This document shows, piece by piece, positions 1 to 64,000 of a DNA stretch of 64,000 bases. Numbering within the stretch: the stretch's first letter is position 1; each line of letters opens with the position of its first letter. The stretch is from positions 576,001 through 640,000 of the forward strand of contig CM000430.1 in NCBI GenBank assembly GCA_000165345.1. The letters run 5' to 3'. The notes below the pieces were generated by a model. It was not told the origin of the DNA, ran no database searches, and saw only the letters and a list, made by a program, of their open reading frames with translations. The position numbers were made by a program, and so were the translations under genes.

Positions 1-3000
1 TCTTTCATTTGCAAGAGACTTAAGTGGAGCAATATAAACTATTTTAGATTTTTTTTTTGATTCAGGTTTAAGCTTTGAAATACTTATTTTACTGTCTAGA
101 TCTGCAAATAAAGCTCTAAATATTGCAATTTCTGCAACCATCGTCTTTCCTGATCCAGTAGGAGCACCCAAAAATATATTTTCATCAGAATAGAACAAAA
201 TATGGAAAAGTTGAGATTGCACAGGATTTAAAAAAAATATCTTTTTATTATTATAATAATCAATTATTTCTGGATACTTTAACGATTTAATAGGAATTGG
301 GGGTATGTTAAGGAGTTCAGTTATATCTGGAATTGAATTTAATGAGATAGAATTGAATTCACTATTTGTTTGTAAAAATTCTTTTTGAATATAAGATGAT
401 TGGGTAAAATTATCTAAAGCAGGCCTAAGATTGAAATCGATTTCAAAATCAAGATTAACCCACTTATCAGATATAATTCTAATATTTAAAAAAAATGGTG
501 GATCTTCATCTGGAATTGGAATTAAGTCCGTGATTGAAATAGTACTATTCACACTTTTTTGTGTTACTTGGACCTGGTTAGTATAAAGAATTGCTCCATC
601 GTTAGGATTTGTAACCCAAAGATAAAATTTTTCTCTTATTCCATGCCATCTTTGGCTCCATTTCCAATTAGGGTAAAGTTTAATCCCAAGTCTAACTATC
701 TTCAATGTAACTGGAGATACAAGCGCTTCTTTGAAATCAATTTTCGGGATATATTTTATATACTCCGATATTTTTTCTGCATCAGAATAAACAATGTGTT
801 TTAATTCACAAATTGCTAGATCTTTTATCATTTCCCATGATGCATAGTCTTCTAATTTTTTAATAGAGCCAATTTTTAGTGGGCCTTTAAACTTTGTATT
901 TCTATTCGAACGCTCAGAAGCAAAAGTCTCATTAGGGTTTAAGGTTTTATCTAGAGAAGAAAAGTATACAAAATGTCTTAAGACTGATTGAGTATAAAAA
1001 ATTCGCATTTCCAGCATTTTAGACCATTCCAATACTCTTTGTGCTCTTTCTGAAACTCCAAAAGTGCTAAGTTGAATCAATTCAAAAATAAATCTCAAGA
1101 TTCTTGCTCCATTTTGAGAAATGTAAATGCTGTCCATTACAAGGGTCGGAGTAGTTATTTCGATTCGAAGTGAATATGCGATTAGAAGAAGCGCAACTTT
1201 GGAACTAACATTAGTAACATCTATTCTTTTCTTGACAATACTCGCAACTTGGCGGTTGCAAACTATATTCTCTAGTTCTTCAATTTCTTCCTCTCTTGGG
1301 GCCATACTTGAAAACTCTTTAGCCTTGCCAACAATTTCTAAGATATTGAAGTCACTTAAACAAGAGCCACTTTCAGAATTGCGTTCATCTTCTAATATAA
1401 GCTTCCTAAAAATATTTGCAGTATTGAAATCGATGTAGTATTTTGATGCTAATCTTCCATAGTGAGTGGGGCTGACTTCTTCATTGATTATATTGTAACG
1501 TATTAGCTTGGATTGATAGAGTAAATCTAAACATTTGCTTATATTGTTGTAACAAAACTGTGCTAAATTTGGGTCATTTATTATTTCTTCAGCTTTGAAC
1601 CCATATGCTATTGGAGATTTTTTAACTCTAGTTACAAGGAAAGTATATTTCAACCATCTGCTTGCATCTTTGGCATTTAAAATTGAACCCCTAGCTATTT
1701 CAGCATTAAGCAAATTACACAAATTAGATTCATTTGAAAGTTGCGATTCAATAGGAGCTTGAAATGTCAGCTTTTTGACATAACTTTGTACTTTATCGCT
1801 AGATGTTATCATATATGCAGATCCAAGCTTCTCAAATTGAGGTCTTCCTGCACGCCCGAATATTTGAAGTATATCTAAAATTCCAAGATCCTTAAAACTA
1901 CCTTTCTTGCTATCATATACATTAGTCCCCTTGATAATAACATGTCTTGCAGGTAAATTAACACCCCATGCTAATGTCGCTGTTGTAATCAGAACTCTAA
2001 TTAGACCTTGAGAAAATAGTGCTTCAGAAAGTTTTCTTTGGCTTGAAATTAGTCCTGCATGGTGAATCCCTAAGCCAAAATTGAATAGGTCTTTAATTGA
2101 TGAATTATCACAGTCTCTAAGTGCTTTTAGCAAGTAGTTACCACTAAATTCTTTTTTATTAACTTTATTCATTTCATCTGTTGAAAAATGATTTCCAATA
2201 GTTTTTTTTTTAATTAAGTTCTTAATGCTTCCATCAAATTCTTGATTATTATCTGAGCACGAAGTTCCTCGATTAAAACTACTTTTTATAGAGTGGATGT
2301 TTAACATTCTTTTAAAATAAAGTGCAGTAGAAAGAGTTTCATTTCTAGAATGTACAAAAACTAACGCTTGCTCATTTTTTTCCAAGCAATCTAAAACAAT
2401 TTTAAATGCAATGGAATTATACAAGTCTGAAATACTAGAAATATCTTCCTTTGAATTAATCTGCTTTGATATTTTATCTTTCTGTCTTTCTTCTCTTTGT
2501 TTTTCTTTATTTAGAGAGCTATCTTGATTTGAAGTTTTATCATTTTTTTTTCGTATTTCTCTTTTTTTTTCAATATCTACTCGCTTTTCATTGACTCCTA
2601 TAATTGTTTTCTCTAAAGGGGTAGGACGTAATGCTTGACTAAAGAAAAACGCGTCATTTTTGTTTACATTCAAGAAGGTTGCAAAATCTTCCCAATTTGG
2701 AAGAGTTGCAGAAAGACCTACTAGCCTTATTGGCCTTTGACTGATCTCAACATTATACAAAATTCTAGATACTATTGCTTCAACTGAAGGACCTCTTTCA
2801 TCTCCCAACATATGTATTTCATCTAAAATTACGCATTGGAGAGAATTAAATAAGTTAACTTGCCCTGTGTTATCATCAAAGGTATAAGTTCGTGTCATTA
2901 TGTCAAGTTTCTCGGGAACAGTCACAATAATGTGATTTCTATCTATCACTTCCTTTGGAACAGCTGCATCAGATGTAACTTCAACAACCTTAATCCTAAG

Positions 3001-3984
3001 TTCTTGTAAAGCTACAGAGTACTTTCGAGTTATTTCAGAAACTAATGATTTCATTGGTGCAATGAACACAATCTTGAACTTAATTGGGTCTGGCTCTTTA
3101 TAATGTTCAGAAACACTGTCCGAATCTAGTGTATTTATTCCGACAAAATCGGAAATTGATCTTAGAATGGCAAGTAAAGCGATATTAGTTTTCCCAGAAC
3201 CAGTTGGTGCAGCAACCAAAACATTTCTGTTTGATAGGTAAATTGAACTGAATACCTTTGACTGAACAAAGTTAAACATTTTTAAACCTTTAAATGCTGA
3301 TCTTAATTTCTTATTTAATTTTTCAGTTGATATTAGTTGGGATTCTAATTCTTTTGAAACTGATGCTGGAATGATTAATGGAGAAATGAAGACCTTTTCA
3401 AAAAGTTCGGTTTTTGTTGTAACAACTTTTGGTTCTTCCACCGAAAAGTCAATCTTATTTTGAAAATCATCCGATACAAATTTATATATGCTTGTATTGT
3501 TTTGGCTCGTATTTTTTATAGCTTCATTATATTCTAATCTGTGCTCATCTTGAAGACTATTAGAATTGGAAATATCTACATAACTAAAGATAATACCAAC
3601 CAGATTAATACATTCTTCCTTAGTGATATTTTCTTTATTTTGAAAAATTTGTTTATTATTATTGTTACATAATAATTGTTCTATTTCTAATATTAAATTT
3701 TCTAAATTTTCCAACACTATGCTAGTTAAAAATATTCCATCGTTTCCAAACAAATCCATAGTCTCAATCATAAAATTGTTCATGCTTTCTTCTAGAAAAA
3801 GGCGTGGCTTTGATAGGAGCCTTATCAGATCGGCCATTATATTGAACTTAATTTCTTCATTATTACAATTTGTCTCATCAATTAGGCTTTCTTGAGAAAG
3901 TTGAGCTGAAATTCTGCTAAGCTCCTTCCAAATAATACCAGTATATGGATATAACGAACAGATGTCATCGTGTTTAGCTGGCAT
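1..3984 (-). CDS. Sec63-type DExH-box helicase of the Ski2-like family (Brr2/ASCC3/Mer3-like); 5' part only, CDS runs off the window start
   Basis: Minus-strand ATG at 3982-3984 opens MPAKHDDICSLYPYTGIIWKEL. Walker-A NVLVAAPTGSGKTNIALLAIL lies near 3180-3240, and a second GAPTGSGKTMVAEIAIFRALF lies near 100-170 (tandem helicase cassettes). The ORF track lists no complete minus ORFs in 1-3990, which fits one open frame leaving the window. Not translated end to end; small introns are possible. Confidence 0.6.
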   Translation of the reverse strand, partial: MPAKHDDICSLYPYTGIIWKELSRISAQLSQESLIDETNCNNEEIKFNIMADLIRLLSKPRLFLEESMNNFMIETMDLFGNDGIFLTSIVLENLENLILEIEQLLCNNNNKQIFQNKENITKEECINLVGIIFSYVDISNSNSLQDEHRLEYNEAIKNTSQNNTSIYKFVSDDFQNKIDFSVEEPKVVTTKTELFEKVFISPLIIPASVSKELESQLISTEKLNKKLRSAFKGLKMFNFVQSKVFSSIYLSNRNVLVAAPTGSGKTNIALLAILRSISDFVGINTLDSDSVSEHYKEPDPIKFKIVFIAPMKSLVSEITRKYSVALQELRIKVVEVTSDAAVPKEVIDRNHIIVTVPEKLDIMTRTYTFDDNTGQVNLFNSLQCVILDEIHMLGDERGPSVEAIVSRILYNVEISQRPIRLVGLSATLPNWEDFATFLNVNKNDAFFFSQALRPTPLEKTIIGVNEKRVDIEKKREIRKKNDKTSNQDSSLNKEKQREERQKDKISKQINSKEDISSISDLYNSIAFKIVLDCLEKNEQALVFVHSRNETLSTALYFKRMLNIHSIKSSFNRGTSCSDNNQEFDGSIKNLIKKKTIGNHFSTDEMNKVNKKEFSGNYLLKALRDCDNSSIKDLFNFGLGIHHAGLISSQRKLSEALFSQGLIRVLITTATLAWGVNLPARHVIIKGTNVYDSKKGSFKDLGILDILQIFGRAGRPQFEKLGSAYMITSSDKVQSYVKKLTFQAPIESQLSNESNLCNLLNAEIARGSILNAKDASRWLKYTFLVTRVKKSPIAYGFKAEEIINDPNLAQFCYNNISKCLDLLYQSKLIRYNIINEEVSPTHYGRLASKYYIDFNTANIFRKLILEDERNSESGSCLSDFNILEIVGKAKEFSSMAPREEEIEELENIVCNRQVASIVKKRIDVTNVSSKVALLLIAYSLRIEITTPTLVMDSIYISQNGARILRFIFELIQLSTFGVSERAQRVLEWSKMLEMRIFYTQSVLRHFVYFSSLDKTLNPNETFASERSNRNTKFKGPLKIGSIKKLEDYASWEMIKDLAICELKHIVYSDAEKISEYIKYIPKIDFKEALVSPVTLKIVRLGIKLYPNWKWSQRWHGIREKFYLWVTNPNDGAILYTNQVQVTQKSVNSTISITDLIPIPDEDPPFFLNIRIISDKWVNLDFEIDFNLRPALDNFTQSSYIQKEFLQTNSEFNSISLNSIPDITELLNIPPIPIKSLKYPEIIDYYNNKKIFFLNPVQSQLFHILFYSDENIFLGAPTGSGKTMVAEIAIFRALFADLDSKISISKLKPESKKKSKIVYIAPLKSLANER

Positions 3985-4495
3985 TCTATATATAAATTTT
4001 ATTTAGATATTTTCAACATTTATTTATAACGGGCGCAATGCAGTTGAAACATTTAAGACTTAAAAAAATAATAATTTAGGTATATATTTATTTTAGGAAT
4101 TAAATAATAGCTACCACATATCTAAAGGCTTTAAATAAATAGTGAAAGTATTCACACACTGGTTGTTTTAAAAATAACTGAATAATTAATAACTTTATTT
4201 TAAATTTGGTATAATTCACTTAAAGTGCGGGTTTTTAAAAATGGTATTGCACTATTTACCTTTGAATAATACTTGTATATTCTGAAAGTTATCTAGTTCT
4301 TTTATAATGCTACAGTTTAATCTGGAATACGTAAAATAGTAATTATGAGCTACTGATATATATATTAACGAATATTTGTTAATATTGACATTAGTGATAG
4401 TTATTTGTCTAATTTACACGCAAGAGTTTTATTAGCTTTGCAAAAATAACTGCGTGCGGGTAATAAAAACTCGGTGGGGTGAATTGCCATAGAAG

Positions 4496-5617
4496 ATGAT
4501 AATAGTAGGATTAATTGGATTTGATAACGTAGTTGCAGAATATGCATTCAGGTTCATTGTGGAAAGGTTTAGTTTCAAAGGAATAAGACTCGTAGATTGT
4601 GAGCGAAATTGCAATTTTGATAATGCAGCGAACAAGTTAAAATCAACTAATAAGTTAGAAAGCCATTTTAAAACTTTTGGGGAGGAATGTGGCAAAAAAG
4701 CAATAAGACAAATTTGCTTTTGCGGAAGCGATTCAGAGGAATCTTATGATGATTGTATTAGGTTCAGAGCAAAGAAAGCTTTCATGATATCAACTACAGA
4801 TTTGAACTCAAGTTATGTTATTTCAAAAATAACAAAAGAAAATGAATTTGATATCTTTTCAAATACATTTTTTGTTAGTTTGGCTATAGATCTACCTTTG
4901 ATTTCTAAGCTTTCTTTGCTAGAAACGAATTACGAGAATGCAAATTTTGAAGAAGTTGAAAAATCTATTGAGGTATTAAAAAATTCCCCAGGAAAGTTAA
5001 AAGAACTTGCCTCAATATTGGTTCAAGATTTTGAAGAGAAAAAAAGGGGTATTTGTAGACTGGTAAGAAGATCTGATTATTATATCAGCTATTTCACAGA
5101 TTTTTCCGATTTGGAGAAAAAGTTGATTAATCTCGGGCTATCTAAAATAGATTCACGCCCAAACTGGGATGAATATTTTATGAAAATTGCAAAACTAGCG
5201 TCTCAAAGGTCTAACTGTGTTTCAAGAAAAGTTGGATCGGTAATTGTTAAAGACAAAAAAATCATTAGTACAGGGTATAATGGGACTCCAAAGAATATGA
5301 AGAATTGTTTCGAAGGTGGGTGTACAAGATGCTCTAACCCAAATAGAGTAGAGGGAAAATCATTGGAAACTTGCTCATGCATGCATGCAGAGACAAATGC
5401 ATTACTGTTTGCTGGGATTGATAAGTGTATTGGAGCAACTATATACGTTACATTGATGCCCTGTATCTCTTGTACGAAAAATATCATTCAATGTGAAATT
5501 GAAAGGGTCGTATTTACTACTGAGTATGCAATTCCAGACGAGATTTCCACCATTAAATTACTTAGAGATTCAAATGTAAAGGTGGATAGATTAGTGGAAA
5601 AACAGTCATGTTTATGA
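4496..5617 (+). CDS. deoxycytidylate (dCMP) deaminase with ~230 aa N-terminal extension
   Basis: C-terminal CMP/dCMP deaminase zinc-binding signature: CMHAETNALLFAG (HAE) and LMPCISCTKNI (PCxxC), preceded by VGSVIVKDKKIISTGYNGTP. A long N-terminal extension is known for fungal Dcd1-type enzymes. Confidence 0.75.
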   Translation: MIIVGLIGFDNVVAEYAFRFIVERFSFKGIRLVDCERNCNFDNAANKLKSTNKLESHFKTFGEECGKKAIRQICFCGSDSEESYDDCIRFRAKKAFMISTTDLNSSYVISKITKENEFDIFSNTFFVSLAIDLPLISKLSLLETNYENANFEEVEKSIEVLKNSPGKLKELASILVQDFEEKKRGICRLVRRSDYYISYFTDFSDLEKKLINLGLSKIDSRPNWDEYFMKIAKLASQRSNCVSRKVGSVIVKDKKIISTGYNGTPKNMKNCFEGGCTRCSNPNRVEGKSLETCSCMHAETNALLFAGIDKCIGATIYVTLMPCISCTKNIIQCEIERVVFTTEYAIPDEISTIKLLRDSNVKVDRLVEKQSCL

Positions 5618-5691
5618 ACAGACAAAAGTCCTTTAGAACGTAGTATAAAAAAAGGAAATAATTAAATAAATAAAGAAACTATTAATTAATT

Positions 5692-6714
5692 TTATTCTTC
5701 TGGCAAATCTATTTCATTTTGGAAAATGGAATGATTTATTTTAACTTCAGGCGAATTTTTGTCCCTGTCTTTATGATCATTTTCGATACTTTCAACTTGA
5801 TTCTCTTCTTCCTCAATTATTTCGCTATAGGCATTCATTTCTGGAATATCATCATCTGAAAGGAATGCATCTTCATCAATTTCATATGTATCTCCTCCAG
5901 CAGCATCTTCATCATCAACGAAAAGTGATGGGTCGTAAACAAACAGGTCCCGTCCAGACATTTGTTTGCCTTGTTTTGCTGCATCAGCCTTAGCCTTCTC
6001 CTCTTCTTCCTTTTCTTTTTTTTTCTTCCATTCCATAAAAGTTTCAAATGTTACAGGCGTTCCTGGGCCTGGAAGCTCAAGCCTTTGCCTTTCAATTCTT
6101 TCCTCTAATGTTTCTTCTTCACCTTCTATGTCTCCACCGTCATCACTTTCTTGTTCTTTAATTACATAACCCACTGGCAAACAATGACGATATTTGCAAT
6201 TGTCGCCTCCTTCTGGACATACCCAAAACCATCCATATTGTTTCTTCTCAACAGCTGAAAGGAAGTGCTTGCATATAATTTCTGTGCTAAATGATGTTGG
6301 TTCTTGGCTCAAAGGAGCTTTTTTTGAGCCAGAATTTTGTTTTTGATCTCTTTGATCAATATAAAGGTCAATTTTTTGCTCTGCTTTAATTGTTGAGGGA
6401 TCAACTTTGCGTGCATCTTCTGCAGAAACTTTTTTGATATTTTCAGTACCTTTAAATAGAGCAGCTAAGAGAGCTTGCTGTTGTGCCTGCTTCTTTTTTT
6501 CTTCTTTTGCCTGCGCTGCTTTAAGCTCCTGGTTAACTTGCCCTCCTTTCGAGTTGTTTATTTGGGAAGTTACAGATTTTATGTATTTCTGTACGCTTTT
6601 ACTTTTGTTTTTATTCTTTAGTCCGAACGTTTTGTCCTCAATGATTTTTTGTTTCTGCTTTTCTAAGGCTCTTTGTTGCCCTCTCTCTTGCTTACTCTGG
6701 TTCTTTGGTGGCAT
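5692..6714 (-). CDS. ZC3H15 / TMA46-like CCCH zinc-finger protein (DRG-family regulatory protein)
   Basis: N-terminus MPPKNQSKQ...IIEDKTFGLKNKNKSK and CCCH fingers CKHFLSAVEKKQYGWFWVCPEGGDNCKYRHCLP, with a K/E-rich acidic tail. This matches the ZC3H15/TMA46 layout. Confidence 0.65.
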   Translation of the reverse strand: MPPKNQSKQERGQQRALEKQKQKIIEDKTFGLKNKNKSKSVQKYIKSVTSQINNSKGGQVNQELKAAQAKEEKKKQAQQQALLAALFKGTENIKKVSAEDARKVDPSTIKAEQKIDLYIDQRDQKQNSGSKKAPLSQEPTSFSTEIICKHFLSAVEKKQYGWFWVCPEGGDNCKYRHCLPVGYVIKEQESDDGGDIEGEEETLEERIERQRLELPGPGTPVTFETFMEWKKKKEKEEEEKAKADAAKQGKQMSGRDLFVYDPSLFVDDEDAAGGDTYEIDEDAFLSDDDIPEMNAYSEIIEEEENQVESIENDHKDRDKNSPEVKINHSIFQNEIDLPEE

Positions 6715-7012
6715 TTTACTACTTAAATAAAGCTTCCTTTTATCCTCTCACTAAATTATATTCAAAAAGAAAATTGTCAAAACATTGGCGGGCAAAACTA
6801 GCAATAACCAGTCTAATTACACAATTTTACTAATTTTATTCATAAAAACATTAATTAATGACTAATTATTTTCCTACTTATTCAAGAGTAATTGAAGTTT
6901 AATTCAAGGTGACAAATCCTTATTTAGATGCTACTATAATATCTATGATATTTATTTTATACATTGTAACTTTAATAAAGAAGGAGTCGGCTATATATTT
7001 ATCTAGCAATAC

Positions 7013-7882
7013 TTAGTTACTAGAAATCCTATTTAGGTTAAACTTGCAATATTTATGATAGTTGCAAACGATAGAAATACCACAAAAAGACCTAGTAATT
7101 TCAACAAGAATAGACTTACTTGGATTTCCTAGATCGACTGGATAGAGTTTCTTGTATTCTTGGTATTTTGGGCCGTCTTCAGGACCCCAAATTAGCTCGG
7201 ATGCTAGATCATATATCTCTTGTCTCTTAATATCAGAGCCGCTGTATCTGGAATTATAGTAGCATGCCCAAGAAGCACAACTAGTTTCTTTTCCAAATTC
7301 AGACTCTGAGCAAAAGGCATTGTTGAAGCTTGACAATATCAAAGCTTTCATATTCTTATGAATTTCATCTAATTTTGCTGAGCAAATTATATCTAGTGGG
7401 ACTAATCTACTAATATATCTGGATGATAATAAGCAACCAGAATCAATTTCACTCTTTCCTCTATTTTCTTGAGTCCTATGTTCATATGCACTTTTCATAA
7501 GCTTTTCAACCAAAGCAGATGGCTTATCATTTGAATCGTTAAATTGAATTAATACCAGACATCTTGATATATTGTCTATAAGTTTGAATCTGGAATTATC
7601 CTTCTTAAACTTCTTTGTCTCTAGTTCAATGCTTTCTTCAATAGTTAAATCATCATTTGGGTAATTCGGGCTTTCCTGTTCATTATATTCGGAATTACTT
7701 AAAAGAATTCTAGATATATCTCTATAAGCTGCAATACTTTTATTATTCACTGTAATTGACATCAAAATTCCTTTATTCAAAATTCTTAGATCAGGAATTC
7801 CTGATCTTGAATTATTTGATTTCCCAACAGGGAAGTATTTTCTTTTCTTATTCATTTGCAGTATATCCGCCAGCAATACCAA
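7013..7882 (-). CDS. hypothetical protein (possibly THUMP-domain-like)
   Basis: 289-aa complete ORF; codon usage matches neighbours. Weak resemblance to THUMPD1/Tan1-type proteins only. Confidence 0.35.
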   Translation of the reverse strand: MVLLADILQMNKKRKYFPVGKSNNSRSGIPDLRILNKGILMSITVNNKSIAAYRDISRILLSNSEYNEQESPNYPNDDLTIEESIELETKKFKKDNSRFKLIDNISRCLVLIQFNDSNDKPSALVEKLMKSAYEHRTQENRGKSEIDSGCLLSSRYISRLVPLDIICSAKLDEIHKNMKALILSSFNNAFCSESEFGKETSCASWACYYNSRYSGSDIKRQEIYDLASELIWGPEDGPKYQEYKKLYPVDLGNPSKSILVEITRSFCGISIVCNYHKYCKFNLNRISSN

Positions 7883-7982
7883 AAAGTGAAGTACCTCAAT
7901 TAAATTAGCTTTTTGTTTCTATCGATCGAATTTTAATTATTTTTATAGTGGCGGGTTTAAATCTAGAACTATAAACAGATTA

Positions 7983-8675
7983 TTAAAGTGCCGTGCCTCT
8001 TTCTAGATTTTGTTTAATTTCAGAAGTATATTCATGATAAGCCCTGTCTAATTTCTCATTGTACTTTTTATTCCCCTGATTTATATGATATATATCAGGC
8101 CTAATATAAATTGACTCTGATATGAATCTTTTTCTTTGGTTCTTTATATACTGATTTATTAGCAAATTCTTATCGTTGTCAGAGGGGACATGAGAAGTCC
8201 GAAGAAATTCGGACCTTTCTGGATTAGCTTTCAACTCGCTCATCTGTTGTTCATACTTTTCTCTATCGAAAATAATTTTTTTGTTTGTACTTGAAATAAG
8301 ACCTTTTTTTCTATTTTTTGTTCTAATTCTATTATTTTCCGTCACATTCTCAAATTTCTGTGAATTTCTTTGAATTCTCCAAAGCTCTGTACTTCCGAAA
8401 CGAATATCACACGTATATTCTACTTTCGAATCATTTTTTGCAGTTCTCAGCGCAGAGCTCTCGATAAATTCCTCATTCGAAAACTTTAAAAGTTTATCTA
8501 ATTCCTTCCTCCTTTCGTTTCTAAATATTTCCATATTGAAAATCATTGCAGAATGAACTTTTGTATTCAAACTGTTCAGTGTCTCTATCTTCTCATTATT
8601 TCGTAACTCATCTTCACTGCGGAATAAAAATTCAAGTAAGTGCCTCGAACTATTTGTTTTTTTTTCCGCTATCAT
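7983..8675 (-). CDS. hypothetical basic K/R/E-rich protein
   Basis: 230-aa ORF with a true ATG (ATGATAGCGGAAAAA); charged low-complexity sequence typical of nuclear proteins. No domain recognised. Confidence 0.35.
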   Translation of the reverse strand: MIAEKKTNSSRHLLEFLFRSEDELRNNEKIETLNSLNTKVHSAMIFNMEIFRNERRKELDKLLKFSNEEFIESSALRTAKNDSKVEYTCDIRFGSTELWRIQRNSQKFENVTENNRIRTKNRKKGLISSTNKKIIFDREKYEQQMSELKANPERSEFLRTSHVPSDNDKNLLINQYIKNQRKRFISESIYIRPDIYHINQGNKKYNEKLDRAYHEYTSEIKQNLERGTAL

Positions 8676-8954
8676 AGCTTGAAAACTTTGTTCATTTCTT
8701 GAATTAAAATAGACTGCAATATTTAGAATATGGAGGGTTTGTATAAATGCAGTACACTTAAATAAATGTTTACTTCTAATAAAAGGGAGCCTACCAATGA
8801 TTTAGAAATTTATTTATAGCGCAACTTTTTATTATTCAAATTTTATTTAGAATGTTAATAAATTAAGATTAGTTCGGAATAGCAACCTTTTATTAATTGA
8901 TAATGCTTTACAAATTTCTTTAGGTTTATTTGTTATTCGCATTAGCTAAAATTC

Positions 8955-8961
8955 ATGAATT
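8955..8961. promoter_or_regulatory. TTTCTCGCGCGCAGG E2F-like box upstream of SPT4
   Basis: GAATTTCTCGCGCGCAGGAATTC about 45 bp upstream of the SPT4 ATG, inside a short palindrome (GAATT...AATTC). Confidence 0.35.
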
Positions 8962-9006
8962 TCTCGCGCGCAGGAATTCTTTTCAAAAATAAATCATTAT
9001 TTCTTA

Positions 9007-9560
9007 ATGAACGAAAAAGAAATTTCATTTGCAGTTCCAACGGGTAAGTTAATTGCAATGTTTTATTTCAAATATATATTTGAAAATATATAATTTTTTT
9101 AATGATTGATTAATTCTTAATTCATTTATTAGGGACTCGCAAAATTATACAAATTCGAGATTCAAAAACAAATAAATCAACTACTAAAGAAAATTACGTT
9201 TTGAGGTTAAGGGCTTGCTTATCATGTCGAATAATTCTAAGTGATCAACAATTTTACGAAGGTGGGTGTCCAAATTGTACCCATCTTGCAATGGAATTTG
9301 ATCGCCAGAAGGTTAACTCTTGTACTTCAATGTCGTTTAAAGGGTAAGTATGATAACTGTAGAATGTCTGTTATTACAGAATGCTCAATAATGATAAAAC
9401 TAATTTATTGGTTAGAATGATATCTATGCTAAAGCCAAATGAATCATGGGTTGCAAGATACAATAAACTTTTGCCTAACATTGTACCAGGGTGCTATGCA
9501 GTTTCAGTTAGTGGAGATATGGTTTCAGATGACGAAGGCAATTATAATGGAGAATACTAA
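9007..9560 (+). CDS. SPT4: transcription elongation factor SPT4 (3 exons)
   Basis: Manual splice model join(9007..9043,9133..9343,9416..9560). Donors GTAAGT at 9044 and 9344; acceptors tttattAG|G at 9132/9133 and ggttAG|A at 9415/9416. The product has the SPT4 zinc ribbon RACLSCRIILSDQQFYEGGCPNCTH and the conserved CTSMSFKG-MISMLKPNESWVARY block. The longer N-terminal lead (MNEKEISFAVPT...) is uncertain. Absent from the ORF track. Confidence 0.6.
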
Positions 9561-9704
9561 TTAATAAATCTCAACTATTTCATTCTTGTGGAACAAATCG
9601 AGTTTATTGATCCTTTTTATAAATTGCTAAATAATTTAATTTATTCATATTTTCACATTCAATAAAAATATTAGGCCCGGGAATATATATTGTTCCTGTT
9701 TTAG

Positions 9705-10625
9705 CTACTTTATATAAGCCATTTTTTCTTGCAAAACCATCAAGTTCATTCGGTTTAATAAACTTTCTCCAGCTATGTGTCCCCTATGTTCGTGAATTGA
9801 TTCGAAATAGTCAATCGAACTTACTTTTGGTATCATTTCAAAAATTTTCTCTCCAAAGATAATTGAGTATATGTAGCAAAGAACAGTTCGATTAAGTGTT
9901 GTAAACAATACGATTCCATCCTTTTTAAGTAAATTACCTGACCGGGTTACAGAGATAATAAATCTTAGGTATTGGAACTTACTTATTAATTTAACAAAAA
10001 TGCCTGGATTATTTACATGTTCAATAACCTCTGAAGCTACAATAATATCAAATATCTCACTTTTTTGTATGTGTTCGATTCCGCCTTTGAAATATCTCAG
10101 ACTCCTAGGTTTTGGCATACTATTCATGAAATTATTAAGTTCATTTTCATTATTGAATTTAGAGATTTCTTTAAAGCTGGTGGAATTACAAAGTGCATTT
10201 TTGTAAGCTATGTCTATAGACTTATAGGATGCGTCGACTCCAAGTACATCCCCTCCTAATTCTGAGAGTCTTTCCGAAAAAATTCCTGCGCCAGAGCCAA
10301 TATCCAATATCTTTTTGCCACTTAATGGACCATTTAAACTAGCAGACTTATTAGAAATATGTTCAAGCAAGAAACTTGTTCTCAAATGGTTAAATTTTAA
10401 TAGAATACTATCATGAGTTTCTGGGAACCAACTATAACTTGAATACGCATCAAAATTATTTATTTGCTTAGCGTCTATTGTACTAAATTTGTATGATCCA
10501 TAAATCTTGTTTTTCTGCAAAATACGCAAATAGTTTCTAAAATCTATTCCAAAGAATCTGTTATTTTCTAATGTTGAATAACAACTTGAAAATAGAGATT
10601 TTTTGAAAGAAAAATTCCTAAACAT
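9705..10625 (-). CDS. COQ3/UbiG-type SAM-dependent O-methyltransferase (ubiquinone biosynthesis)
   Basis: SAM motif I ILDIGSGAGIFSERL, then GGDVLGVDAS, and post-motif DIIVASEVIEHVNNP. This matches UbiG/COQ3 (LDVGCGGG...DVVTCMEMLEHV). Confidence 0.65.
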   Translation of the reverse strand: MFRNFSFKKSLFSSCYSTLENNRFFGIDFRNYLRILQKNKIYGSYKFSTIDAKQINNFDAYSSYSWFPETHDSILLKFNHLRTSFLLEHISNKSASLNGPLSGKKILDIGSGAGIFSERLSELGGDVLGVDASYKSIDIAYKNALCNSTSFKEISKFNNENELNNFMNSMPKPRSLRYFKGGIEHIQKSEIFDIIVASEVIEHVNNPGIFVKLISKFQYLRFIISVTRSGNLLKKDGIVLFTTLNRTVLCYIYSIIFGEKIFEMIPKVSSIDYFESIHEHRGHIAGESLLNRMNLMVLQEKMAYIK

Positions 10626-10779
10626 GAATTAGTATAAAACTAAGGAAAATCATTTAAAATAATTTAACACGAATCAAATTAAGCGCATTATTCTGAAATA
10701 TTTGTTTGCATGTGATAAAAAATTACATGTATATAAAATTGTTAATTTTACTCTATTAGAAAAACAAATAAAATTATAT

Positions 10780-13700
10780 TCATGATTCGCTAGATTCAGA
10801 CAAAACAGTCCTTACATTGTGTATTTTTTCAACCCACTTATCTCTCATTTCGGAAGAATCTGAATGAAGTATTAGTGACGATGGTATACTGTTCTTTGTG
10901 AAATCTAGCGCAAAACAAGGGATGAATTCATTTTCCTTACTTGTTGCAAGATTGAAGACTCGAATTTGCCTTACAAATCGAATTGGAATAGTTTCACAGT
11001 AGACGGTGTCATTTGGGTGATGACACCAAATAAGCGCCCCATCTGACCTTAAGATAAAGAATCTTTCTTGCCAAAGTCTGCTTTCAGATGATTCATTCTC
11101 ACTGGATGCGATTAAATCGGACATTTGCTTCTTTTTTTGAGAAAGAGGGTTTTCAAGTGCTAAAGGCGGATTTATACAAATGCCTAAAAACCCAAAGTGA
11201 TATGTAGGAATCGAAACAAGTAGGCTTGTTTCTCTGTGTGGCAAGAGCATAAATGAACTCTTGTTTATAATGGCTAGAACAAGAGAATATTGATTTTCCG
11301 AATTAAATAATCCAATAAGATTGTCAGGTTCTGCGACAATCGGAGGGTTCTCGCCGTAAACTGAAATTAAATTTTGGAATGCACTAGCTCTTTCTGGAGA
11401 TAAAACATCTTGTTTTTGATCAGATGCACTATTAGAGGTGTTTTTATTACTCATAAATCCAAGCCAAAATGAATTCAATTTTTCAGGTTTGGTTTCAGTA
11501 GATCTGTTGATAGAAGTTTCTGCAGTTGCTTGAGAAAGAAGAATTTCTGATGGGGTAGTGAGCGTGCGATAAGAGGTAGTGAATTCATCAAGGAACTCAC
11601 TTCTACGGCTAACTTCAAGAAGAATATCATCCCAGCCATCAACCTTAAGCAAAAGAAGCACATTTGAGTTTTTTGGAACGATTATTTCTTCAAAGTCAAC
11701 TATTGGTGCAGCCTGAAGAAGTTTTAATGGAGAATACTGAAACAGTGCAAATCTTTCAGATGTTAAAACAAGAATTTGCCTAAATAAATTTATTGGGCAG
11801 TCAAGAGGGGGTGGAAAGCATGACTTTTCAAGCCCTCTTGCTGTGTAATTAATAACAATATCACTCCAAATTCCCTTTTTCCTTTCTGCAGAAGTTAAAC
11901 CCATTTCATCTAACCGATCCAAATTTTGTTCCATTGCAGCATGATCTCCATTTTTGCCTTTGTATATACTCGAAATGTTTCTGCTACTTGCAAACCCAAG
12001 CATATTCCAAACGGAATGTTCAACAACATCTGAATCTCGGCTTTCAAACTCCGGAGTTGAAAAAACACAAAAATCATCTCTACATGAAGAAACTGGTTCA
12101 TTTCCACTAATCCATGCTGACAACATGACCTTGTTTTCATCTTCTTGAGAATCAAAAGTTTGGCAGCAAAATGATATTTCTTTCAAAGTTTCGGAATGAT
12201 CCGGCTCATAATTACTTAAAGAGTTTGCATTTAATTGCTGAGCTTGAGGTTCCTTGTATTCTGCATCTGAAGGTTCATTATTATCAAATTTATCCAAATC
12301 AAACTTCAAAATTTGTGACTTGGCTTGGATCACGTTTGCAAGTTGGCCTGATGAATTTTTGATATTTAGTAATATGCGTCTTTTTATTAATACTTCTTGT
12401 ATATCTGCATTTACTGCAAAGTGAATTAATGTATTTCTGCGATTATCCTGTGCTTGCACATCACTTCCACATGTTAAAAATAACTCAGTCATAAGCAAAT
12501 TATCTTTAAGTATTGATATTGATATGGGTACGAACCCTGAAAAGCTTTTCCTATTAACAATATTTATTTGTTCTTCGAATGAAAAATGTTCAAGAAGTAG
12601 CTGGAGAGTCTCAATATGTTCTAAATAAGAAAATATATGTAATAAGTTCCAACCATACCCAAAACTAAGCTTCAATAAAGAATCAATGAATTTTTTAATA
12701 CTAAATTCATTCACGCAAGTTTCAGACTCCTCAAATTCAATTTTTTGAGGCTTAGATAATTCAGAATTAATTTCAGATATTATTTCATTGAGATTGGTGA
12801 TTAAAGGCTCAGGATCATTTTTTATTACCGATTTAATTATTAGCTTAAACAAATGTTTGGTTTTCAAATATTCTTCGCATTCTCTATTAATTGTGTGTTG
12901 ACTATTATTAAAATTATCTTCAACAAATTTAATTTGTGAATTGTTTATATCCAAAAATAAAATATCCAATAATATTTGGAACATATTTATGGATGGCTCT
13001 CTGACTGATTTTTCAGAATCAATCAAAATTCTATTCAAGAACTTCTCTATTACAGCATGCTCGGATTCTAAACAATTTAGAATATGATCTCTTTCTTTGC
13101 AAAGCGACTCTGTGTGATTTACTGAATTTAAAGGAAGTTGATTAATTATTAAATCAGAAAAGTGAGTGATTACCCAATTTTGTATTAAATTAATTGTTTT
13201 GTCACTTAGTTCATTTTCCTCCAAATTAGCATTTGGGTTAGGCAAATTAATTACACCGTCGATTAATACCTTGGAGAATGAAATAATTTTTTGACTCAAA
13301 TTATCATCGTAATTCAGATTATTTTTAATTAATTCTTTTAAATGATCTGATAATGATAGAGAATGAATAATCAAATCAGCGGCGTCACTTATTGATTCGG
13401 AATTCATTACTTTATTTGTAGTTTTTATCTGCAAAAGCGCAATCAATTTTAATAATTTTAAGCAATCAGATTTCAATAAATCAAGGTCACTTTCCAAGGA
13501 GTTAATTTTAGAGTCATAGATGCCTTTTTGAGCTTTCTCTTTCTCAGAAAAAAGTTGTTTCGTGCCTTTACTTTCGCTTAACAATAACTGAATTTCACTT
13601 TCCTTTTCAATCTCAAATTCTGAAAATCTTGTTCGTAAAGCAATATAGTCCTCTTCTTTATCCTGTAAATTGCTTTCAAGCTGGGAAATATGAAGTCTCA

Positions 13701-14094
13701 AATCTGCAATTTCTTTATATAAAGACTCTTTATCGGTAAGCAGGTCCTCAACAATACGAGGGGAAGAAGCTTCTATAATATGTTGTTGCTTTAGATTATT
13801 GATACTTTGTTGCTCAAGATAAGAAATCTTTTCATTCAATGTAGAGATCTCGTCATTCAGGGTTTTTATTATATTTTGAAGCTTGGAAATTTCAGTTCCA
13901 TCTTGTTTAATACGTTCCTTGAGAGTATTAATTTCATCATTTTTACCCTTTTCAAGTTCATAAAGTTCATTAAGAGCATCATCCCTCGACTTTACTAGTT
14001 TTTCTAGTCTAGAGATTTTTTGTTCAAGTATTTTGGTTTGTTCAAGGTTTTCTGATCTTGGAAGTTCTACTTCATCCTCGATTCCAATGTCCAT
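10780..14094 (-). CDS. large coiled-coil protein with ankyrin repeats and C-terminal PH domain
   Basis: 1104 aa. N-terminal ~230 aa heptad-rich (LEQKISRLEKLVKSRDDALNELYELEKGKNDEINTLKERIK...). Ankyrin-like block near NLLHIFSYLEHIETLQLLLEH...NTLIHFAVNADIQEVL. C-terminal PH-like RLWQERFFILRSDGALIWCHH...MRDKWVEKIHNV. Confidence 0.55.
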   Translation of the reverse strand: MDIGIEDEVELPRSENLEQTKILEQKISRLEKLVKSRDDALNELYELEKGKNDEINTLKERIKQDGTEISKLQNIIKTLNDEISTLNEKISYLEQQSINNLKQQHIIEASSPRIVEDLLTDKESLYKEIADLRLHISQLESNLQDKEEDYIALRTRFSEFEIEKESEIQLLLSESKGTKQLFSEKEKAQKGIYDSKINSLESDLDLLKSDCLKLLKLIALLQIKTTNKVMNSESISDAADLIIHSLSLSDHLKELIKNNLNYDDNLSQKIISFSKVLIDGVINLPNPNANLEENELSDKTINLIQNWVITHFSDLIINQLPLNSVNHTESLCKERDHILNCLESEHAVIEKFLNRILIDSEKSVREPSINMFQILLDILFLDINNSQIKFVEDNFNNSQHTINRECEEYLKTKHLFKLIIKSVIKNDPEPLITNLNEIISEINSELSKPQKIEFEESETCVNEFSIKKFIDSLLKLSFGYGWNLLHIFSYLEHIETLQLLLEHFSFEEQINIVNRKSFSGFVPISISILKDNLLMTELFLTCGSDVQAQDNRRNTLIHFAVNADIQEVLIKRRILLNIKNSSGQLANVIQAKSQILKFDLDKFDNNEPSDAEYKEPQAQQLNANSLSNYEPDHSETLKEISFCCQTFDSQEDENKVMLSAWISGNEPVSSCRDDFCVFSTPEFESRDSDVVEHSVWNMLGFASSRNISSIYKGKNGDHAAMEQNLDRLDEMGLTSAERKKGIWSDIVINYTARGLEKSCFPPPLDCPINLFRQILVLTSERFALFQYSPLKLLQAAPIVDFEEIIVPKNSNVLLLLKVDGWDDILLEVSRRSEFLDEFTTSYRTLTTPSEILLSQATAETSINRSTETKPEKLNSFWLGFMSNKNTSNSASDQKQDVLSPERASAFQNLISVYGENPPIVAEPDNLIGLFNSENQYSLVLAIINKSSFMLLPHRETSLLVSIPTYHFGFLGICINPPLALENPLSQKKKQMSDLIASSENESSESRLWQERFFILRSDGALIWCHHPNDTVYCETIPIRFVRQIRVFNLATSKENEFIPCFALDFTKNSIPSSLILHSDSSEMRDKWVEKIHNVRTVLSESSES

Positions 14095-14437
14095 CTTAAA
14101 ATTTAATTTGAGTCATAAAAAATCAAAAAACTGCCAAAAAATAAGTTAATAATTCAATAGCTTATTATTAAATTTTAAGTTTTCACTTTGAACACTTAAA
14201 ATTTCTCAATTTTTATGTTCATGTTATTGCTTTTTTTTTATTATTAATTTCACGTATGCAATACTCTGTAAGGCGGGGATGTGTGTCATGATCATGACTG
14301 TTTTTTAATACCGAACAATTATTCAAGGAAAAATTAATAAATTAAGGCATCAAATTGAATAAATAAATTATTTCCTTTTAGTTAATTATTTTAAGAAGCT
14401 TTTATAACTCTTTCAACTGCCGCTTTTCAATCTTATA

Positions 14438-14992
14438 TTATGAAATCCAAATCTGAGTAACGAGCATATCTTTTATTTGTTGATTCAGGGAGTTATACCA
14501 TTTTTCTAATTTGTAAGGCATTAATGCCCTTTTACAATTTTCTGACTCCTCGTTCCCATTGTTTATTGCAAATCCATAGGCTATTTCAGATGAAGGTTGT
14601 TTCAGTACCCAGCCTCCAGTTTTCCCAATATTAATGCATTCTAAAGTATAAGTTAGAAACGAGTTTGATTCATGGGAATAAAATATTTCCCCATCTTTTT
14701 TTCTATTTTTTATAAATATTAATTCTTCAATTCCAATTGAAGGAGCATTGACAACCAAAAATTCTGATTCAGAAAGTGGTGCTTTAGTTTCAACTTGCGT
14801 AGTAGCATCGAGTGACCAAAAATAATTAGGGTCAACAAGAAAGTATGCCTTAGAGGCTAATAAATCATTTAATTCATCTGAAATTTTTCTTGTTGATGAT
14901 CTGGCAGCTATTATATCTTTTTTCGAACATTTAATTATCGAAGTAAAAACTGATCCAATCAATATAAATATTAAAAATAAATTATTTTTCAT
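14438..14992 (-). CDS. hypothetical secreted protein (signal peptide)
   Basis: 184 aa with N-terminal MKNNLFLIFILIGSVFTSIIKCS (hydrophobic h-region, then polar). No domain recognised. Confidence 0.45.
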   Translation of the reverse strand: MKNNLFLIFILIGSVFTSIIKCSKKDIIAARSSTRKISDELNDLLASKAYFLVDPNYFWSLDATTQVETKAPLSESEFLVVNAPSIGIEELIFIKNRKKDGEIFYSHESNSFLTYTLECINIGKTGGWVLKQPSSEIAYGFAINNGNEESENCKRALMPYKLEKWYNSLNQQIKDMLVTQIWIS

Positions 14993-15372
14993 GTTTGCTT
15001 CTTAGTCATCGAAAACACTAATTTTAAATTATGTATTAAAACAAGAATAAGTCTAAAGTTTCTTTATTTTTTTTTGTAAGGTTATCACAATTATTTTAAG
15101 ATTTAATCAAATATTGACGGGTTTGGGCTTATATAGACAATTTGGCACTATACTTTCTCTAAATAAAAAAAATATTGATTAATCTAAATTAATAATTTAA
15201 ACGTGTTAAAATTCAAAATTTGCATGAAATCACAAATTATTCCAATAAATTTTATTTCATATTTGCTCGACTTTTAAGTACACAATTTGTGTGTACTAAA
15301 TCAAAAATTTCGCTTAGGATATACACAAATAAATCAAGTGAATAATTTAAAGAAAAATATATTTTAGGAGAA

Positions 15373-15942
15373 ATGTCAACAATATTTCGATTTCCTCCAA
15401 CATCAAGTATTGCAATTAGTGCAATTTCTAAAATAAGCGAGTTGTCGAAAGAAAATATTCCTTCTACTCGTAGTTTACAACCAAACGACGAAATTCAATT
15501 AAATAGTAAGGTTAGCGAGAGAAGTAATTTTGAAGAACAAGCAAAGGCTGAGAAAACTCCAAATAACGCAATTATTAAGTTGTTGGAGGACAAGAAGAAC
15601 GAAATCAAGAAGAACATAGAAAATCTTGCAAATCAACTAAGAAGACATATCCGTCAAGTTGAATATATAGATTCAAGAATTTGTGAGCTGAGGGGAGAGA
15701 AAATAGATTTACAGAGCTCAAGGTTAATATCTAGTCTTAGATTAGATTCTGAACATTATCAAACCAGTCTTTCGAGGCTTAGTACGGCTATTAACACTGG
15801 AATTAACACTCCAAATTGCGAGCTTGCAAGTAGTAATGAGGCTGAAGTCAGAAGCAATATTCTCTCTTATAAAATGGAAGGCGATTGGTTAATTGTGCCA
15901 GAATTTAAAGAAGTCGTCTCTAGGACAGTAAATTCCTCATAA
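15373..15942 (+). CDS. hypothetical coiled-coil protein
   Basis: 189-aa ORF; heptad-like region KNEIKKNIENLANQLRRHIRQVEYIDSRICELRGEKIDLQS. Confidence 0.4.
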   Translation: MSTIFRFPPTSSIAISAISKISELSKENIPSTRSLQPNDEIQLNSKVSERSNFEEQAKAEKTPNNAIIKLLEDKKNEIKKNIENLANQLRRHIRQVEYIDSRICELRGEKIDLQSSRLISSLRLDSEHYQTSLSRLSTAINTGINTPNCELASSNEAEVRSNILSYKMEGDWLIVPEFKEVVSRTVNSS

Positions 15943-16022
15943 AAAGAAATGAATTAGTTGTGAATTTAATCATTTTAATTGATTTAGGATGCAGTTGTGC
16001 CAAATAAGTTTAATAACGACTC

Positions 16023-16030
16023 TGGCGCCA
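16023..16030. promoter_or_regulatory. TGGCGCCA E2F-like box upstream of RPS28
   Basis: CTCTGGCGCCATAACACTTAGGCGGTTAAGG about 190 bp upstream of the RPS28 ATG. Confidence 0.4.
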
Positions 16031-16219
16031 TAACACTTAGGCGGTTAAGGACAATTTTACACGAGTTTTGCGGTATTTAATTTTAATCTGAAGGAAATTG
16101 TTTGTCGTCTTAAAATGAAGTCACGTCTAAACTAGAAGGAGGTAAAAGAAAAAACAGTTTTTAATCGTTTGCAAAGGTGATTGCTCTTTATTAGGTTGTA
16201 TTTTGCGTAACATATAAAG

Positions 16220-16486
16220 ATGGTAGGTTTATAAGATCTAATTTACTGGGAGTGAATTTAACTATTATTAATTCTGTAGGACTCTGCCCCAAAGCTTGCA
16301 AAAGTTGAGAAGATTTTAGGCCGTACAGGATCCCGTGGTGGTGTAATTCAAGTTAGAGTACAATTTATGTCTGGTGAATCTGAACTTGCAGGTCGTTCTC
16401 TGATCCGTAACGTCAGAGGCCCTGTCAGAGAAGGAGATATCTTAGCTTTATTAGAAACTGAAAGAGAAGCACGTCGTCTTCGTTAA
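16220..16486 (+). CDS. RPS28: 40S ribosomal protein S28e (2 exons; intron directly after the start codon)
   Basis: join(16220..16222,16280..16486). ATG|GTAGGT...ttctgtAG|GAC gives [69 protein letters not shown], an S28e sequence with the canonical C-terminus. Absent from the ORF track. Confidence 0.85.
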
Positions 16487-16704
16487 GGTCTAGTAGTAAA
16501 GTATTCTAAATGTTTTAATAACTTATTATTACACTAATTCGGTCGTTTTTTCACTCTTAATTTCATTTTTGTCTATTTTTTACTTGCGGAATAAGAAGAT
16601 TATTCTACCGAGCTTAAGGACTAGTATGCAATTAGATTTTGACATAAATTTACTAATTCCAATAGGGCATCTAATATGAATTTGCTACGTATCAAATCAT
16701 ACTT

Positions 16705-17826
16705 CTAACTATTAATTTCATTGAGCCTCCAGAGTACTATGGAAGGCTCTGGGAGACTTGATGTAGTCATAATCAAATTATTATTTAAATCCGGATGTTT
16801 GGATATAGATGTAACAATTGCATTGGAAGGAGAGATAGGAGTCAAAGAGTATAAATATTTTGCTGTGTGTAAGCAATATACAGACGCATCCCCCACAGGG
16901 GCTGTTGCAGGGTTAATCCTAGGAACAAATACTTGATCTCTCCAAACTACGGAAAATCCTGTAAGCATAGGCAAATGATTGTTGTCACATATATTGTTGT
17001 AATAATCCTTTTGAAGTTTTTTTGAATTTTCCCAACTAATATTCGACTTTTCTGTTTTCTCTTGCCCAAATTTCCAAATGCAAGATGAGGAGTCTCCAGT
17101 ACAGAGCAGATGTTCATCATTAAATGAGAATATAGAATGTAGAGAGTAATTAGATCCTTGCGGTCCAGATAGCGTTTTTAAAAGTTTCAAGTTTGAGGAC
17201 CTCCAAATTCGTATTTTTCCGTCAAATGATGTTGAAGATAAGACTCTTTTATCATTACTCTGCTCCAGGCTAGTAACGGGAGCTTCGTGAGATAGAACTT
17301 GAGAAACAAAACCCTTCTTCCTAAGATCCCAGCTTCTAATGTAACCATCATATCCACCTGAGAATATTTGTTGGTAAAGTAATTCATTTGGTACTGAAAT
17401 ACATGTACATGCTCCTTCATGTGTATTTTCTAAATTCATAACGGTTAAACCCAAAAGCGAACCACTTTTTTTAATTCCAGCTCTAAGATCATAAATACTT
17501 ATTGCCCCAGGAGAGAAACATGCAGCCAACAAGTTTCCTGATTGATCAGTTTTTATATCGTTTAATCCGCCATTACCAAGTTCGTAGTTTTTGATTCCAA
17601 CTTTCTCATGTGATAAAATCCTTTTTCCTGTTTCCAATGAATGTACATAAATTTCGCCTTTATCTGTCCCACATGCAGCAGCCTGCCCATTAATAGTAAT
17701 TACGCCTCTAACTATCGAACTTTCATTGTACTTTTCATTATTATGTTTAAAAGATATTCTCATTATTGGAATCCACGGTTTATAAAAAAAAATGCTATTG
17801 CCAATCTCATCGTTATTTTCTACCAT
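16705..17826 (-). CDS. WD40-repeat protein
   Basis: 373 aa with repeated GH/WD-type blocks (GGYDGYIRSWDLR, SFDGKIRIWR, TTSSLPEPSIVLWRL). Confidence 0.6.
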   Translation of the reverse strand: MVENNDEIGNSIFFYKPWIPIMRISFKHNNEKYNESSIVRGVITINGQAAACGTDKGEIYVHSLETGKRILSHEKVGIKNYELGNGGLNDIKTDQSGNLLAACFSPGAISIYDLRAGIKKSGSLLGLTVMNLENTHEGACTCISVPNELLYQQIFSGGYDGYIRSWDLRKKGFVSQVLSHEAPVTSLEQSNDKRVLSSTSFDGKIRIWRSSNLKLLKTLSGPQGSNYSLHSIFSFNDEHLLCTGDSSSCIWKFGQEKTEKSNISWENSKKLQKDYYNNICDNNHLPMLTGFSVVWRDQVFVPRINPATAPVGDASVYCLHTAKYLYSLTPISPSNAIVTSISKHPDLNNNLIMTTSSLPEPSIVLWRLNEINS

Positions 17827-17979
17827 AATTAATTTCTATATCGCCGTCCATATATATTTTCTCTGCAGGAAATAACACTTTTTGTGAAATTAGAGATTCA
17901 CTGCGCCAAAAAAAAAGCAAGTACCATAATAAAAAAATAAATTCATATCTATCAGAACAGCAAATTTAGAGAAATTTAA

Positions 17980-18876
17980 ATGGAAGACCAAAAGTATAAA
18001 ATATATAGGCATAAAGAGCTACCTTTAAATATTTGCCACTTTTCAACTTTACCTTCAACGCAGATATGGGCTTATGAAAATATTGATTTTTTAATTAATA
18101 CAGAGAAGTTGTCACCAAATGTATGGACAGTAATTACCGCAGATAACATGACATCTGGCATCGGCTCTTATGATCATAAAACCCGTACTCCTCGCACATG
18201 GTATACGCTAGATGGCAAGAATTTAAATGCGACATATTTAACACTTAGACGAAGAGAAATCTCAGAAGAACCGGAAAAGAATATTTCAGATTTGAGTTTG
18301 TATACTCTTGGGATTGCTTTGTCAGTTTGCAAGATTTTAGGGGAGTTTGGTATTAAAGAACCAAAAATAAAATGGGTTAATGATATTTATGTTAATGGGA
18401 AGAAAATAGGAGGTATTTTATCTAAACAATTAGAAAAAAGATATGTATTTGAACAAGTTGAATATGAGCCTATTGTATTTGGAATAGGCTTGAATGTACT
18501 TCACGATAAGTGCAATCTTCCAGAAAATGTGGAGTCCCCTGCAACGTCAGTTAAAATAGAAAGCGAGTTAGATTCTTCACTTATTGGCATTAATGATATT
18601 TTGGAAAGCCTACATTTGGAAGTTATTAAATCAGTAACTAATATAAATTCATCGAGGCATAAAGGATTCCAAGACAATACTTTAGCAGAAGTTAACAAGA
18701 GGCTGCTTTATAAAGGCAAAGTTGTAAAAATAATCGACTATGAAAAGGAAGGAAATGAAATAGAAATGGGAGTACTTCAGGGAGTAGATAAGAATGGGTT
18801 TGCAATCATAAAATTACCAGAAATAAGTGGGGGAGAGCTCAAAATATCTCATGGAAGAATTAAATTCGATGGCTAA
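17980..18876 (+). CDS. BirA-like biotin/lipoate protein ligase family enzyme
   Basis: Motif IKWVNDIYVNGKKIGGILSKQ resembles the BirA catalytic block KWPNDLY..GKKLAGIL.E. Confidence 0.5.
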   Translation: MEDQKYKIYRHKELPLNICHFSTLPSTQIWAYENIDFLINTEKLSPNVWTVITADNMTSGIGSYDHKTRTPRTWYTLDGKNLNATYLTLRRREISEEPEKNISDLSLYTLGIALSVCKILGEFGIKEPKIKWVNDIYVNGKKIGGILSKQLEKRYVFEQVEYEPIVFGIGLNVLHDKCNLPENVESPATSVKIESELDSSLIGINDILESLHLEVIKSVTNINSSRHKGFQDNTLAEVNKRLLYKGKVVKIIDYEKEGNEIEMGVLQGVDKNGFAIIKLPEISGGELKISHGRIKFDG

Positions 18877-18995
18877 ATTTTCGTTTTCTTAACCAAAAGT
18901 TAATGGAGATTCTAAAATAGCAGTTAGGTCGCTATCATCTTTTATTTTAACTCCTGTTATTTCAGATGTTGAATATGGGCATTCTAATAATAAGT

Positions 18996-19780
18996 TTAAT
19001 TATTTATATTGTTATTGGTAATATTTGAATTAATTAACTTACCTAATTCAATAGAGAATCTTGAGAGATAATTACCTGAAGCTACTATTATATACGGCCA
19101 GAAAAAATCTCTAGTCACTCTTGTCCAAAGATCAAAGACAATTACAAGAGTGCCGCAAAATTCTCTTGAAGCTGAATATGCCATAAACCAATTTGTGGAA
19201 GCAATGTATCGTGTAATCACAGAAATTTTTGGTGCTAAAAACTTCTCCAAATAAATGACAATAATGTACATTTTTCCAAATGATTCATTTTCATCTGTTG
19301 TGAAAATATTCCTCATATCTTCATATTTTTCTTTTAAAGATTGTAGTATCTCTTTGTAGCAGTAAATACAATTTAATGATTGGGTTTTTGTTGACTCTGA
19401 AGCCTTGTATCCAAATTTAGCACATTTTTCTGAAATTTTTGTGTACTTTTCATGCAAGCTTGTAGATTCTATGCTTTTCTGTTCTATAATACATGTTAAG
19501 AATTTTCTCATGTAATCTGATGTTCTTTTTCTCACAGCAATATATTCACCTAAATAAATCTAATAACTACATATTTATTCGTATACCTTTAAAACTTACC
19601 GACTGCTTTACACCGTTCATCTACTGGAAAATTTATCTCAGCCTGCTCAACTTCAAGACTAAAATCTCCCTTTTTATTTTTCTTTAACTTCTTGATCACA
19701 CTTGTAGCTTCTATATTTAAATGTTCTCCATAGAAATATATGATTGTCAAAAATAATGTACACAACTTTCTTAATTTCAT
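18996..19780 (-). CDS. hypothetical protein, 2 exons, N-terminal hydrophobic (signal-peptide-like) segment
   Basis: join(18996..19549,19600..19780). Donor GTAAGT (plus-strand acttac at 19594-19599); acceptor tttAG|GTGAATAT (plus-strand ct at 19550-19551). Phase is consistent (181 nt + 554 nt). Joins MKLRKLCTLFLTIIYFYGEHL...VDERCKAV to -G-EYIAVRKRTSDYMRKFL... The ORF track splits it into two ORFs, the second starting on GTG. Confidence 0.45.
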
Positions 19781-19932
19781 CTTATCCCTTAAACCAAGTA
19801 TTTTTTAAATATTTATAATATATATTTAAAAATTATAATTTATATAAATTTAAATAATTTAATAAATCTCCATTTACTTTTATCCTTCTTGATCTCAACA
19901 CAATCATAGCATGTCTATGTTGACCCACAGCA

Positions 19933-19958
19933 CCTGAAAGGCGCGCGCGCGCTTCAGG
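19933..19958. repeat. near-perfect 26-bp palindrome centred on (GC)6 in the divergent promoter upstream of PWP2
   Basis: CCTGAAAG-GCGCGCGCGCGC-TTCAGG. An alternating GC run (Z-DNA-prone) in an otherwise ~25% GC spacer between starts 19780(-) and 20294(+). Confidence 0.6.
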
Positions 19959-20293
19959 CGGTATTCTGAATTTCCTTTTGAATTCAGTAGCTTGCTCTTA
20001 CATAAAGTCTTGATTTGACAAAAAAGGAGAAATAAAAAGCCATTCTGCTTGTAATATAAAAACTATAAAATTTTGGCTATACAAGGTATTATTTTTATAT
20101 TCTCCTACTGAACCATTTTGAGATAGCTGGGAGAAAACTTTAATTTTTAGGAGTATATAAATTTAAATTTAATAATAAATATTTCCAATTTAAATCATAT
20201 ATATGCCAAGTATTAGCCTATATTTTAATAGGCTGAAATATTGAAGTTTGAAGCAAAATTCTTATAACATTTAATTATTAATACTAATTCATC

Positions 20294-23200
20294 ATGTACA
20301 AATTCAATAATTTATTAGGAGTGCCATATAATGGAGGCGATATTCTTTTTTTCTCAGATTCGTCAAACTTGGTCTCTAATGTGGACAATAGGATTTGTGT
20401 TCATGATATAAAATTTAACAGAACCCATGTATTGGGATGTGAAGCAAGAAGTAATATAAGCAAGATGTGCCTTTCACCTGACGAGAGCATTCTAATTTGT
20501 GTAGACGAAGATAATTATGGCTCAATTGTCAACTTTTCAAAAGGGCTTATTCTTAATAGAATGCAATTTCCCGGTTCAGTTGGATTCATTTGCTATAGCC
20601 ACAATGGAAATTACGTTGCTGCAGCAATTGATTCTGGAATATATATATGGCATGCTCCATGTATATCAAAAGGTTGGCAATTGATATTAAAGAGAAAGCA
20701 TATTATCCACAACTCTAAGGTTAATTCTTTAGATTGGAGTAGGTGCGATCGTTTTTTACTTACGGCTAGCAATGACATGACTGTAAGGCTTATCAGCATT
20801 GAAAAGATTGACCATTTTGACACTGTAGCCTTTATTGCCCACAAAAATCCAGTTGTTGGCTCCTACTTCACGAAAAACATGCAATTCATATTTTCTGTAA
20901 GCTCTGAAGGCGTTATAATATTCTGGAAACCTTCATCCAAAAAGGAAAGTCAAGGTAAGAAAGTTTTTACCCCCCAAAAAATTCTCCCTAGACAAATTAA
21001 GAAATCTAGGGCAAATACTAAATTAGCCTTAGACATAGATTCAGACATTGAACCAGAATTTTATGATGGAATAAGAAGTAAATATTGGATTGAGGCCCTG
21101 AGAGCATATGTAAATCAATCAAAAGGAGCGATTATTACAGGCTGTGCATTTAATTATGAAAAGAACCTGGCTGCAATTTCAACATCTAATGGAGTATTTA
21201 CCTTATATGGAATTTCAGTTGGGCTGGATTCTGACTCTTTCGACCCAAGTAATGTCTTAATTAATTCAATCCATACGTTTTCACTTTCTAACTCCCCTTT
21301 AACTTCACTAAAATTTGGTGCAAAAGGCGAATGGCTGGCAGTTGGAGCTGCAAAAACTGGTCAGCTTATCATTTGGGAATGGCAATCAGAGTCGTATATA
21401 CTTAAGCAGCAAGGCCATTCTTTTGGTATACAATCTTCTGGTTTTAGCCCGGTAGGATTAACTCAAGGGAAATGGAATGGAAAAGCTTCTCATGACGATT
21501 ATCTTGGCATTGGATCAAGAACAATAATTGCAACAGGAGGGGTTGACGGCAAAGTAAAGCTTTGGGATATTAGTTCAGGATATAATTTTGCGACATTTTC
21601 AGATCACATCGCCCCAGTTTCTAAAGTTATTTTTAATCCCCAAGGTAATGCCATCCTATCCGCTTCCCTCGATGGTTCAATCAGAGCATATGATATTATG
21701 AGATACAGAAACTTCAGGACTTTAACAGCCGACGAAGATACAGGCGTTCAGTTCACATGTGTTGCAATTGATAGAGCTGGTGATTTAGTAGTAGCAGGCA
21801 GTCAGGGCGAAGAATGCAAAATTTATGTCTGGAGTTTCCAAACCGGTAAGCTAGTAGATAAATTGTCTGGGCATACATCCAACATAGTTGACATCGCGTT
21901 TTGTCCTTCGCTTTCTAGCCCTGGCATTTTAGCTTCTGCTTCATGGGACGGCACTGTTAGAATATGGGATCTTTATGCACGTGTTGGTAAAGGAGCAACA
22001 GGGGAAACCTTAGTACACTCTTCTTCCGTGCTTTCAATAGCATTTGACCCTAGAGGGAATAATATGCTTGCAACCAGTTCTTTGTCCGGGAGTATTACTT
22101 TCTGGGATATAAATAAGGGCACTGTTGAAGGTAGTATTGATGGTCTAAGAGATATTCATAGCGGAAGGAGCTCTTCAAGTGCATTTTCTGCAAATAACAG
22201 CAAAGGCGGTGGCGGAAGACTTGGAGCAAAAACAAACCAAAATATTAATAGAAACCAACACTTCTCATCTATCTGTTACAATAGCAATGGAAGATTTCTT
22301 CTTGCCTCCTCTAGAAATTCAGCTAGAGTATGCCTTTATGATACATTAACCTTTACTTTGGTTTCTACTGTTCAACTAACAAATTCTCGTTTCTTTTCGG
22401 GAATTAGAATGGAGCTTAATTCCAATTTAAATTCCAACAAAAAGAAAAAAAGAATCCCCGATTCTGAAAATCCTGATGAAATTTGGAGTTCTTCAAATAG
22501 ATTAAGCGAGAAAGAGAAGATTATTCATGAACATAATTCTTTACCAGGAACTATTGTTGGGGAGTTCTCAAGCCCTAGCAGGCAATCTCATTTTTCTGTA
22601 TATGAGGTGGCATTTTCCCAAAACTCATCGCATTGGATTGCTTCTACTAGCCATGGAGCATTCCTTTTCTGCATTGATACTCTAGGAAATTCATATTCAG
22701 GCTCTTCAACTCACTTAAACATGTTAGATACTTTTAAAAAGCAAATAATGACAAAAGAGGTAAATGTGAGCAATATTGATCATTTTCTCAAAGAAGGAGA
22801 TTTTTTAAGAGGCTTGATTCTTGCATTGGCAATGAATAATTTCAATATACTTGCAAAGGCGTATGTCCAAATTCCAATTACTTCGATTGACTACATTGTA
22901 CAGAATATTGTTTCATTTTTTCTTCCAAATATACTAAACTTTTTAAGAATTGTAACAAGCCCTAATAATAAACAATTTTTCAGATTAGAACGCCATCTTA
23001 TTTGGGTTGAATCTATTATCAGAATCCATGGGAATACATTCCTAAATGTAAATGAAACTATTAGTGAATCTCTAAATAACAGTAAAACTGTTTTTGAAAA
23101 TAATGCAGCGAACAAAAATAGTGAGGAGAGCGAAAAGCTTAAACAAAACAAACTCGCAATATTGTCTACAAATCTCAGTGACTGTGACACAAGAAGTATT

Positions 23201-23305
23201 TTTCTTGCAATTTTGATGAATATCTCTCAAATTTACTCATTTTCAAGGCAAATATATGACTCCAATTGCTCTATATTGCATTATATTTCATCTAAACTAA
23301 TATAG
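20294..23305 (+). CDS. PWP2: periodic tryptophan protein 2 (PWP2/UTP1), SSU-processome WD40 protein
   Basis: N-terminus MYKFNNLLGVPYNGGDILFFSDSSNLVSNVDNRICVHDIKFNRTHVL parallels yeast Pwp2 (FSNLLGTVYRQGNITFSDDGKQLLSPVGNRVSVFDL). Multiple WD repeats follow (VKLWDISSGYNF, GTVRIWDLYARV), then a C-terminal alpha-helical domain. Length ~1000 aa as expected. Confidence 0.75.
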   Translation: MYKFNNLLGVPYNGGDILFFSDSSNLVSNVDNRICVHDIKFNRTHVLGCEARSNISKMCLSPDESILICVDEDNYGSIVNFSKGLILNRMQFPGSVGFICYSHNGNYVAAAIDSGIYIWHAPCISKGWQLILKRKHIIHNSKVNSLDWSRCDRFLLTASNDMTVRLISIEKIDHFDTVAFIAHKNPVVGSYFTKNMQFIFSVSSEGVIIFWKPSSKKESQGKKVFTPQKILPRQIKKSRANTKLALDIDSDIEPEFYDGIRSKYWIEALRAYVNQSKGAIITGCAFNYEKNLAAISTSNGVFTLYGISVGLDSDSFDPSNVLINSIHTFSLSNSPLTSLKFGAKGEWLAVGAAKTGQLIIWEWQSESYILKQQGHSFGIQSSGFSPVGLTQGKWNGKASHDDYLGIGSRTIIATGGVDGKVKLWDISSGYNFATFSDHIAPVSKVIFNPQGNAILSASLDGSIRAYDIMRYRNFRTLTADEDTGVQFTCVAIDRAGDLVVAGSQGEECKIYVWSFQTGKLVDKLSGHTSNIVDIAFCPSLSSPGILASASWDGTVRIWDLYARVGKGATGETLVHSSSVLSIAFDPRGNNMLATSSLSGSITFWDINKGTVEGSIDGLRDIHSGRSSSSAFSANNSKGGGGRLGAKTNQNINRNQHFSSICYNSNGRFLLASSRNSARVCLYDTLTFTLVSTVQLTNSRFFSGIRMELNSNLNSNKKKKRIPDSENPDEIWSSSNRLSEKEKIIHEHNSLPGTIVGEFSSPSRQSHFSVYEVAFSQNSSHWIASTSHGAFLFCIDTLGNSYSGSSTHLNMLDTFKKQIMTKEVNVSNIDHFLKEGDFLRGLILALAMNNFNILAKAYVQIPITSIDYIVQNIVSFFLPNILNFLRIVTSPNNKQFFRLERHLIWVESIIRIHGNTFLNVNETISESLNNSKTVFENNAANKNSEESEKLKQNKLAILSTNLSDCDTRSIFLAILMNISQIYSFSRQIYDSNCSILHYISSKLI

Positions 23306-23450
23306 AAATAATTATAGATTATATAAACCTTTCTAATTTTTTTAAATTAATTTGATTATGCTATCTTTATTTTTTATTTCAGAATCAATGAGCAATTTTC
23401 AATATTTTAAGTTTTTTTTAAATATTTCACAGTGTATTTTAATCCCCACA

Positions 23451-23502
23451 ATGCATGCATAATTAACATGAATTGCAGGCATGACTATTATTTGCATGCA
23501 TG
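23451..23502. promoter_or_regulatory. cluster of GCATGCA(T) words upstream of the KDEL-receptor-like gene
   Basis: ATGCATGCAT (23451-23460) and TTTGCATGCATGG (23491-23503), plus ATCATGCAA. (TGCATGCA is a word reported as over-represented upstream of apicomplexan genes and bound by an AP2 factor.). Confidence 0.4.
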
Positions 23503-23766
23503 GATAACAAAATCATGCAAAAAAATGGTTATATATTTGAAACATTTGAAGACGAAAAATTTTCTTTCGTAATGCTTTTTGCTTTGATTTGAGTATTTAT
23601 TGTCTTTACAAGAGGAACAAAAAAATAAAACATCCGGCTACCAGTAATTGGAGTTAATTATTGAAAGCAAGTTTATTAATCAGACAAGAACAGTAAATTG
23701 GTAATTCTTTAAAACTTAAAAGTAATTTTTATAGATAGCCAAATTGGAATTGTTAAATTATAAGGT

Positions 23767-24708
23767 TTGTTAGACTTGAAGATGATGATGTATTCGGGGC
23801 ATATTTCAAGCAAGTTAGAAAATGACAAATTATCATATAGTTGCTACCAAGGCAGGGAAAAATTGGAATATAATGAAAGTTGGTTTAATAAAATCAAGAA
23901 TAGAAGTGAAGTTGGAGTATCATACCAAAGCCAACTTGAAATTTTATTCTGGATAGCATTTTGTCTATTATTAATGGTTGGGTATAAGTACCTTTCGGAT
24001 GGAAGTTTTTCAGCAATATTGACACTTTCTTCAGCCTTTCAGTGCTTTGCATTTCTATTATTGGCATCAAAGGTAAATACTCAGTGCTCTCTTTCGGGAA
24101 TTTCACTAAGAAGCCAAATACTGTATTCAATAGCTTTAATTTCAAAACTATCTTCTACCTTATTTTTTAATGGATATTTACCAGTAGATAGATCTGGGGA
24201 CTGGGTATACCAAGTGGCTGATGTTGTTTCATTGGCTATTTCTTTATTATTAATTTACTGGGGGAATACAAAGCTCAAGTATCAATATAAATTTGATAAA
24301 GATTCAGTAAATATCGTGATTCCTATAGTATTTTCTGCTATTTTAGCCGCAATTATACACCCAGATTTGAATAGTTATTTCCCTGCCGACTTTGCTTGGA
24401 CATTTTCATTGTATTTGGAGACAACAGCTATGTTACCGCAGCTTGTTATGATGACGAAAATTGGAGGCGAAGTTGAAACTCTTACAAGTCATTATTTGGC
24501 ATCATTGGCAACATCAAAGATTCTTTCATTTGTATTTTGGCTTTTTTCTTATAGAGAGCTTGCTCCAGAACATGGAAAAAACGTTCCTGGTTGGACTGTA
24601 ATGGCTTCCTTTGCGATTCAAATTATTCTTTTTACAGACTTTTTGTATGCATACATTAAATCTGTTCGCTTAGGAAAAGCATTGATTATTCCTACAAGTA
24701 TTGTATAA
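23767..24708 (+). CDS. KDEL (ER-lumen protein-retaining) receptor family protein, N-terminally extended
   Basis: Seven-helix pattern; [37 protein letters not shown] matches ERD2 [50 protein letters not shown] matches SCAGISGKSQILFA. The true start Met may be internal (MMMYSGH..). Confidence 0.65.
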   Translation: [313 protein letters not shown]

Positions 24709-24907
24709 ATTAATGCTTTTGTTTCCACTCCCAGAAATTGATACAGTCTAATATAAGAAATTTATATTATAAATTGAAAAGAAACTTTAAAGTTTGAATT
24801 GCTTTAATGTAGCCAATAAGTCAAAAAGTTACATAAAGTACAGAAATGATTTATAGTACAAATATATAATATAGTATACAAAATAACAGTGCTTCTTATT
24901 TGGAATG

Positions 24908-26692
24908 CTAATTATTAATATGATAAGCATTCGGAGGAATTTTCTGATTTATTGAATTACTATTTTTTTCAACATTAAAATTTTGAAATTCAGTATTCTG
25001 ACTTTTTGCTGGACATTGGTTACTTTGCATAGAGAAAATGTGCGGACGAATATCAATCATTCCTTTAAATTCCTCACTTGATTCGTTGAAGTTCTCTTGA
25101 AGTTTTTGCTGGAAATTTGACACATTTATTCTATCAGTTATATTCTCATTTATTACTTCATACATAGATGAGAGTATTGTAATTGTTTGCATTCTAAAAT
25201 TCTTCAAGGAATTGGCAATTTCTATAAAATTCTCATCCGAATACTTTTCAAATTCTACACAACCGCTTTTTAGCTCTTCAATGATCTTCGAATTCCTTTT
25301 TATTTGCCTTTGCAGCTTCTCTTCATTCTTGAAAAGGTCATCACTAATGTAGCTAACCAGATCTTTGATACTTGATATCTTATCAGTTATAGTTTTTGAA
25401 AGCTCGTCCCCAAATAAGAAGCCACTTTCCTCTTCTTGCTTTTTTCTGAGAGAAAAATATTCATCATTTAGTTCTTTAATAGCTGACTGTATAAGCTCTG
25501 AACGGTTATTTAATTCCTTTTCCAACCTTTCAATTTGTTCTTTATTAAATAATTCATCGTTTTTAATGCTAATAAAGCTATCTTGTATACTATCAACTTC
25601 ATTTTTTACCCCTTGGATTCTATTCTCTAACTTTGCTATCATATCGCTCTCAGCTGACCTATTCATTAGCTCATCTTTAATCAAAAGATTAATATCTTCG
25701 AGTCTTTTTTCCGTGTTTTTTTCATCTTTAGCATTCTTATTACGAATTTCTCCAATACCTTTCTCAAGAGTTTCGATTCTACCTTGTGTAATAATTCTTA
25801 CAAAATCTTTGAATAGCTGCCTAATTAAACAAAGATTTTCAAGTTCTAATTCATCTAAATTATTCCCTATCCCGACTAAATTCTCATCTTCAACAAAAAC
25901 ATCTCTTAGAATTTCGTATATTAGCATCTTGCTCCCTTCAAGTTTTCCATTTTGATTACGCTCGTAACAACTACAACTTCCATTACTTGAGGACTTTTCC
26001 GTACAAGAGCATAGGCAGGAACAGGAACTTGAATCAGAACTTGATAATGTGTTCGAATTTAAATTCGAATCCAAATTTTCATCATCTTTTTGATTTTTTT
26101 GTGGCATTGTTAACATAGTATTTCCAACCACTCTGTTTCCAATGGAAGTCTTCAAATCTTTTAGTTCTAGAGCAATCTCCTGGATCTGTAATGCAATATC
26201 TCTAACAGTTGATTCCATTATTGACTGTTGTACTTTTAAATCTGTAATGTTTCTCTGCAGCTCGAGATGGTGATGAGCGCAATTCTTATCCAATTTATCC
26301 GCTAGTGTCCTTTCGAGATTCGATACTGATTTTTCTACCATATTATTTATATATTGCTCGTTTGCTATCCCAAGAATATTTTCAGCTAAGCCTTCCAGAG
26401 CTTCAACTTTACTGCTCTTGTATGCAGAATTGCCTTGGCAATTGTTGCAGCAGTTTCTAGAATTCTTTAAGTTTTCATTTCCTATTCTGGCATTATGGCT
26501 CCTTTTTGGAAATACTACTCTTTTGGAAATATAATTCCTGGGTCGATTTACTACCTGTAATTTTTCTACTAAACAACTCATCTCAGTTTGTATTATTCTA
26601 TAATTCCTTTGTAATTCTTCAATCACATCTTCTATATGCTCCGCCCATTCTGAAACATCCTCAACTGTTGACTGTGAATCGTAATCATCCAT
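24908..26692 (-). CDS. hypothetical coiled-coil protein with internal Cys/Ser cluster
   Basis: 594 aa, largely heptad/charged. Segment SSSDSSSCSCLCSCTEKSSSNGSCSCY at about 25975-26045. Confidence 0.5.
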   Translation of the reverse strand: MDDYDSQSTVEDVSEWAEHIEDVIEELQRNYRIIQTEMSCLVEKLQVVNRPRNYISKRVVFPKRSHNARIGNENLKNSRNCCNNCQGNSAYKSSKVEALEGLAENILGIANEQYINNMVEKSVSNLERTLADKLDKNCAHHHLELQRNITDLKVQQSIMESTVRDIALQIQEIALELKDLKTSIGNRVVGNTMLTMPQKNQKDDENLDSNLNSNTLSSSDSSSCSCLCSCTEKSSSNGSCSCYERNQNGKLEGSKMLIYEILRDVFVEDENLVGIGNNLDELELENLCLIRQLFKDFVRIITQGRIETLEKGIGEIRNKNAKDEKNTEKRLEDINLLIKDELMNRSAESDMIAKLENRIQGVKNEVDSIQDSFISIKNDELFNKEQIERLEKELNNRSELIQSAIKELNDEYFSLRKKQEEESGFLFGDELSKTITDKISSIKDLVSYISDDLFKNEEKLQRQIKRNSKIIEELKSGCVEFEKYSDENFIEIANSLKNFRMQTITILSSMYEVINENITDRINVSNFQQKLQENFNESSEEFKGMIDIRPHIFSMQSNQCPAKSQNTEFQNFNVEKNSNSINQKIPPNAYHINN

Positions 26693-27609
26693 GTTGAAGA
26701 AATCTCAAGGAAAATTAGGCTTTAATATATTTTCAATAATATCTTTTATTAGCCTTTATTCAATCAATCCAATTTTATTTTTCCTCGGCTTGGTGCATTA
26801 TTTTTTTTATTGTGTGTATTGTTGAAATTTTGTTTCTTTGAAATAAAAAGAAATTGTGTGCCAAAGGTTTTAATAAAGCCAGAATTTTATATTTTATAAT
26901 ATTAAGGCTTTGAATCTAAAGCATTAATATTATCTTTGTTCTTTAATCATATATTTAAATTCATTATTCTTTTTAATTTATTCCCTAAAAACCTTAAAAA
27001 AATATATACTGTAAAAAAAAAGCATATTGAAATTTGTTTTCCCTTTATTAGTCGCTTTTAACCTCAGTAAAAGCAGCGTTTGCTCACAACCAATAAACCA
27101 CCCCAAGTGAGAGCAAATGAACCGAACTAGAACAGAATGCAACAGAGAGAGGCGCTAAAACATGAAGGGTTTGTAGAATGACATTAGAGCTACTATCAAA
27201 ACTAAATATTTTTTATGGAGTTAAAAACGAGAAGATAGACTCAGTAGAATGAACCATCTGTTCCCACTACATAGCCTATTCTCAATGAATTCGACTATAA
27301 TATACTTTGGGAATTAATGTAACTACTTGCATAAGCGTTCGAGCTACTTTTAAGATTCTTCTTAAATAAATGCTCAGAATTAACTTTTTTTTCAACATAA
27401 CAAAGGAATATCATATCAATAGCTATTTGCGACGAAAAATAGCATTGACCAATCCTAAATACAGAATCAGCTATAAAAAATCCCAAAGGCTAAATTAAAG
27501 GAGCGACTAGATATATATATTTATATATATAAGCAAATCCATCACTTGAAATAAACTATCAGTTTTTTTAATTGCCTGTTGAAATTATAATCACAAACCC
27601 GCGCAAATA

Positions 27610-30600
27610 TTAATTGTTTTTTGATTTATTTTTACGATCCCATCCGGACCTATTAGACACTACACCTGCATGGTTAGGCAGAGATAACATGATATTATTT
27701 CCATTATTATTTCCATTATTACCAATAGTTTGGTCCGAAGGAATCCCAACAGATTTAGAAAAGTGCGCACCGTTCATACTATGATTCTGAGAAGGTTGAA
27801 CAAACGCTGAATTTGTAGATTGAACTCCAAATGAATGATAATCATAATGACATGAGGCTGCCATACCATTTCCAATACCAGAAACGCCACCCCCGTTATA
27901 AGTAGAAAAGTGGGAATTTCCGTCCATGGAATGATGATAAAAATTATGAATATTGCTTTCACTTGCTTCCTGCATTCCAAATGTGTTTTGAGTAGGATTC
28001 ATATGATTTGGGTTGTGCTGGAGATTGACAAATTCAGTTGATGGATTACTACCTTGTTGGTCATACAATGGATATGGGCGTTGATCCTGCCCTACTAACT
28101 GTTTAGGACCCTTACTAGCCCCTGCACATTGATTTGAAAATACACGTTTTGATTGTCCACCATTAACTGATCTTCCTGTAGAAAGATTGCTATTGAGTAC
28201 TTGAGCATTAGTTTGATGGGGAGCATGAAGGTGAATATTATGCTGATTATGAGTAGACATAGGCTGCGCAGCTCCAATATCATATCTTATTTCATTTTTA
28301 GCATTATTCATACTGTTAAATCTGGATACACCAACTTGTGGAACAGTCAAAGAATGGTGATTCCCAGATCCTCCCAAAATAGATTTTTCATTTGCAAGGG
28401 AAATATGTGTGGAGGGGTAGGCTGTTGGTGGTTGTAGTGAGTGAGGTTGATGTTGAAATCCTCCAGACTTTGTCCCCTTCGCTAACCCATTCATAGAGCC
28501 TATACCATTCGTTCCTTTATATGCATTATCAAAACGGGATTTACTAACACTTCCACTAATTGACTTGTTGGGCAAGTTGGTACTAGTACTTGAGGCAGAA
28601 TTAGACGAATATTTAGGTAATAGGTTTGTAACTTTGGTTACCAGTTCATACAAAGAAGAACTTGTGTTATTATCTAGAGAATAAATACCCATTGTTACTC
28701 CATTTATTATCTCATTTATAGAATTGATTTCTAAGGAATTTGCAGGATATCCTGAAGCAATAGCTTCTGCCACAAAGTCCTGAGTTTGCTTCACAATTTT
28801 CTGAATATTATCTAAAGAACCTCCATTTTTGTGGATATTTGCCAGAGAAGAGCCTTGAGCAGACAAAGTAAAAGCGTTAGAATCGGGCTTCGAATCGTAA
28901 TGCTTCTCATTGTTGAGCTTTGTGATGCCCCTGGTCTTTGCAATCATTGAGAAGTCGGGATATGGTAATGGTATCAAAGTAAACTCGTCTGGGCCAACAT
29001 TCTCGACAGTCCAAACATCCGGGAACGCCTCTACAAAATGAAGTAAATTTGTCCAACCAAGTATTTCAATATTTAAAGGAATTTCATAAAATTGTGAAAA
29101 TTCACTTTCTAAAATATCCAAAGGAAGAAAATCTAATGAGCTTTTAGGGATGTAGTGAGGAGCCAATCGTTTGCTTATCCATCTTCGCAAAAGGAAGTGA
29201 ACCCCTTGTAAAACTATCATTAAAGATGTTTGAGGTATATTATCCTTGCCAACGTTTACTATGGATGTCACTCCTGAAGATGTAGTTGTAGTGGATGAAT
29301 GAGATGAAAGAGCTACTGAAGAAGTTCCATTAGTAATGACTCCATTTTTTGAGCTTGAATTATCAATTTCAAATGTATCATCATCATCAGATATTAAAGA
29401 AGAGCCCTTTGTTGGTTGATTGGAATTTGTATTTACGATACTATTTGCACCCTGATCTTTCTTAATTTTGTTTGTACCACCAGCTAACACATTTTCTCCA
29501 ATAGAGGAACCTGAGGAATCTTTGCCTTGATGCTGTCTTGGGAGTTGGTTCGGAGATACAACACTACTTGTATTATATACATGATCAGAAATAGTGCCTG
29601 TTGATCCTGTGACTGCTAATCCTGAAGGGCCACCGGTTCCATTTATATTTTGTGGAACTTGGGGTCCGAAGCCAGAGAACGTTGGTGGCAGTGCTCCCAT
29701 CTTCCAAAATGCTTCAGCAGCTAACTTGAAGTCCGCAAAAGAAACAGTTACCGATTGCGCCGGAAGCAATAGTGGGGTAACACCCGATGAAAGATTAACT
29801 TTGAAAATTGGAGACAGTTTTGGAATGTTCGAAGAATCTATTATAGTATGTGGGCCTTCTATAAAAATATGAGGTAAAGCCTGTACTAAGCCCAATAATC
29901 CATTTTGAATTATGCATGACTGGAAGAATGAAGTTGCATCATGCTCAAAACGGAAACTAGTAAAGGAGTCATATAACATCGGAATATGTATCATAGGAAC
30001 TCCATGGCTGACCATAGGACCTAGTTGGCTAAGAGCAGAATGAAGTACTAAATGCAAAAGCCATTCAAATTCTACCGGTGATGCTGGGGGAGTTTTTGGC
30101 CATTCTATTTGAATAGGGGCTACAATGCCTCCTCTAGGAATAAATCCCATTCCAATATTACCAGACATATTGTTGTATAGAGGTTGAGATGAAGAATAAT
30201 TTGGAGGTAGAGATGGCATTCCCCCCATGGCCACGCTACTTCCTATCATCTGCTTTTCAATTCCAGAGGTATGATCTTGGAGAGCTGCGGATACAATCAT
30301 ATTACCTTGTAGCCCAGTTAAAGTTGGGGAAACAGGCTTTCTATTTGGCAAAATATGGGAGATAAACCCTCCACCACCTTCAAAAGTTGCTCTTCCTATC
30401 TCTTCAATAATTGCTTCTACAATCTCTAGCTCGCGCGGCTCATTATATCGCACCAATATATGAAGACCTTCTGGGTCATTACCGGTTGTACCTAAAATCT
30501 GAACCTGAGCTCCGCTCTCCTGTTCCATCCATTTCTGATTCGAACCCGAGACACCAATAATTGCACCAGCCAGATTAGAAATACTCGGATGGAACTTTGA

Positions 30601-31008
30601 ACGATCTATTGGGATCTTTTTTGTGTTTCTATAAGATACAGTTTGACCCTGAGAAGGTTGATTAATAGGCGGAGCGACCACAATGTTCCCAGGAACTCCA
30701 ATTGAATTTAAAGAAGGAGAGTTTATACCACCTATTCCCAGAGAGTTTGAAGCCGACGCTGGAATGGGTATTGGCCCCACCGCAACTCCTGAAACTGGTG
30801 AAGGCTGAGTAGGTACATGAGATTGGGTCTGTAAATTTGGATTATTAGAAAATCTAGTACCTGCCCTCCTTTGGTTACTAGAATTGGTTGGACCAGATCT
30901 AACTTTACCCTTTTGCTTTTTCTCAGTCGGTCCAACCTTCGCCAACGGATTCATGGTAGAGATAGTTTCTAGCCCTTCATTGTGGCCCGTAACATTTGGA
31001 TGCCACAT
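27610..31008 (-). CDS. large low-complexity (S/G/N/P/Q-rich) protein with KH-like and possible LOTUS/OST-HTH-like segments
   Basis: 1132-aa ORF. KH-like GAIIGVSGSNQKWMEQESGAQVQI (GxxG loop variant). Segment LQGVHFLLRRWISKRLAPHYIPKSSLDFLPLDILESEFSQFYEIPLNIEILGWTNLLHFVEAFPDVWTV resembles a LOTUS fold. Both are tentative. Confidence 0.5.
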   Translation of the reverse strand: MWHPNVTGHNEGLETISTMNPLAKVGPTEKKQKGKVRSGPTNSSNQRRAGTRFSNNPNLQTQSHVPTQPSPVSGVAVGPIPIPASASNSLGIGGINSPSLNSIGVPGNIVVAPPINQPSQGQTVSYRNTKKIPIDRSKFHPSISNLAGAIIGVSGSNQKWMEQESGAQVQILGTTGNDPEGLHILVRYNEPRELEIVEAIIEEIGRATFEGGGGFISHILPNRKPVSPTLTGLQGNMIVSAALQDHTSGIEKQMIGSSVAMGGMPSLPPNYSSSQPLYNNMSGNIGMGFIPRGGIVAPIQIEWPKTPPASPVEFEWLLHLVLHSALSQLGPMVSHGVPMIHIPMLYDSFTSFRFEHDATSFFQSCIIQNGLLGLVQALPHIFIEGPHTIIDSSNIPKLSPIFKVNLSSGVTPLLLPAQSVTVSFADFKLAAEAFWKMGALPPTFSGFGPQVPQNINGTGGPSGLAVTGSTGTISDHVYNTSSVVSPNQLPRQHQGKDSSGSSIGENVLAGGTNKIKKDQGANSIVNTNSNQPTKGSSLISDDDDTFEIDNSSSKNGVITNGTSSVALSSHSSTTTTSSGVTSIVNVGKDNIPQTSLMIVLQGVHFLLRRWISKRLAPHYIPKSSLDFLPLDILESEFSQFYEIPLNIEILGWTNLLHFVEAFPDVWTVENVGPDEFTLIPLPYPDFSMIAKTRGITKLNNEKHYDSKPDSNAFTLSAQGSSLANIHKNGGSLDNIQKIVKQTQDFVAEAIASGYPANSLEINSINEIINGVTMGIYSLDNNTSSSLYELVTKVTNLLPKYSSNSASSTSTNLPNKSISGSVSKSRFDNAYKGTNGIGSMNGLAKGTKSGGFQHQPHSLQPPTAYPSTHISLANEKSILGGSGNHHSLTVPQVGVSRFNSMNNAKNEIRYDIGAAQPMSTHNQHNIHLHAPHQTNAQVLNSNLSTGRSVNGGQSKRVFSNQCAGASKGPKQLVGQDQRPYPLYDQQGSNPSTEFVNLQHNPNHMNPTQNTFGMQEASESNIHNFYHHSMDGNSHFSTYNGGGVSGIGNGMAASCHYDYHSFGVQSTNSAFVQPSQNHSMNGAHFSKSVGIPSDQTIGNNGNNNGNNIMLSLPNHAGVVSNRSGWDRKNKSKNN

Positions 31009-32455
31009 TCTTAATGTTCTTATTGAAAAAAAAACTATTCACTGATTTCTTCTGGTATAGTATAGGGGAACAATAGTTATTACAAGAAAACAAAAAGCAA
31101 AAGATACACGTGTCCCCAAGACAAACCTGCCCTAATGGTCTTTTTTTTTTTTTTTGAGACTATATTTAACTGATTCCTCGGCCTTTGTTAAACGATGTTG
31201 CAATCAATGCTACGGGTATGCAGAATGGTCAGTTCTCTTGTTTTAGGCCCAAAATAACAACACTTAAATTAGCAAAAATGGTCTAAGCTCGTGAATTCTG
31301 TTTCAATATCCTTGAAAATAAAATCCGACTATATAAATCAGACTTACCAGACTTTTCGTATTCTTGAGGCCTTTCTTAATTTATCTAGTTGTAAAGTTGA
31401 TTTAACCCAAGAAAAATCTAAGTCTAGACTAAAAGAGAAGGGTCTCAAAAAAATACAAATTTGTAAATTGGAGGTAATAACGGACAAATCCTTATTTTCA
31501 ATGTTTTCGATTCTTGGCCAATAGAACTGTCTGTTATTATCTCCGATGTATTCAATTTCGAGAAAAAGGTCAGGTACAAGACCAAATTATGTTATAGATC
31601 CCAATTGTGTATTACTTATTATTGAGTCTATATGCAGAAGGATTATTAAACATCCGAACGATCTGAATTTTTATGTATATCAATATTACACTTAAAAAAG
31701 CCTTCATGTCAGGGAAACAAACGATTACTGTTATTGCAATACATTCGGGATTGAAAAGGTAGTTAACAATGCAATCGCTTTAGTATATTAATTATTTTCT
31801 AATTACTTAACAATTGAAAATCAACTATCTCAACAAGCTTTGTTGAATGTACTTAACATTTACTCATATATTGATATACAAATATATAATGGTTACTTAA
31901 TAAGTAGATGGTTATAGTAATTTGTTACAGATATATAGCTTATTAGTTTAATAGATTTAATTTTCGTTAATTAAAGTTTGAACATGATCTTATTTACACT
32001 TTAATTATTCTCTGTTACTTTGCTTTATATTTTACCCAAGACAAGAAAATCCGTATAAAATTTTAAATATTAAATATTTAATAATAAACAAATAATCAAT
32101 TTAGCTTTGAAAAAAGTTTAAAAATTATTTAAATCTTAACCTTTTTAGACTAGGTATTTATTGGTACAAGATAAACTTATTTGAATAAATTTGCCGCAGT
32201 CATGTCTACATAATCTATTGATTCCGCCTTTGTGTAAACAAAATATTAAATAAATTTACGCATAATATTATTTAGACTAACGATTTGAAAACAAATTAAA
32301 ATAAACAATTTGATATTATAGTTAACTATTAGTATCAATTATTTTATTACAAGTACATTTCAAATATATTTCTTTTAAGCTTCGTTTATACATACGCAGG
32401 TCTATTTTATAAGCCACACTTTTAGGCGGTCACTTATGGCGGCAAATGTGGGAAT

Positions 32456-35400
32456 TCAGTGCATCAAAGAAATACACAGTGGGCATGTAGTTTTGTTTGA
32501 CGTTCTGAACCATTTGTAAATACACTCAGAGTGGAAAATATTGTTACATGTATGGCATCTTTTTCTCGGCAATGACCTGTATTGGGGATGCACAATTGAA
32601 TAGCAGATAAGGCAGTCTTCCACGCCATCCAAGTATAAGGATAAATTATTTATCCACGTTAGAATGGCGTGAGTGACATTTTTGTACCTAACAGCTTTAA
32701 TGACAGAAATGAGCCAGTTAGAATTTTGTTTCTTAGACACTCCAACAACACTTGGGATATTCACTTTCGGAATAACTAATGGATGATGTTGGGAGAAAGT
32801 AAAAGAGAGCGTCGCAGTGAATCCACGCTCAGAATAGCTCATTTTAATTGCCCTAGATGATACATTATGATCAAATGTGATTTTCCTATCTGGGTTTGAC
32901 ATTTTCTCAATAATTAGAGGGATATGATTGAGTTCTATTGGGATAATGATAGGCGAAAAGTAGTTAATTACCAATTTTTGTAGAATAGCTTGAGTTTTAT
33001 TATTAGAATTGCGCAACCATATTTCGCGTAGTATTCTTGGGAAATATGTAGTTAGAGAGAGAATTATCCTAGTGGCCAGAAGCCATGTAAAATATAGGTT
33101 GCTTGAGTCCCATACCATTGATTCTGAATTTGAGTTTGGGTCCAACTGAAGGATCTCCTCGAGGTTAGCAGTAAGTAATTTGCGTCTTTCATTGTTTGAA
33201 GAATGTTTGAATAATGCCAGCCAGTTTGTTTGAGAATTAATCATTTTGTTAGAGTATGATTCTATGGAATTACCTGTTTCTTCGACTCTGATGTGATCCT
33301 CCAAAATTACCAGTGTTTGAAAAGCAAGCTCAACCAAAACATGAATTAAGGACAGTTTAATGGTTTTTTGCGTGATTTCTAGAACATCAGAGGCATCTAA
33401 AATATCCACCAAGCCGGAAAACGTTGTATTTTTTAAAACTATCTCATCTTGAATTAATTCTGAGCTTTTTCTTCCTTTAACAAAGAATTGCAATGCCTGG
33501 CAAATAGAAACATCTTCGTCTTCTAGATACGAAGGAAGGAAGTCGCTATTGACCTCAGATTTAAGATTCACTTGTTTTTCTCTGACCGCTTCTCCTATTA
33601 CTATTGGGTTTAACTCTAATAATGATTCAATACAAGGGGTTAAGTTCTTCTCTATAGTTTTAATGTTTGGGTTTTCTTTATCAGTGCAAATAACAAAATC
33701 CTCGGAAATCAATTTTGGTAAAATGAAATTCCAGCATCCTAATCTTTGCGAAGCATCTATGTATATTGAATTCAAAAAGCTTAAGCTTCCAGAAATTTCT
33801 GTTGAAGGATCATCTTTTTTTTCAAAATAAGACACGTTAATTGCGCTAAAGTATGTTTCCAATAGCTGTTGAGCTAAAGAAGGTCCAATCAGTCTTCTCC
33901 AGTGAGAAGCTATTACTTCTATCCCTCTTTCAAAGTTTTCTGAGTCAGAATCTAAAATTAATGGTTTTCTTTCAGGATTATTAAGGCATTCAGAGGTATT
34001 CGTTTCATGATTTATATTTGCATGTAAAGTTTCATATTTATCTTCTTGTTCATCCTGGTCTTGATCTTCAATTTCATCAAAATCGCTATCTTTATTCTTA
34101 GATATTAAATATTCCCTTATGCAGTGATCAAGCTTCTCTATACTAGATATGGCACTGTTTAAATCAGAGTATTCATATTGTACGTTATGCCAATTATGCT
34201 CTTTTAATATTAATAATACAAGCGAGTGAAGCTTTAATGAGTTTGTGGTTAATAATTTTGAAATTTCCATAGCATTTCCCTTAATGTTACCTAATTTTGA
34301 CTCAAGAACGGCCAAAATCCACATTTTCCCAGTATCTTCTGAATTCTTTAATATTACCATTTGTTCAATAAATATTCTCAATCCTGTATCAACTGTAAAA
34401 TTGTTTTTAGACATTAATACAGTTGAGAGCAGCCCCAAAAATTTGTCGAAAGTGCTCAAAACATTTGTCTCTAGCTGAATTGTAACACTTGTAAATCTAT
34501 GTTCATCTGGTATTGTTTCTCCTTCTGGATATAATTTGAGTCTTTGATAAATACTGCAGGAAAGTTTAATAGTATTTAGTACCAGATATTGAATAGTAAT
34601 TGAATACTCATTCAACTTTTTGGCTGTTTTTGTGTTATTATATATTTCTGAAGTCGAAATTTCAAAGAATTTCCCAACTAAATAATGAATAGATGAAGAA
34701 AGTCTAATCATTAATTTAGAAATTTCTAAATTACCATACTGAAATTCAAGCTCAATATTATCTTGAATATCTTTTCCTTGAATGTAATTTGTCAAATATT
34801 CTTCGAACAATTCAATTAGGACTGCCATTAGATTGCATAGTCCAAATAAATTGTACATATTTAGTGAGTTAGTATTGCCTAAATTACTCAATTCCTCTGC
34901 TAAAGCTTCTATAAGTGTCATTATTATATCTATATCAGATTCTATTTTGTATTCTGGAAGACCCTCATCAATAATAATAGCTTTAGCACAATGTATTAAG
35001 CGAGTTATTTTCATATAATTCTTCTCTTTGAATTCTGACAAATTTTTCATTTCAATATTGAATTCATCTAAAATTCTCTTTGATAATTCAGAGTATGCTT
35101 CTGGTAATTCTATGCCTCGCTGTTTAATCTTGATTAATGACAAAAATAAAGAAATTGAGTTGCTCTCAAATATATTAGAATATAAATAGTCAATAATTAT
35201 TGAAAGATATTCATTTTTCATCCTCTCATTGTCACTCATTAGTTCAAATAAATAAACATAGAAATCACTTGCTAAAGTCATAATGAATCTTGATTCTGGT
35301 TTACTATATTCTCCGAGAATGAATTGTGCAGTATTACTAATTTGTTGAAAATCAGGCAAATGATGTATTTGTTCAGATACCAAGTATTGCGAAAATTGTA

Positions 35401-38400
35401 AAATTAAAGAACTAATCTCCTCACTTTCAGAAATGAATTCACTAATGTTGAATAACGTTAAAAACAATTCTTTATCTAGGCTTATCTCTTTTGAACATGA
35501 AAGCAGCTTAATAGATTCTTCAGAAATAAAGAGATGCTTTACTGTGTAGATTATTAGCCAATAGCTAATCTTTGGATCTTTAATGTTATCAAAGTTATTC
35601 AAATTTAATTCTGAAGTGGAAAAATCAGCTACTTCCTTAAATACTCTTAAGAATCTTCGAATTTTAAAACCCGTTTCAAATACATCTTTTTGTAAGCACA
35701 CACTTTGATTAGTTATTGAACTGTTTAAACAAGCCAAAATTCTCACAAGTCTTTTGAACAAAATTTCATTTTCAGAACTCTCCTTATAGCAGGTGTTTGA
35801 TGCTTCTATGCCTTTGTTTGAACTCCTGTCAATTAAAAGAGTTAGTTTAAAAATAGATATAACTTTATTATCGCGAATCTCATCACCAATACTAAATACC
35901 TCAAAAAGAAGAATCTTTTCCAGCCTTGAAATTTCGGCTCTGAATCTTGAATTAATCAAATTGTGGCTTTTTGAAAAAATAGAATCAATAAAAGGGATCA
36001 AAATATTTCTAGATTTTGGATTCTCAAACCAAAAATCATTATCTGAGTATATTAGTATAGATAAAAGCTCATTAACAAAATCCTCAGAAATAATACTGTC
36101 ACTATTGATTAAATTAATTAATAAAACTCCAATCTGTGACGCTTCTTTTATATTTGAATTTGAGATTAATTTGTTTGTAAGAGTTGACTTGAGCTCCATT
36201 ATAACTAGGTTCATTAAAAAATCTGAAAAGGAATTTGATTGATTAACAAGTGAGGTTTTACTCAATTCCACAAACAAATGAATGTAGCACTCCTTGAAAT
36301 CTAATCTGTAGGAATTCTCACCATTTATGTTGCTTTCTTTATTCTTTCTAATCGCTTTGTCAGTCTTGATATTGTGTTTTTGAGAAAAAGAGAATATCTT
36401 GTAAATTCTATCTAATATGTTTGCATTAACCTGGGGGAACACTTTGCATACTGCTTCCAAAAAAAGTTGTGATAAAGATGTCTCTTTTTCTGTTAGCTGC
36501 TTATATAAGAAAGATTCTATCGTGATGGATGTTAAAGAGTCTGTATTACCAATAATAATGGAAATCATTTTTTCTAGAACAGATCTTTCGTTAAGTTCCT
36601 TTTGAGAAAGAGCTAAAATAAAAGGCGTGAATATATTTTCCAAAATTTGGTATATAATATTAACTCTTTTAAAATTAGTTTCAAGTTGCTCTTTCGAAAG
36701 TATTTCTATCAAATCCGTAAACATATTTAAAAATAAACTAATAACTTGCTGGGAATTTTCTGTTTCTTTGCCATCAATTGGCTTAACGACTACTTCTGTA
36801 ACAGCTTTATTAATCAGCTTTGATCTTGTAGTAATAGTTTCACATTCGCAATCAACATTATTTCTATCCAGAAGATTAATATGTAAAAAGGTTTCATGTG
36901 ATGTTTCTTCAAGCCAGAGCAAAACATGATCAATAAATTCTGAGTCATGTTTATTGAGAATTGCACATAATTCCAAGAATATGATGATTCTGTAGGAGTT
37001 TTGGTTTGTTAATGATCCAGATCTAAGTGTTTGGTCTTTATTTGTTTGATTCATATAGAATCTAGTCCAATAACCAGTTAAAAAGTCATTTAAATTAGAG
37101 ATACAATGATTAAGGTTCCTTTCCCTACACTGTTCTACTGACCAGCTGTGATATTGTAAGGAATCTATCATCATGTTTGAAAATTGTTCATTGATTTTAA
37201 ATTGAGCTTTGGAGTGGATTGATGAATTAGTAGAACTTGAAGCAGTTTTGTTAGTTGTAAGAATGAAAATTACTGGACTCCAAATGATCTTTGCGTAGTA
37301 GTTAATTAGAAATTCTTTAAGTTTAAATTGGTTTTCGTCAATTTTAATAAACTTTTTGTGTAAGAAATGCAACAAAATTGTGTAATAACTTTCTAGTGAG
37401 CAGTTTAATAAGACAGTATTTGGAGTTCCTATAGATATTACAATGGAACCACTTTCAGGGTTTGAGGTAAACTTGACCAAATGTAAAACAATACCAAGAG
37501 GGATCAGGCAAAGTAAAGGTAAGCTATTATTTTGAATGCTTTCATATAAGAATGCCATGAGCTCATTAAATGTCTTAAAATAAAAATCTGGTTTATTTAT
37601 AATTTCATTTATTAGATATATTTCATTATTAAGATTTGAGAACTCATCTAATAGAACCTGAAATGGGATGTTTGATATTATATATGGCAATTCAGAAAAC
37701 AATGAGCGACCACTTATTTGATTAGGGTTACTTAGACACATCAATAAAGTTTTTGTAAAGTATTTAATCGGAGAACCAAATAACTTATTAGGGCCTTGAT
37801 TCCAAATTTCTGGAAATAATTTTGAAAAAGCGGAAATAAGATTTGGAGAAACAGCTTGAACATTGGAATTAGATGTGTCACTTAGGCACTTGAGAGCATC
37901 AGTGAAGAGTTTAGAGATGGGGGGAGTATGATTTGATAAATTATTAATATTCTCGGGATAACTCAGTTTAAGTTGATTTAGGATGATAGTCATTGAATAT
38001 GTCAAAAGCTGAATGGCATCTACCCTGATAATGCTACTGTAATTACCTGTGATAAACTTCCACAGGGTGCCCATTTGCAAGGTATTCCAAGAAAAACTAG
38101 CTTTTGATTTTTCAAGAATTTGGCTTACCACTGGAGGGAGTGAATTGAAAATTAGATGAGATGCGATTTGAAAGGAAATCAAAGAAGACGACTCGCTTTG
38201 CATAGCTTCCATAACTTTTCTAACAGATGTAATAGAAATAGATATGATTCGGTCAAATAGCTCTTCCTCTTCTGATTGTGATGAAACATTTGCATTTAAT
38301 TCACCTTTAATATTCTTTAAATTACAGCTTAGCAACCTTCCGTATAAATCAAACATTGATATTAAACAGAAATTTATTATTTTAACCATTTTTTCTGGCC

Positions 38401-38944
38401 TGTCTTTCCCAATTAGTGCCTCCAAGAAGTCTGAAGCAGATTTTGATACATCTGGCTTGAGATCATTGCAAGAAAGCCAAAGAGCAGGAAAAAAAAGTTT
38501 GCAAAACTTCTCTAATCTCTTCCCACCAACAATTTTGTGTAGAAGAGACAAGCATTCATTTGAAAGCCTTCTTATTTTTACATCTGAATCATACACACCA
38601 ACCCTGATATATATATAAGTATAGTTAGAAAGAACAGGCTCCCAAACTATTTCTTGATCAGGGGTTTCGAGAAGATGAGAAAGTTGCTCTTTAAATGCTA
38701 CCAGTCCTTTCATTCTAGTCAAAACATCTTTCTTAGACATATTGGTAAAAATTGGGACGAAGGAAGAGTGAAGGGAAGATATGGTTAGTTGTTCTTTGGT
38801 ATGAAGTGCATCGGGGTCGCCTAATGGAACGTTAAACTCGGAAAAAATTCCCCATAAAGATGTTGCAACTCCTACCCGGCCCTCGCCTAGCAGAGATATA
38901 GCTTTTGAGCTATTAATTGAACTTTTAAATTTCTCTTTTGCCAT
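32456..38944 (-). CDS. LTN1: E3 ubiquitin ligase listerin (LTN1/RKR1), ribosome quality control
   Basis: 2162 aa. C-terminal RING-H2 CLICYSIVHPQYRSLPRKRCHTCNNIFHSECIYKWFRTSNKTTCPLCISLMH matches the listerin terminus (CAICYSVIH...CRTCKKKFHSACLYKWF.SSNKSTCPLC). Very long HEAT-like helical body and conserved N-terminal region. Confidence 0.8.
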   Translation of the reverse strand: MAKEKFKSSINSSKAISLLGEGRVGVATSLWGIFSEFNVPLGDPDALHTKEQLTISSLHSSFVPIFTNMSKKDVLTRMKGLVAFKEQLSHLLETPDQEIVWEPVLSNYTYIYIRVGVYDSDVKIRRLSNECLSLLHKIVGGKRLEKFCKLFFPALWLSCNDLKPDVSKSASDFLEALIGKDRPEKMVKIINFCLISMFDLYGRLLSCNLKNIKGELNANVSSQSEEEELFDRIISISITSVRKVMEAMQSESSSLISFQIASHLIFNSLPPVVSQILEKSKASFSWNTLQMGTLWKFITGNYSSIIRVDAIQLLTYSMTIILNQLKLSYPENINNLSNHTPPISKLFTDALKCLSDTSNSNVQAVSPNLISAFSKLFPEIWNQGPNKLFGSPIKYFTKTLLMCLSNPNQISGRSLFSELPYIISNIPFQVLLDEFSNLNNEIYLINEIINKPDFYFKTFNELMAFLYESIQNNSLPLLCLIPLGIVLHLVKFTSNPESGSIVISIGTPNTVLLNCSLESYYTILLHFLHKKFIKIDENQFKLKEFLINYYAKIIWSPVIFILTTNKTASSSTNSSIHSKAQFKINEQFSNMMIDSLQYHSWSVEQCRERNLNHCISNLNDFLTGYWTRFYMNQTNKDQTLRSGSLTNQNSYRIIIFLELCAILNKHDSEFIDHVLLWLEETSHETFLHINLLDRNNVDCECETITTRSKLINKAVTEVVVKPIDGKETENSQQVISLFLNMFTDLIEILSKEQLETNFKRVNIIYQILENIFTPFILALSQKELNERSVLEKMISIIIGNTDSLTSITIESFLYKQLTEKETSLSQLFLEAVCKVFPQVNANILDRIYKIFSFSQKHNIKTDKAIRKNKESNINGENSYRLDFKECYIHLFVELSKTSLVNQSNSFSDFLMNLVIMELKSTLTNKLISNSNIKEASQIGVLLINLINSDSIISEDFVNELLSILIYSDNDFWFENPKSRNILIPFIDSIFSKSHNLINSRFRAEISRLEKILLFEVFSIGDEIRDNKVISIFKLTLLIDRSSNKGIEASNTCYKESSENEILFKRLVRILACLNSSITNQSVCLQKDVFETGFKIRRFLRVFKEVADFSTSELNLNNFDNIKDPKISYWLIIYTVKHLFISEESIKLLSCSKEISLDKELFLTLFNISEFISESEEISSLILQFSQYLVSEQIHHLPDFQQISNTAQFILGEYSKPESRFIMTLASDFYVYLFELMSDNERMKNEYLSIIIDYLYSNIFESNSISLFLSLIKIKQRGIELPEAYSELSKRILDEFNIEMKNLSEFKEKNYMKITRLIHCAKAIIIDEGLPEYKIESDIDIIMTLIEALAEELSNLGNTNSLNMYNLFGLCNLMAVLIELFEEYLTNYIQGKDIQDNIELEFQYGNLEISKLMIRLSSSIHYLVGKFFEISTSEIYNNTKTAKKLNEYSITIQYLVLNTIKLSCSIYQRLKLYPEGETIPDEHRFTSVTIQLETNVLSTFDKFLGLLSTVLMSKNNFTVDTGLRIFIEQMVILKNSEDTGKMWILAVLESKLGNIKGNAMEISKLLTTNSLKLHSLVLLILKEHNWHNVQYEYSDLNSAISSIEKLDHCIREYLISKNKDSDFDEIEDQDQDEQEDKYETLHANINHETNTSECLNNPERKPLILDSDSENFERGIEVIASHWRRLIGPSLAQQLLETYFSAINVSYFEKKDDPSTEISGSLSFLNSIYIDASQRLGCWNFILPKLISEDFVICTDKENPNIKTIEKNLTPCIESLLELNPIVIGEAVREKQVNLKSEVNSDFLPSYLEDEDVSICQALQFFVKGRKSSELIQDEIVLKNTTFSGLVDILDASDVLEITQKTIKLSLIHVLVELAFQTLVILEDHIRVEETGNSIESYSNKMINSQTNWLALFKHSSNNERRKLLTANLEEILQLDPNSNSESMVWDSSNLYFTWLLATRIILSLTTYFPRILREIWLRNSNNKTQAILQKLVINYFSPIIIPIELNHIPLIIEKMSNPDRKITFDHNVSSRAIKMSYSERGFTATLSFTFSQHHPLVIPKVNIPSVVGVSKKQNSNWLISVIKAVRYKNVTHAILTWINNLSLYLDGVEDCLICYSIVHPQYRSLPRKRCHTCNNIFHSECIYKWFRTSNKTTCPLCISLMH

Positions 38945-38984
38945 TTATATTCTTGTAGTCACTAAGGCAAATAAAATTAAAATA

Positions 38985-38993
38985 GGCGGCGCC
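38985..38993. promoter_or_regulatory. GGCGGCGCC box immediately upstream of listerin start
   Basis: AATAGGCGGCGCCAAGG lies about 40 bp from the minus-strand ATG at 38944. Confidence 0.35.
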
Positions 38994-39176
38994 AAGGATT
39001 AAAACAAAAATCTAATTTTTAATTGACAAAGTTATCAAAGCCAGTAGTGAGCTAACACAAGCATATGCCTAGTTAGATATAAATCCCATTTACTTGTTTG
39101 AATTTTTAGATTTAAATTGACAATTAGAACTACTCTTTTCAAATATTAAAAGTTCACACTGACATGTTAGTATATA

Positions 39177-39195
39177 GGCGCCTATCTATGGCGCC
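39177..39195. promoter_or_regulatory. paired GGCGCC boxes (GGCGCC-N7-GGCGCC) in the listerin/PP5 divergent promoter
   Basis: TATAGGCGCCTATCTATGGCGCCTATATAGG lies between divergent start codons 38944(-) and 39324(+). GGCGCC is the E2F-like word described in apicomplexan upstream regions. Confidence 0.5.
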
Positions 39196-39323
39196 TATAT
39201 AGGACGAGTTTGTCCAACTGTGACGGAATTGGGGCGTAAGAACAATTACAGAAAAGTTTGGCATTTCTTGCCAGTAAATACAAGCTGCAAATAATAATTA
39301 ACTAAAGAAGAGAAGCAGGAAAG

Positions 39324-40901
39324 ATGTCTGATGAGAACACAAATTCCGTGAATGAATCAGTTTCTGAGCAATACAAAATCAAGGGAAATGAGTCTTTTAA
39401 ATCTGGCAAATATAACGAAGCTATTGAATATTATACATTGGCTATAAAAACCTCACAAGCTTCAAATGAAACCCAAAATAAAAACTTGCATATCTACTAT
39501 TCTAACAGAGCATTGTGTCACATTAGGCTGGAGAACTTTGGCTCAGCAATTGAGGATTCTGGGGAAAGTATCAAATGTTGCCCGAGTTTTTCAAAGGCAT
39601 ATTATAGAAGAGGTATTGCATATTTCAACTTGCTTAAATATTCCCTTGCAAGAAAAGATTTTATGATGGTTTTAAATTTAACTCAGAATGACAGAGATGC
39701 TCAATCAAAGATTCAAATTTGTACCAAATTAATCAAACAAGAAAAGTTTATGGATGCAATTTCAACTGATAGATCAAAATTGATACATGAGACTATAGAT
39801 TTCAGTGCGCCTGGTTTCGTGGTTTCTAATGATTATTCAGGGCCTCACTATAAACCTTTGGCGGATCATTCAAAATTTTCCCAATCAGGCAACGAAACTA
39901 ATTTGAAATCTAGAGAATTTGTTATACCTAAAGTGCCAGATGCTTCTCTTATTAGAGAGTCATTTGTTACTGAGCTAATTGACTTTTTAAAGAATCCAGA
40001 AAATAGGTTGCATAGAAAATACGCATATATGATTGTTTATGATTTAATACAAGTACTTAAAGAGGTTGCTTCTAAGCCACTAGTCAGAATTAATATTGGT
40101 AAACAGGAACATATTACTGTATGTGGAGATATCCATGGCCAGTTCTTTGATCTTTTGAATATTTTTGATATTAATGGTTTACCTTCTGTAAACAACGGGT
40201 ATTTGTTTAATGGAGATTTCGTAGATAGAGGGTCATTTTCTGTTGAAGTAATTCTTGTGCTTTTTACTTTAAAGATTATGTATCCATATCATGTACACTT
40301 GGCTAGAGGTAACCATGAAACAAAGAATTTGAACAAGTTGTATGGTTTTGAGGGAGAAGTCTTAGCAAAATATGACTCAGGTCTTTATGATTTGATTAGT
40401 GAAGCATTTTGTTTCCTTCCTTTGGCGCATGTTATTAATGATAAAGTTTTCGTAGTGCATGGAGGTCTTTGTTCAGAAGATAATGTAAAACTTAGTGACA
40501 TTGAACAGCTTTATTCTAGATGTGAGCCAGCTGATTCCGGATTTATGTCTTCATTACTTTGGTCTGATCCACAACAAAAGGAAGGAAGGTCTCCTTCTCC
40601 TAGAGGAGTGGGATGTAATTTTGGACCAGATGTAACGCTCAATTTTCTTAAAACTAATAACTTGGACTACATCATTAGAAGCCATGAAGTTAAACAAGAA
40701 GGTTATAGCGTTGATCATGATGGAAAATGTATTACAGTCTTTTCTGCACCAAATTATTGTGACTCTATGGGTAACAAAGGTGCATTTATAAAAATACACG
40801 AATACGACCTTAAACCTAACTTTGTTCAGTTCTATGCTGTTCCACACCCACCAGTTCCAGCAATGAAATATGCAAATTCTATGCTTTCATATGGAATGTA
40901 A
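39324..40901 (+). CDS. PP5: serine/threonine protein phosphatase 5 (TPR + PPP catalytic domain)
   Basis: N-terminal TPR repeats (AIEYYTLAIK, KAYYRRGIAYFNLLKYSLARKDFMMVL). PPP catalytic motifs GDIHGQFFDL, GDFVDRG, LARGNHE, HGG, RSHE. 525 aa. Confidence 0.85.
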   Translation: MSDENTNSVNESVSEQYKIKGNESFKSGKYNEAIEYYTLAIKTSQASNETQNKNLHIYYSNRALCHIRLENFGSAIEDSGESIKCCPSFSKAYYRRGIAYFNLLKYSLARKDFMMVLNLTQNDRDAQSKIQICTKLIKQEKFMDAISTDRSKLIHETIDFSAPGFVVSNDYSGPHYKPLADHSKFSQSGNETNLKSREFVIPKVPDASLIRESFVTELIDFLKNPENRLHRKYAYMIVYDLIQVLKEVASKPLVRINIGKQEHITVCGDIHGQFFDLLNIFDINGLPSVNNGYLFNGDFVDRGSFSVEVILVLFTLKIMYPYHVHLARGNHETKNLNKLYGFEGEVLAKYDSGLYDLISEAFCFLPLAHVINDKVFVVHGGLCSEDNVKLSDIEQLYSRCEPADSGFMSSLLWSDPQQKEGRSPSPRGVGCNFGPDVTLNFLKTNNLDYIIRSHEVKQEGYSVDHDGKCITVFSAPNYCDSMGNKGAFIKIHEYDLKPNFVQFYAVPHPPVPAMKYANSMLSYGM

Positions 40902-41075
40902 TCTATAATCTAACATAAATCTTAGAAGTCCTTTAATATGTCTTGGCTTAAGCTAGACTATATAAAATTAAAAACAATAATTAGAGTAGATTCCTAATTA
41001 AAAAATGAAAGAATGGTTTGTTAATATAATAATGCTTAATTATCTTTAGCCAATGAAAATTGCAATTCAACTATA

Positions 41076-41665
41076 CTACTGAATGGAATCATCTATAGGC
41101 CCCAAAAAGTCACTGTTCATCTCTGCCACGGCTGACAAAGTTTCATTGTTGACTCCCCTTAGCCTAAGTCTAACTTGTGAATTTTGTTTGATTTGAATTT
41201 GAGTTTTTGTATCTATATATATTCTACTGCTCTGACCATCGATTCCGCTTTTGTAGACCATATTTTCGGGTAAAGCTGACTGGCTTACAAAAACTCTTTT
41301 TAGAGGACCACAATCTACGATAACTCCTAATTCATTTACACTCTCAACAACCCCATCTACAACTTCTCCCTTAATTGGACGATAAACAATAGCCTGATAT
41401 TTCACAGGCACAATTATAAGCCCTGTGCTATCTTGCACTCTACCAGGTTGTTTTAAGATGATCTTGATCACACAAACAACGTATCCATAAGGAGGTGCTC
41501 GTTGTCCCTCGACCTGAGATTAAGTAATTATTCAAATCTAAAGTAACAATTTCATTTTAAACGTACCTGACTTCTTAAAATATCGTCTATATGCTCATTA
41601 TATCTCGGGCCAAGCTGGCTTGGCTTGACAGAAATATTTCTCCAAAGCTCCACAAAGAAAAACAT
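41076..41665 (-). CDS. RPB7: DNA-directed RNA polymerase II subunit RPB7 (2 exons)
   Basis: join(41076..41513,41567..41665). Exon 1 MFFFVELWRNISVKPSQLGPRYNEHIDDILRSQ. Donor GTACGT (plus acgtac at 41561-41566); acceptor ctcAG|GTCGAGG. Exon 2 VEGQRAPPYGYVVCV...KYQAIVYRPIKGEVVDGVV...DFLGPI parallels Rpb7 (MFFIKDLSLNI..., KYRAVVFKPFKGEVVDG, DYLGAI). The ORF track shows only the 3' exon. Confidence 0.75.
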
Positions 41666-41749
41666 TGTTTGAGATATCTCTCTTTAAAACCTGCCTTAAT
41701 CTCGATACCTCAGAATAATCTTTTTGCTCTGTAAATATTTAAAAGAAGG

Positions 41750-41771
41750 AGCGCCTGATTGTTGGCGCCAA
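41750..41771. promoter_or_regulatory. paired (A)GCGCC ... TTGGCGCCAA boxes, 8-nt spacer, RPB7/41850-gene divergent promoter
   Basis: GGAGCGCCTGATTGTTGGCGCCAATTG lies between starts 41665(-) and 41850(+). Nearly the same composite as at 49997-50016. Confidence 0.5.
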
Positions 41772-41849
41772 TTGTATTAATTTAATATTTAATAAGAATT
41801 ATTATGTAGCAAAATATTTTAAAAAGTATAAGACCAATAAGGGGCAAAG

Positions 41850-44800
41850 TTGATCATCAATATGGCTAAGGCTACTGCGCTTGAGCTCCTGGAATCTCTT
41901 TACAATGAGCTGATGAAAAAGGCAGAGGAAGGTGCCTACAGTGGGGAAGTCTTAGAGCAATATGCATGTAGTGTGCTTGCAAATTTGCATGCAAGCAAAG
42001 ACCCATTTGGTATTTACCATCAGGAATTGGCTTCTCAAGATGATCGAAAAAAAAGGCCAAACAATCCGCTTAGCCATGTAATACGTAGGCTGACAGAAGA
42101 AATCTTTGCGATCACAACAACTTGCAGCTATCCCATTTTGTTAACCCCGAGGCTCTATATAGTATGTGTATCATTATTAAGTGAATTATCTTTGGGAAAG
42201 CTTTCTCCTTTATTTTTAGAAACATTCGATGGCTATGCGGACAAATTTGAGAAGGATTTCAAACCATTAATGTTGGAAGTGTTTATCAGGAAGGCTCCAT
42301 GGCAGATACTAGTAAAAAATCTCAACTATCTGATAGGAAATGTAAAATCTGGAGTAGCTGGAGCCATGTGCGACAGTAAAATAAAGATAGAGTTTCAAGA
42401 GCTAAGCTCTATCACTAGCCCTGAGATGAGTAATTTAGGATTGTTAAATTTCCTGCCCCTATTTTTTACAAATTTCGAGTCTTTAAAAAAAGGAATATTA
42501 GAAGGCAGGTATTCGTTTAATTTCAACTCAAGTAAGGACAAAATTAAAGCAAATAGTAAAAGAACTTCAAGTTTGGTAGGCTTTAATACAATTATTGAAA
42601 AAACAAAAATAGTTGAGAGTTTTATTTCCAAAAAAAACGAAAAAACGACTCCAACTGAAATAATTAATCAAGCATTGGATAATTTTGCACTGACAAGAGT
42701 TAGCATTGCAGCTTTGACGAGAATTTTTACTAAATTCGGAATTGAGTCTGGTAGGAAAGAATTAAAAGAATTTAATTTAGATATTAGTTTTATTATTAAT
42801 TCATTTGAAGCAGTTATAGCAACTTTGCTTTCTGGTACCGAGATGTTTAGTTTGAATATGTGTGAAGGCAGTGACAAAGTATTCGAATCAAAGCATAAAG
42901 AAAACCCACAAGCAGTCTTACAACAAATATTTGAACTAGATGGAAGCATTTCAAATGATATCTTTACCTTGGAAAATAAGACAAATATATATTTCCCTTT
43001 CCATTTCCTTCATATTCAAATCGTTTCTGGGCTAAGAAATTTAATTATAAGCATGAGCAATTTTAAAGACTCAAATAAAGTAATACAAAATTCTTCAAGC
43101 TTAAATGATTTAATTATTGCCTATATTATGAGGATGTTAAATCAAATAGAAAGGATTCTCGAGTTACAAGGCTTAAATTCAACTAAACAAGATCATGAAA
43201 ATCCTTCATTTTCTAGTTCAGGAATTAATAGGTTTTTGGAGTTGATTCCTTCCGAAACTATTTTTTTAATTCAAGAAATGTCAAATTACTATTACCCATG
43301 TAGATCTATATTTAAAAAAAAGTTATTAGACATTCATGTCTCTCAGTTGAAAAACACTGAGCAAAGGGTTTCCTCATTTTTTATGACTTCTTTTACTCAA
43401 GTTATAAGTATGGAAGTTGGAAATGATTTAGATTGTGATTTACTGATGGAATCATGGGATCGTATCTTCAGGGATGTTGTGTTCCCAAATTTACTGGATT
43501 CATATACAATTGATTTATTTATAACTATGATTTGTAATCCCAACACTCTCAATAGCTTATCTAGAATTAATATTGAATCCTTTCTAGGTAAATATTTGGG
43601 AGTAATTACAAGGATTCTAGCTTATCATCCAGATTTATCAGCCAAACCAATTCTTGTATTTATTATGAATTGTGTTAAAAACTTAAAGATCCAAATGCCT
43701 AATTATGAATGGTTAGCTAATTGGATGAAGATTATTTTGAGTGCAATTTGTATGCCATTGATAACTCTCTTCCCACAGAAAGTTAATTGCGATGTTAATG
43801 ATCTCAAAGCAGTAATTAGCCCCATCAAGCCTAATAATAGAATCCTGAATTCCCTTTCAATTTTGGTTTACCCTAAGATATATTCCGATAATAGAAAAAA
43901 GGGAAAACTTGATTTAATGCATATTATTTCTGATCTCTCAACTAATCTTTTGTTGGTATCAATATATAACTCTAACTATACAGGAAACAAAAGATTACAC
44001 ACTATGACAGCTTTAAATGTTTGCATTAAGTTACTTGATTTGTTAATTAATGATTTAATTGACTCACTTGAAAGCCACAATAAACAAACAGGGAGTGATT
44101 ATTTACTTTCAGATGAGTCGATAATTAGTATAGAAAAGAAAAATATTGCCAAATTAATTTCTGGAATATTAAAGGTATTTCCTTATTTATTCCACCAAGG
44201 AGCAAACTATTCTCAAGAAATCTATGAAAAGATCGTAAAGCTTATTACTTTCATTTTTACTAGATTTAATGAATTATTATTCTCTGATGAGGTTTTCGAA
44301 GTCGTTTTAAATTTATTAAAACTGGATTTTCATTCTAACCTTGTAATAATTTCTCCAATTTGCTGGGCGATTGGAGAAGTTTTTATTTCAAAGATCGACG
44401 ATAATTCTCTTGAAGAACATGAAACAAAAATTTTCAAGCTAATTAATAGCTTAAAGTCTTTGATAGAAGGTTGTTGCACGAATTGCAATCAAGTAAACAA
44501 TGAATTAAACAAGAAAAACTGCAACTCTGGAACTGACACAGACTCGAATACTGGTTTAATGGATGAAGCTTTAAGTGAATGCTCAGATTCTTCATATTCT
44601 TCATTTATTTCTGACTCTTCTCTTGAAATTGATAGCGTTGCTTCAGAAGATGAACTTGAAGACGATACTATCGATAGTATTGTATATTCTAGTGGTGGAG
44701 CTACCGGCGAAGGAGGAAAAATGGCATTTATTGACCATTTTACAAATAATGAATATTATAATAACAAAATTTATAGAACAATGAGTGAAATTCTGAATGA

Positions 44801-45164
44801 AGATGATTTGAAGGATGTATACAAATATTTGGACAATATTTACCTAGTAGAAGCTATTATATCAACTTTATGCAAGATTGGATTAAGTTGTAAACAATCC
44901 AAATCAAATATAATTACTTTACTGGAGATATGTTTAAGAAAGTTCCAAATTAGGGGTTTTGAAAAGGATAACTTCGAAGACGAAAATTTAATTTTCCAGG
45001 AAGATCAACTTTTACAATATTCAAGATTCATCTTATCAAAGAAAATTAGTCTTTGTATTAAATCACTGAACCACTCATCTGTCTTTTCTTCTGCATTAAA
45101 CAAGCCAACAGGACCTCCAAGCACCTTATTTTGCAATAAAAGCTTAAGTTCAATATTGTTCTAG
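41850..45164 (+). CDS. hypothetical large alpha-helical protein
   Basis: 1104-aa uninterrupted ORF; compositional match to neighbours; acidic S/D/E-rich C-terminal segment. No domain recognised. Confidence 0.5.
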   Translation: MIINMAKATALELLESLYNELMKKAEEGAYSGEVLEQYACSVLANLHASKDPFGIYHQELASQDDRKKRPNNPLSHVIRRLTEEIFAITTTCSYPILLTPRLYIVCVSLLSELSLGKLSPLFLETFDGYADKFEKDFKPLMLEVFIRKAPWQILVKNLNYLIGNVKSGVAGAMCDSKIKIEFQELSSITSPEMSNLGLLNFLPLFFTNFESLKKGILEGRYSFNFNSSKDKIKANSKRTSSLVGFNTIIEKTKIVESFISKKNEKTTPTEIINQALDNFALTRVSIAALTRIFTKFGIESGRKELKEFNLDISFIINSFEAVIATLLSGTEMFSLNMCEGSDKVFESKHKENPQAVLQQIFELDGSISNDIFTLENKTNIYFPFHFLHIQIVSGLRNLIISMSNFKDSNKVIQNSSSLNDLIIAYIMRMLNQIERILELQGLNSTKQDHENPSFSSSGINRFLELIPSETIFLIQEMSNYYYPCRSIFKKKLLDIHVSQLKNTEQRVSSFFMTSFTQVISMEVGNDLDCDLLMESWDRIFRDVVFPNLLDSYTIDLFITMICNPNTLNSLSRINIESFLGKYLGVITRILAYHPDLSAKPILVFIMNCVKNLKIQMPNYEWLANWMKIILSAICMPLITLFPQKVNCDVNDLKAVISPIKPNNRILNSLSILVYPKIYSDNRKKGKLDLMHIISDLSTNLLLVSIYNSNYTGNKRLHTMTALNVCIKLLDLLINDLIDSLESHNKQTGSDYLLSDESIISIEKKNIAKLISGILKVFPYLFHQGANYSQEIYEKIVKLITFIFTRFNELLFSDEVFEVVLNLLKLDFHSNLVIISPICWAIGEVFISKIDDNSLEEHETKIFKLINSLKSLIEGCCTNCNQVNNELNKKNCNSGTDTDSNTGLMDEALSECSDSSYSSFISDSSLEIDSVASEDELEDDTIDSIVYSSGGATGEGGKMAFIDHFTNNEYYNNKIYRTMSEILNEDDLKDVYKYLDNIYLVEAIISTLCKIGLSCKQSKSNIITLLEICLRKFQIRGFEKDNFEDENLIFQEDQLLQYSRFILSKKISLCIKSLNHSSVFSSALNKPTGPPSTLFCNKSLSSILF

Positions 45165-45445
45165 TCTATACTCATAACTAGATGCACTAATTTATTATTT
45201 TAGTGCAAATTTCCCAACTACGGATTCATTTATGCATTTATTCATGAACTTGATTAAGGTTCACGCTAAAGGTTAGATAAACCCTCTAGTCAATAAATTA
45301 GAAGAAATCGCCGAAAAACCCTCACAAGAAAATTAGTTAAAATATTAATATTAAGACCAATATTACTATTGATATCTGCGAATTCTACCAGAGTTGGAAC
45401 CTTTCCTCCCTCTATTATCACCCTAAAATCATAAACTAAATCTCT

Positions 45446-46123
45446 TTAGGCAGAAGCTTTAGCTTTGGTAGCCTTCTTTCCAAAATTCTTAGCTTCAATA
45501 AATTGTTTGCGTAGTGTAGAGAATGCTCTGAATTTTCTCTCCTCAGGAGTAATAACGTGAGTCTATAAGAAAAAGTGATTAATTTAAATCTATAGAGTTA
45601 ATAACGACATACTTACCTTAACAGCCAAAGTCTGGGCCTTAATAGGGAAAGCCTTTTCATGGCTTACATTCTTCAAGGCCTTGAACTCCTCTCTAGCAGA
45701 GTCATTTGGAATACCAGCGAAGCCCTTCTTAGTCTTCTTTCCCTTTCTTGGTTGAAGAACGATTCCATTAATATACTTCTTTAGACGGTCAACATTGATT
45801 TGGAATGTCTCTTCAGATAAGTCAGTTCTTCTGTGGTCAACAGCAATTCCAATGCTCATTGCAGCCTTTTTGTTAATTCCACAAGCTGAGAGCTCTTCAA
45901 GAGTGAATCCTCTTCCAAGACGGGTTTTCATGTTGTAACGTTGTGTTGGTGGGTGGACAATTGGTCTCAACATTCCAACAGGTCTAAAGCCTGCCTCAGC
46001 AACTGCCTTTTGACGAGCAATTCTGCGGCTTTGCTTTCTACCTGGCTGGTTATACCATGTCTTGATCCAGCGTTTGTAGTTTTTGTGATAGTGCACATTG
46101 GGAATAACGTTGTTATGACGCAT
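45446..46123 (-). CDS. RPL13: 60S ribosomal protein L13e (2 exons)
   Basis: join(45446..45562,45617..46123). Exon 1 MRHNNVIPNVHYHKNYKRWIKTWYNQPGRKQSRRIARQKA...AQTLAVK. Donor GTAAGT (plus acttac at 45611-45616); acceptor cttatAG|ACT (plus ct at 45563-45564). Exon 2 THVITPEERKFRAFSTLRKQFIEAKNFGKKATKAKASA*. The ORF track ORF reads through the intron. Confidence 0.85.
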
Positions 46124-46515
46124 CTTTAATCAAGATTTAGGTTCTATTCTTCTATTATATGAATCTATATATATATAAATATATTCGTCCTTAGACTCCT
46201 TTCTATACTTCTTTCCAACTTAATACTAGAAGGAAAGTTGAATACCTTTTAAAAATAAAATATTTAAGCTTTCGAAAAGATGTCTCGATTACAAATTCAA
46301 AGCAGTCTTTATAGCCTTTATTTTCAAAATAATTGTTGGCTCTCTTTTTTTCTTAATATTTTATTATTTACTATAATAAATAATATTAAATACAAATTTA
46401 CTCTAATTTTATATTTAATTTATAGTTAATTTTCTTTCCTATTAATTTCTTATAAAAAAGTATTACGAGACAGAAATCAACAATGCCGGTATTTAATATA
46501 ATATTATTTGATTTG

Positions 46516-46592
46516 GGCCGCGTCTCGTCTCATACAAAAAAAAATTTATATTAATCAAAAAAGACGTGCATGGTTTAGGCGCCGTCTCAAGA
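46516..46592. promoter_or_regulatory. repeated CGTCTC / GGCGCC elements in the RPL13/RPS16 divergent ribosomal-protein promoter
   Basis: TTGGGCCGCGTCTCGTCTCAT (46513-46533) and TTTAGGCGCCGTCTCAAGAC (46574-46593) lie between RPL13 start 46123(-) and RPS16 start 46764(+). Confidence 0.4.
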
Positions 46593-46763
46593 CATCAATA
46601 TTAAAATATTAATTATTTAAATAAATAATAATTGGGGGAAGAAAAAATCGTAGTTAAATAGAATTAAGGAGGAAAAAATTGCATAAAAGAATAATCGACT
46701 TGGATTAAGTTGGTTTGTTTTAATTCTTGAATAATATTATTTTTCTGATTCTATATTTAGAGG

Positions 46764-47198
46764 ATGACTATGGAAAGCCGTATGGTTCAGACCTTTGGTC
46801 GCAAGAAGAATGCTGTTGCAGTAGCTCTTTGCAGAGAAGGAAAGGGATTAGTTCACTTTAACGGAAAGCCTTTGGATCTTATCCAACCAGAACAACTCAA
46901 GGTTAAGGCTTTTGAGCCAATTCTCTTATTAGGAAAGCAAATTTTTTCTGGAGTAGATATTAGGATCAGAGTGTCAGGTGGTGGTTACACATCTCAAGTC
47001 TTCGCAATCCGTCAGGCTTTAGCCAAGGCAATTGTTGCTTACACTCAGAAGTTTGTAGATGAAGCAACAAAACAAGAAATCAGAGATATCCTCGTTTCTT
47101 ATGACCGTTCATTGGTCATTGCTGATCCAAGAAGATGCGAGCCAAAGAAATTCGGAGGTCCAGGTGCCCGTGCTCGTATTCAGAAGTCGTACCGTTAA
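46764..47198 (+). CDS. RPS16: 40S ribosomal protein S16 (uS9)
   Basis: [14 protein letters not shown]...[22 protein letters not shown]...[25 protein letters not shown], with the canonical uS9 C-terminus. Confidence 0.85.
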
Positions 47199-47600
47199 TT
47201 TTAGTATGCTGGAGTTATTCAGGTTCGGGTGGGATCGGGAGTTCCTTCAAGAACTATTTGCAGGGACACCAAAATCAAGAAAAAAAATATGTCTCATTTC
47301 GGTTTGCTATGACTACATTACGAGGTTCTACTATGTATTTACTCTTATGTCGGCTATTTGCTACTAGAAGTGGGCTAATACTATTTACCTTTCAGATTAG
47401 TATATAAGTTCTTGTTCCTGGCCTTAATACTCATCGAATATTATCAGACTTTGAGACATTTGAGGGTTTACTCTTTACTTTATCCCAAGTATCTAATTAG
47501 TATATAAAAGGATATCGATTTTAATAGTTAAATTTATTAGGAGTCTATGTTTCTTTGCTTTGCCTCTTCCCATTCGCTGTACCTTAACGGTTTTCAGATG

Positions 47601-49862
47601 CTAGTTTACTACATCATGAAGTGAGTTTAAAAAGTCTTGGTGGGAGATTGTTGAAGAGTTCTTGAATTTGTGTTGGACTAGTTCAAGGGCAAATAGTAAT
47701 TTTTTGATAGGTACTGGGAACCTAAGAGAATCCGAGATTTTCGTTAAAGTATCAGGTGTGAACAATCCATTCTGATAGTAGTCTAAAATTCCTGGAACGT
47801 CCTGTGATTCAACTGAAGGAACTCTAATCGACAAGTTAAAAATATCAGCCAAACCAGAAGTATGAACAAATTCGTACTCAGAGGTAGTTGCAAGTATTAG
47901 AAGCTTTCTTCCTTTAGGTGCTCTGTTCTTAATTAAAATCATAATAGTCTGTAATACAATATTTGAAAATCTGGGGCCAATAGCAGTAAAGTCCATCAGT
48001 CTTTCAATATCATCCAGAATAATACATGATATATCGCTCTTATAAGCATCACTAAATGTTTTTCTCAGCTCTTGACTTCTTGCTGACTCGCTCATACCCA
48101 CAAATTGGAGGGGACTCTGCAATTTTGTAAATGGGAATCCTCCTGTAATTGCAATATGAGCAGCCAAGGCGGACTTTCCCGTTCCTTTATCTCCATATAA
48201 CAAAACAGCCAATGTAGAAAGATTCTCATCTGTTTTGATCTGTTCGGAAAGCCTCTTTAATAGCTCTAAGTTCCTTTGTGACTCACTACCCAACTTTATT
48301 ATTCCTCTAGGAACTAAACTTTGCAACTCATCTTCGTCAGTACCAAATGCAGGTTGCACCTCCTCTAATGCTGACTCAAAATCACTTCTGCAAACCTTAA
48401 TGTTCTCAGCATCCATTGGCTTAGTCATATCTCCCATGTCAATATGGCGTTGAAATGCAAAGGATGTTGCAGACCTTACCAGTCCTTCCAGCTCAGCACC
48501 TGAGAAGTTGGCAGATTCTTGTGCCAAAGCACTTAAATCTACATCATTTGCCAATCTGGAGCTTTCTCTCATTTGCTTAGTATGAATCTCAAGAATCTCC
48601 AATCTTCCCTCAGAGTCAGGCAGTCCTATTTCAATCTGAACCTCGAAGCGCCCAGGTCTTAAAAGGGCTTCATCCAAGAGATCCAACCTATTTGTCATGC
48701 CTATCAATAATATGTTGTTAATGCTATTAACTCCATCAATTTTGCTTAATAGCTGATTAACTACGCTGTCACCAACTCCTGTTGAACCACTTGATCCTGC
48801 TCCCCTACTTTTGCAAATGGCATCAAGCTCATCTAAAATAATAATATGTAGTGCAGAAAAGTCTCCTTTTTGACGATACTCATCTTCTGCCTCTTTAAAT
48901 AAGTTTCTAATGTTTTCCTCGCTTTGTCCAACATACTTATTTAAAATTTCAGGTCCATTCACAATTTTGGGCTCCCTAGCTTTGAGAACTTTTGCGATCT
49001 GTCTGGCTATTAAAGTCTTTCCTGTACCTGGAGGCCCATGTAAAATCAAGCCCTTAACATGTTGTATTCCCAACTCCTTTAGTAGCTTTGGTGGAATAAC
49101 TCTACTTGCAAAAGCTCTTCTGAAAATGACAGAAAATTCATCGTCTAGGCCACCAATACCAATGTCCTTAAAACTGAAATGATGTCTGAATAAGGTCGGA
49201 GCACTTCTGTGGTCATTCTGAAATCTAACTGTTCCTGTTTTAGATCCTGTTAATTCCATGTTTGTAGAGTCAATTACTAAAAAATGAGAATTTTTAGAAT
49301 CAGAGTGTTCTTTCTTATTGCCATTTGATAATAGGCTATCTAGAGATAAGATATCTTTTACTGTCAATAGTAACAATAAATTCTCTTCCTTATAGAAATA
49401 TGATACCTTTTGGCCTTGTGTAACTACTTGATTACGTATGCTTTGTAAAATACCTGGAATTATTCTTTCACCATCTAATAAAAGCTGTTGACTAGATCCG
49501 ACAAATAATTCTGCCTCAAGCAAAAGAGTTCCAGCAATGCTCTTTGCAGCTTCACTACCAGTAGTTCCAAATCCCACAGCTAATTCAACTTCTATTCTCT
49601 CCCTTGATTCAATCCTAGCAAATTGGCGATGCAATCTATTTAATGCTAATTCCCCATGAGCAACTCTTTCATCTACTTCAATATTCAAAACAAGATTTTT
49701 AACTAAAATTCGAGGTTGCCCAGTTCCACTTTGCGTGTTAGAAAGATTCTTTAAAGCTGTATATGTTGAAGAACTTACATATGCAAAGTTTGTGAATGCC
49801 AGCTCTTGTGCAGGCAAATTGCACGAAACTAAGGAAACCGTCATATCAAGTCCACTCCTCAA
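47601..49862 (-). CDS. NSF: N-ethylmaleimide-sensitive fusion protein (NSF, AAA+ ATPase, vesicle fusion)
   Basis: D1 Walker A GLILHGPPGTGKTLIARQIA with KIVNGPEILNKYVGQSEENIRNLF, ILDELDAI, and SRS. Second D2 P-loop LLYGDKGTGKSALAA. 753 aa. Confidence 0.85.
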   Translation of the reverse strand: MRSGLDMTVSLVSCNLPAQELAFTNFAYVSSSTYTALKNLSNTQSGTGQPRILVKNLVLNIEVDERVAHGELALNRLHRQFARIESRERIEVELAVGFGTTGSEAAKSIAGTLLLEAELFVGSSQQLLLDGERIIPGILQSIRNQVVTQGQKVSYFYKEENLLLLLTVKDILSLDSLLSNGNKKEHSDSKNSHFLVIDSTNMELTGSKTGTVRFQNDHRSAPTLFRHHFSFKDIGIGGLDDEFSVIFRRAFASRVIPPKLLKELGIQHVKGLILHGPPGTGKTLIARQIAKVLKAREPKIVNGPEILNKYVGQSEENIRNLFKEAEDEYRQKGDFSALHIIILDELDAICKSRGAGSSGSTGVGDSVVNQLLSKIDGVNSINNILLIGMTNRLDLLDEALLRPGRFEVQIEIGLPDSEGRLEILEIHTKQMRESSRLANDVDLSALAQESANFSGAELEGLVRSATSFAFQRHIDMGDMTKPMDAENIKVCRSDFESALEEVQPAFGTDEDELQSLVPRGIIKLGSESQRNLELLKRLSEQIKTDENLSTLAVLLYGDKGTGKSALAAHIAITGGFPFTKLQSPLQFVGMSESARSQELRKTFSDAYKSDISCIILDDIERLMDFTAIGPRFSNIVLQTIMILIKNRAPKGRKLLILATTSEYEFVHTSGLADIFNLSIRVPSVESQDVPGILDYYQNGLFTPDTLTKISDSLRFPVPIKKLLFALELVQHKFKNSSTISHQDFLNSLHDVVN

Positions 49863-49996
49863 GGAAAAATATAAATATTAGAAAATTTCAATGAGTTTTT
49901 TCTCTTTTTAAGTTAATCAAATTACTCCTTTTTAATTCTCGCTTGTCCTTCACCTTACCCACAACTATAGATTAAAAAATTGCAAAAAAAAGCGGA

Positions 49997-50016
49997 GGCG
50001 CCTGAGTCTTGGCGCC
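49997..50016. promoter_or_regulatory. paired GGCGCC boxes, 8-nt spacer, NSF/50110-gene divergent promoter
   Basis: GCGGAGGCGCCTGAGTCTTGGCGCCAAATTTC lies between starts 49862(-) and 50110(+). Confidence 0.5.
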
Positions 50017-50109
50017 AAATTTCATGTCAAGATTAGATTTACAATAATGTTAGAAGAACTAAATAAAAGTGAATATTAAAAGGGATTTGAAGAAAATTAA
50101 TTCAAAGAA

Positions 50110-50637
50110 ATGACAATATTTGAGGTGAAATTGTCTTCAGCAACAACTTTGCAGGATTTATTGGGGGAAAATGAATATGTTAAAGACAATTATAAGAACT
50201 GTGATATATTAGTATTAGATTATGAGGGAAAAGAAAAATTGGGTTTTTTAAACCGTGACATACTATTGACAGATTATAGACTAATTTTTCTTAAAGATGC
50301 TGAATATTCAACTCAGAATTCAAAAATTCCCAGCAAATTCTCTTGTGGGGACTACATAAATATTTCATCTATTATTGTTAACGCAGTTTCATCGTGTGAA
50401 AAAGCTGAAGATAATCCGTATTTATACGTTCAATTAGGTGATCCTGAATTTAATGAAGACAGTGATGAGGATTTGGAGTCTAGTCACCGCTTTTCCGAAA
50501 TTAACATTCGTTGCTCTGACCAAAATACTATCTATACGCTTTTCAATTCTATATCGGAAACAGCCGCATATATGGAGCAGCTAGAGAACTTATCTGATTT
50601 AAAATCGGATGATGAGTTAACAACTGATCAAGAATGA
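50110..50637 (+). CDS. hypothetical small acidic protein
   Basis: 175-aa ORF. Short promoter spacer from NSF carrying paired GGCGCC boxes. Acidic C-terminus. Fold not recognised. Confidence 0.4.
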   Translation: MTIFEVKLSSATTLQDLLGENEYVKDNYKNCDILVLDYEGKEKLGFLNRDILLTDYRLIFLKDAEYSTQNSKIPSKFSCGDYINISSIIVNAVSSCEKAEDNPYLYVQLGDPEFNEDSDEDLESSHRFSEINIRCSDQNTIYTLFNSISETAAYMEQLENLSDLKSDDELTTDQE

Positions 50638-51099
50638 CACTAATTTTTGGGTAAATCTTCTCATTTAGTTTTTCTAATAAACCTTTCTAAATTACTTTCA
50701 TTATTAATACAATTGATATCCAAAAAGTAGTATATTTTTATCACCTCATTTTTTGTATAACTTCATATTTAATTTTCTTTCTGATTTTTCAATGATTTAT
50801 TCTATTCAAATATATTTATTTACTCTTATAATATTGATTGCAAACTAATGGAAATGGCGCCATGATCTTCAAAGATAGTAATGCATGCGGAGTATCACAA
50901 AGACGAATATACTAAATTCCTATAAAACAACATAAAAGATTAATTTATAAAGTATTAATTAATCTTAAATAAGAATCTTAGTTTTAAAATTTATATTTTC
51001 AAGGGATAAAACAATATATCACAGTAAAGTTAATAACGATTGCCTAGATCTAGCAATTATCTGTAAAGCAGAAATTAAATTGATCGAATATTCACAAAG

Positions 51100-53214
51100 A
51101 TGAAAACTGAAACTAAAATTTCTCTGTTTTTTTCTTTTATAATTCTATTATGTGAATACTCTTTCTCTTTGGGTAATATTCAAAATCAATTTGAAAGATT
51201 TAGAACTTTTAATACTAATCATGACTTGCTAGAGCATCATCAAAACCCCAGTTCAAAAATACAAAGAACAAATGAGGATATTAAAGATGGCGTAAGCCCT
51301 TTATTTGAAAAGCCTGAATTAGATGGCAGATACAATAAATATAGAAAAATATACGACAAAAAAAACCAAAATGAAAAAATTAAGAGAAAGGATCAATTAA
51401 AAAATCAAGTGGAAGAACTGCTAGAAGATATGGACTATGTGAAGCAAAAGCAACGGTACTTAGAGTCAGACACATTAGACAAATATTTTTCATTTAGAGG
51501 AGCAGAAGAACATTCAATTGATGATTTGGACTTTGAAGGATTATTTGATCCAGAATATGGAGGAAGAGGAAGAGTTCTGGAAAGTTATAAAATCACCACA
51601 AATGATATTTACAAAGATGAATTAAAACCAAGAAAATATGAATACGCTATTGGAGCAACTCTAAGAGATAAGAGATACGACAAGCATAGAAAAGAGAGCA
51701 ATAATGAAATTGTATTAGTTATTACTCCAAAGAACTTTTTTGCTGATAAAGATGGAAAACTCTCACTTTTACCGAGTTTAGCTCTTAAAATAAACAAAAA
51801 CTCAAAGCTCTCAACATTAATAAAAATGATCCACAAACTCATATCTTATGCTTATCCAGGTATATTAATTGAAAGGATTCGTCATTTAGAAACACAAATT
51901 ATTTTGAATGAAGCACCCAAAACAGCTAAACTCAGTTCTTTAAAAATAAAAAATGGGAACGAAATCTCTGTTACATTTAAAAATGTACCCAAAGATAAAA
52001 AATCAGATAAGTACCATCAAACTCAAGAATTACCTATAGAAGAGCTTCCAATGACTCCAATAGAAAAAGATATTCCTGAGCTTCCTGAGCTGGATGTTCA
52101 GGAAAATCTTGATTTAAGTCAAGGTCCCAGTACTCAACAAAGCTTAGAAACTAAAGTATTAAAATCTAAAGATGATATTTTGAATGAAGATGAAATTTTA
52201 GAACCTAATAAAACCATTGAAAATCCTTTATCCAATAATTATGATTTTAATGTTGGGGATGAATATGAAAAATTAAAGTCTGATTATTTTCAAAACATCA
52301 GAGCTGGCAAAATTGCTATATATAACTCTGATGACGAACCACCAAGACAATCTAATCACAAAGAACATCAATTTGTATTAAGCGATGAGGGAATTGATAA
52401 TGATGGACAAGAAAGAGCAGTAGAGGCTGAGAAAATAGACATTAATGATTCTGATGACTCCTATTTAGGAACTGATATAAATCATTGCAACTATAAGGTA
52501 AACTTCAAACAAATTACATTACCTGTATCAAATTTTACTAATGAAATCGAACGGAACAATATTAAAGATATTTTAACTCTTAACGTAACATTTAGCGAGC
52601 TTGAGCCATGTAATTTGGAAACACTTATTTCAGAAGTGAATAAAATAGCAAAATCCATGGGAAAGAATTATTCTCTTGTTAGAATGGAACATAATGCATC
52701 AAAGAGAGAGCTACTAGCTCTTTCAAAAGATAACGAGAAGCACCATCTTTTGGATCTCGAAATAATTAGGGGTGACGAATTTAATGCATTTTTAATACTT
52801 GAAAAAACTCAAGAATCTGACTATTCAAAGAATGATATTGATAAACATGATGTAGAAATTATATCTGATCTGACTGAGAAACAGATTTCTATTGCGGACT
52901 GTCAGATATACATGACCATTTTTGTTGATTCAGCATCACTTCGCGATAATATTAACCAATCCCTTTCCAAGGAACCCCTTAACAAGAATAGAAGCTTAGG
53001 AAAAGGAGGAAAAAAGCATCTTAAACCAATTAATATATGCACTCAAAGTTATGTTCCTATTAAAAAAGTACTAGAAAAGATCAAGATTATATTGAAAGTA
53101 GATTCAAATTTGAATGAAATTTTCATATGCGGAGATAAAATTGTAGATACTTGTAGCAGTTTACCAGTTTCATTAATCAAATCAGAAACATGTGTTCTTC
53201 GATTTGATTCATAA
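51100..53214 (+). CDS. hypothetical secreted protein (signal peptide), K/E/D-rich
   Basis: 704 aa; N-terminal MKTETKISLFFSFIILLCEYSFSLG. No recognised domain. Confidence 0.5.
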   Translation: MKTETKISLFFSFIILLCEYSFSLGNIQNQFERFRTFNTNHDLLEHHQNPSSKIQRTNEDIKDGVSPLFEKPELDGRYNKYRKIYDKKNQNEKIKRKDQLKNQVEELLEDMDYVKQKQRYLESDTLDKYFSFRGAEEHSIDDLDFEGLFDPEYGGRGRVLESYKITTNDIYKDELKPRKYEYAIGATLRDKRYDKHRKESNNEIVLVITPKNFFADKDGKLSLLPSLALKINKNSKLSTLIKMIHKLISYAYPGILIERIRHLETQIILNEAPKTAKLSSLKIKNGNEISVTFKNVPKDKKSDKYHQTQELPIEELPMTPIEKDIPELPELDVQENLDLSQGPSTQQSLETKVLKSKDDILNEDEILEPNKTIENPLSNNYDFNVGDEYEKLKSDYFQNIRAGKIAIYNSDDEPPRQSNHKEHQFVLSDEGIDNDGQERAVEAEKIDINDSDDSYLGTDINHCNYKVNFKQITLPVSNFTNEIERNNIKDILTLNVTFSELEPCNLETLISEVNKIAKSMGKNYSLVRMEHNASKRELLALSKDNEKHHLLDLEIIRGDEFNAFLILEKTQESDYSKNDIDKHDVEIISDLTEKQISIADCQIYMTIFVDSASLRDNINQSLSKEPLNKNRSLGKGGKKHLKPINICTQSYVPIKKVLEKIKIILKVDSNLNEIFICGDKIVDTCSSLPVSLIKSETCVLRFDS

Positions 53215-53334
53215 TTAGGCCTTATTCTGATTAAAACTTTGAATCCATTGATTAAATTTAGCAATAGAATATTTTATAGTAAGTATATAAATCATTTTCT
53301 ATTTGCCTGCTACTCCCTCAATTTAATACCATTA

Positions 53335-54330
53335 TTAAGGGCTGGTCCCACATAATAAATTCATGCAATCATAGTATTCTACGGAACAACCATATCTTTT
53401 GCAGCCGACCATACAAAAGTCTTTTGAGTACTGTGAGCATTGAGACATGCATGACACTGGAATACTCGAAACTCCAGCAACTATAGGTCTGTTTACATTG
53501 CAAGCTCTTCCACAAGTCTTTATAAAATACATACTTAATGTAAGAGCACATGGACCATTGCCTTTGAATTCGTAATTTCCAAGAGTTGATGCAGAAGATA
53601 TCAAGGATAGGGGGGCAGGAAGGAAGCCCACTTCGAATTTGAGGTTTCTTTTTTGTTTATGAGTAAGAAGATATTCCACAAGCATTACGCATGAGGAAAC
53701 CACAAGCTCTGATTCCATATCATCGAGACTTTTGAGATTCTTTGCAGTTGAGCAAATATCATCATTATATGCTAGACTAAAAATGTCTGGTTTTTCTTGT
53801 TTAAGTGCTTCCGTCTTAGAGCACAACATTCCCAGTTCTAAAAGAGCAACCAAAGATTGGCAGCAGTTCTAAAATGATTTGAGTTTTTTTTTTGTTAGTA
53901 TTCCGCTAAGAATAATATCCTACACTTTACTTACTGGAGCAGGTTTCAACGTTGTTTCAGGAATTTTTAGTTCCTCACACCTTTTTTCAATAAATTTTAA
54001 GGTAGAGCTAATTAAAAGACTTTTTACACGCTTTAGTTTTATATTTTCACGTTCAAGTAAAAAAAATATCATGAGCTAGTAATTTCTTAGAACTTACTGT
54101 GCTTGGATCGTTCTTAGTGTGATTATGATGAGTTGAATTTCGATTGCTCATTTCCTCTGAGAAATTCATTTGTTTTATATACGGTTGCATTAAAATACGA
54201 GCAAATTTAAAAAATGTTTATAACCAAGTTATGTTTTCAATTTCTTACCACTCATTCTTATGGTTTCGGATCTTATATTTTGGCAGGCAATTAGCAAAAA
54301 CACAACAAAAAATATAAAGTGAATTTTCAT
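53335..54330 (-). CDS. small secreted 10-Cys protein, paralog A of a local 3-gene family (3 exons)
   Basis: Model join(53335..53868,54098..54156,54249..54330). Exon 1 MKIHFIFFVVFLLIACQNIRSETIRMS (signal peptide), donor G|GTAAGA. Exon 2 (E)EMSNRNSTHHNHTKNDPST, flanked by tctcAG and GTAAGT. Exon 3 begins NCCQSLVALLELGMLCSK after ttttAG, as in paralog C. C-terminus C-x11-C-x3-C-x15-C-x3-C-x7-C-x3-C-x4-C-x6-C-x4-C. Phases are consistent, but the 229-nt intron 2 is unusually long here and the intron positions are the least secure part. Confidence 0.45.
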
Positions 54331-54533
54331 TTTCAAGGATCTTGGAAAATTAGTTTTTGAATTTCCTTTAAATATATGAAGGCTATAATATAAGCTGTTA
54401 AATAGTTTATTTTAGAAAAAATCAGGCTAATCTTAGCATGCAAACTTATTGCATAATACACATGAATTAATAAGCAAAAATAATCAAAAACTATAATTTA
54501 AGTACATACATTCGTTTGCATGTAATCATGTTT

Positions 54534-54560
54534 ACATGCATGCAATGTCAAATGCATGAA
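54534..54560. promoter_or_regulatory. cluster of GCATGCA words upstream of Cys-rich paralog B
   Basis: TTTGCATGTAATCATGTTTACATGCATGCAATGTCAAATGCATGAA lies 160-200 bp upstream of the ATG at 54716. Confidence 0.4.
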
Positions 54561-54715
54561 TATTTACAAAAACTCAGGCCTACAAGTTAAAGATACTCGG
54601 TTAAGAATTATAAGTTCCATTTTATATTTTAGACAAATTTTTTGCTGAAATCACTAAAATTGCAATTTTGTGAAAACAGCAGTTATTCTGAGAAACATAA
54701 TGTAAAATTATCACT

Positions 54716-55678
54716 ATGTTGCATTTCGGCTTTCTTTTAATATTCTTCTTGCTTCCATTTATTGGAAGAACTGCGGATCCTGATTTAAAATTTAAAAATT
54801 TGAATGAATCCAAGAAGGGGTTGGTTAAAGAAGAACCTCCTTTTGCTACCAGCGTTAAAATGAGTGAAAATAATGAAACAATTGTAAGTAAACTTTCTCA
54901 TCAAAACTAATTAGTATAACAAGTTATTTTTCTCCCCTCTTTATAGTCAGATTTTTCAATCTTAAACTCATCAAAATTTAATAATATTTTGTCAGCTGAA
55001 ACTACATGCTCAAGAAAGCTACAAAATAAGGATAAATATCCGAATTGCTGCTCTTCAATTGTTTCAATTTTTGAAACTGAAAGGATTTGCAATCAAAAAC
55101 CTCAGATAGACAAGTCTCTAAATGAAAGCAATGGAGAAATTGCAAGAGAACTATCAGAAATCAAGCAATATTATGATTACCATTGTAACAATACAGAGTA
55201 CCAACTTTTAGTTTCAAAAAATATCACATCAGATGATGTGTATAACTGTATGAGGTATAATGAATTAACTACAAGAAGTACAAATAGCACATTACAGGAA
55301 TTGGATGGAATTAAATTAAAAGATAGTGAATCCATAGTCGACAATCAAAGAGCATTACAAATAACTGGTTGGATGAATAGTTTTGGATTACCTGCAATTT
55401 CTTCGACTACTATGCTTTCACAATCAAGGTTTACTGAGGGCTCATTCATGCATTCAAGTGGAGGTCAAAATTGCTCTCCACTATTAACATTAATATTTGT
55501 TCGTGTTTGTAACTCTATCTGTAATGCCAATAACGACTCTTCTTCTGGAAGAGCATCAATACCTATTTTTTGTTTAAGGGACTGCCAGCCTTTTGCAAAG
55601 TTTGCCTGCTTGCGTGGGTGTAGAACCTTTGGGTGCCATGTTGATATATACACCTGTATGGAACTTATGTGTCAGTGA
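54716..55678 (+). CDS. small secreted 10-Cys protein, paralog B (2 exons)
   Basis: join(54716..54883,54947..55678). Exon 1 MLHFGFLLIFFLLPFIGRTADPDLK... (signal peptide). Donor GTAAGT at 54884; acceptor ctctttatAG at 54945-54946. Exon 2 contains the NCCSSIVSIFETERIC module and the C-terminal VCNSICNAN...IPIFCLRDCQPFAKFACLRGCRTFGCHVDIYTCMELMCQ. Confidence 0.55.
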
Positions 55679-55730
55679 TTTTGTCAAGGTATTTTGTAAG
55701 GTATAAGAAACAAAAATCTAAAGTAAATTT

Positions 55731-56481
55731 TTACGTAAGCTTGAAGTTACACATTTGGTAACTGCATGCATCAAAAGGTATATTACACCCGAAAAAAGAG
55801 CATCCACGTATGCAAACATGGTTTGCAAAATCCACACAAATTGGGAAGCATGATCTCGGGAATACCTCTTCTTCTACCGTAAGTGCAGTCTCTGCATCGC
55901 ATAGTTTTTCACATACTTTAATATAATGCAAGGAAAGCACAGATACACATATTTTTTGGGTTTGATATTTAAATATATTTCCTTGAGGGGTATCTTGAGG
56001 TCCTCTTAACGATGATGTTGATTGGGGAAGTCTGATATGAGATCCAAATCCTGACTTTATTTGTAGTTTCCTGTCAGTAAAATTCATTTCTTTACAATAT
56101 TCAAAATTTTCATGGTTTTTCCAAGAATTGACATCATCAGAATCTGATTTTTTTAGTATTTGACTACACTCACTATTGAATGCTATAAATTCACTCTTAT
56201 TTCCCATCTCTTCTAGTAGGCCAGTTTCATTATTAGGCCTATTTAAACAAATTTCTTTTGAATAGAGTGAAATCGTTATTTCATTACAGCAGCTCTAAAA
56301 GGAATAAAATTTAATATTTCTTGAACACCTTATAAAATGTTAGATTTCATTGACTCACCTTTAATTCTTTCATATTGTTATCATTGATACTTTCTGAGAT
56401 CAATCTTTGACATTTTCCATCACATTTACATCTTATTAAAAATAACATAATTAAATACAAGATCCCAATAGTATTTACCAT
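55731..56481 (-). CDS. small secreted 10-Cys protein, paralog C (2 exons)
   Basis: join(55731..56294,56359..56481). Exon 1 MVNTIGILYLIMLFLIRCKCDGKCQRLISESINDNNMKELK (signal peptide). Donor GTGAGT (plus actcac at 56353-56358); acceptor ccttttAG|AGC TGC TGT. Exon 2 SCCNEITISLYSKEICLNR... ends VCEKLCDAE...SCFPICVDFANHVCIRGCSFFGCNIPFDACSYQMCNFKLT. Confidence 0.55.
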
Positions 56482-57135
56482 CGACGGCTAACTTATTAGG
56501 AAAAGCAATTTTTTTAAAAAGAATATATTCTTTTTGCATGTAGTTAAGGATAAATTATGTGGAAATGTCATAAATGACCAACAAATAGCTTGCCGCCCGA
56601 TTGCGCTGGTAAACAATAGGGTAAAAGTAGTGAAAATAGAGTAAACACAAGATAATAATTGAATATAAATATAAGGTTAATTATGCAATATATATGCTTA
56701 ACAATAAAAGCTAGCTGGATTAAATGCTCGATGTGAACAGAAAAAAAAGGAAAACGTGAATAATTCGGTAATTAAGATATAAATGTAAATACAATTGATT
56801 GCTTGCCTAAAATTAATTATATAATTCCAATAAACTTCCGAACATAATTAAAACTTCCTTCATTTAGCTAAAGGTCTTTAATCTTGATTCCACGATGAAT
56901 TATAGAACTTTGATTATGAGAAATTAATATCTGGTAAATATAATCGGAGCTCTATTTGCTATACGATAATAATATATTTGAATCAATTTACTGATACCAC
57001 CCATATAGAAGCCCATACTCTTAAATTATTAGTATACCTCTTTTTCTTTTCACGAACAGTAAGTATAGAGTAAATTAATTAGATTTCTTTTTCCTTTTTT
57101 TCCATGTTATTTCTTGAATAGAATATTTATCTAAT

Positions 57136-57684
57136 TTACCAGCCTGTCATACTAGTAGAACTAAATGGTTGCATTTGTTGTTGAGCAGATGGAGAAGGTC
57201 CACCACCAACAGACGTAGGACCAGATGCTCTGTAAGCTGCCATTTCAGCAAGATATTTTTGCTTAAATTCTTGTGCCTTTCTCTCCCATGGACCTTTTTC
57301 TTGTTCAGGAAGACTATTCCACATTTCCGCTAAGTCTTTCATTTGAAGTGCACGATTAGGGTCATTCTCTCTAACTTTTTGACGAATATGTTCACACCAT
57401 AGTGTATAAGCAGTATGTGGTCTTTTTGGTTTATTTGGATCCTCTGGTGCTCTAATAGATCTCTTAGATTTCTGTTGCAATAAGATTCTGGGTTTCCACA
57501 TTTTACCAGTGCGAGCAGCCACATTACTTGCCAGATCTACAAAGAAGTCAGCAAATTCACAAAGTATATCAACAATTATTGCATCAGAATTTGTAGAAGA
57601 GCCAACTCCTGATGGCATTGATCCTGGTGGCTGTGGAACAGAAAGTCCAGGTAATCCACCCGGAAGGTTTATTTGATTGGACAT
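57136..57684 (-). CDS. HMG-box DNA-binding protein
   Basis: HMG box DPNKPKRPHTAYTLWCEHIRQKVRENDPNRALQMKDLAEMWNSLPEQEKGPWERKAQEFKQKYLAEMAAYRA, with P/G/S/Q-rich flanks. Confidence 0.7.
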   Translation of the reverse strand: MSNQINLPGGLPGLSVPQPPGSMPSGVGSSTNSDAIIVDILCEFADFFVDLASNVAARTGKMWKPRILLQQKSKRSIRAPEDPNKPKRPHTAYTLWCEHIRQKVRENDPNRALQMKDLAEMWNSLPEQEKGPWERKAQEFKQKYLAEMAAYRASGPTSVGGGPSPSAQQQMQPFSSTSMTGW

Positions 57685-58688
57685 TTCAGAATTGCGTTGA
57701 ATAATTGCTTAGTGACTTGTACTTTTATTTCCTTATGAAGGAAAAATTGCCTTTTTTTTGTTGTAAATTAACACTTTTGAAGAAAGGCCTTAATCCTGAA
57801 CCTGCTAAGTAATTAACTTGACTATTGTTATTTTCCTATATTTTTTAAGTCTTGTTATGACCGTACCGGAATTCTTAATTATTGGCACTTAATTTGCTGC
57901 AAAGCTAGAGTATATAGACATAGGTAGCTATCCAAAGACAGTTAAGGATGTAGATAGATATAGTATCTACTCCCGCCCATCTGTAGACACTATGCATTGA
58001 CTATTTATTTTACTTTAATTTGACTTGTTAAAAAAAAAAAAATTTCACACATTTTTGTTCGTAACTTAATTACAAAGATTGTTTTTGAAATTAAACATTC
58101 AAATTACTAATATGTTCCCTCATTTTTTTTCACTCTCTCAATCACTAAAATAGCATTGCTTAAGGCGATTTCAAATCTCCCGCCTAAAAAATGCATGGCT
58201 GTACGTATATTGTAGTATACCGGGATTGACATTGTTCTATTCATAATTTAATTTGAAATATCAGGAACAATATTATTGTTTAAAGCTATGGTAAAAATGG
58301 GTTGTCGTTAAGCACTACCTTTTGTTATTTAGTTATTGGTTTTCTTTAATTTTTTCAAAGTTGTCATTTCGTTGTTTTATTTCACTTGCAAATGAAATTT
58401 GCTGACTATTTAGTCTATATTATTTGTGAACCGCCAAGTTTAATTCTAAATTATTACAAGAAGTAAAAATAACGGGTGCTAAAATGTGAGGGATCTGCTA
58501 AATTTTAATTTATTTCTAATAAAAAAAAACTTTATAGTATTTAATTTGATGGTCAAAAATTCAGTTTATGATATATTGCAAGTTACATTAGGCTTTATTT
58601 AAGATAAGGGATATATTTTTATCAGAGCTTTCTAGTAAAGAAACACAAAGTTAATTATTATTTCATTCAAGAATAGCTGTGTGGACTC

Positions 58689-59864
58689 ATGATTAAGTAT
58701 AAAGCTATAGGCAAATATTTGATACTCCTCTGTTATGCTTTTAACATCTTTCTTAGTTTAGTTTTTTGCCAGGAGTTAACATCAATTCTCAATCCTGAAG
58801 GTGGGGGTGGGTTTTCATGTAATTATACTAATGCAGAATATACTTGCGGTGGATATTCTGTCACTCCCTGGAGTTCATGGGGAATCTGTTCTGGTTGTAA
58901 CGGAGTAATCACCAGACAAAGGTCAATTTCTGGAAGCGCTACGCAAGGAGGGCCAAGCACAACCGAACGTGTAAAATGCCTCAATAACCAATCATGCGAA
59001 CCATGCACTTATACTCAGTGGTCTTCATGGTCTGCATGCTCAGACACATGCGAATCTGGGACCAAATATAGAACTCGCAGAGTTAATTCAAATGTAGATT
59101 GTGGTGTTTCTGAAGGTGAACTTAAACTTATAGAAACTGTCAGCTGCAAAAACGACCCATGCAAGTGCGATGAAACAATTAGAGGAGAAAATGGACTGTA
59201 CTACAGAGGCTGCCAGAAATACTCTAGGTCTGGCCAAAAGTGCTTGAATTGGCTGTCTCTAAAATTCGATGCTTTTGATTATTTAGCCACTCTTGAAAAT
59301 TCGGGTATTGCCGACCACTCCTTTTGCAGAAATCCTATTTCTAACAATACTTTAGTTCCAACAATCTGGTGTTACGTAAGCGCATCTCCTCTAATTCCAC
59401 AACTCTGTGATCCTGTTCCAACTGATTGTGTAGTTTCAGAATGGGAGCAGTGGTCCTCTTGCTCTTCTACTTGCGAAGAAGGGAAGATTACCCGTACAAG
59501 AACTATTATCCAAGAATCACTTCATGGAGGAGTAGAGTGCCCAGTAGATTTGGAGCAGGTTCAGGATTGCTCAGTTGATGTTATTTGTCCAGTTGATTGC
59601 ATATTAGGATCCTGGAGTCATTGGTCATCATGTAGTGTAGAATGCGGTAAGGGGAATTCTACTCGGTCCAGAAGTATACTGACTCGTCCAAGGGGTACAG
59701 GAGCTGTTTGTCAGGAATATCTACAAACAAAGTCGTGCGAAGGAGAAGGCTGTATGAGTTTTTGGGAAAAGAATAAATACTCAATTATTGGTTTTGCAGC
59801 GTTGGGAGTCGTCCTAATTATATCTATTATTTATATTTTAATTCCAAGTAATAACAGTGTTTAG
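58689..59864 (+). CDS. thrombospondin type-1 repeat + kringle domain type-I membrane adhesin (TRAP/TSP-family-like)
   Basis: Signal peptide MIKYKAIGKYLILLCYAFNIFLSLVFCQE. TSP1 repeats WSSWGICSGC, WSSWSACSDTCESG, WEQWSSCSSTCEEG, WSHWSSCSVECGKG. Kringle-like CYYRGCQKYSRSGQKCLNW...DHSFCRNP...IWCYV. C-terminal TM helix IIGFAALGVVLIISIIYILI and short tail. Confidence 0.75.
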   Translation: MIKYKAIGKYLILLCYAFNIFLSLVFCQELTSILNPEGGGGFSCNYTNAEYTCGGYSVTPWSSWGICSGCNGVITRQRSISGSATQGGPSTTERVKCLNNQSCEPCTYTQWSSWSACSDTCESGTKYRTRRVNSNVDCGVSEGELKLIETVSCKNDPCKCDETIRGENGLYYRGCQKYSRSGQKCLNWLSLKFDAFDYLATLENSGIADHSFCRNPISNNTLVPTIWCYVSASPLIPQLCDPVPTDCVVSEWEQWSSCSSTCEEGKITRTRTIIQESLHGGVECPVDLEQVQDCSVDVICPVDCILGSWSHWSSCSVECGKGNSTRSRSILTRPRGTGAVCQEYLQTKSCEGEGCMSFWEKNKYSIIGFAALGVVLIISIIYILIPSNNSV

Positions 59865-60535
59865 TACTGTAACCTAACTTACAAGATACTGACGAAGTTT
59901 TAACAGCAAGAATTTCAATAATTAAATCAAAGGTTTTCATAATTAACTAATATTAATCTTACACCTATTGCATATACTGCAGGGCACTTATAATTTTATC
60001 TAGAGTAGCCTTACAGTTAATGCTAGTGAAAAACTATATGAAAAATTTAATACTAATTATCATCTTAAAATAAATTCATTTAAAAATTAAATATTTAAAA
60101 AAAATGCTATAAAAATTTAGGCTTTGAATTTTTAGTGGTATGCCGGGACTTTTGTTGAAAGTTGCAAAAAATTAACTGGCGACTTTTTATGATTCTGAAT
60201 CCATGATTTTTTTTTCGCTCAAACTTTCCAGAATAAAGTAAATTCCCAAAGATGTTCTAAGTACATATAACTGCTCTTCTATCATTCATTACATCATTCA
60301 GATTTGTATGGTATTATACTAGTGTACAGTTTTGTGTAATATGACCAAAATTACATGTCTTATTTTAGGCGGGCGATCACATTAGGCTCGCATAAGAGGG
60401 GCGGGTGTAGATCTGATTAGTTTCTCAGTTTAAACAAAAAGTTGATTGGGGAGAAAAAAGCAGAACTATAAAAGAAGTTGCAAGAAAGTACAATTAACTA
60501 TTCTTATTTTTAAGTCTTTGAGAGAGCCTATTTAA

Positions 60536-62140
60536 TTGAAAATGAAGAATCTCGTGAAGGTTATTTTGGGGCTTTTATTTGGACTAGTTTCAGTCCATTC
60601 TCTAAGCCTGAGAGCAGGAAGCCAAGAATTGATTATCAGTGAAGACGTTTCAGATTTATTTAATGGGAAAGAGGTCAGAAAAATTGAGGTAAGATCCCCA
60701 GTTTCAGGTATATTAAGCAAGGTGAATATCCATCAAACTGGCTATCATAGCTCAGGAACAGCCTTTGTAGTAACAGCTGACTCTAGCCAGTATTATAAGA
60801 GTACTATCAATACAGGAGGCAAGAATGTATCAGTAAAGAGAGTCATCGATGCTGGCAGGAATGTATACATTCAGATCTTTAGAGATTCATATGTTACGTT
60901 ATATACAAACAAGGTTGTTGGCGATAGTGTTTCTCAATATGATCTCTTAGCAATATTATTTGTTGTTAAAACTAGACAGGGAGAAGCTCCACTTGTTAAG
61001 AAGTTACCAAGATCTGTTCCAACAATGCCAATTCCTAATCCAACTGCTTCATCTACTACTGTTGATTTAGAAACTGTGAACTCAAGTTTGGATTCCAGTT
61101 CTGGACAAATTTCTGAATCAGCGGCTGCTGAGGAAGCTGGACTTGATAAGGAGCAGAAATTGGACTTGACAGGAGAGAGCTCACCAACAGTTGAAGCTGA
61201 GAGAGTTACTGAAGAAGTAAAAGCCGATGAAACATCAAACGAAGTTGTGACTCAACAGACATCTGAAGAGATTGCTGAAAAGGTCGACTCAACATTGGAT
61301 AATCTTGCTTCTATTCCAGAAAAATCAGAATTAGATACTGATGTTACAGATGAAGAAACCAACAAAGAGAATGACTTCTCCGAACTTTCAGAATTTGCAT
61401 CTGATTCAGAAGAGTCTAAGGGAGCAAGCTCTTCTCGTAATTCAGAGTCTGAACCTGAACCAGCTTCCGTAGCCAGTTCTGAGAATGAGTCTCAAATGAC
61501 TAAGCCTGATCAAGGGATCGAGCCAACTGTGGAAGAATCGTCTACAGAAATCAGAGTCCTTGCAGAAAAGCAGGATACTGAAACTCCTAGTTTAGATCAA
61601 GGAGAAACAATTGAAACTCAAACAAATATTGTTAAGGTTTCTGAGGTTAGCCAAGCACCTGAAGATGTTATTGAAACCAAGCCTATTACTGAAGAGCTTT
61701 CAGCTGAGGAAAATTCTCAAAAGGTAGATGAACCTAAAACTGAACAAGATTTGAAGGATGAATCTTCAGCTGAGCCCCCAGTTGAATCCCCAATTGAATC
61801 CCCAATTGATTCTCCAGCTGAATCCCCAATTGAATCTCCAGTTGAATCTCCAGTTGAATCTCCAGTTGAATCTCCAGCTGAATCTCCAGCTGAGTCTGCA
61901 ACTGTTGCACCTACAACTGAGACTGCTGAGGAAGCCAAAGAAGAGGAGCTTTTACAAGGCCTCCCATCTCAACCAGTTCTTGGACAGTTAGAGATAGCTG
62001 AAAAGCTTGAAGACTTGGACACTGAGCCATCTGAGAGTATGGAAGAATCAGGAGGTGATGGGGTTGCTTCATTGGATTCTGCTGGGAGAATGATTGGTTC
62101 TGATATTGAGAATAGTGGATCAGCTATTGAGAACCCTTAG
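60536..62140 (+). CDS. secreted acidic S/E/P/T-rich (mucin-like) protein with xESP tandem repeats
   Basis: Signal peptide MKMKNLVKVILGLLFGLVSVHS. Highly acidic low-complexity body. 12-nt-period repeat encoding VESPIESPIDSPAESPIESPVESPVESPVESPAESPAES at about 61777-61896. Confidence 0.55.
   Translation: MKMKNLVKVILGLLFGLVSVHSLSLRAGSQELIISEDVSDLFNGKEVRKIEVRSPVSGILSKVNIHQTGYHSSGTAFVVTADSSQYYKSTINTGGKNVSVKRVIDAGRNVYIQIFRDSYVTLYTNKVVGDSVSQYDLLAILFVVKTRQGEAPLVKKLPRSVPTMPIPNPTASSTTVDLETVNSSLDSSSGQISESAAAEEAGLDKEQKLDLTGESSPTVEAERVTEEVKADETSNEVVTQQTSEEIAEKVDSTLDNLASIPEKSELDTDVTDEETNKENDFSELSEFASDSEESKGASSSRNSESEPEPASVASSENESQMTKPDQGIEPTVEESSTEIRVLAEKQDTETPSLDQGETIETQTNIVKVSEVSQAPEDVIETKPITEELSAEENSQKVDEPKTEQDLKDESSAEPPVESPIESPIDSPAESPIESPVESPVESPVESPAESPAESATVAPTTETAEEAKEEELLQGLPSQPVLGQLEIAEKLEDLDTEPSESMEESGGDGVASLDSAGRMIGSDIENSGSAIENP
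61777..61896 (+). repeat. 12-nt-period coding tandem repeat (xESP)n, about 10 units
   Basis: (G/C)(T/C)TGAATC(T/C)CCA units encode VESP/IESP/AESP/IDSP. The repeat generates spurious antisense and +1 ORFs in the ORF track. Confidence 0.7.
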
Positions 62141-63010
62141 TAGTTTTTATTTAGTCAAATCTTGTTTCTGGGCCAATTATCACTAGTGTCCTGATTTAAA
62201 TTGAAGGAAGTTATTTTAATTTTGATTTATAGATGAAGTTACATGGTTCAAAAACTATTGGACTGTTAATCTTTAAGCTTTTACTAATATTTAATTTATA
62301 TTATTTTTCAATGGGATTCCGTAGTTGGTTTGAAGCAAAATATTGAATTTTTTGGTCGACATTCAATTTCTAACTTGATAATTGAAGAATTTCTAATTAT
62401 TTCCAACCAAAATTCGAATATTTTTTCTCCTAATTAGTATCTAAATGAATTTTTTAATAAAAGATGAAGTATGATTATTTATGTACTGTTTTCTCAGGTT
62501 GAGACGTTTTGCTGTGATTGCCCCTTGCTATTTATTTCTATTTGTTTTCTATTTAAATCTAGTATTATTTATTTAGCAATTAAAACTTTGGCTCCAAGAA
62601 GAAGTACTGGTAAGGACACTTATTAAAATAACTAAAAGTTTAATAACAAAATTATTGTTGAGAGGGGGATGTTTTTTTTTCTATATTTAACTTGCATGCA
62701 ATTTATATTCACAAATTATGCGGTAATTTGTGAAACTATTTAAAATTTTTGTAGAAAATGCATTTATTAGAACAGCTATATAATGTATGAATACATTAGT
62801 TAAAACAAATTGAGTATAAGTACTAATATATGAGAAAAAATAATTCTTTAAATACAAGGTTTTTATAATTAGGTTTATTTAATCTTTATTATATATATTT
62901 TTTTTTGCCAGGAATAATTACAAAATAACACAAGGGTGGAGACAAAAATAGTCAAGCGGGGTATTTCTTAAACAAATAAGTGTTTTCTGAGTTTAGTCTG
63001 TAAAAATACA

Positions 63011-64000
63011 ATGCCTATTAAAATAGATAATTACAGAAGAGAACAATGCTACTTTACTGATTGGTTGAGAACTGTAGCGTGCATACTTGTTTTGTCGGTA
63101 CATGGAATGGTGCTAGTTCAGAGAATATTCAATTTGAGTGATATCGACAAGGATATATCTGATAATTACTTATTGATTCTGCTCCACCATGGAATGCCGG
63201 TTTTCTTTTATTCATCTGGAAGAGCAGCTTTCTTTTCTGCAAACAAATCAGGTAAGCGATAATTAACTAAATAGAAATTGATAAAATTCTGTTTATATAA
63301 CTATTGAAATATTGTAGAAAATTGCGGATTCCTGAACTTCCTATATAAGAAGACTCTTCGACTTTTGATACCTTCAATAGCAGGATACTTTACTGTAGTT
63401 GCAGCAGCAGCATACTTAGGGTCAGATTGGCGTCCATGCGCACCAACTCGTCCATATAATTCAGTATTTGACTTTTATTCAAGATTTCTTGCAGAATTTA
63501 ATTGCTCTGGATTAGAGTGGCTTTGGACTCTACCTATGATTTTTGCAATTTCAATTATGAATTGGCCATATACGATATATTTGAATCGTGTGGCAAAAGA
63601 ACGGGCGCTCACAAAGTTTAAAGTTAGTTTAAAGAAAGAAAATGAGTCCGAAAAGATAGTGAATTTTTTTAAGGAGAATAAAACACTATCGATGAGTTTT
63701 TTGTTTATAGCAACAATGATGTTTTCTTTACATATTCTTTTAAGTTTTTCAGTGAAGGGGATACTGGTTCCAGTGATATTGTGTTATATTTCACTACCTT
63801 TATTCGTTAAGTTTGTAGCTAAAGCTAATCTAAATGAGAAAAGTGACTCGAAAATTACGTCATTTTTAGCTTATTTACCACTTTATTTATCATCCGCATA
63901 TATTGGTTTGAAATTGGATGATTCAGTCAACAATACATTTTCTTCCAATTATAATTCAAATAATATTCTCCTCTATGGTATGAGATTAGCCGGTGATGAA
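63011..64000 (+). CDS. multipass membrane protein (acyltransferase-3/HGSNAT-like?), 3' part leaves window; 2 exons
   Basis: Exon 1 63011..63251 (MPIKIDNYRREQCYFTDWLRTVACILVLSVHGMVLV...). Donor CAG|GTAAGC at 63252; acceptor attgtAG at 63316-63317. Exon 2 from 63318 stays open to the window end and carries at least 5 hydrophobic helices (LLIPSIAGYFTVVAAAAYLG, WLWTLPMIFAISIMNW, SFLFIATMMFSLHILLSF, LVPVILCYISLPLF). The family assignment is a guess. Confidence 0.45.

Follow-up and report, generated by a model that had tools for sequence, protein, structure and literature searches.

The interval 9007–9560 on the + strand of the window (the whole stretch of 64,000 nucleotides that was analysed) contains, with a probability that we put at about 96%, the single-copy gene of Cryptosporidium parvum for the elongation factor SPT4, the small zinc-ribbon subunit of SPT4–SPT5 (DSIF), in three exons that encode 130 amino acids. 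Exon 1 (9007–9043) has 37 nt, i.e., 12 codons from the ATG onwards and one further nucleotide (MNEKEISFAVPT, ending in the first base of Gly13). It is followed by intron 1 (9044–9132; 89 nt, GTAAGT...TTATTAG, 13% G+C) and by exon 2 (9133–9343; 211 nt), which encodes the rest of the N-terminal lead, the C4 zinc ribbon (Cys41, 44, 58, and 61), and the block CTSMSFK(G). Intron 2 (9344–9415; 72 nt, GTAAGT...GGTTAG) contains an internal in-phase AG at 9378–9379. Exon 3 (9416–9560; 145 nt, including the stop codon TAA at 9558–9560) encodes MISMLKPNESWVARYNKLLPNIVPGCYAVSVSGD and an acidic tail. Joining 9007–9043, 9133–9343, and 9416–9560 gives a coding sequence of 393 nt, translated into 130 residues with one terminal stop. 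A preliminary description of this DNA had proposed the two GTAAGT introns as phase-compatible; our coordinates are the same, and the spliced frame stays open to its single stop.

No ORF of at least 60 aa is present in 9007–9560 on either strand (the longest have 59, 59, and 48 aa), and the description was correct in reporting none above 60 aa. The gene is absent from the ORF list because its uninterrupted pieces are only 28, 48, and 59 aa long. If intron 1 is retained, the C. parvum frame stops after 28 codons. The introns are much more A+T-rich than the exons. In C. parvum, 10.8% of the genes contain introns, which average ~99 nt and 22% G+C (Isaza et al. 2015, PMC4637869), and both SPT4 introns fit this published description.

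The assignment to the SPT4 family rests on several comparisons. The spliced product matches the Pfam profile PF06093 (Spt4/RpoE2 zinc finger) over its full length (positions 1–77 of 77 on residues 38–115), with 101.6 bits and an E-value of 2.6e-29, for a gathering score of 25 bits. Exon 2 alone covers positions 1–46 of the profile (56.5 bits) and exon 3 supplies positions 47–77. The spliced product also matches the SPT4 chains of solved structures, with E-values between 4e-19 and 5e-14 (human ~4e-19, Komagataella ~1e-16, yeast Spt4 ~1e-14). This match covers residues 36–118 and is ungapped at the junction of exons 2 and 3, where CTSMSFKG|MISMLKPNESWVARY aligns with CTSSSFDG|IIAMMSPEDSWVSKW. 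The zinc ribbon and the block that the second splice creates from CTSMSFKG and MISMLKPNESWVARY, on which the preliminary description had based its identification, are thus both in the product, and PF06093, the solved chains, and the identical deposited C. parvum Spt4 proteins (see below) agree on SPT4.

The residues central to the family are conserved. The zinc ribbon has the form CxxC-(13)-CxxC, and C41, C44, C58, and C61 align with the four cysteines of human SPT4; they are unchanged in 12 Cryptosporidium sequences and in Eimeria, Plasmodium, and Alphamonas. The segment that contacts the NGN domain of SPT5 (SF.G…P..SWV(A/S)(K/R)…PG.YA..V) aligns without gaps to the SPT4 chains of solved DSIF and elongation complexes. 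Within it, S93-W94-V95-A96 is invariant in the 12 Cryptosporidium sequences, and S93, W94, and A96 remain so in the wider comparison that includes Eimeria, Plasmodium, and Alphamonas. By our count along the yeast sequence, the serine of SWV corresponds to yeast Ser58, which is reported to contact Spt5 (Guo et al. 2008).

The C. parvum protein resembles human SUPT4H1 and yeast Spt4, the small subunit of DSIF (PDB 3h7h, 5oik, 6gmh, 2exu, 7nkx), in its C4 zinc ribbon, its CTSxSF(x)G block, and its (D/K)SWV(S/A)(K/R)(W/Y) strand, and differs from them at both ends. It has 40 residues before the first cysteine, whereas the human and yeast chains, judged from where their alignment starts, have between a few and ~15, and its short C-terminal tail is acidic and rich in tyrosine (SDDEGNYNGEY), unlike theirs. 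It shares the zinc-ribbon core with archaeal Spt4/RpoE'' (NCBIfam NF041664), but this match is weak (24.5 bits over positions 1–57 of 57, below the cut-off of 50 bits), and the protein is of the eukaryotic type. An AlphaFold2 model of the 130-aa product, built from a shallow alignment of 12 Cryptosporidium rows, has a mean pLDDT of 52.3 and a pTM of 0.38, a confidence too low for the model to count as separate evidence on the fold.

The gene model is real, ordinary, and already annotated. An exact look-up found the 130-aa product to be identical to the C. parvum proteins QOY42949.1, WKS76580.1, WRK31072.1, and KAL5370077.1, which were deposited as "Spt4/RpoE2 zinc finger" or "putative transcription factor". 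In the public records, the gene occupies exactly 554 bp of chromosomes that are ~0.99 Mb long. The DNA of 9007–9560 is 100% identical to that of three C. parvum assemblies, in one of which 13 of 12,554 flanking positions differ from the window. The window is therefore C. parvum DNA. Calling the gene unlisted, as had been done, is therefore right for the stop-to-stop ORF list and wrong for the public annotation (QOY42949.1 and others). The IOWA-ATCC assembly (GCA_015245375.1) carries exactly the three-exon model, and the introns of that annotation are stated to be 100% supported by RNA-seq, a blanket statement that is not specific to this gene (Baptista et al. 2022, PMC8744675). Our literature search found no gene-specific statement on C. 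parvum SPT4, and the supplement of Isaza et al. 2015 has no Spt4 entry. An older Iowa II entry from the 2004 era (XP_001388224.1; 124 aa, "partial") is without exon 1 and reads seven codons of the intron (FLIHLLG) in its place; this is its only difference from QOY42949.1. The first exon was added in re-annotations after Iowa II. Current annotations of C. hominis, C. tyzzeri, C. meleagridis, and the chipmunk genotype contain 130-aa orthologues with the same N-terminus, in the same 90% cluster. A search of a large protein collection with the SPT4 product returned only Cryptosporidium proteins, and one locus was recovered per species.

The preliminary description had regarded exon 1 as the weakest part of the gene, a doubt that the comparison across the genus did not bear out: the exon is needed for the start codon and is conserved. 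In C. parvum, the frame of exon 2, followed upstream, closes seven codons from the acceptor, and no ATG in it precedes the zinc ribbon. In the seven species tested, this frame has no upstream ATG and retention of intron 1 truncates the product (7 of 7 in both cases). Exon 1 is required because it holds the only start codon open to the frame of exon 2. The sequences of eight species (C. parvum, C. meleagridis, C. ubiquitum, C. canis, C. felis, C. ryanae, C. muris, and C. serpentis) allow the three-exon layout, and the position of the ATG and that of a phase-1 GTARG donor are unchanged among them. Exon 1 has 37 nt in seven of these and 34 nt in C. canis, exon 2 has exactly 211 nt in all eight, and exon 3 has between 139 and 145 nt; the lengths of the introns range from 49 to 112 nt (intron 1) and from 60 to 84 nt (intron 2).

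The exons have diverged less than the introns. The exons are 95–97% identical to those of C. meleagridis and the introns 82–87% (intron 1, 87%), while the corresponding values for C. ubiquitum are 85–92% and 67–73%. Across species, the variable columns at codon positions 1, 2, and 3 number 18, 10, and 28 in the lead (codons 1–37) and 15, 10, and 53 in the domain. This is the pattern that would be expected of coding sequence under purifying selection, with a weaker constraint in the lead.

A side observation concerns the stretch TTTGCAGTTCCA (Phe-Ala-Val-Pro; 9028–9039, exon 1), in which every base, including the synonymous ones, is invariant in the eight Cryptosporidium species. The invariance extends to the distant C. 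muris, for which overall exon identity is ~70%. Codon bias might explain it, as might a constraint on splicing or on the start of translation.

We considered whether SPT4 might be real and exon 1 nevertheless wrong, the true gene using a different upstream exon or another donor/acceptor pair for intron 1, as do some public models. Annotators have indeed disagreed on the 5' end: the Iowa II model is 5'-partial, and three public models, with 117 aa in C. felis, 123 aa in C. ubiquitum, and 122 aa in one C. canis assembly, skip 8 to 13 residues around the junction of exons 1 and 2. Furthermore, an exon of only 37 nt carries little statistical weight by itself. We nevertheless regard a wrong exon 1 as very unlikely. 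C. felis, C. ubiquitum, and C. canis each also have the canonical layout of 37 (or 34) and 211 nt, which restores AVPTGTRK(I/V)IQ, and the residues skipped by their public models are conserved at the protein level, with synonymous changes in the DNA. C. parvum lacks the acceptor of the C. ubiquitum model (CAAG|TT), its sequence at this place being CAAATT. The SPT4 of Eimeria has a similar lead, with VVPLGT, and the current annotations of C. parvum, C. hominis, C. tyzzeri, C. meleagridis, and the chipmunk genotype all give 130 aa with the N-terminus encoded by exon 1. The deviations in C. felis, C. ubiquitum, and the one C. canis assembly are probably errors of annotation and not biology. As to the details, the donor of the C. 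felis model (L005, 3001–3566) is GTTCCA and falls inside the conserved VPT codons, the C. ubiquitum model lies at L008, 1501–2058, and the deviating C. canis protein is P0008.

A second question concerns the acceptor of intron 2. The preliminary description had pointed to an alternative acceptor at 9380/9381 that is in phase and inserts 12 residues. Such a site exists, one nucleotide upstream of where it had been placed: an exon starting at 9381 breaks the frame, whereas one starting at 9380 keeps it and inserts MLNNDKTNLLVR, which puts the boundary at 9379/9380, after the AG at 9378–9379. Constitutive or alternative use of this acceptor would yield an isoform of 142 aa, in which MLNNDKTNLLVR separates the zinc ribbon from the strand that binds SPT5. 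This product is in phase, has an open frame, and passes the PF06093 threshold with 86.6 bits. However, the insert costs 15 bits relative to the downstream acceptor (101.6 bits) and breaks an otherwise gapless alignment to solved SPT4. The upstream acceptor would leave an intron of 36 nt, when the mean in C. parvum is 84–100 nt (Isaza et al. 2015, PMC4637869), although very short introns do occur, as shown by those of 41 and 45 nt in the adjoining methyltransferase gene. In none of the other seven species tested, including the close relative C. meleagridis, did we find an open model with such an early in-phase acceptor. No deposited protein with the MLNNDKTNLLVR insert was found by the protein collection search or the exact look-up, and the public models of orthologues all lack the 12 residues. 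We thus consider use of the upstream acceptor highly improbable, and the earlier preference for the downstream one was justified.

That the locus is a decaying pseudogene or a functionless chance resemblance has a negligible probability: the lack of a long uninterrupted ORF is the only point in its favour, and against it stand the E-value of 2.6e-29 for PF06093, a frame that is intact in eight species with a codon-position pattern of purifying selection, and the recovery of a single locus per species.

The lead before the zinc ribbon had been described as 40 residues long, which is correct, since the first cysteine is residue 41, and as longer than usual. An exhaustive phmmer scan with the SPT4 product gave 869 relatives. 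The nearest named ones outside Cryptosporidium are those of Eimeria flavescens (KAL8431031.1) and Plasmodium, with 53 and 46 residues before the first cysteine, respectively. The SPT4 proteins of E. flavescens and of Plasmodium falciparum and P. reichenowi thus have long leads, as in Cryptosporidium, at an overall identity of 37–51%. The lead of the Eimeria protein also has, like that of Cryptosporidium, a (V/A)VPxG motif and a basic stretch before LRLRAC, and the motif recurs in one Logan protein (P0016). Outside the VVPxG and basic segments, the lead is poorly conserved between Cryptosporidium and the other apicomplexan SPT4 proteins. Judging from these sequences, a long N-terminal lead is normal for Apicomplexa. 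We had also considered the long lead as a sign of a false exon, and rejected this reading since leads are longer still in the closest relatives outside Cryptosporidium.

The lead is partly encoded by the 37-nt exon 1, and its motif and basic stretch are common to Cryptosporidium, Eimeria, and the Logan protein P0016. One could speculate that the lead (~37 residues, with (F/V)(A/V)VPxG and the basic stretch) is a functional addition to SPT4, e.g., an extra contact with SPT5 or RNA polymerase II, or else that a minor 142-aa isoform is made via 9379/9380. We think it unlikely that either holds.

The three-exon SPT4 model leads to the following scenario, which draws largely on what is known of the family. 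SPT4 is a universal elongation factor of eukaryotes and archaea, and the region of the KPNESWVARY type pairs with the NGN domain of SPT5 in solved complexes. In C. parvum, transcription of the gene on the + strand would start in the short intergenic region that separates it from the divergent SYF2. Removal of the two short GTAAGT...TAG spliceosomal introns would give an mRNA that is translated into the 130-aa protein, with its apicomplexan-type lead of ~37 residues, the C4 zinc ribbon, and a region of beta-strands and helix (…KPNESWVARY…). By analogy with other members of the family, C41, C44, C58, and C61 would bind one zinc ion and the strand around S93-W94-V95 would pair with the NGN domain of SPT5, thus forming DSIF. 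The complex would then ride on RNA polymerase II and promote processive elongation.

The finding has little biological weight, since the factor is universal and both C. parvum and its relatives already have public entries with this model. Its value is methodological. About 11% of the genes in Cryptosporidium contain introns, and short ones among these escape lists of stop-to-stop ORFs; a reading by eye recovered the exact curated model of SPT4. Our comparison further points to probably mis-spliced SPT4 annotations in C. felis, C. ubiquitum, and one assembly of C. canis, as well as to an unspliced methyltransferase model in two C. parvum assemblies (see below).

The order SYF2, SPT4, UbiG-like methyltransferase, and PH-domain protein is kept across Cryptosporidium species. 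SYF2 is divergent from SPT4 and lies upstream of it; it starts at 8675, and the intergenic region shared by the two genes has 331 nt. This region is A+T-rich and contains, ~40 nt upstream of the SPT4 ATG, a G+C-rich core, CTCGCGCGCAGG (8962–8974), which is a candidate promoter element. A CGCGC core is found 39–48 nt upstream of the SPT4 ATG in C. parvum, C. meleagridis, C. ubiquitum, C. canis, and C. felis, and is absent from this position in C. ryanae, C. muris, and C. serpentis. Only two sites in the 64-kb window contain the hexamer GCGCGC, the one upstream of SPT4 and 19941–19950. In view of published studies of upstream motifs in Cryptosporidium, CTCGCGCGCAGG may be an E2F-like promoter element. 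The sequence at 19941–19950 is a short (GC)n run, GCGCGCGCGC.

The gene downstream of SPT4 is convergent with it and encodes a UbiG/COQ3-like methyltransferase. An ORF of 306 aa on the - strand (9705–10625) corresponds to the unspliced reading of this O-methyltransferase. A spliced model (9604–10625, - strand) with two GTAAGT...AG introns, at 9938–9982 (45 nt) and 9784–9824 (41 nt), gives 311 aa. It matches TIGR01983 with 168.8 bits over positions 2–227 of 228, compared with 111.7 bits over positions 2–178 for the raw ORF. The IOWA-ATCC annotation has the 311-aa protein, while GCA_031892065.1 and GCA_048859185.1 carry the unspliced model of 306 aa. The convergent 3' UTRs of SPT4 and the methyltransferase probably overlap, because the stop codons of the two genes are only 44 nt apart.

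In the deposited annotations of C. meleagridis (L009, 2442–3553) and C. canis (L010, 2296–3551), single models of 1250 and 1372 aa, respectively, join the methyltransferase to the PH-domain protein. These fusions are probably annotation artefacts. In C. parvum, the methyltransferase (9604–10625) and the PH-domain protein (10780–14094), both on the - strand, are separate genes.

Follow-up and report, generated by a model that had tools for sequence, protein, structure and literature searches.

Why do GGCGCC-type boxes occur in pairs, at nearly constant spacing, in several promoters of this Cryptosporidium locus (probably C. parvum)? Among the upstream motifs of C. parvum, over-representation is strongest for the E2F-like box (Oberstaller et al. 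2013, PMC3734150), whose published forms are TGGCGCCA, [C/G]GCGC[G/C] and GGCGGG (PMC3734150), and E2F-type motifs dominate ATAC-seq open chromatin of C. parvum sporozoites (Xiao et al. 2025, bioRxiv 10.1101/2025.01.17.633476). The literature gives this species two or three E2F and two DP genes (PMC3734150 and 10.1101/2025.01.17.633476, among others); other apicomplexans lack E2F/DP according to reviews, and Cryptosporidium is reported as the only apicomplexan genus to have retained them, the E2F-like box being its commonest promoter motif. A preliminary description of the 64,000-nucleotide stretch analyzed here (the window) had presented GGCGCC as a known apicomplexan E2F-like motif, which is accurate for Cryptosporidium and for that genus only, and had listed three composites in which two such boxes are separated by 7-8 nt.

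All three composites were found again on re-reading the window (pairs A to C; Table 1), with start-to-start distances of 13, 14 and 14 bp, respectively, and at 84-232 bp from the flanking ATGs (pair A, 232 bp from the LTN1 ATG and 128 bp upstream of that of PP5; pair B, 84 and 92 bp, and pair C, 152 and 93 bp, from the ATGs on either side). The intergenic spacers, said to be below 300 bp, measure 196 bp for RPB7 and 265 bp for NSF but 379 bp between LTN1 and PP5. A fourth pair, D, absent from the earlier account, is a direct repeat of a non-palindromic E2F variant located 12 bp past the stop codon of LTN1, with the ATG of a KH-domain gene 1.4 kb downstream; as it lies between two same-strand genes, the assignment of the pairs to bidirectional promoters applies to A-C but not to D. 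Nor does the spacing correspond to one helical turn, as had been proposed, since centre-to-centre distances of 13-14 bp amount to ~1.3 turns. The window does show flanks common to pairs B and C (GGAG..GCGCCTGA..TTGGCGCCAA), but they are not kept across species: in C. meleagridis the TT..AA around box 2 has already changed, and from C. ubiquitum outward the flanks are wholly different.

Table 1. Paired boxes, other boxes and flanking genes in the window
Feature	Position	Strand	Context
Pair A: GGCGCC-TATCTAT-GGCGCC (N7)	39177..39195	.	LTN1 (listerin)/PP5 divergent promoter
Pair B: AGCGCC-TGATTGTT-GGCGCC (N8)	41750..41769	.	RPB7/1100-aa hypothetical divergent promoter
Pair C: GGCGCC-TGAGTCTT-GGCGCC (N8)	49997..50016	.	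NSF/Voldacs divergent promoter
Pair D: GGCGGT-N7-GGCGGC	32425..32443	.	
Overlapping single box GGCGGCGCC	38985..38993	.	41-49 bp upstream of LTN1 ATG, same spacer as pair A
Single GGCGCC (46578-46583) in 33-bp conserved core	46561..46593	.	RPL13/RPS16 divergent promoter
GGCGCC-N10-GGCGGT	16024..16045	.	196 bp upstream of RPS28 ATG
GGCGCGCGCGCGC run, then GGCGGT	19940..19962	.	Divergent promoter
Single GGCGCC, then ATGATCTTCAAAGA	50856..50875	+	Upstream of 704-aa signal-peptide protein gene
Listerin (LTN1) gene	32456..38944	-	Pfam Ltn1_1st, zf-RING_2
PP5 phosphatase gene	39324..40901	+	
RPB7 gene, one intron	41076..41665	-	SHS2_Rpb7-N
1100-aa hypothetical protein gene	41862..45164	+	No Pfam family
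NSF-type double AAA ATPase gene	47601..49844	-	
Voldacs-domain protein gene	50110..50637	+	

The composite is recurrent, real and non-random in the window. Dinucleotide shuffles of the window predict 1.25 copies of GGCGCC; the observed number is 9, a count reached in 0 of 100 shuffles, with all nine copies outside ORFs, and the pattern GCGCC-N7/8-GGCGCC appeared in none of 100 shuffles. Apart from (GC)n runs, pairs A-C are the only GCGC-GCGC pairs no more than 60 bp apart in the 64 kb. Conditional placement nulls, in which the number of boxes per intergenic region was held constant, returned P values from <1e-5 to 0.016 overall (free placement within each region, P=6e-4 for exact boxes and 5e-5 with one end mismatch; placement restricted to a 60-bp core, P=0.016 and 0.0015, respectively), values that are somewhat optimistic as the 13-14 bin was picked after the data had been seen. 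The fall of three close pairs into a single two-value bin has P=0.002 if distances are uniform on 6-60 bp, and at the level of these window tests the distribution of spacings is non-random given the density of single sites. No further 13-14 bp pair was present in 13.6 kb of the same genome outside the window, for a total of four pairs in ~78 kb.

To follow the pairs across species, we compared the syntenic loci of C. meleagridis, C. ubiquitum, C. felis, C. bovis, C. ryanae and C. andersoni. At pairs A-C box identity is 0.81-1.0 versus ~0.30, that is, random, for the spacers (three to six species per locus), and spacer length is 7 or 8 nt in all 19 instances from the four loci. Pair A keeps N7 in six species (box identity 0.83 and 0.94 versus 0.30 for the spacer); in its promoter box 1 lies between 10 and 7 nt from a conserved ACATG block, depending on the species, with the box-to-box gap steady at 7, a value retained in C. 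bovis and C. ryanae despite altered distances between neighboring blocks. The two GCGC cores of pair B are the sole invariant blocks in a six-species alignment, and the spacer is N8 in the window, C. meleagridis and C. ubiquitum and N7 in C. felis, C. bovis and C. ryanae. Pair C is retained in C. meleagridis and C. ubiquitum (box 2 there being AGCGCC) and is represented in C. felis by its second box only, and pair D reads GGCGGG-N7-GGCGGT in C. meleagridis, C. ubiquitum and C. felis, with the GGCGG core kept in both boxes and four different spacer sequences among the window and these three species. The syntenic promoters of C. andersoni carry single degenerate boxes and no pairs, which means that across the genus these genes can do without the pair. 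Preservation of a 7-8 bp gap in C. parvum, C. meleagridis and C. ubiquitum is expected without selection, because indels are rare in so short a stretch; the case for constraint on the gap depends on the distant species. The comparison shows that, across the intestinal clade of Cryptosporidium, both boxes and the length of the gap are under purifying selection.

The fixed spacing postulated in the preliminary description describes pairs A-D, at 13-14 bp, but not the pair upstream of RPS28, whose start-to-start distance is 16 bp in the window, 17 in C. ubiquitum, 32 in C. canis and 33 in C. ryanae. As other E2F-like pairs have other, unconserved spacings, the 13-14 bp class is preferred, not obligatory. 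Single boxes are also maintained: the LTN1-proximal one is present, with end changes, in five of five intestinal species, and the GGCGCC of the RPL13/RPS16 promoter in seven of seven, C. andersoni included, with no second box at 13-14 bp in any of the seven. The run and the box at 19940..19962 are both retained in C. ubiquitum and C. canis. The box reported upstream of SPT4 at 8955-8961 was misplaced, CGCGCG sitting at 8965-8970.

All eight boxes of pairs A-D match the core consensus TTTSSCGC/GGCGCC/GGCGGG (from PMC3734150 and PMC4686757) at 5-6 of 6 positions, and their location in the window, in promoter or upstream positions and enriched there, is that of an E2F/DP-type site. TT...AA(A) flanks surround box 2 of pairs B, C and D and are absent from box 1 of every pair and from both boxes of A; several flanks (ATA-GGCGCC-TAT, GGA-GGCGCC-TGA) depart from the canonical TTT...AAA, and the spacers, at ~70% A+T, match the genome background (window G+C 0.324). 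On the grounds of motif similarity, E2F/DP proteins are candidate binders. A palindromic GGCGCC suffices as the site of one dimer, whether an E2F homodimer or an E2F/DP heterodimer (PMC4686757), in which both recognition helices enter one major groove and four consecutive A/T bp are contacted on each side (PMC4686757). The earlier proposal that a pair would imply "a dimeric factor" therefore calls for revision: one box already accommodates a dimer, and two boxes imply two dimers. Moreover, a 6-bp core with ~4 A/T bp per side makes a full E2F-type site of ~14 bp, so that boxes 13-14 bp apart are separated by one full site length and the two sites abut, in the closest packing.

The double site is real and probably functional. 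The explanation we favor, with a probability of roughly 0.6, is that two E2F-type sites, in tandem and abutting, make up each composite and occupy the core of a compact Cryptosporidium promoter. Under this model one GGCGCC or GGCGGN box would constitute the full site for one winged-helix dimer (E2F-E2F or E2F-DP), reading the 6-bp core in the major groove and ~4 A/T bp per side in the minor groove, and boxes 13-14 bp apart would load two dimers side by side. Both sites may be occupied at once, and the ~14 bp site length suggests that the close spacing could reflect dimer-dimer contact. The likely benefit would be that occupancy is raised or cooperative and that the promoters of constitutive genes stay stably open, with the double site often serving both genes of a divergent pair.

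One competing account posits two independent sites, one per divergent gene, brought close by short spacers with neither cooperativity nor a spacing constraint. It draws on the divergent spacers, of 196-379 bp, in which three of the four pairs lie, on the free shifts of the RPS28 pair among species, on the toggling of the RPB7 promoter between 13 and 14 and on the rarity of indels in 7-8 bp at short evolutionary distance. Against this, pair D lies outside any divergent promoter, LTN1 has its own proximal box besides pair A, the divergent RPL13/RPS16 promoter has one box in seven of seven species, finding three or four pairs precisely 13-14 bp apart is improbable even under free placement in a 60-bp core (P=0.0015-0.016), and in C. 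bovis and C. ryanae, where neighboring block distances changed, the gap is still 7; we accordingly regard independent sites as unlikely. In favor of chance clustering of a very common promoter motif are the small sample, four pairs in ~78 kb, and a 13-14 bin set post hoc; it is far less probable still, as both the shuffles and the placement nulls oppose it and both boxes are kept in up to six species around a randomized spacer.

Other readings concern what the paired boxes are recognized by or fold into. A factor, or factor pair, other than E2F/DP that reads a bipartite GCGC-N9/10-GCGC would fit the invariance of the GCGC tetramer, the variation of outer positions (A/G at position 1, C/G/T at position 6) and the often non-canonical flanks for E2F, but it seems improbable given that single copies of this box with canonical TTGGCGCCAA flanks are abundant, that the GGCGG of pair D, without GCGC, is the classic E2F/DP core (PMC4686757), that AP2 domains on arrays did not give this motif in the literature, and that no candidate bipartite GCGC reader is known in the Cryptosporidium species of the window. 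Selection for structure, with the palindromic boxes pairing as a 6-bp stem around a 7-8 nt loop in a DNA cruciform or a 5' leader RNA hairpin, is the least credible of the alternatives: GGCGCC-N7/8-GGCGCC is self-complementary by construction, yet of the 12 variant stem positions in 15 instances nine break the pair, two are one-sided changes that still pair and a single one is compensated, and the direct repeat of pair D cannot pair (3-4 of 6 positions). Base pairing is thus not maintained by compensatory changes, and hairpin and cruciform models are disfavored. No Rfam family matched anywhere in the window.

Relative to the published Cryptosporidium E2F-like motif (PMC3734150; 10.1101/2025.01.17.633476), the composite has the same core, upstream restriction, association with ribosomal and housekeeping genes and presumed E2F/DP binder, but the literature treats the motif as single where here it occurs in pairs. 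In the Cryptosporidium papers searched, we found no description of boxes paired across 7-8 nt, although two MEME consensus strings in Table S3 of Oberstaller et al., GCCAAATAATGGCGCC and GGCGCCACATAGGGGCAGG, resemble N7 pairs and are not discussed as such (PMC3734150). In the mammalian p107/RBL1 promoter tandem E2F sites are functional, both contributing with unequal strength (Burkhart et al. 2010, PMC2891812), and Cryptosporidium is said to lack most E2F partner proteins (PMC3734150). Spacing apart, the likeness lies in two adjacent E2F sites conserved among relatives and in their inequality, as the Cryptosporidium pairs usually join one perfect box to a degenerate one; unlike p107/RBL1, a single cell-cycle gene under pocket-protein control, they recur in a number of housekeeping promoters unrelated to one another. 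Two E2F sites for two dimers are also present in the adenovirus E2 early promoter, bound cooperatively via E4 ORF6/7 with spacing and orientation mattering, but these sites are inverted, further apart and bridged by the viral protein, and we know of nothing comparable in Cryptosporidium. The CDE/CHR of DREAM-regulated cell-cycle promoters likewise places an E2F-like GC box in a bipartite element of fixed spacing, but its partner is the CHR (TTTGAA), read by LIN54; TTCAAA occurs near a box only at the single box at 50856. The composite is thus a variation on a known motif and not an element of a new kind, the single box being already well known in Cryptosporidium and tandem E2F sites in mammals.

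Bolder, and in our estimate doubtful, is the possibility that intestinal Cryptosporidium evolved a dedicated architecture in which two E2F-type dimers on abutting 13-14 bp sites form one cooperative unit marking constitutive, often bidirectional promoters, over a protein-covered spacer whose mutation rate exceeds that of synonymous sites. In that case the double site would form a regulatory class distinct from single E2F boxes and absent from C. andersoni, the only gastric species in the comparison. A simple grammar rule for promoter classes would follow from a conserved double site that prefers a 13-14 bp spacing; the rule would set strong, constitutive, often two-gene promoters apart from single-box ones and would bear on how so few factors yield different outputs in Cryptosporidium. 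The general picture of E2F biology would be unchanged. In practical terms, the pairs are ready wild-type/mutant probes for first E2F/DP binding tests in the parasite, and the double site could aid the design of compact bidirectional promoters for transgenesis.

Finally, the proposed restriction of the element to housekeeping rather than secretory genes stands for the palindromic form but not for the GGCGGG/CCCGCC variants, which occur at 57972, 58179, 60368 and 60400, in the window's secretory part. The GGCGCC at 50856, which precedes a signal-peptide protein gene, also goes against this split, and the 20-mer that it opens is identical in the window, C. meleagridis, C. ubiquitum and C. felis.

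The window contains a double E2F-type site that is genuine and conserved, and whose box starts are preferentially 13-14 bp apart. The three composites recognised in the preliminary description, in the promoters of LTN1/PP5 (encoding listerin and a phosphatase; pair A), RPB7/hypothetical (pair B) and NSF/Voldacs (pair C), were confirmed at exactly the positions it gave, with 7 or 8 nucleotides between boxes (N7 or N8). GGCGCC is found 9 times in the window (G+C content about 32%) against 1.25 expected from dinucleotide-preserving shuffles, outside ORFs in all 9 cases, and the paired pattern appeared in 0 of 100 shuffles. The most telling test is free of any box definition: among the 47 GCGC tetramers in 64 kb, and (GC)n runs aside, only those of pairs A-C lie within 60 bp of one another, at distances of 13, 14 and 14 bp. 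The 13-14 bp bin was picked post hoc; for all three distances to fall in any single two-value bin, P=0.002 if distances are uniform on 6-60 bp. Under a placement null that keeps the observed number of boxes in each intergenic region and randomises their positions within it, P was 6e-4 when boxes had to match exactly, 5e-5 when one end mismatch was tolerated and <1e-5 with a broader E2F definition, or 0.0015-0.016 when boxes were restricted to a 60-bp core. Some details of the preliminary description needed amending: the spacing of one helical turn is ruled out by simple arithmetic, as a centre-to-centre distance of 13-14 bp amounts to about 1.3 turns; the limit of 300 bp on the host spacers fails for LTN1/PP5, where the spacer is 379 bp; and the SPT4 box lies at 8965-8970.

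Conservation was followed across syntenic 21-kb PP5 loci from six other species, all with gene order and orientation identical to the window, and WD40-centred orthologous loci of C. ubiquitum, C. canis and C. ryanae. The PP5 protein has an identical sequence in the 992-kb NCBI chromosome records CP029781.1 and CM109962.1 and in many Logan assemblies, its closest clusters elsewhere being C. meleagridis (97%) and C. ubiquitum (95%), then C. felis, C. bovis, C. ryanae and C. andersoni, while the faster-evolving WD40 protein is 95% identical to that of C. hominis. These matches identify the window as part of a Cryptosporidium chromosome, probably of C. parvum. The arrangement is non-random in the window, and in the intestinal clade both boxes and the length of the gap are under selection. 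The pair A spacer has a different sequence in each of six species, and the two GCGC tetramers of pair B are the only invariant blocks of an alignment whose columns average 54% identity. The side of the perfect box in pair B swaps between lineages. Mean pairwise identity in pairs A-C is 0.81-1.0 for boxes and about 0.30 for spacers, the level of unrelated A+T-rich DNA. Pair A provides an internal control: depending on the species, an invariant upstream ACATG block lies between 10 and 7 nt from the first box, yet the gap between boxes is always 7. The pairs show no differences among six isolates of the species to which the window belongs. The flanks shared by pairs B and C, real in the window, are kept no further than C. 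meleagridis, and a longer common element built on them was ruled out on that ground.

The sampling included a single gastric species, C. andersoni. Its promoters orthologous to those of the pairs contain single degenerate boxes (GCCGCC, AGCGCT) at most, or none, and its 21.6-kb locus has 1 GGCGCC where the corresponding stretch of C. meleagridis has 8; the palindromic box seems to be used much less in this species. Separately, the 30 spacer positions of the four pairs A-D diverge faster than both the surrounding promoter DNA and 4-fold degenerate positions in PP5 and NSF, with identities of 20/30 vs 0.87 at 4-fold sites to C. meleagridis (P=0.003) and 7/30 vs 0.66 to C. ubiquitum (P=2e-6), in a small sample compared post hoc. 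This could reflect a hot spot of mutation where the DNA lies between bound factors, or constraint could be absent altogether.

Paired boxes and associated features, in window positions; L-numbers denote orthologous loci from other Cryptosporidium species
Feature	Window	Orthologous loci	Form	Context
Pair A	39177-39195		GGCGCC-N7-GGCGCC (window, meleagridis, ubiquitum); GGCGCC-N7-GGCGCG (bovis); GGCGCT-N7-GGCGCC (ryanae); AACGCC-N7-GGCGCC (felis)	LTN1/PP5
Pair B	41750-41769		AGCGCC-N8-GGCGCC (window, meleagridis); GGCGCG-N8-GGCGCC (ubiquitum); N7 (felis, bovis, ryanae)	RPB7/hypothetical
Pair C	49997-50016		GGCGCC-N8-GGCGCC (window; kept in meleagridis, ubiquitum); one box (felis)	NSF/Voldacs
Pair D	32425-32443	L007 3106-3124; L008 3098-3116; L009 3171-3189	GGCGGT-N7-GGCGGC (window); GGCGGG-N7-GGCGGT (meleagridis, ubiquitum, felis)	Directly past LTN1 stop codon, 1.4 kb upstream of KH-domain gene
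Spacers of pairs A, B, C, D	39183-39189, 41756-41763, 50003-50010, 32431-32437
RPS28 pair	16024-16045 (16024/16040)	L016 11808-11857; L017 11794-11831; L018 6019-6057	16 bp (window)	Non-coding, RPS28 promoter
E2F-like pair	60368/60400		32 bp	Non-coding
(GC)6 run and box	19940-19962	L016 7861-7884; L017 7867-7889	GGCGCGCGCGC(C) run beside GGCGG/CCGCC box; kept in three species	Non-coding, divergent promoter between 179-aa ORF and 1003-aa WD40 gene
RPL13/RPS16 core	46561-46593		AAGACGTGCATGGTTTAGGCGCCGTCTCAAGAC, 33 bp	RPL13/RPS16 promoter
TGACATG	39160-39166		ACATG invariant in six species	10 nt upstream of pair A
CATGTCA	50023-50029		Reverse complement of TGACATG; TGTCA invariant in four species	6 nt downstream of pair C
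GGACGAGTTTGTCC	39202-39215		Present in four species	After pair A
GGCGCCATGATCTTCAAAGA	50856-50875		E2F-type box, 6 nt, TTCAAA; identical in four species
GGCGGG/CCCGCC	6787, 7950, 14272, 57972, 58179, 60368, 60400			Upstream of several other genes
Conserved spacer	31009-32455			1.4 kb
PP5 protein	39324-40901
Cys-rich paralogues	53335-56207		ORFs of 172, 229, 158 aa	Adjacent

The published Cryptosporidium E2F-like family takes in GGCGGG and GGCGGC besides GGCGCC (PMC3734150), and we therefore widened the box definition, which revealed a fourth pair (pair D), a direct repeat of non-palindromic variant boxes. It is flanked by two same-strand genes and does not lie in a divergent promoter, and in four species including that of the window the N7 gap and the GGCGG core of both boxes are kept while the four spacers all differ. 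By our own tally, pairs occur in 3/10 divergent vs 1/12 same-direction intergenic regions, a difference that is not significant. The 1.4-kb spacer that includes pair D has no ORF of at least 80 aa and no Rfam match, yet it is better conserved than other spacers: identity to C. meleagridis is 95.8%, relative to 89-93% elsewhere, and identity to C. ubiquitum is 84%, relative to 65-81%. A long 5' leader belonging to the KH-domain gene is one possible reading, a non-coding RNA under the control of pair D another.

Further E2F-like pairs with other spacings lie in non-coding DNA of the window. The 13.6 kb of additional sequence from two window extensions on the same chromosome, bringing coverage to about 78 kb of one genome plus orthologous segments, adds a pair spaced at 17 bp and an inverted pair whose boxes overlap, so that 13-14 bp is the modal rather than the sole class. 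The RPS28 promoter pair is unstable in its spacing, which among four species takes the values 16, 17, 32 and 33 bp, indicating that two boxes can work at other distances; together with the 32-bp pair at 60368/60400, its longer forms suggest that a further class, spaced at about three helical turns, may exist.

Among upstream motifs in C. parvum, the E2F-like one is the most over-represented and precedes ribosomal, replication and glycolysis genes (PMC3734150); it is also dominant in ATAC-seq peaks, over half of them annotated as bidirectional promoters (10.1101/2025.01.17.633476). The putative binders encoded by C. parvum are two DP proteins and either two or three E2Fs (PMC3734150; 10.1101/2025.01.17.633476). 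In human E2F structures and SELEX, an E2F homodimer binds one GGCGCC and E2F/DP binds TTGGCGGGAA, the two recognition helices sharing one major groove and the minor groove being contacted over about 4 A/T pairs on each side (PMC4686757). A 6-bp core with these flanks makes a full site of about 14 bp, so boxes at 13-14 bp correspond to two complete sites end to end, which accounts for the 7-8 nt gap without helical phasing. By analogy, the composite would imply two dimers side by side, as a single box takes a dimer, rather than the one dimeric factor of the preliminary description. On this structural basis each box would take one dimer and 13-14 bp would be their closest packing, and simultaneous or cooperative occupancy might keep the short shared promoter open and active. 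We favor this mechanism as a whole, two abutting E2F-type sites whose two dimers hold a shared promoter open, with a probability of roughly 0.6.

The gene map is compact with short spacers, and the two boxes could instead be independent sites, one per divergent gene, adjacent merely through compaction. Such a model suits three of the four pairs as well as the variable RPS28 pair, yet is at odds with pair D, the separate LTN1-proximal box, the single box of the divergent RPL13/RPS16 promoter and a gap that is stable in distant species, and we regard it as unlikely. A non-E2F reader of a bipartite GCGC is more doubtful still, pair D being devoid of GCGC, and a chance arrangement, the reading addressed by the shuffles and the placement null, is very improbable. 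The least plausible alternative is a hairpin formed by the two palindromes: 9/12 variant positions break pairing and pair D is unable to pair. Compensatory change is lacking, which ruled out hairpin and cruciform structures, and a known RNA family was discarded upon zero matches to Rfam families across the window.

With the single motif already known and tandem E2F sites familiar from viral promoters and from mammals, the double site is a variation on them, useful and testable for the Cryptosporidium transcription field and unsurprising in kind. The tandem E2F sites of mammalian p107 combine a strong and a weak partner (PMC2891812), and the Cryptosporidium pairs, similarly, mostly feature one perfect and one degenerate box. 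Paired boxes with a set gap go unmentioned in the two Cryptosporidium motif-discovery papers, the AP2 paper, the 2025 review and the 2025 ATAC-seq preprint that were searched, and the ATAC-seq preprint stresses one motif per peak (10.1101/2025.01.17.633476). Two MEME consensus strings in Oberstaller Table S3 (clusters 68 and 157) resemble N7 pairs (PMC3734150), a hint from sequence that the arrangement may recur elsewhere in the genome; these supplementary tables list consensus strings per cluster and no motif positions, and hence yield no spacing histogram.

TGACATG/CATGTCA and GGACGAGTTTGTCC are candidate partner motifs for the double site. The box-then-TTCAAA order of GGCGCCATGATCTTCAAAGA recalls the CDE/CHR composite of cell-cycle promoters. 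The RPL13/RPS16 core, identical in C. meleagridis and with 1-2 differences in C. ubiquitum and C. felis, combines an AP2-type TGCATG with one GGCGCC box and the short inverted repeats GACG/CGTC and GTCT..AGAC; its GGCGCCGTCTC part is kept in 7/7 species, and its GGCGCC box in C. andersoni too. The asymmetric GGCGGG/CCCGCC variant, rather than palindromic GGCGCC, precedes several other genes, secretory ones among them, and mostly reads CCCGCC on the sense strand of the gene it precedes. The secretory part of the window comprises 704-aa and 532-aa signal-peptide proteins, a TSP1/Kringle protein and the three small Cys-rich paralogues, which have a common Cys-rich C-terminal domain (BLASTP E 1e-10 to 1e-16) that matches no Pfam family.

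Follow-up and report, generated by a model that had tools for sequence, protein, structure and literature searches.

Neighbouring secretory genes on Cryptosporidium parvum chromosome 2: a Cys-rich triplet expressed in females among genes of other life-cycle programmes

Introduction

The DNA analysed here (a stretch of 64,000 nucleotides, referred to below as the window) ends in a run of seven genes, six of which had been read as encoding proteins with signal peptides and, together with GCATGCA words in their promoters, as one locus, under common regulation, for surface or secretory-organelle proteins. Does this neighbourhood represent one regulon, or do secretory genes under separate controls lie side by side? 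The sequence-only reading was supported in part: these are secretory-pathway genes, but published expression and localisation data place them in different life-cycle programmes rather than in a single co-regulated locus. Taken as a whole, the region is probably best explained as a female/oocyst-wall triplet with unrelated secretory neighbours, ER-targeted genes that lie side by side in conserved synteny without forming one regulon.

Results

Gene content of the locus

The locus corresponds to cgd2_3030 to cgd2_3090 on Cryptosporidium parvum chromosome 2 (Table 1). CP029781.1 and the window are 100% identical across the 15.3 kb compared, the 704-aa ORF (cgd2_3030) is matched by EAK88711.1 (Q5CTH2), and CpTSP10 (EAK88706.1, Q5CTG7 = cgd2_3080) is an exact match to the 391-aa ORF. 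As had been proposed, the left 50 kb is housekeeping in character and an HMG-box gene lies within the run. The secretory run and the presence of paralogs likewise held, while gene structures, the count of TSP1 domains and the promoter motif sites were amended, as described below.

Table 1 Genes and promoter features at the right end of the window.
Feature	Position	Strand	Description
E2F-like TGGCGCCA	50855		Upstream of cgd2_3030, near AP2_1 site; motif scan
AP2_1 (GCATGCA)	50882..50888		218 bp upstream of cgd2_3030; motif scan
cgd2_3030	51100..53214	+	704 aa; signal peptide
cgd2_3040	53335..54330	-	Cys-rich paralog 1, 256 aa
Bidirectional promoter of cgd2_3040/cgd2_3050	54331..54715		385 bp; AP2_1 sites, motif scan
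cgd2_3050	54716..55678	+	Cys-rich paralog 2, 299 aa; signal peptide; intron 54884-54946
cgd2_3060	55731..56481	-	Cys-rich paralog 3, 228 aa; intron 56295-56358
cgd2_3070	57136..57684	-	HMG-box protein, without signal peptide
E2F-like GGCGGGA sites, two (57971, 58178)	57971..58184		Divergent HMG/TSP10 spacer, motif scan
cgd2_3080 (CpTSP10)	58689..59864	+	TSP1/kringle type-I membrane protein
cgd2_3090	60542..62140	+	532 aa; signal peptide; xESP repeat protein
TGCATGCA site	62693..62700		317 bp upstream of cgd2_3100, outside the seven genes
cgd2_3100	63011..64000	+	Acyl_transf_3 membrane protein; extends past window end

Signal peptides were called using a hydropathy heuristic (the Kyte-Doolittle maximum over 10 residues) together with conservation. 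This bore out the earlier count of six in seven: all six proteins possess an N-terminal hydrophobic core (10-residue maximum 2.3-3.6, starting at residues 5-18), as against a clear signal peptide in one of the 22 genes to the left (14438-14992; Fisher's exact P = 1e-4). The secretory run goes on past the window, into the membrane acyltransferase gene cgd2_3100 and into cgd2_3110, which has a signal peptide. Once the tandem triplication described below is collapsed, a comparable run would be expected several times per genome by chance. A comparison with related species revealed that gene order is kept from C. parvum to C. muris; this conservation also takes in the flanking ribosomal and AAA genes, synteny being general in the genus.

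A family of Cys-rich proteins

Three of the six signal-peptide genes are Cys-rich paralogs, as had been claimed, with pairwise identities of 22-31%; their structure required correction, since all are spliced and carry their signal peptides in short 5' exons. The exons of cgd2_3040 lie at 54330-54249 (signal peptide), 54156-54098, 54030-53935 and 53868-53335, and its signal peptide is found only in this 256-aa model, which starts at 54330 and has three introns. A homologous mini-exon is present, unannotated, in C. felis. cgd2_3060 and cgd2_3040 have an intron at a matching position, one codon ahead of a conserved CC motif. Every member of the triplet has a signal peptide, a CC motif within an N-terminal half that is helical, and a C-terminal domain in which a pattern of 10 invariant Cys is common to all.

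An exhaustive profile search (HMMER) of 1.84 billion representatives returned nine matches, all with E < 1e-30 and including proteins of C. muris, C. andersoni and C. serpentis, while the family had no match in Pfam or the PDB. By this search, the family is confined to Cryptosporidium. A family tree resolved three orthogroups, of which the 3040 group takes in a gastric species, and the triplication is old, having taken place before gastric and intestinal species diverged. An AF2 model of the family was of low confidence (pLDDT 52), offering no structural support for a wall role.

Expression and localisation of the triplet

In published RNA-seq data, cgd2_3040, 3050 and 3060 all belong to BulkCluster4, a cluster with high levels in sporozoites, silence at 24 h and expression at 48 h, with log2 CPM values, in that order, of 4.4/9.8/7.0 in sporozoite RNA, -2/1.6/0.6 at 24 h and 7.2/7.2/6.0 at 48 h. 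The published description of COWP1, silent at 24 h and expressed at 48 h, matches this. When sorted females are compared with asexual stages, two of the genes are 25- to 90-fold female-enriched (log2FC 6.47 for cgd2_3040, which rises from 0.96 to 7.43 log2 CPM, and 4.63 for cgd2_3060); cgd2_3050 does not appear in that differential expression list.

Localisation data point in the same direction. cgd2_3040 carries the hyperLOPIT 'oocyst wall' label alongside the listed COWP1 (cgd6_2090), this being a single class label that reaches us second-hand through another paper's analysis code; further members of this class (cgd2_1590, cgd2_4350 and cgd3_3700) likewise fall in BulkCluster4. An oocyst-wall-enriched proteome contains three peptides of cgd2_3050 and one of cgd2_3040, along with ribosomal proteins and histones, so that contamination is possible. 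Within the locus, the triplet genes alone behave as a unit, active in female gametes and with products in oocyst-wall fractions.

At its core, the locus would then hold three tandem members of a Cryptosporidium-restricted family (cgd2_3040, 3050, 3060), which arose by an old triplication, alternate in orientation and are probably transcribed together in female gametes. We infer that their likely driver is the TGCATGCA (AP2_1) elements of the 3040/3050 bidirectional promoter, bound by an ApiAP2 factor, and that the encoded proteins most likely take the secretory route to the wall-forming bodies and from there become disulfide-bonded structural components in or on the oocyst wall.

The triplet might instead encode sporozoite proteins of secretory granules or the surface, made during sporogony, with the wall label arising through co-fractionation or contamination. 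Triplet transcripts are indeed high in sporozoite RNA, above all that of cgd2_3050, whose abundance there would fit a sporozoite-stage protein too; the wall proteome is visibly contaminated, and hyperLOPIT used excysted material. We nevertheless regard this as unlikely, since the triplet is already strongly expressed in females grown in vitro, where development stops short of sporogony, its pattern is common to the listed COWP1 and other wall-class members, and small many-Cys proteins are expected of cross-linked extracellular matrices.

The neighbouring genes

The remaining signal-peptide genes would be unrelated secretory genes under other programmes. CpTSP10 is made up, in order, of a signal peptide, a degenerate TSP1, a TSP1, a kringle, two further TSP1 domains, a TM segment and a 6-aa tail. 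It had been taken for an adhesin with four TSP1 domains and a kringle; the kringle, the TM segment and three TSP1 domains stand, the latter above the Pfam threshold, while the N-terminal TSP1-like domain falls below it. CpTSP10 has been assigned to micronemes by hyperLOPIT and listed as a candidate rhomboid substrate, and its mRNA is high in intracellular stages and low in oocysts. It would be a type-I TSP1/kringle protein that zoites carry in their micronemes, and its microneme assignment, set against the second-hand wall label of cgd2_3040, argues against one destination for the products of the locus.

cgd2_3090 encodes a conserved N-terminal domain of ~140 aa followed by an acidic disordered tail (pI 4.1 and 26% D+E for the protein), with an xESP repeat formed by 11.6 copies of a 12-nt unit (61759-61897). 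Its description as acidic and repetitive was correct; 'mucin-like' is unproven, as the protein lacks long Ser/Thr runs. In each of the three stages examined, sorted asexual parasites included, the gene ranks among the top 500, and it is probably best seen as coding for an acidic repeat protein strongly expressed throughout these stages. cgd2_3030, with orthologs found in Cryptosporidium only, is predicted to contain three ubiquitin-like/beta-grasp modules between disordered linkers (AF2 model, Foldseek). Its transcript is barely detectable (qPCR 1e-9 to 1e-7, climbing from 36 to 72 h), suggesting a scarcely expressed secreted protein.

A looser arrangement can be envisaged, in which cgd2_3030, 3040-3060, 3090 and perhaps TSP10 share permissive chromatin, with profiles that are not identical, as a late/sexual-stage and oocyst secretory island needed around gamete, zygote and oocyst formation. 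In an older qPCR series, taken without the 72 h values for cgd2_3060 and cgd2_3090, four signal-peptide genes (cgd2_3030, 3040, 3050 and TSP10) have their highest values at 48-72 h, and some late trend may be common to the signal-peptide genes. In addition, late-male and female clusters in single-cell data are reported to contain cgd2_3090, which also falls in a CDPK5 knock-out and is abundant in the oocyst-wall-enriched fraction (10 peptides, one of the stronger matches), and an AP2_1 site lies upstream of cgd2_3030. Against this, cgd2_3090 ranks just as well in the top 500 of sorted asexuals and is roughly flat from 6 h by qPCR; TSP10, a micronemal protein of sporozoites, is preceded by E2F-type sites; the intervening HMG gene behaves oppositely (in published RNA-seq, lower in in-vitro females than in asexual stages and in oocysts, log2FC -1.84); and rRNA-normalised qPCR climbs late for many genes. 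Such an island therefore seems distinctly unlikely.

Promoter motifs and the question of a single regulon

GCATGCA is a known genome-wide AP2_1 element, upstream of about 1,000 genes, and is bound by C. parvum cgd2_3490 and P. falciparum PF14_0633; cgd2_3490 itself reaches its maximum at 72 h and ranks among the top 500 in females. The word is over-represented in the whole window (19 strand matches vs 5.45 expected), with about half of its sites falling in the left 50 kb, and it also precedes genes for a KDEL receptor and an acyltransferase. It is found upstream of three of the six signal-peptide genes (cgd2_3030, cgd2_3040 and cgd2_3050). The 3040/3050 promoter carries exact sites at 54436-54442 and 54537-54544 and a one-mismatch TGCATGA at ~54553. 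Upstream of TSP10, 3060 and 3090, no exact GCATGCA was found in C. parvum, C. felis or C. muris, and in C. parvum the sole AP2_1-like site upstream of cgd2_3060 carries one mismatch. The HMG/TSP10 spacer, with its E2F-type motifs, contains no exact AP2_1 site. Of the promoter words first listed, the one at 54537 is exact, 58191 reads TGCATGG (one mismatch) and 62693 belongs to the upstream region of cgd2_3100, a gene outside the seven; two further exact sites, 54436 and 50882, had been missed.

The sites recur in related species. The C. felis spacer orthologous to that between 3040 and 3050 holds four GCATGC(A) sites, the sole GCATGCA in 16.8 kb of C. muris lies 82 bp upstream of a member of the triplet family, and the C. 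felis acyltransferase ortholog has an upstream AP2_1 site equivalent to that of cgd2_3100.

The sequence-only reading had itself made a single locus depend on co-expression, and co-expression is missing for the group: the triplet is on in females and at 48 h, cgd2_3090 in all stages, and cgd2_3030 lies near the detection limit. That all six genes belong to one surface or secretory-organelle locus (of invasion-stage adhesins and mucins, for example), co-regulated through GCATGCA promoters, as their enriched signal-peptide-like N-termini, the abundance of the motif and the conserved gene order might suggest, is very improbable, and already largely refuted by published transcriptomes, given that the triplet is off in the asexual stages in which cgd2_3090 is prominent, compartments differ, half of the promoters lack the exact word, the word and the synteny are both general, and three of the six genes stem from a single duplication event.

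Comparison with known systems

As in other AP2_1 (TGCATGCA) regulons, the octamer here is exact, palindromic, intergenically enriched and kept upstream of orthologs in three species; the element is not limited to secretory genes. CpTSP10 resembles the TRAP/MIC2 family (TRAP-C1, CpTSP8/MIC1) in its signal peptide, TSP1 repeats, single TM segment and microneme assignment, but lacks a vWA/I domain and has a kringle between TSP1 repeats. TRAP tails link to the motor through an acidic stretch and a subterminal Trp, both of which are absent from the six-residue tail of TSP10 (PSNNSV).

CpLSP, FLGN, MEDLE, SKSR and the chromosome 2 mucin array are tandem arrays of secreted-protein genes in Cryptosporidium; CpLSP and FLGN, for instance, occur as family names in the annotation of the published expression data. 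The triplet is like these arrays in being adjacent, genus-restricted and fast-evolving, with signal peptides and without Pfam domains. Unlike them, it is chromosome-internal (~640 kb into 992 kb) and not subtelomeric, comprises three members only, in alternating orientation and of an age preceding the gastric/intestinal split, and is expressed in female gametes, not secreted by zoites into the host cell.

COWPs have an architecture of type I/II Cys repeats in large arrays. The triplet proteins share with COWP1-9 a Cys-rich composition, a signal peptide, silence at 24 h with expression at 48 h and in females, and, as far as the second-hand labels go, a hyperLOPIT wall class or presence in a wall fraction. 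They differ in being small (228-299 aa), with one 10-Cys domain, and in having no detectable sequence relationship to COWP1-9, the triplet profile having matched only its own nine among the 1.84 billion proteins. The modestly new element at this locus is thus the paralog family itself, genus-restricted and defined by its 10-Cys C-terminal domain, whose members are candidate non-COWP oocyst-wall proteins.

Identity and makeup of the segment

Two open reading frames have exact protein matches: the 391-aa frame at 58689-59864 corresponds to CpTSP10 (EAK88706.1, Q5CTG7; here TSP10) of Cryptosporidium parvum Iowa II, and the 704-aa frame at 51100-53214 to EAK88711.1. Both are found in chromosome 2 assemblies of roughly 992 kb. 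One published table has Q5CTG7 as cgd2_3080 and a second gives cgd2_3070 as the HMG-box gene; with the exact protein matches, these tables imply that the segment spans cgd2_3030 to cgd2_3090. The sequence CP029781.1 was identical to the window across the 15.3 kb compared, and a search for cpbgf_ gene identifiers returned no match.

Pfam searches bore out the HMG box of the gene that interrupts the secretory run, and the description of the left 50 kb as housekeeping in character proved accurate (Brr2, SYF2, ribosomal proteins, listerin, PP5, a CDC48-like AAA protein and ICln, together with others). The same Pfam scan of all open reading frames left cgd2_3030, the Cys-rich triplet (cgd2_3040, cgd2_3050 and cgd2_3060) and cgd2_3090 without any match, the N-terminal domain of cgd2_3090 yielding sub-threshold noise only. 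Nothing meaningful came back from PDB sequence searches with cgd2_3030, cgd2_3090 and the triplet family profile, and tRNA and Rfam scans across the window found none.

The secretory run is compatible with chance

The sequence-only reading had assigned signal peptides to six of the seven genes at 51100-62140 and had proposed from their clustering one co-regulated surface or secretory-organelle locus, noting GCATGCA words in several of the promoters. The observation is largely right; the one-locus interpretation is not supported. Scored by a hydropathy heuristic rather than by a dedicated predictor, each of the six proteins shows a strong hydrophobic core near its N-terminus, while the same heuristic found a convincing core in just one of the 22 genes to the left, an enrichment within the window that is significant by Fisher's exact test (P = 1e-4). 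However, three of the six signal-peptide genes derive from one duplication event and are therefore to be counted once, which reduces the run to four of five units. For a genome of about 3,900 genes, 9 to 60 runs of this kind are expected if the signal-peptide fraction lies between 0.15 and 0.25, a range that was assumed because the review PMC12688253 gives no such figure.

The features located during the analysis are collected in the table below, and include signal-peptide genes both in the left part of the window and beyond its right end. The latter gene, which from gene order is probably cgd2_3110, follows the acyltransferase gene cgd2_3100, so that the secretory-pathway run goes on past the window. 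In published data, cgd2_3110 is found in the top-500 expression lists of all three sorted stages.

Positions of features identified in the window and in related sequences
Feature	Position	Strand	Context
184-aa protein with clear signal peptide MKNNLFLIFILIGSVFTSIIKC, without Pfam domain	14438-14992	minus	among the 'housekeeping' genes of the left part
Two TGCATGCA sites plus CCCCACA (G-box-like)	23444-23500		290-340 bp upstream of the KDEL receptor gene (cgd2_2920)
cgd2_3040 signal-peptide exon	54249-54330		only in the 256-aa model of CP044421
1,036-aa protein with signal peptide MNYLLLFTLLSQLIAAVYS	L001 (sequence running past the window's right end):16884-19994		next after the acyltransferase; beyond the window's right end
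Unannotated signal-peptide mini-exon MNIFYSFVLVLLIICQIVSSEPILM	L009 (sequence with C. felis ortholog):9804-9893		upstream of the C. felis ortholog; homologous to the cgd2_3040 exon
Second, unannotated C. muris family member	L008 (C. muris DS989742.1):7529-8568		between CMU_030430 and the cgd2_3030 ortholog

C. felis shares the gene order of the segment, as does C. muris, a distant gastric species. This synteny takes in the neighbouring ribosomal and AAA genes, and because these flanking genes are equally syntenic, conservation of order is general here and provides no evidence of a functional cluster. The segment is best explained as a run of secretory genes that was inherited in synteny and is compatible with chance.

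Neither expression nor promoter motifs unite the segment

A common expression profile across 51100-62140 does not hold: it is true of the paralog triplet only, and cgd2_3090, TSP10, cgd2_3030 and the HMG gene differ. By qPCR, cgd2_3030 is barely detectable, with a late rise; the HMG gene is expressed more highly in asexual stages (log2FC -1.84); cgd2_3090 is reported from late-male and female single-cell clusters and is down in a CDPK5 mutant; and TSP10 has high mRNA levels in intracellular stages and low ones in oocysts and sporozoites. The proposal of a single co-regulated surface or organelle locus, for which lack of co-expression had been set beforehand as a test, accordingly fails that test.

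A common cis-element fares no better. GCATGCA words are over-represented in the window, where 5.45 strand hits would be expected and 19 were counted. The left 50 kb holds about half of them, and within the segment the exact word precedes cgd2_3030, cgd2_3040 and cgd2_3050 only. Of the three promoter occurrences previously singled out, the one at 54537 is exact, but that at 58191 reads TGCATGG and that at 62693 precedes cgd2_3100 instead; two exact sites, at 54436 and 50882, were absent from that list. Mapping of exact intergenic AP2_1 elements (the GCATGCA-type motif, in octamer form TGCATGCA) assigned two to the KDEL receptor gene, one to cgd2_3030, two to the 385-bp bidirectional promoter between cgd2_3040 and cgd2_3050, and one to cgd2_3100, with no exact element upstream of cgd2_3060, TSP10 or cgd2_3090 in C. 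parvum. The spacer between the HMG gene and TSP10 carries two E2F-like GGCGGGA sites.

The over-representation of AP2_1 in intergenic DNA of C. parvum has long been known, and about 1,000 genes have the element upstream. Expression clusters with low levels at 2, 6 and 24 h are enriched in AP2_1, and the ApiAP2 protein cgd2_3490, which peaks at 72 h, binds it. Since the KDEL receptor gene and cgd2_3490 both appear in the female-only top-500 list, the motif here tracks late or female expression and not secretory status. In C. felis, the spacer orthologous to that between cgd2_3040 and cgd2_3050 contains four GCATGC(A) sites, with one more directly before the cgd2_3060 ortholog, and in C. muris the sole site within 16.8 kb lies 82 bp upstream of a family member. 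No GCATGCA was found before the orthologs of TSP10 or cgd2_3090 in either species.

Other motif occurrences were also recorded. Two overlapping TGCATGCA octamers (TGCATGCATGCA) lie at 5378-5389, within a deaminase coding sequence (4496-5617). Paired palindromic E2F-type sites with GGCGCC cores were seen at 39176-39196, 41762-41772 and 49996-50019; these pairs sit in short divergent housekeeping promoters (listerin/PP5, S1/hyp1100 and AAA/ICln), whereas the Cys-rich genes have AP2_1 sites.

The Cys-rich triplet is a Cryptosporidium-specific family

Because the Cys-rich open reading frames in the window are only parts of spliced genes, we rebuilt the annotated models. These give proteins of 256 aa for cgd2_3040 (three introns), 299 aa for cgd2_3050 (one intron) and 228 aa for cgd2_3060 (one intron), and in each the first exon carries the signal peptide. 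Other assemblies and species are annotated with N-terminally truncated cgd2_3040 proteins of 225-233 aa. Introns at 53869-53934 (cgd2_3040) and 56295-56358 (cgd2_3060) occupy the same place, in phase 0, one codon ahead of a conserved CC motif, and the single intron of cgd2_3050 lies at a different position.

The three genes are indeed paralogs, as had been supposed, with 22-31% identity and ten invariant cysteines common to the C-terminal part. An indexed search found relatives in Cryptosporidium species only, and when 1.84 billion representative proteins were searched exhaustively with an HMMER profile, nine matched, all of them family members with E < 1e-30. This search, like the Pfam scan, gave no homology to the Cys-rich repeats of the COWPs. 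Family members were newly found in C. felis, C. serpentis, C. muris and C. andersoni. A neighbour-joining tree resolved three orthogroups and placed the gastric C. serpentis member inside the cgd2_3040 group, implying that at least one duplication is older than the radiation of the genus; in OrthoMCL, cgd2_3040 and cgd2_3060 are separate orphan groups. The second C. muris copy aligns at 42% with the C. serpentis protein over 225 aa, and may be interrupted by a frameshift or small intron. A possible signal-peptide exon of this copy was noted at 7529. An AlphaFold 2 model of cgd2_3060, built on a 17-sequence alignment, was too unreliable (mean pLDDT 52, with the Cys domain below 50) for fold matches to be meaningful.

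The triplet is female-expressed and probably oocyst-wall-associated

In sorted-cell RNA-seq (Tandel et al. 2019), cgd2_3040 is at the floor (0.96) in asexual stages, whereas females give 7.43 in vitro and 5.64 in vivo (log2FC 6.47); cgd2_3060 likewise rises from 0.96 to 5.59 and 3.93 (log2FC 4.63); cgd2_3050 is not in the sorted differential expression list. In the bulk series all three paralogs belong to BulkCluster4: their transcripts occur in sporozoite RNA, are essentially off at 24 h and are on again at 48 h. COWP1 is described in the same paper as behaving in this way, and the paper reports that wall components are made by females and kept in wall-forming bodies. As cgd2_3050 RNA is high in sporozoites, there is room for a role at that stage.

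At the protein level, cgd2_3040 has a second-hand hyperLOPIT label: analysis code from Tandel et al. 2023 places it in the 'oocyst wall' class with COWP1 (cgd6_2090) and others, and several members of this class (cgd2_1590, cgd2_4350 and cgd3_3700) are likewise in BulkCluster4. Wang et al. 2022 enriched oocyst walls for proteomics and detected cgd2_3050 (three peptides, 24.6% coverage), cgd2_3040 weakly, and cgd2_3090 (10 peptides), in a preparation contaminated with ribosomal proteins and histones.

Taken together, these data describe an ancient tandem family of Cys-rich proteins that are expressed in females, are probably associated with the oocyst wall and are probably controlled through AP2_1; the wall role, the AP2 factor and the trafficking route are what we infer. 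More specifically, and with somewhat less than even confidence, we put forward cgd2_3040, cgd2_3050, cgd2_3060 and their orthologs as an unrecognised, genus-wide, non-COWP structural family of the wall or wall-forming bodies, defined by a 10-Cys C-terminal domain and arranged in an ancient inverted tandem array, which would be switched on in female gametes via the conserved TGCATGCA in the bidirectional promoter, possibly through the AP2_1-binding factor cgd2_3490.

Neighbouring secreted proteins

Two further secreted proteins belong to the genus alone, with orthologs of cgd2_3030 genus-restricted and those of cgd2_3090 found in Cryptosporidium only. In the AlphaFold 2 model of cgd2_3030, three ubiquitin-like/beta-grasp modules (residues ~203-294, 461-567 and 603-702; pLDDT 70-88) are set apart by long disordered acidic linkers, and Foldseek matched them to USP7 UBL domains, polyubiquitin, ISG15 and SUMO. 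If the model is right, the association of a signal peptide with tandem Ubl-like modules would be an unusual combination.

The xESP repeat of cgd2_3090 was recovered as a 12-nt unit in 11.6 copies at 61759-61897. The protein had been called acidic and mucin-like; it is acidic (pI 4.1), but its tail (24% S+T, 7.8% P, 26% D+E) has no long poly-Ser/Thr runs, which leaves 'mucin-like' unproven. The supplement of PMC13241007 has cgd2_3090 and cgd2_3110 only as non-significant mass-spectrometry background. The C. hominis xESP array is shorter by 16 residues (four units), and overall identity to C. hominis is 92% for cgd2_3090, compared with 97% for TSP10 and 95% for cgd2_3030.

TSP10 is a candidate micronemal membrane protein

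The TSP10 name reportedly dates from 2002. The protein combines the features that define the CpTSP family, a TSP1 repeat (Pfam TSP_1/TSP1_spondin, E = 1e-42) and a signal peptide, here a hydrophobic N-terminus. The kringle and three of the four TSP1 repeats originally described were recovered above the Pfam threshold, with the N-terminal TSP1-like repeat falling below it. That TSP10 is a membrane protein agrees with a single transmembrane segment followed by six residues only. It is assigned to micronemes by hyperLOPIT, as cited at second hand in PMC13095730, and a role as a rhomboid substrate has been proposed. Overall, the triplet would form the core of the run, and its flanking secretory genes, TSP10 with its TSP1 and kringle domains and the unrelated genus-specific cgd2_3030 and cgd2_3090, would follow different programmes.

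Significance and comparison with known systems

As a 'secretory locus' the segment is ordinary: the reference genome annotation already includes its genes, and the neighbours have been placed in different programmes by public transcriptome and spatial-proteomic data. What is of note is the triplet, for its co-expression in female gametes, its genus-wide conservation and its absence elsewhere. The oocyst wall is what makes Cryptosporidium a waterborne pathogen, and the triplet would supply candidate non-COWP proteins for this poorly defined, chlorine-resistant structure. The 385-bp promoter, with its conserved AP2_1 sites, would be a handy test case for female-stage transcriptional control, and gene models can be corrected for cgd2_3040, whose signal-peptide exon is lacking in most annotations, and for the unannotated C. 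muris paralog.

TRAP/MIC2 gliding adhesins combine a vWA (I) domain with TSP1 repeats and end in an acidic tail with a subterminal tryptophan, whereas the Pfam scan of TSP10 finds TSP1 and kringle only, and its tail, PSNNSV, contains neither an acidic residue nor Trp. The triplet shows no sequence homology to the COWP repeats; published data support its expression in females.

Follow-up and report, generated by a model that had tools for sequence, protein, structure and literature searches.

Three paralogous cysteine-rich proteins of Cryptosporidium, induced in females and predicted to be secreted, as candidate oocyst components

The oocyst wall gives Cryptosporidium its chlorine resistance and its capacity for waterborne spread, and the wall proteins other than the COWPs are poorly defined. 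COWPs are large arrays of tandem cysteine-rich repeats, and COWP homologs exist in coccidia as well. Deletion of COWP8 gave no phenotype, and the COWPs have a proposed role in the disulfide-rich protein layer of the wall (PMC13657310). Three adjacent genes on C. parvum chromosome 2, cgd2_3040 (A), cgd2_3050 (B), and cgd2_3060 (C), resemble COWP1 to COWP9 in encoding cysteine-rich proteins that have a signal peptide (assigned heuristically for the trio), have no transmembrane segment, and are expressed in females. In contrast to the COWPs, the trio proteins are small (228 to 299 aa), have a single, unrepeated architecture of 6 + 10 cysteines that is predicted to be all helical, and are restricted to Cryptosporidium. 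A sequence profile of the trio family searched against 1.84 billion representative proteins recovered no COWP; with neither detectable sequence homology nor tandem cysteine-rich repeat arrays in the trio, membership in the COWP family was rejected.

The trio lies within a 64,000-nucleotide stretch of DNA (the window), at the coordinates and on the strands that an initial annotation had proposed. The genes and their spliced structures are as follows.

53335-54330, minus strand: gene A, cgd2_3040 (CPATCC_0027750), 256 aa; the spliced translation equals P0040/QOY42926.1
54330-54249, 54156-54098, 54030-53935, and 53868-53335, minus strand: the exons of A, the first being the signal-peptide exon
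Between these exons, minus strand: the introns of A, of 92, 67, and 66 nt, each GTAAG...AG
54716-55678, plus strand: gene B, cgd2_3050 (CPATCC_0027740), 299 aa; its spliced translation has 100% identity over 100% of P0001/QOY42925.1
54716-54883 and 54947-55678, plus strand: exon 1 (signal peptide and N-terminal linker) and exon 2 of B
54884-54946, plus strand: the intron of B, 63 nt, GTAAGT..TAG
55731-56481, minus strand: gene C, cgd2_3060 (CPATCC_0027730), 228 aa; its spliced translation matches P0023/QOY42924.1 exactly
56481-56359 and 56294-55731, minus strand: exon 1 (signal peptide and CKCDGKC) and exon 2 of C
56358-56295, minus strand: the intron of C, 64 nt, GTGAGT..TAG

In the CPATCC/BGF annotation, the public proteins QOY42925.1 and QOY42924.1 agree residue for residue with the spliced models first drawn for B (299 aa) and C (228 aa), respectively. 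The model proposed for A was correct in its start codon, its first two exons, and the acceptor that precedes NCC, but its 229-nt "intron 2" hides a 96-nt exon (exon 3, 54030-53935, RVKSLLISSTLKFIEKRCEELKIPETTLKPAP). The CPATCC model of 256 aa has this exon, which is kept in the A proteins of C. meleagridis, C. ubiquitum, C. felis, C. ryanae, and C. serpentis. The equivalent of the A signal-peptide exon is also present, unannotated, in C. felis, with a donor and phase that match those of C. parvum. In all three genes, as proposed, a 5′ exon of its own carries the predicted signal peptide. The concern that secretion would be missed holds for the 2004 models (142, 158, and 164 aa), which are without signal peptides, but not for the current CPATCC/BGF annotation, which has the 5′ exons and describes its own introns as 100% RNA-seq supported. 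The trio is therefore already annotated, yet uncharacterized. The cgd2_, CPATCC_, and cpbgf_ identifiers of the three genes appeared in no paper in searches of literature full text and occurred in supplementary tables only, and the genes were without an entry in a CRISPR-screen supplement.

Pairwise comparison of the proteins (BLASTP E values of 6e-18 for A-B, 2e-11 for A-C, and 2e-13 for B-C) gave similarity far beyond chance, and the three are true paralogs; exactly three copies were found in the window by tblastn. The mature chain carries 16 conserved cysteines, 6 in the N-terminal half (C...CC-x12-C...C...C) and 10 in the C-terminal domain. Internal repeats are absent, each protein having a single 6-cysteine half and a single 10-cysteine domain. 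The 10-cysteine scaffold noted at the outset is present in A, B, and C, although with x16 throughout as the long spacer, where x14/15 had been given; the regular expression C-x11-C-x3-C-x16-C-x3-C-x7-C-x3-C-x4-C-x6-C-x4-C matches each protein. In the 25 family sequences, which come from 10 or more named species, this scaffold is ungapped and 10 of 10 cysteine columns are invariant. The inner block that had been recognized is likewise common to the trio but takes the form C[LIM][RV]GC-x2-[FY]GC, in which two residues, not one, precede [FY]GC and A has V at the position previously given as R. The N-terminal CC-x12-C module was recovered in 3/3 proteins as proposed. This module, two further conserved cysteines, and an R-x-L motif in the linker were found family-wide; the N-terminal cysteine columns are incomplete because some public models are N-terminally truncated. 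The R and L of the linker motif are invariant in 25/25 family sequences, and the motif sits at residue 153 in A, 191 in B, and 116 in C. Bootstrapping was identity based. These elements map to the window as follows.

53350-53550, minus strand: 10-cysteine domain of A (aa 186-252), by regular-expression match and cysteine invariance in 25 sequences
55472-55672, plus strand: 10-cysteine domain of B (aa 232-298), on the same two grounds
55749-55949, minus strand: 10-cysteine domain of C (aa 157-223), on the same two grounds
53821-53865, minus strand: CC-x12-C module of A, CCQSLVALLELGMLC, at the start of the N-terminal 6-cysteine helical half
55046-55090, plus strand: CC-x12-C module of B, CCSSIVSIFETERIC
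56247-56291, minus strand: CC-x12-C module of C, CCNEITISLYSKEIC
53638-53649, minus strand: RNLK, the R-x-L-[QK] motif of A, within the linker that joins the cysteine-rich halves and is predicted to be disordered
55349-55360, plus strand: R-x-L-[QK] motif of B (RALQ)
56061-56072, minus strand: R-x-L-[QK] motif of C (RKLQ)

The N-terminal hydrophobic segments of A, B, and C resemble signal peptides by a Kyte-Doolittle heuristic, from which we infer that the proteins are probably secreted. The same heuristic detected no other transmembrane-like segment in the three proteins. C. meleagridis orthologs are named "Integral membrane protein" in UniRef; we rejected a transmembrane protein, as no 19-mer beyond the signal peptide exceeded a KD of 1.35. 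Nor do A, B, and C have a GPI-like tail, the last cysteine lying too near the C terminus to leave space for a GPI signal. AlphaFold2 models were all helical with a disordered linker (linker pLDDT of <50), at low confidence (pLDDT of 53 and 62); in B, the C-terminal domain was modeled as three helices at 233-248, 263-284, and 290-298. Because the models are of low confidence, we make no claim about the fold beyond "helical." The predicted protein plan is thus a signal peptide, a helical 6-cysteine N-terminal half, a disordered RxL[Q/K] linker, and a helical 10-cysteine C-terminal domain. The first look had recognized no named domain in the cysteine scaffold, and searches of Pfam, PDB sequences, and folds gave no match. 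The three full-length proteins, scanned against Pfam, returned no family above the cutoff, only subthreshold noise (Las1 and DUF1265); a sequence-profile search of the PDB returned only V-ATPase subunit E (E of >2); and Foldseek of the low-confidence B model against the PDB returned nothing at an E of <2.5. The Pfam scan also found none of the recognized adhesive domains (TSP1, Apple/PAN, EGF, and MAR) in the trio, and micronemal adhesins were rejected as an identity on this basis.

A structural parallel can be drawn with the small Tim or twin CX3C proteins (CHCH, zf-Tim10_DDP), in which two disulfides staple a twin CX3C helical arrangement. The C-terminal core of the trio, CX3C-x16-CX3C, would lie on two predicted antiparallel helices, a structural analogy only, as no Pfam match to PF02953 was found for the trio at an E of ≤1. 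Unlike small Tims, the trio proteins have signal-peptide-like N-terminal exons and, in the domain that holds this core, six additional cysteines. Given the predicted signal peptides, oxidative folding would take place in the endoplasmic reticulum (ER), not in the mitochondrial intermembrane space.

We searched an HMMER profile of the trio and its orthologs against 1.84 billion representative proteins. The search recovered 9 clusters, all from Cryptosporidium and all A-, B-, or C-type proteins, in keeping with the lineage-specific family first proposed. The trio has the same order and orientation (−, +, −) in C. parvum, C. xiaoi, and C. felis, with the cgd2_3030 ortholog on one flank and the HMG-box and TSP10 genes on the other. 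The syntenic interval of C. muris contains two members, not three, and one is apparently decayed, so not every member of the genus requires all three genes. In comparison with C. felis, pN was 0.18 to 0.24 and pS 0.76 to 0.88; dN was 0.06 to 0.17 in the 10-cysteine domain, and dN of the trio was no higher than that of neighboring genes. We report these values in place of dN/dS because dS was saturated against both C. felis and C. xiaoi. The earlier description of the family as fast evolving was not supported by this comparison: each paralog has conserved syntenic orthologs across the intestinal Cryptosporidium species, with pN far below pS and dN not above that of neighbors. The trio is under purifying selection, and the divergence among A, B, and C is old, not rapid.

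Expression of the trio was taken from the supplement of Tandel 2019 (PMC6877471). From sorted asexual parasites to sorted females, cgd2_3040 rose from 0.96 to 7.43 log2CPM (logFC of 6.5) and cgd2_3060 from 0.96 to 5.59 log2CPM (logFC of 4.6), these sorted asexual values being at the detection floor (PMC6877471). Values in sporozoites, at 24 h, and at 48 h were about 4.4, −2.1, and 7.2 for cgd2_3040; 9.8, 1.6, and 7.2 for cgd2_3050; and 7.0, 0.6, and 6.0 for cgd2_3060 (PMC6877471). Trio mRNA is thus off at 24 h (asexual), on at 48 h and in females, and persists in sporozoites. For B mRNA, the sporozoite value (9.8) exceeds that at 48 h (7.2), a difference that could suggest a sporozoite function. 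All three genes fall in BulkCluster4, which also includes the oocyst-wall-class genes cgd2_1590, cgd2_4350, and cgd3_3700 (PMC6877471). At the protein level, cgd2_3050 and cgd2_3060 were quantified by TMT in excysted oocysts, a material containing sporozoites and walls together, whereas cgd2_3040 was not found in that oocyst table (Bacchetti 2025, PMC12548878, S7 Table).

A location in the wall is indicated for A by the hyperLOPIT "oocyst_wall" class, a fractionation-based prediction, not microscopy, in which the available portion of the Tandel 2023 analysis code (PMC10233709) places cgd2_3040 together with COWP1 (cgd6_2090) and COWP8 (cgd6_200). In that portion of the code, cgd2_3050 and cgd2_3060 are in neither the oocyst-wall nor the crystalloid list. 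The published wall assignment in this source, which extends to A only, is a point against a wall role for the trio; for B and C, a wall location is presumptive. The non-COWP wall-class proteins cgd2_1590 (an Apple/EGF protein), cgd2_4350, and cgd3_3700 share the predicted compartment of A in the same source and, like the trio, belong to BulkCluster4, but their sequences and domains are unrelated to it and none has the 16-cysteine scaffold.

A and B are divergently oriented, and the region between them has the following features.

54331-54715, no strand assigned: divergent promoter region shared by A and B, 385 bp at 25% GC; (T)GCATGC(A) AP2_1-type motifs cluster at 54436-54558

A full TGCATGCA occurs at 54537. 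TGCATG/CATGCA hexamers number 6 in this intergenic region, the maximum in the window (mean, 0.27 per 385 bp), and TGCATGCA itself was observed 8 times in the window versus 1.2 expected. C. felis has the motif cluster between A and B as well. Two female-specific AP2s, cgd2_3490 and AP2-F, bind TGCATGCA, and AP2 control of A and B may be proposed from these motifs.

Because the trio is induced in the female stage and carried in oocysts, its products resemble components of the oocyst wall or interior, not invasion effectors. We incline, with modest confidence, to the explanation that the trio is an old, Cryptosporidium-specific, non-COWP family whose small secreted products are placed in the oocyst by females, most likely as structural or accessory components of the wall. 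The trio would be transcribed in female gametes (macrogamonts), with A and B read from a common divergent promoter in which the TGCATGCA AP2 motif is abundant. The proteins would enter the ER, where the 16 cysteines may pair intramolecularly and staple the predicted helices into compact, resistant modules. They would then share the secretory route of other wall material to the oocyst and serve as structural or accessory parts of its proteinaceous wall, beside but unrelated to the COWPs. Weighing against this explanation are the wall assignment confined to A, the higher B mRNA value in sporozoites, the absence of A from the oocyst TMT table, the low confidence of the structure models, the heuristic signal-peptide call, and the reduced set in C. 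muris.

We think it rather unlikely that the trio instead encodes secreted or surface proteins of the sporozoite, not of the wall, from mRNA made in the female or zygote, stored, and translated for the sporozoite, where they would act in excystation, tethering in the oocyst, or the first invasion step. All three mRNAs are present in sporozoites, B at its highest there, but the same sporozoite-plus-48 h pattern is displayed by other oocyst-wall-class genes. The B and C proteins were detected in material that includes sporozoites and lie outside the oocyst-wall list in the available portion of the Tandel 2023 code, which, however, classes A with the COWPs. The TSP-domain gene CpTSP10 is nearby, yet the trio itself is devoid of adhesive Pfam domains and is silent at 24 h, when merozoites with shared invasion machinery form.

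An improbable alternative is that the proteins are surface or secreted fertilization factors of the female gamete, for example in recognition of the male gamete, analogous to cysteine-rich gamete proteins of other apicomplexans. Strong female enrichment, predicted secretion, richness in cysteine, and the listing of the family among C. parvum-only female genes are in line with such a role, but the proteins have no membrane anchor (neither a transmembrane segment nor room for a GPI signal), the mRNA and protein are still found in mature oocysts and sporozoites, long after fertilization, and A cofractionates with wall proteins in the partial hyperLOPIT source.

The linker motif invites comparison with the PEXEL/TEXEL of Plasmodium and Toxoplasma, as R-x-L is invariant in 25/25 family members and lies in a disordered segment. 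In the trio, however, the motif is 100 to 190 residues from the N terminus, not shortly after the signal peptide, the residues that follow do not fit RxLxE/Q/D, and expression is in the female/oocyst stage, with no transcripts at 24 h. We regard the resemblance as a lead, not as membership, and rejected exported effectors of the PEXEL/TEXEL type given the distance of RxL from the signal peptide and the absence of 24 h transcripts. The original suggestion of a fast-evolving effector family for host interaction or export during invasion and intracellular growth, which has in its favor predicted signal peptides in small, cysteine-rich, lineage-specific proteins with no known domain and a superficially PEXEL/TEXEL-like RxL, is very improbable, as asexual intracellular stages do not express the genes (no transcripts at 24 h, although asexual culture makes invasive merozoites too), which are induced in females and at 48 h, the orthologs are conserved with pN far below pS, RxL is not beside the signal peptide, and A is in the oocyst-wall class of the partial source.

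Returning to the wall explanation, we put forward a more specific form of it only tentatively. The trio may be a hitherto unrecognized, genus-specific, COWP-independent wall family with a new disulfide-stapled helical fold, in which cleavage at RxL[Q/K] would part the 6-cysteine and 10-cysteine modules and a female AP2 (e.g., cgd2_3490) would act on the divergent promoter through its many TGCATGCA motifs. Without the family, transmissible oocysts would then be weakened or abolished.

The result is otherwise an ordinary one, in that the genes were annotated already and the inferred exons are already in the current C. parvum models. Treating the trio as one family corrects many truncated public ortholog models that are without a signal peptide. 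The three proteins are concrete candidates for a part in wall construction or in oocyst and sporozoite biology, and they may be of use as transmission-stage-specific markers.

Genes A, B, and C occupy a Cryptosporidium parvum chromosome 2 window of approximately 32% GC in which ORFs are dense and most genes are free of introns. The features concerned are as follows (window coordinates):

53335-54330, minus strand, gene A (cgd2_3040); RxL[Q/K] linker motif at 53638-53649
54716-55678, plus strand, gene B (cgd2_3050); RxL[Q/K] linker motif at 55349-55360
55731-56481, minus strand, gene C (cgd2_3060); RxL[Q/K] linker motif at 56061-56072
One flank: NSF-like AAA ATPase, Voldacs-domain gene, and cgd2_3030 (704 aa)
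Opposite flank: HMG-box gene cgd2_3070, then CpTSP10/Kringle cgd2_3080

Pairwise comparison indicated that the three products are paralogous (BLASTP E values: A-B, 6e-18; A-C, 2e-11; B-C, 2e-13), and the window holds only these three family copies. The initial annotation had described a shared C-terminal scaffold of 10 cysteines, which was recovered in all three proteins; its long spacer, given as 14 or 15 residues, is 16 in each (C-x11-C-x3-C-x16-C-x3-C-x7-C-x3-C-x4-C-x6-C-x4-C), and the inner block (C)(L/I/M)RGC(x)(F/Y)GC should read C[LIM][RV]GC-x2-[FY]GC. The N-terminal half follows the pattern C-x(12-18)-CC-x12-C-x(22-31)-C-x(20-23)-C. Mature A and mature B each contain 16 cysteines, an even number compatible with fully intramolecular pairing. 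All three N termini are strongly hydrophobic, no further transmembrane-like segments were found beyond them, and the C termini stop two to six residues past the last cysteine, so that a GPI signal cannot fit. Judging from these sequence features, A, B, and C are probably secreted.

AlphaFold2 models of gene B (17 sequences; pLDDT 53) and of the last exon of A (25 sequences; pLDDT 62) both predicted two all-helical halves separated by a disordered linker. Small Tim proteins carry a twin-CX3C staple, and the CX3C-x16-CX3C core, placed on two predicted antiparallel helices, may resemble it by analogy. Within the otherwise variable linker, the R and L of an R-x-L-[Q/K] motif are invariant (25/25 sequences), and this motif may serve for protease processing or for interaction. 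Its distance from the N terminus is too great for a PEXEL/TEXEL-type export signal.

To evaluate the gene structures, we assembled the initially proposed splice models from the window DNA; each model was in frame, with GT..AG introns. The models of B (299 aa) and C (228 aa) exactly matched current public annotations (QOY42925.1 and QOY42924.1, respectively), as well as their BGF, C. hominis, and C. meleagridis equivalents, and the spliced B product was identical over its full length (100%) to the C. parvum "Uncharacterized protein cpbgf_2003050 / CPATCC_0027740." The 224-aa model of A was absent from the database; enumeration showed that it differs from the 256-aa CPATCC model by a single 96-nt exon (54030-53935) within the supposed second intron, which the exon divides into GTAAGT introns of 67 and 66 nt. 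This exon 3 encodes RVKSLLISSTLKFIEKRCEELKIPETTLKPAP, adds one conserved cysteine, and is kept in the C. meleagridis, C. ubiquitum, C. felis, C. ryanae, and C. serpentis proteins. Like the initial model, one C. hominis annotation (P0037, 202 aa) skips it; since 96 is a multiple of three, skipping preserves the frame, and an alternative isoform is possible. CPATCC introns are stated to be 100% RNA-seq supported (PMC8744675), so the junctions of B, C, and four-exon A are effectively backed by transcript data. Signal peptide exons of A orthologs also exist unannotated in C. felis (locus 5500-5422; MNIFYSFVLVLLIICQIVSSEPILM, with a GTAAGA donor and phase 1 exactly matching C. parvum) and C. xiaoi (locus ~5585-5510), and the signal peptide is therefore missing from many public ortholog models (164 aa, 201 aa, 228 aa, and similar).

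Word-indexed searches with B, A, and the family alignment returned Cryptosporidium proteins only. When 1.84 billion representative proteins were searched exhaustively with an HMMER profile, nine clusters were recovered, with C. muris, C. andersoni, and C. serpentis (all gastric species) among them; every cluster was Cryptosporidium or comprised unnamed reads aligning as A, B, or C type. Gene order and orientation (−, +, −) in C. xiaoi and C. felis are the same as in C. parvum, and the 10 C-terminal cysteines are invariant and gap-free across 25 sequences. Against C. felis, pN (0.18 to 0.24) was far below pS (0.76 to 0.88), and dN (A, 0.21; B, 0.25; C, 0.29; Cys10 domains, 0.06 to 0.17) was similar to that of TSP10 (0.22) and below those of the Voldacs gene (0.38) and cgd2_3030 (0.54). 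These values indicate an old and constrained family rather than the fast-evolving one initially proposed, and A, B, and C have diverged strongly because the duplications are old. The syntenic C. muris RN66 interval (DS989742.1, 6001-6796 and 7631-8540) contains only two members: an annotated B-like gene, sited and oriented as C is in C. parvum, and an unannotated A-like sequence that contains in-frame stops and frame changes and has tyrosine in place of several cysteines; this second sequence represents a pseudogene or else an error of assembly. The A-type protein is intact in C. serpentis.

Neighboring cgd2_3030 (51100-53214) has an N-terminal signal peptide-like segment and no Pfam domain; it is approximately 16 times as abundant as B or C in excysted-oocyst TMT data (log2 21.1 versus ~17) and is the fastest-evolving gene in the block (39% identity to C. 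felis).

No paper text mentioning the three genes was found, although supplements do list them. Transcripts of cgd2_3040 and cgd2_3060 do not rise above the detection floor in sorted asexual parasites, and both are strongly upregulated in sorted females (logFC 6.5 and 4.6, respectively); all three genes belong to BulkCluster4 (Tandel et al. 2019), nearly silent at 24 h, expressed at 48 h as sexual stages emerge, and represented in sporozoite RNA, and are among female genes lacking P. berghei or E. tenella orthologs (PMC6877471). The B and C proteins were quantified in excysted oocysts and did not change in a cowp8 knockout (Bacchetti et al. 2025, PMC12548878). As listed in the Tandel et al. 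2023 analysis code (PMC10233709), the "oocyst wall" class of Guerin et al. 2023, a prediction from hyperLOPIT fractionation, includes cgd2_3040 beside COWP1 (cgd6_2090) and COWP8 (cgd6_200); cgd2_3050 and cgd2_3060 are absent from that wall list and from the crystalloid-body list. Three further wall-class genes, cgd2_1590, cgd2_4350, and cgd3_3700, also fall in BulkCluster4.

The best-supported interpretation is that the trio forms a non-COWP family confined to the genus and made up of secreted helical proteins stapled by disulfides, which the female would synthesize and then deposit in the oocyst. A role in the oocyst wall is somewhat probable: for A it is supported directly by the hyperLOPIT class in that code, and for B and C the support comes from paralogy, coexpression, and presence in oocyst material. 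The main rival, a sporozoite-specific role served by stored maternal mRNAs, appears rather unlikely for the trio and fits B best, whose transcript peaks in sporozoites (PMC6877471). Fertilization is improbable, and the initially favored host-effector role highly so, as both fit poorly with the stage data and the missing anchor.

The 385-bp region from which A and B are divergently transcribed (54331-54715) contains six TGCATG/CATGCA hexamers (mean, 0.27 per 385 bp), tying with 23151-23835 (~23.2-23.8 kb; six per 385 bp) as the densest cluster in the window. The C. felis A-B region also carries this cluster, the one cluster compared across species. The C. parvum region includes a full TGCATGCA; this is the AP2_1 motif, to which the female-specific AP2s cgd2_3490 and AP2-F bind (PMC12246861, PMC4117751). 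Since AP2-F loss is reported to leave the wall gene set unaffected (Tandel et al. 2023, PMC10233709), the regulator would more probably be cgd2_3490 or a different AP2_1 binder. Elsewhere in the window, positions 5378-5389 carry a tandem TGCATGCATGCA. Separately, convergent B and C have stop codons 52 bp apart (55679-55730); their 3′ UTRs necessarily overlap or abut, and antisense read-through could occur between these coexpressed paralogs.

Public sources already contain the genes with their corrected exon structures, as well as their female expression and the wall class of A; the trio as one family, its defined 6+10-Cys architecture, its conserved synteny, and its conserved linker motif appear to be undescribed. 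The trio belongs among the Cys-rich secreted proteins of the female and oocyst, constituting no new kind of system and overturning no expectations, and provides useful candidates for oocyst biology.
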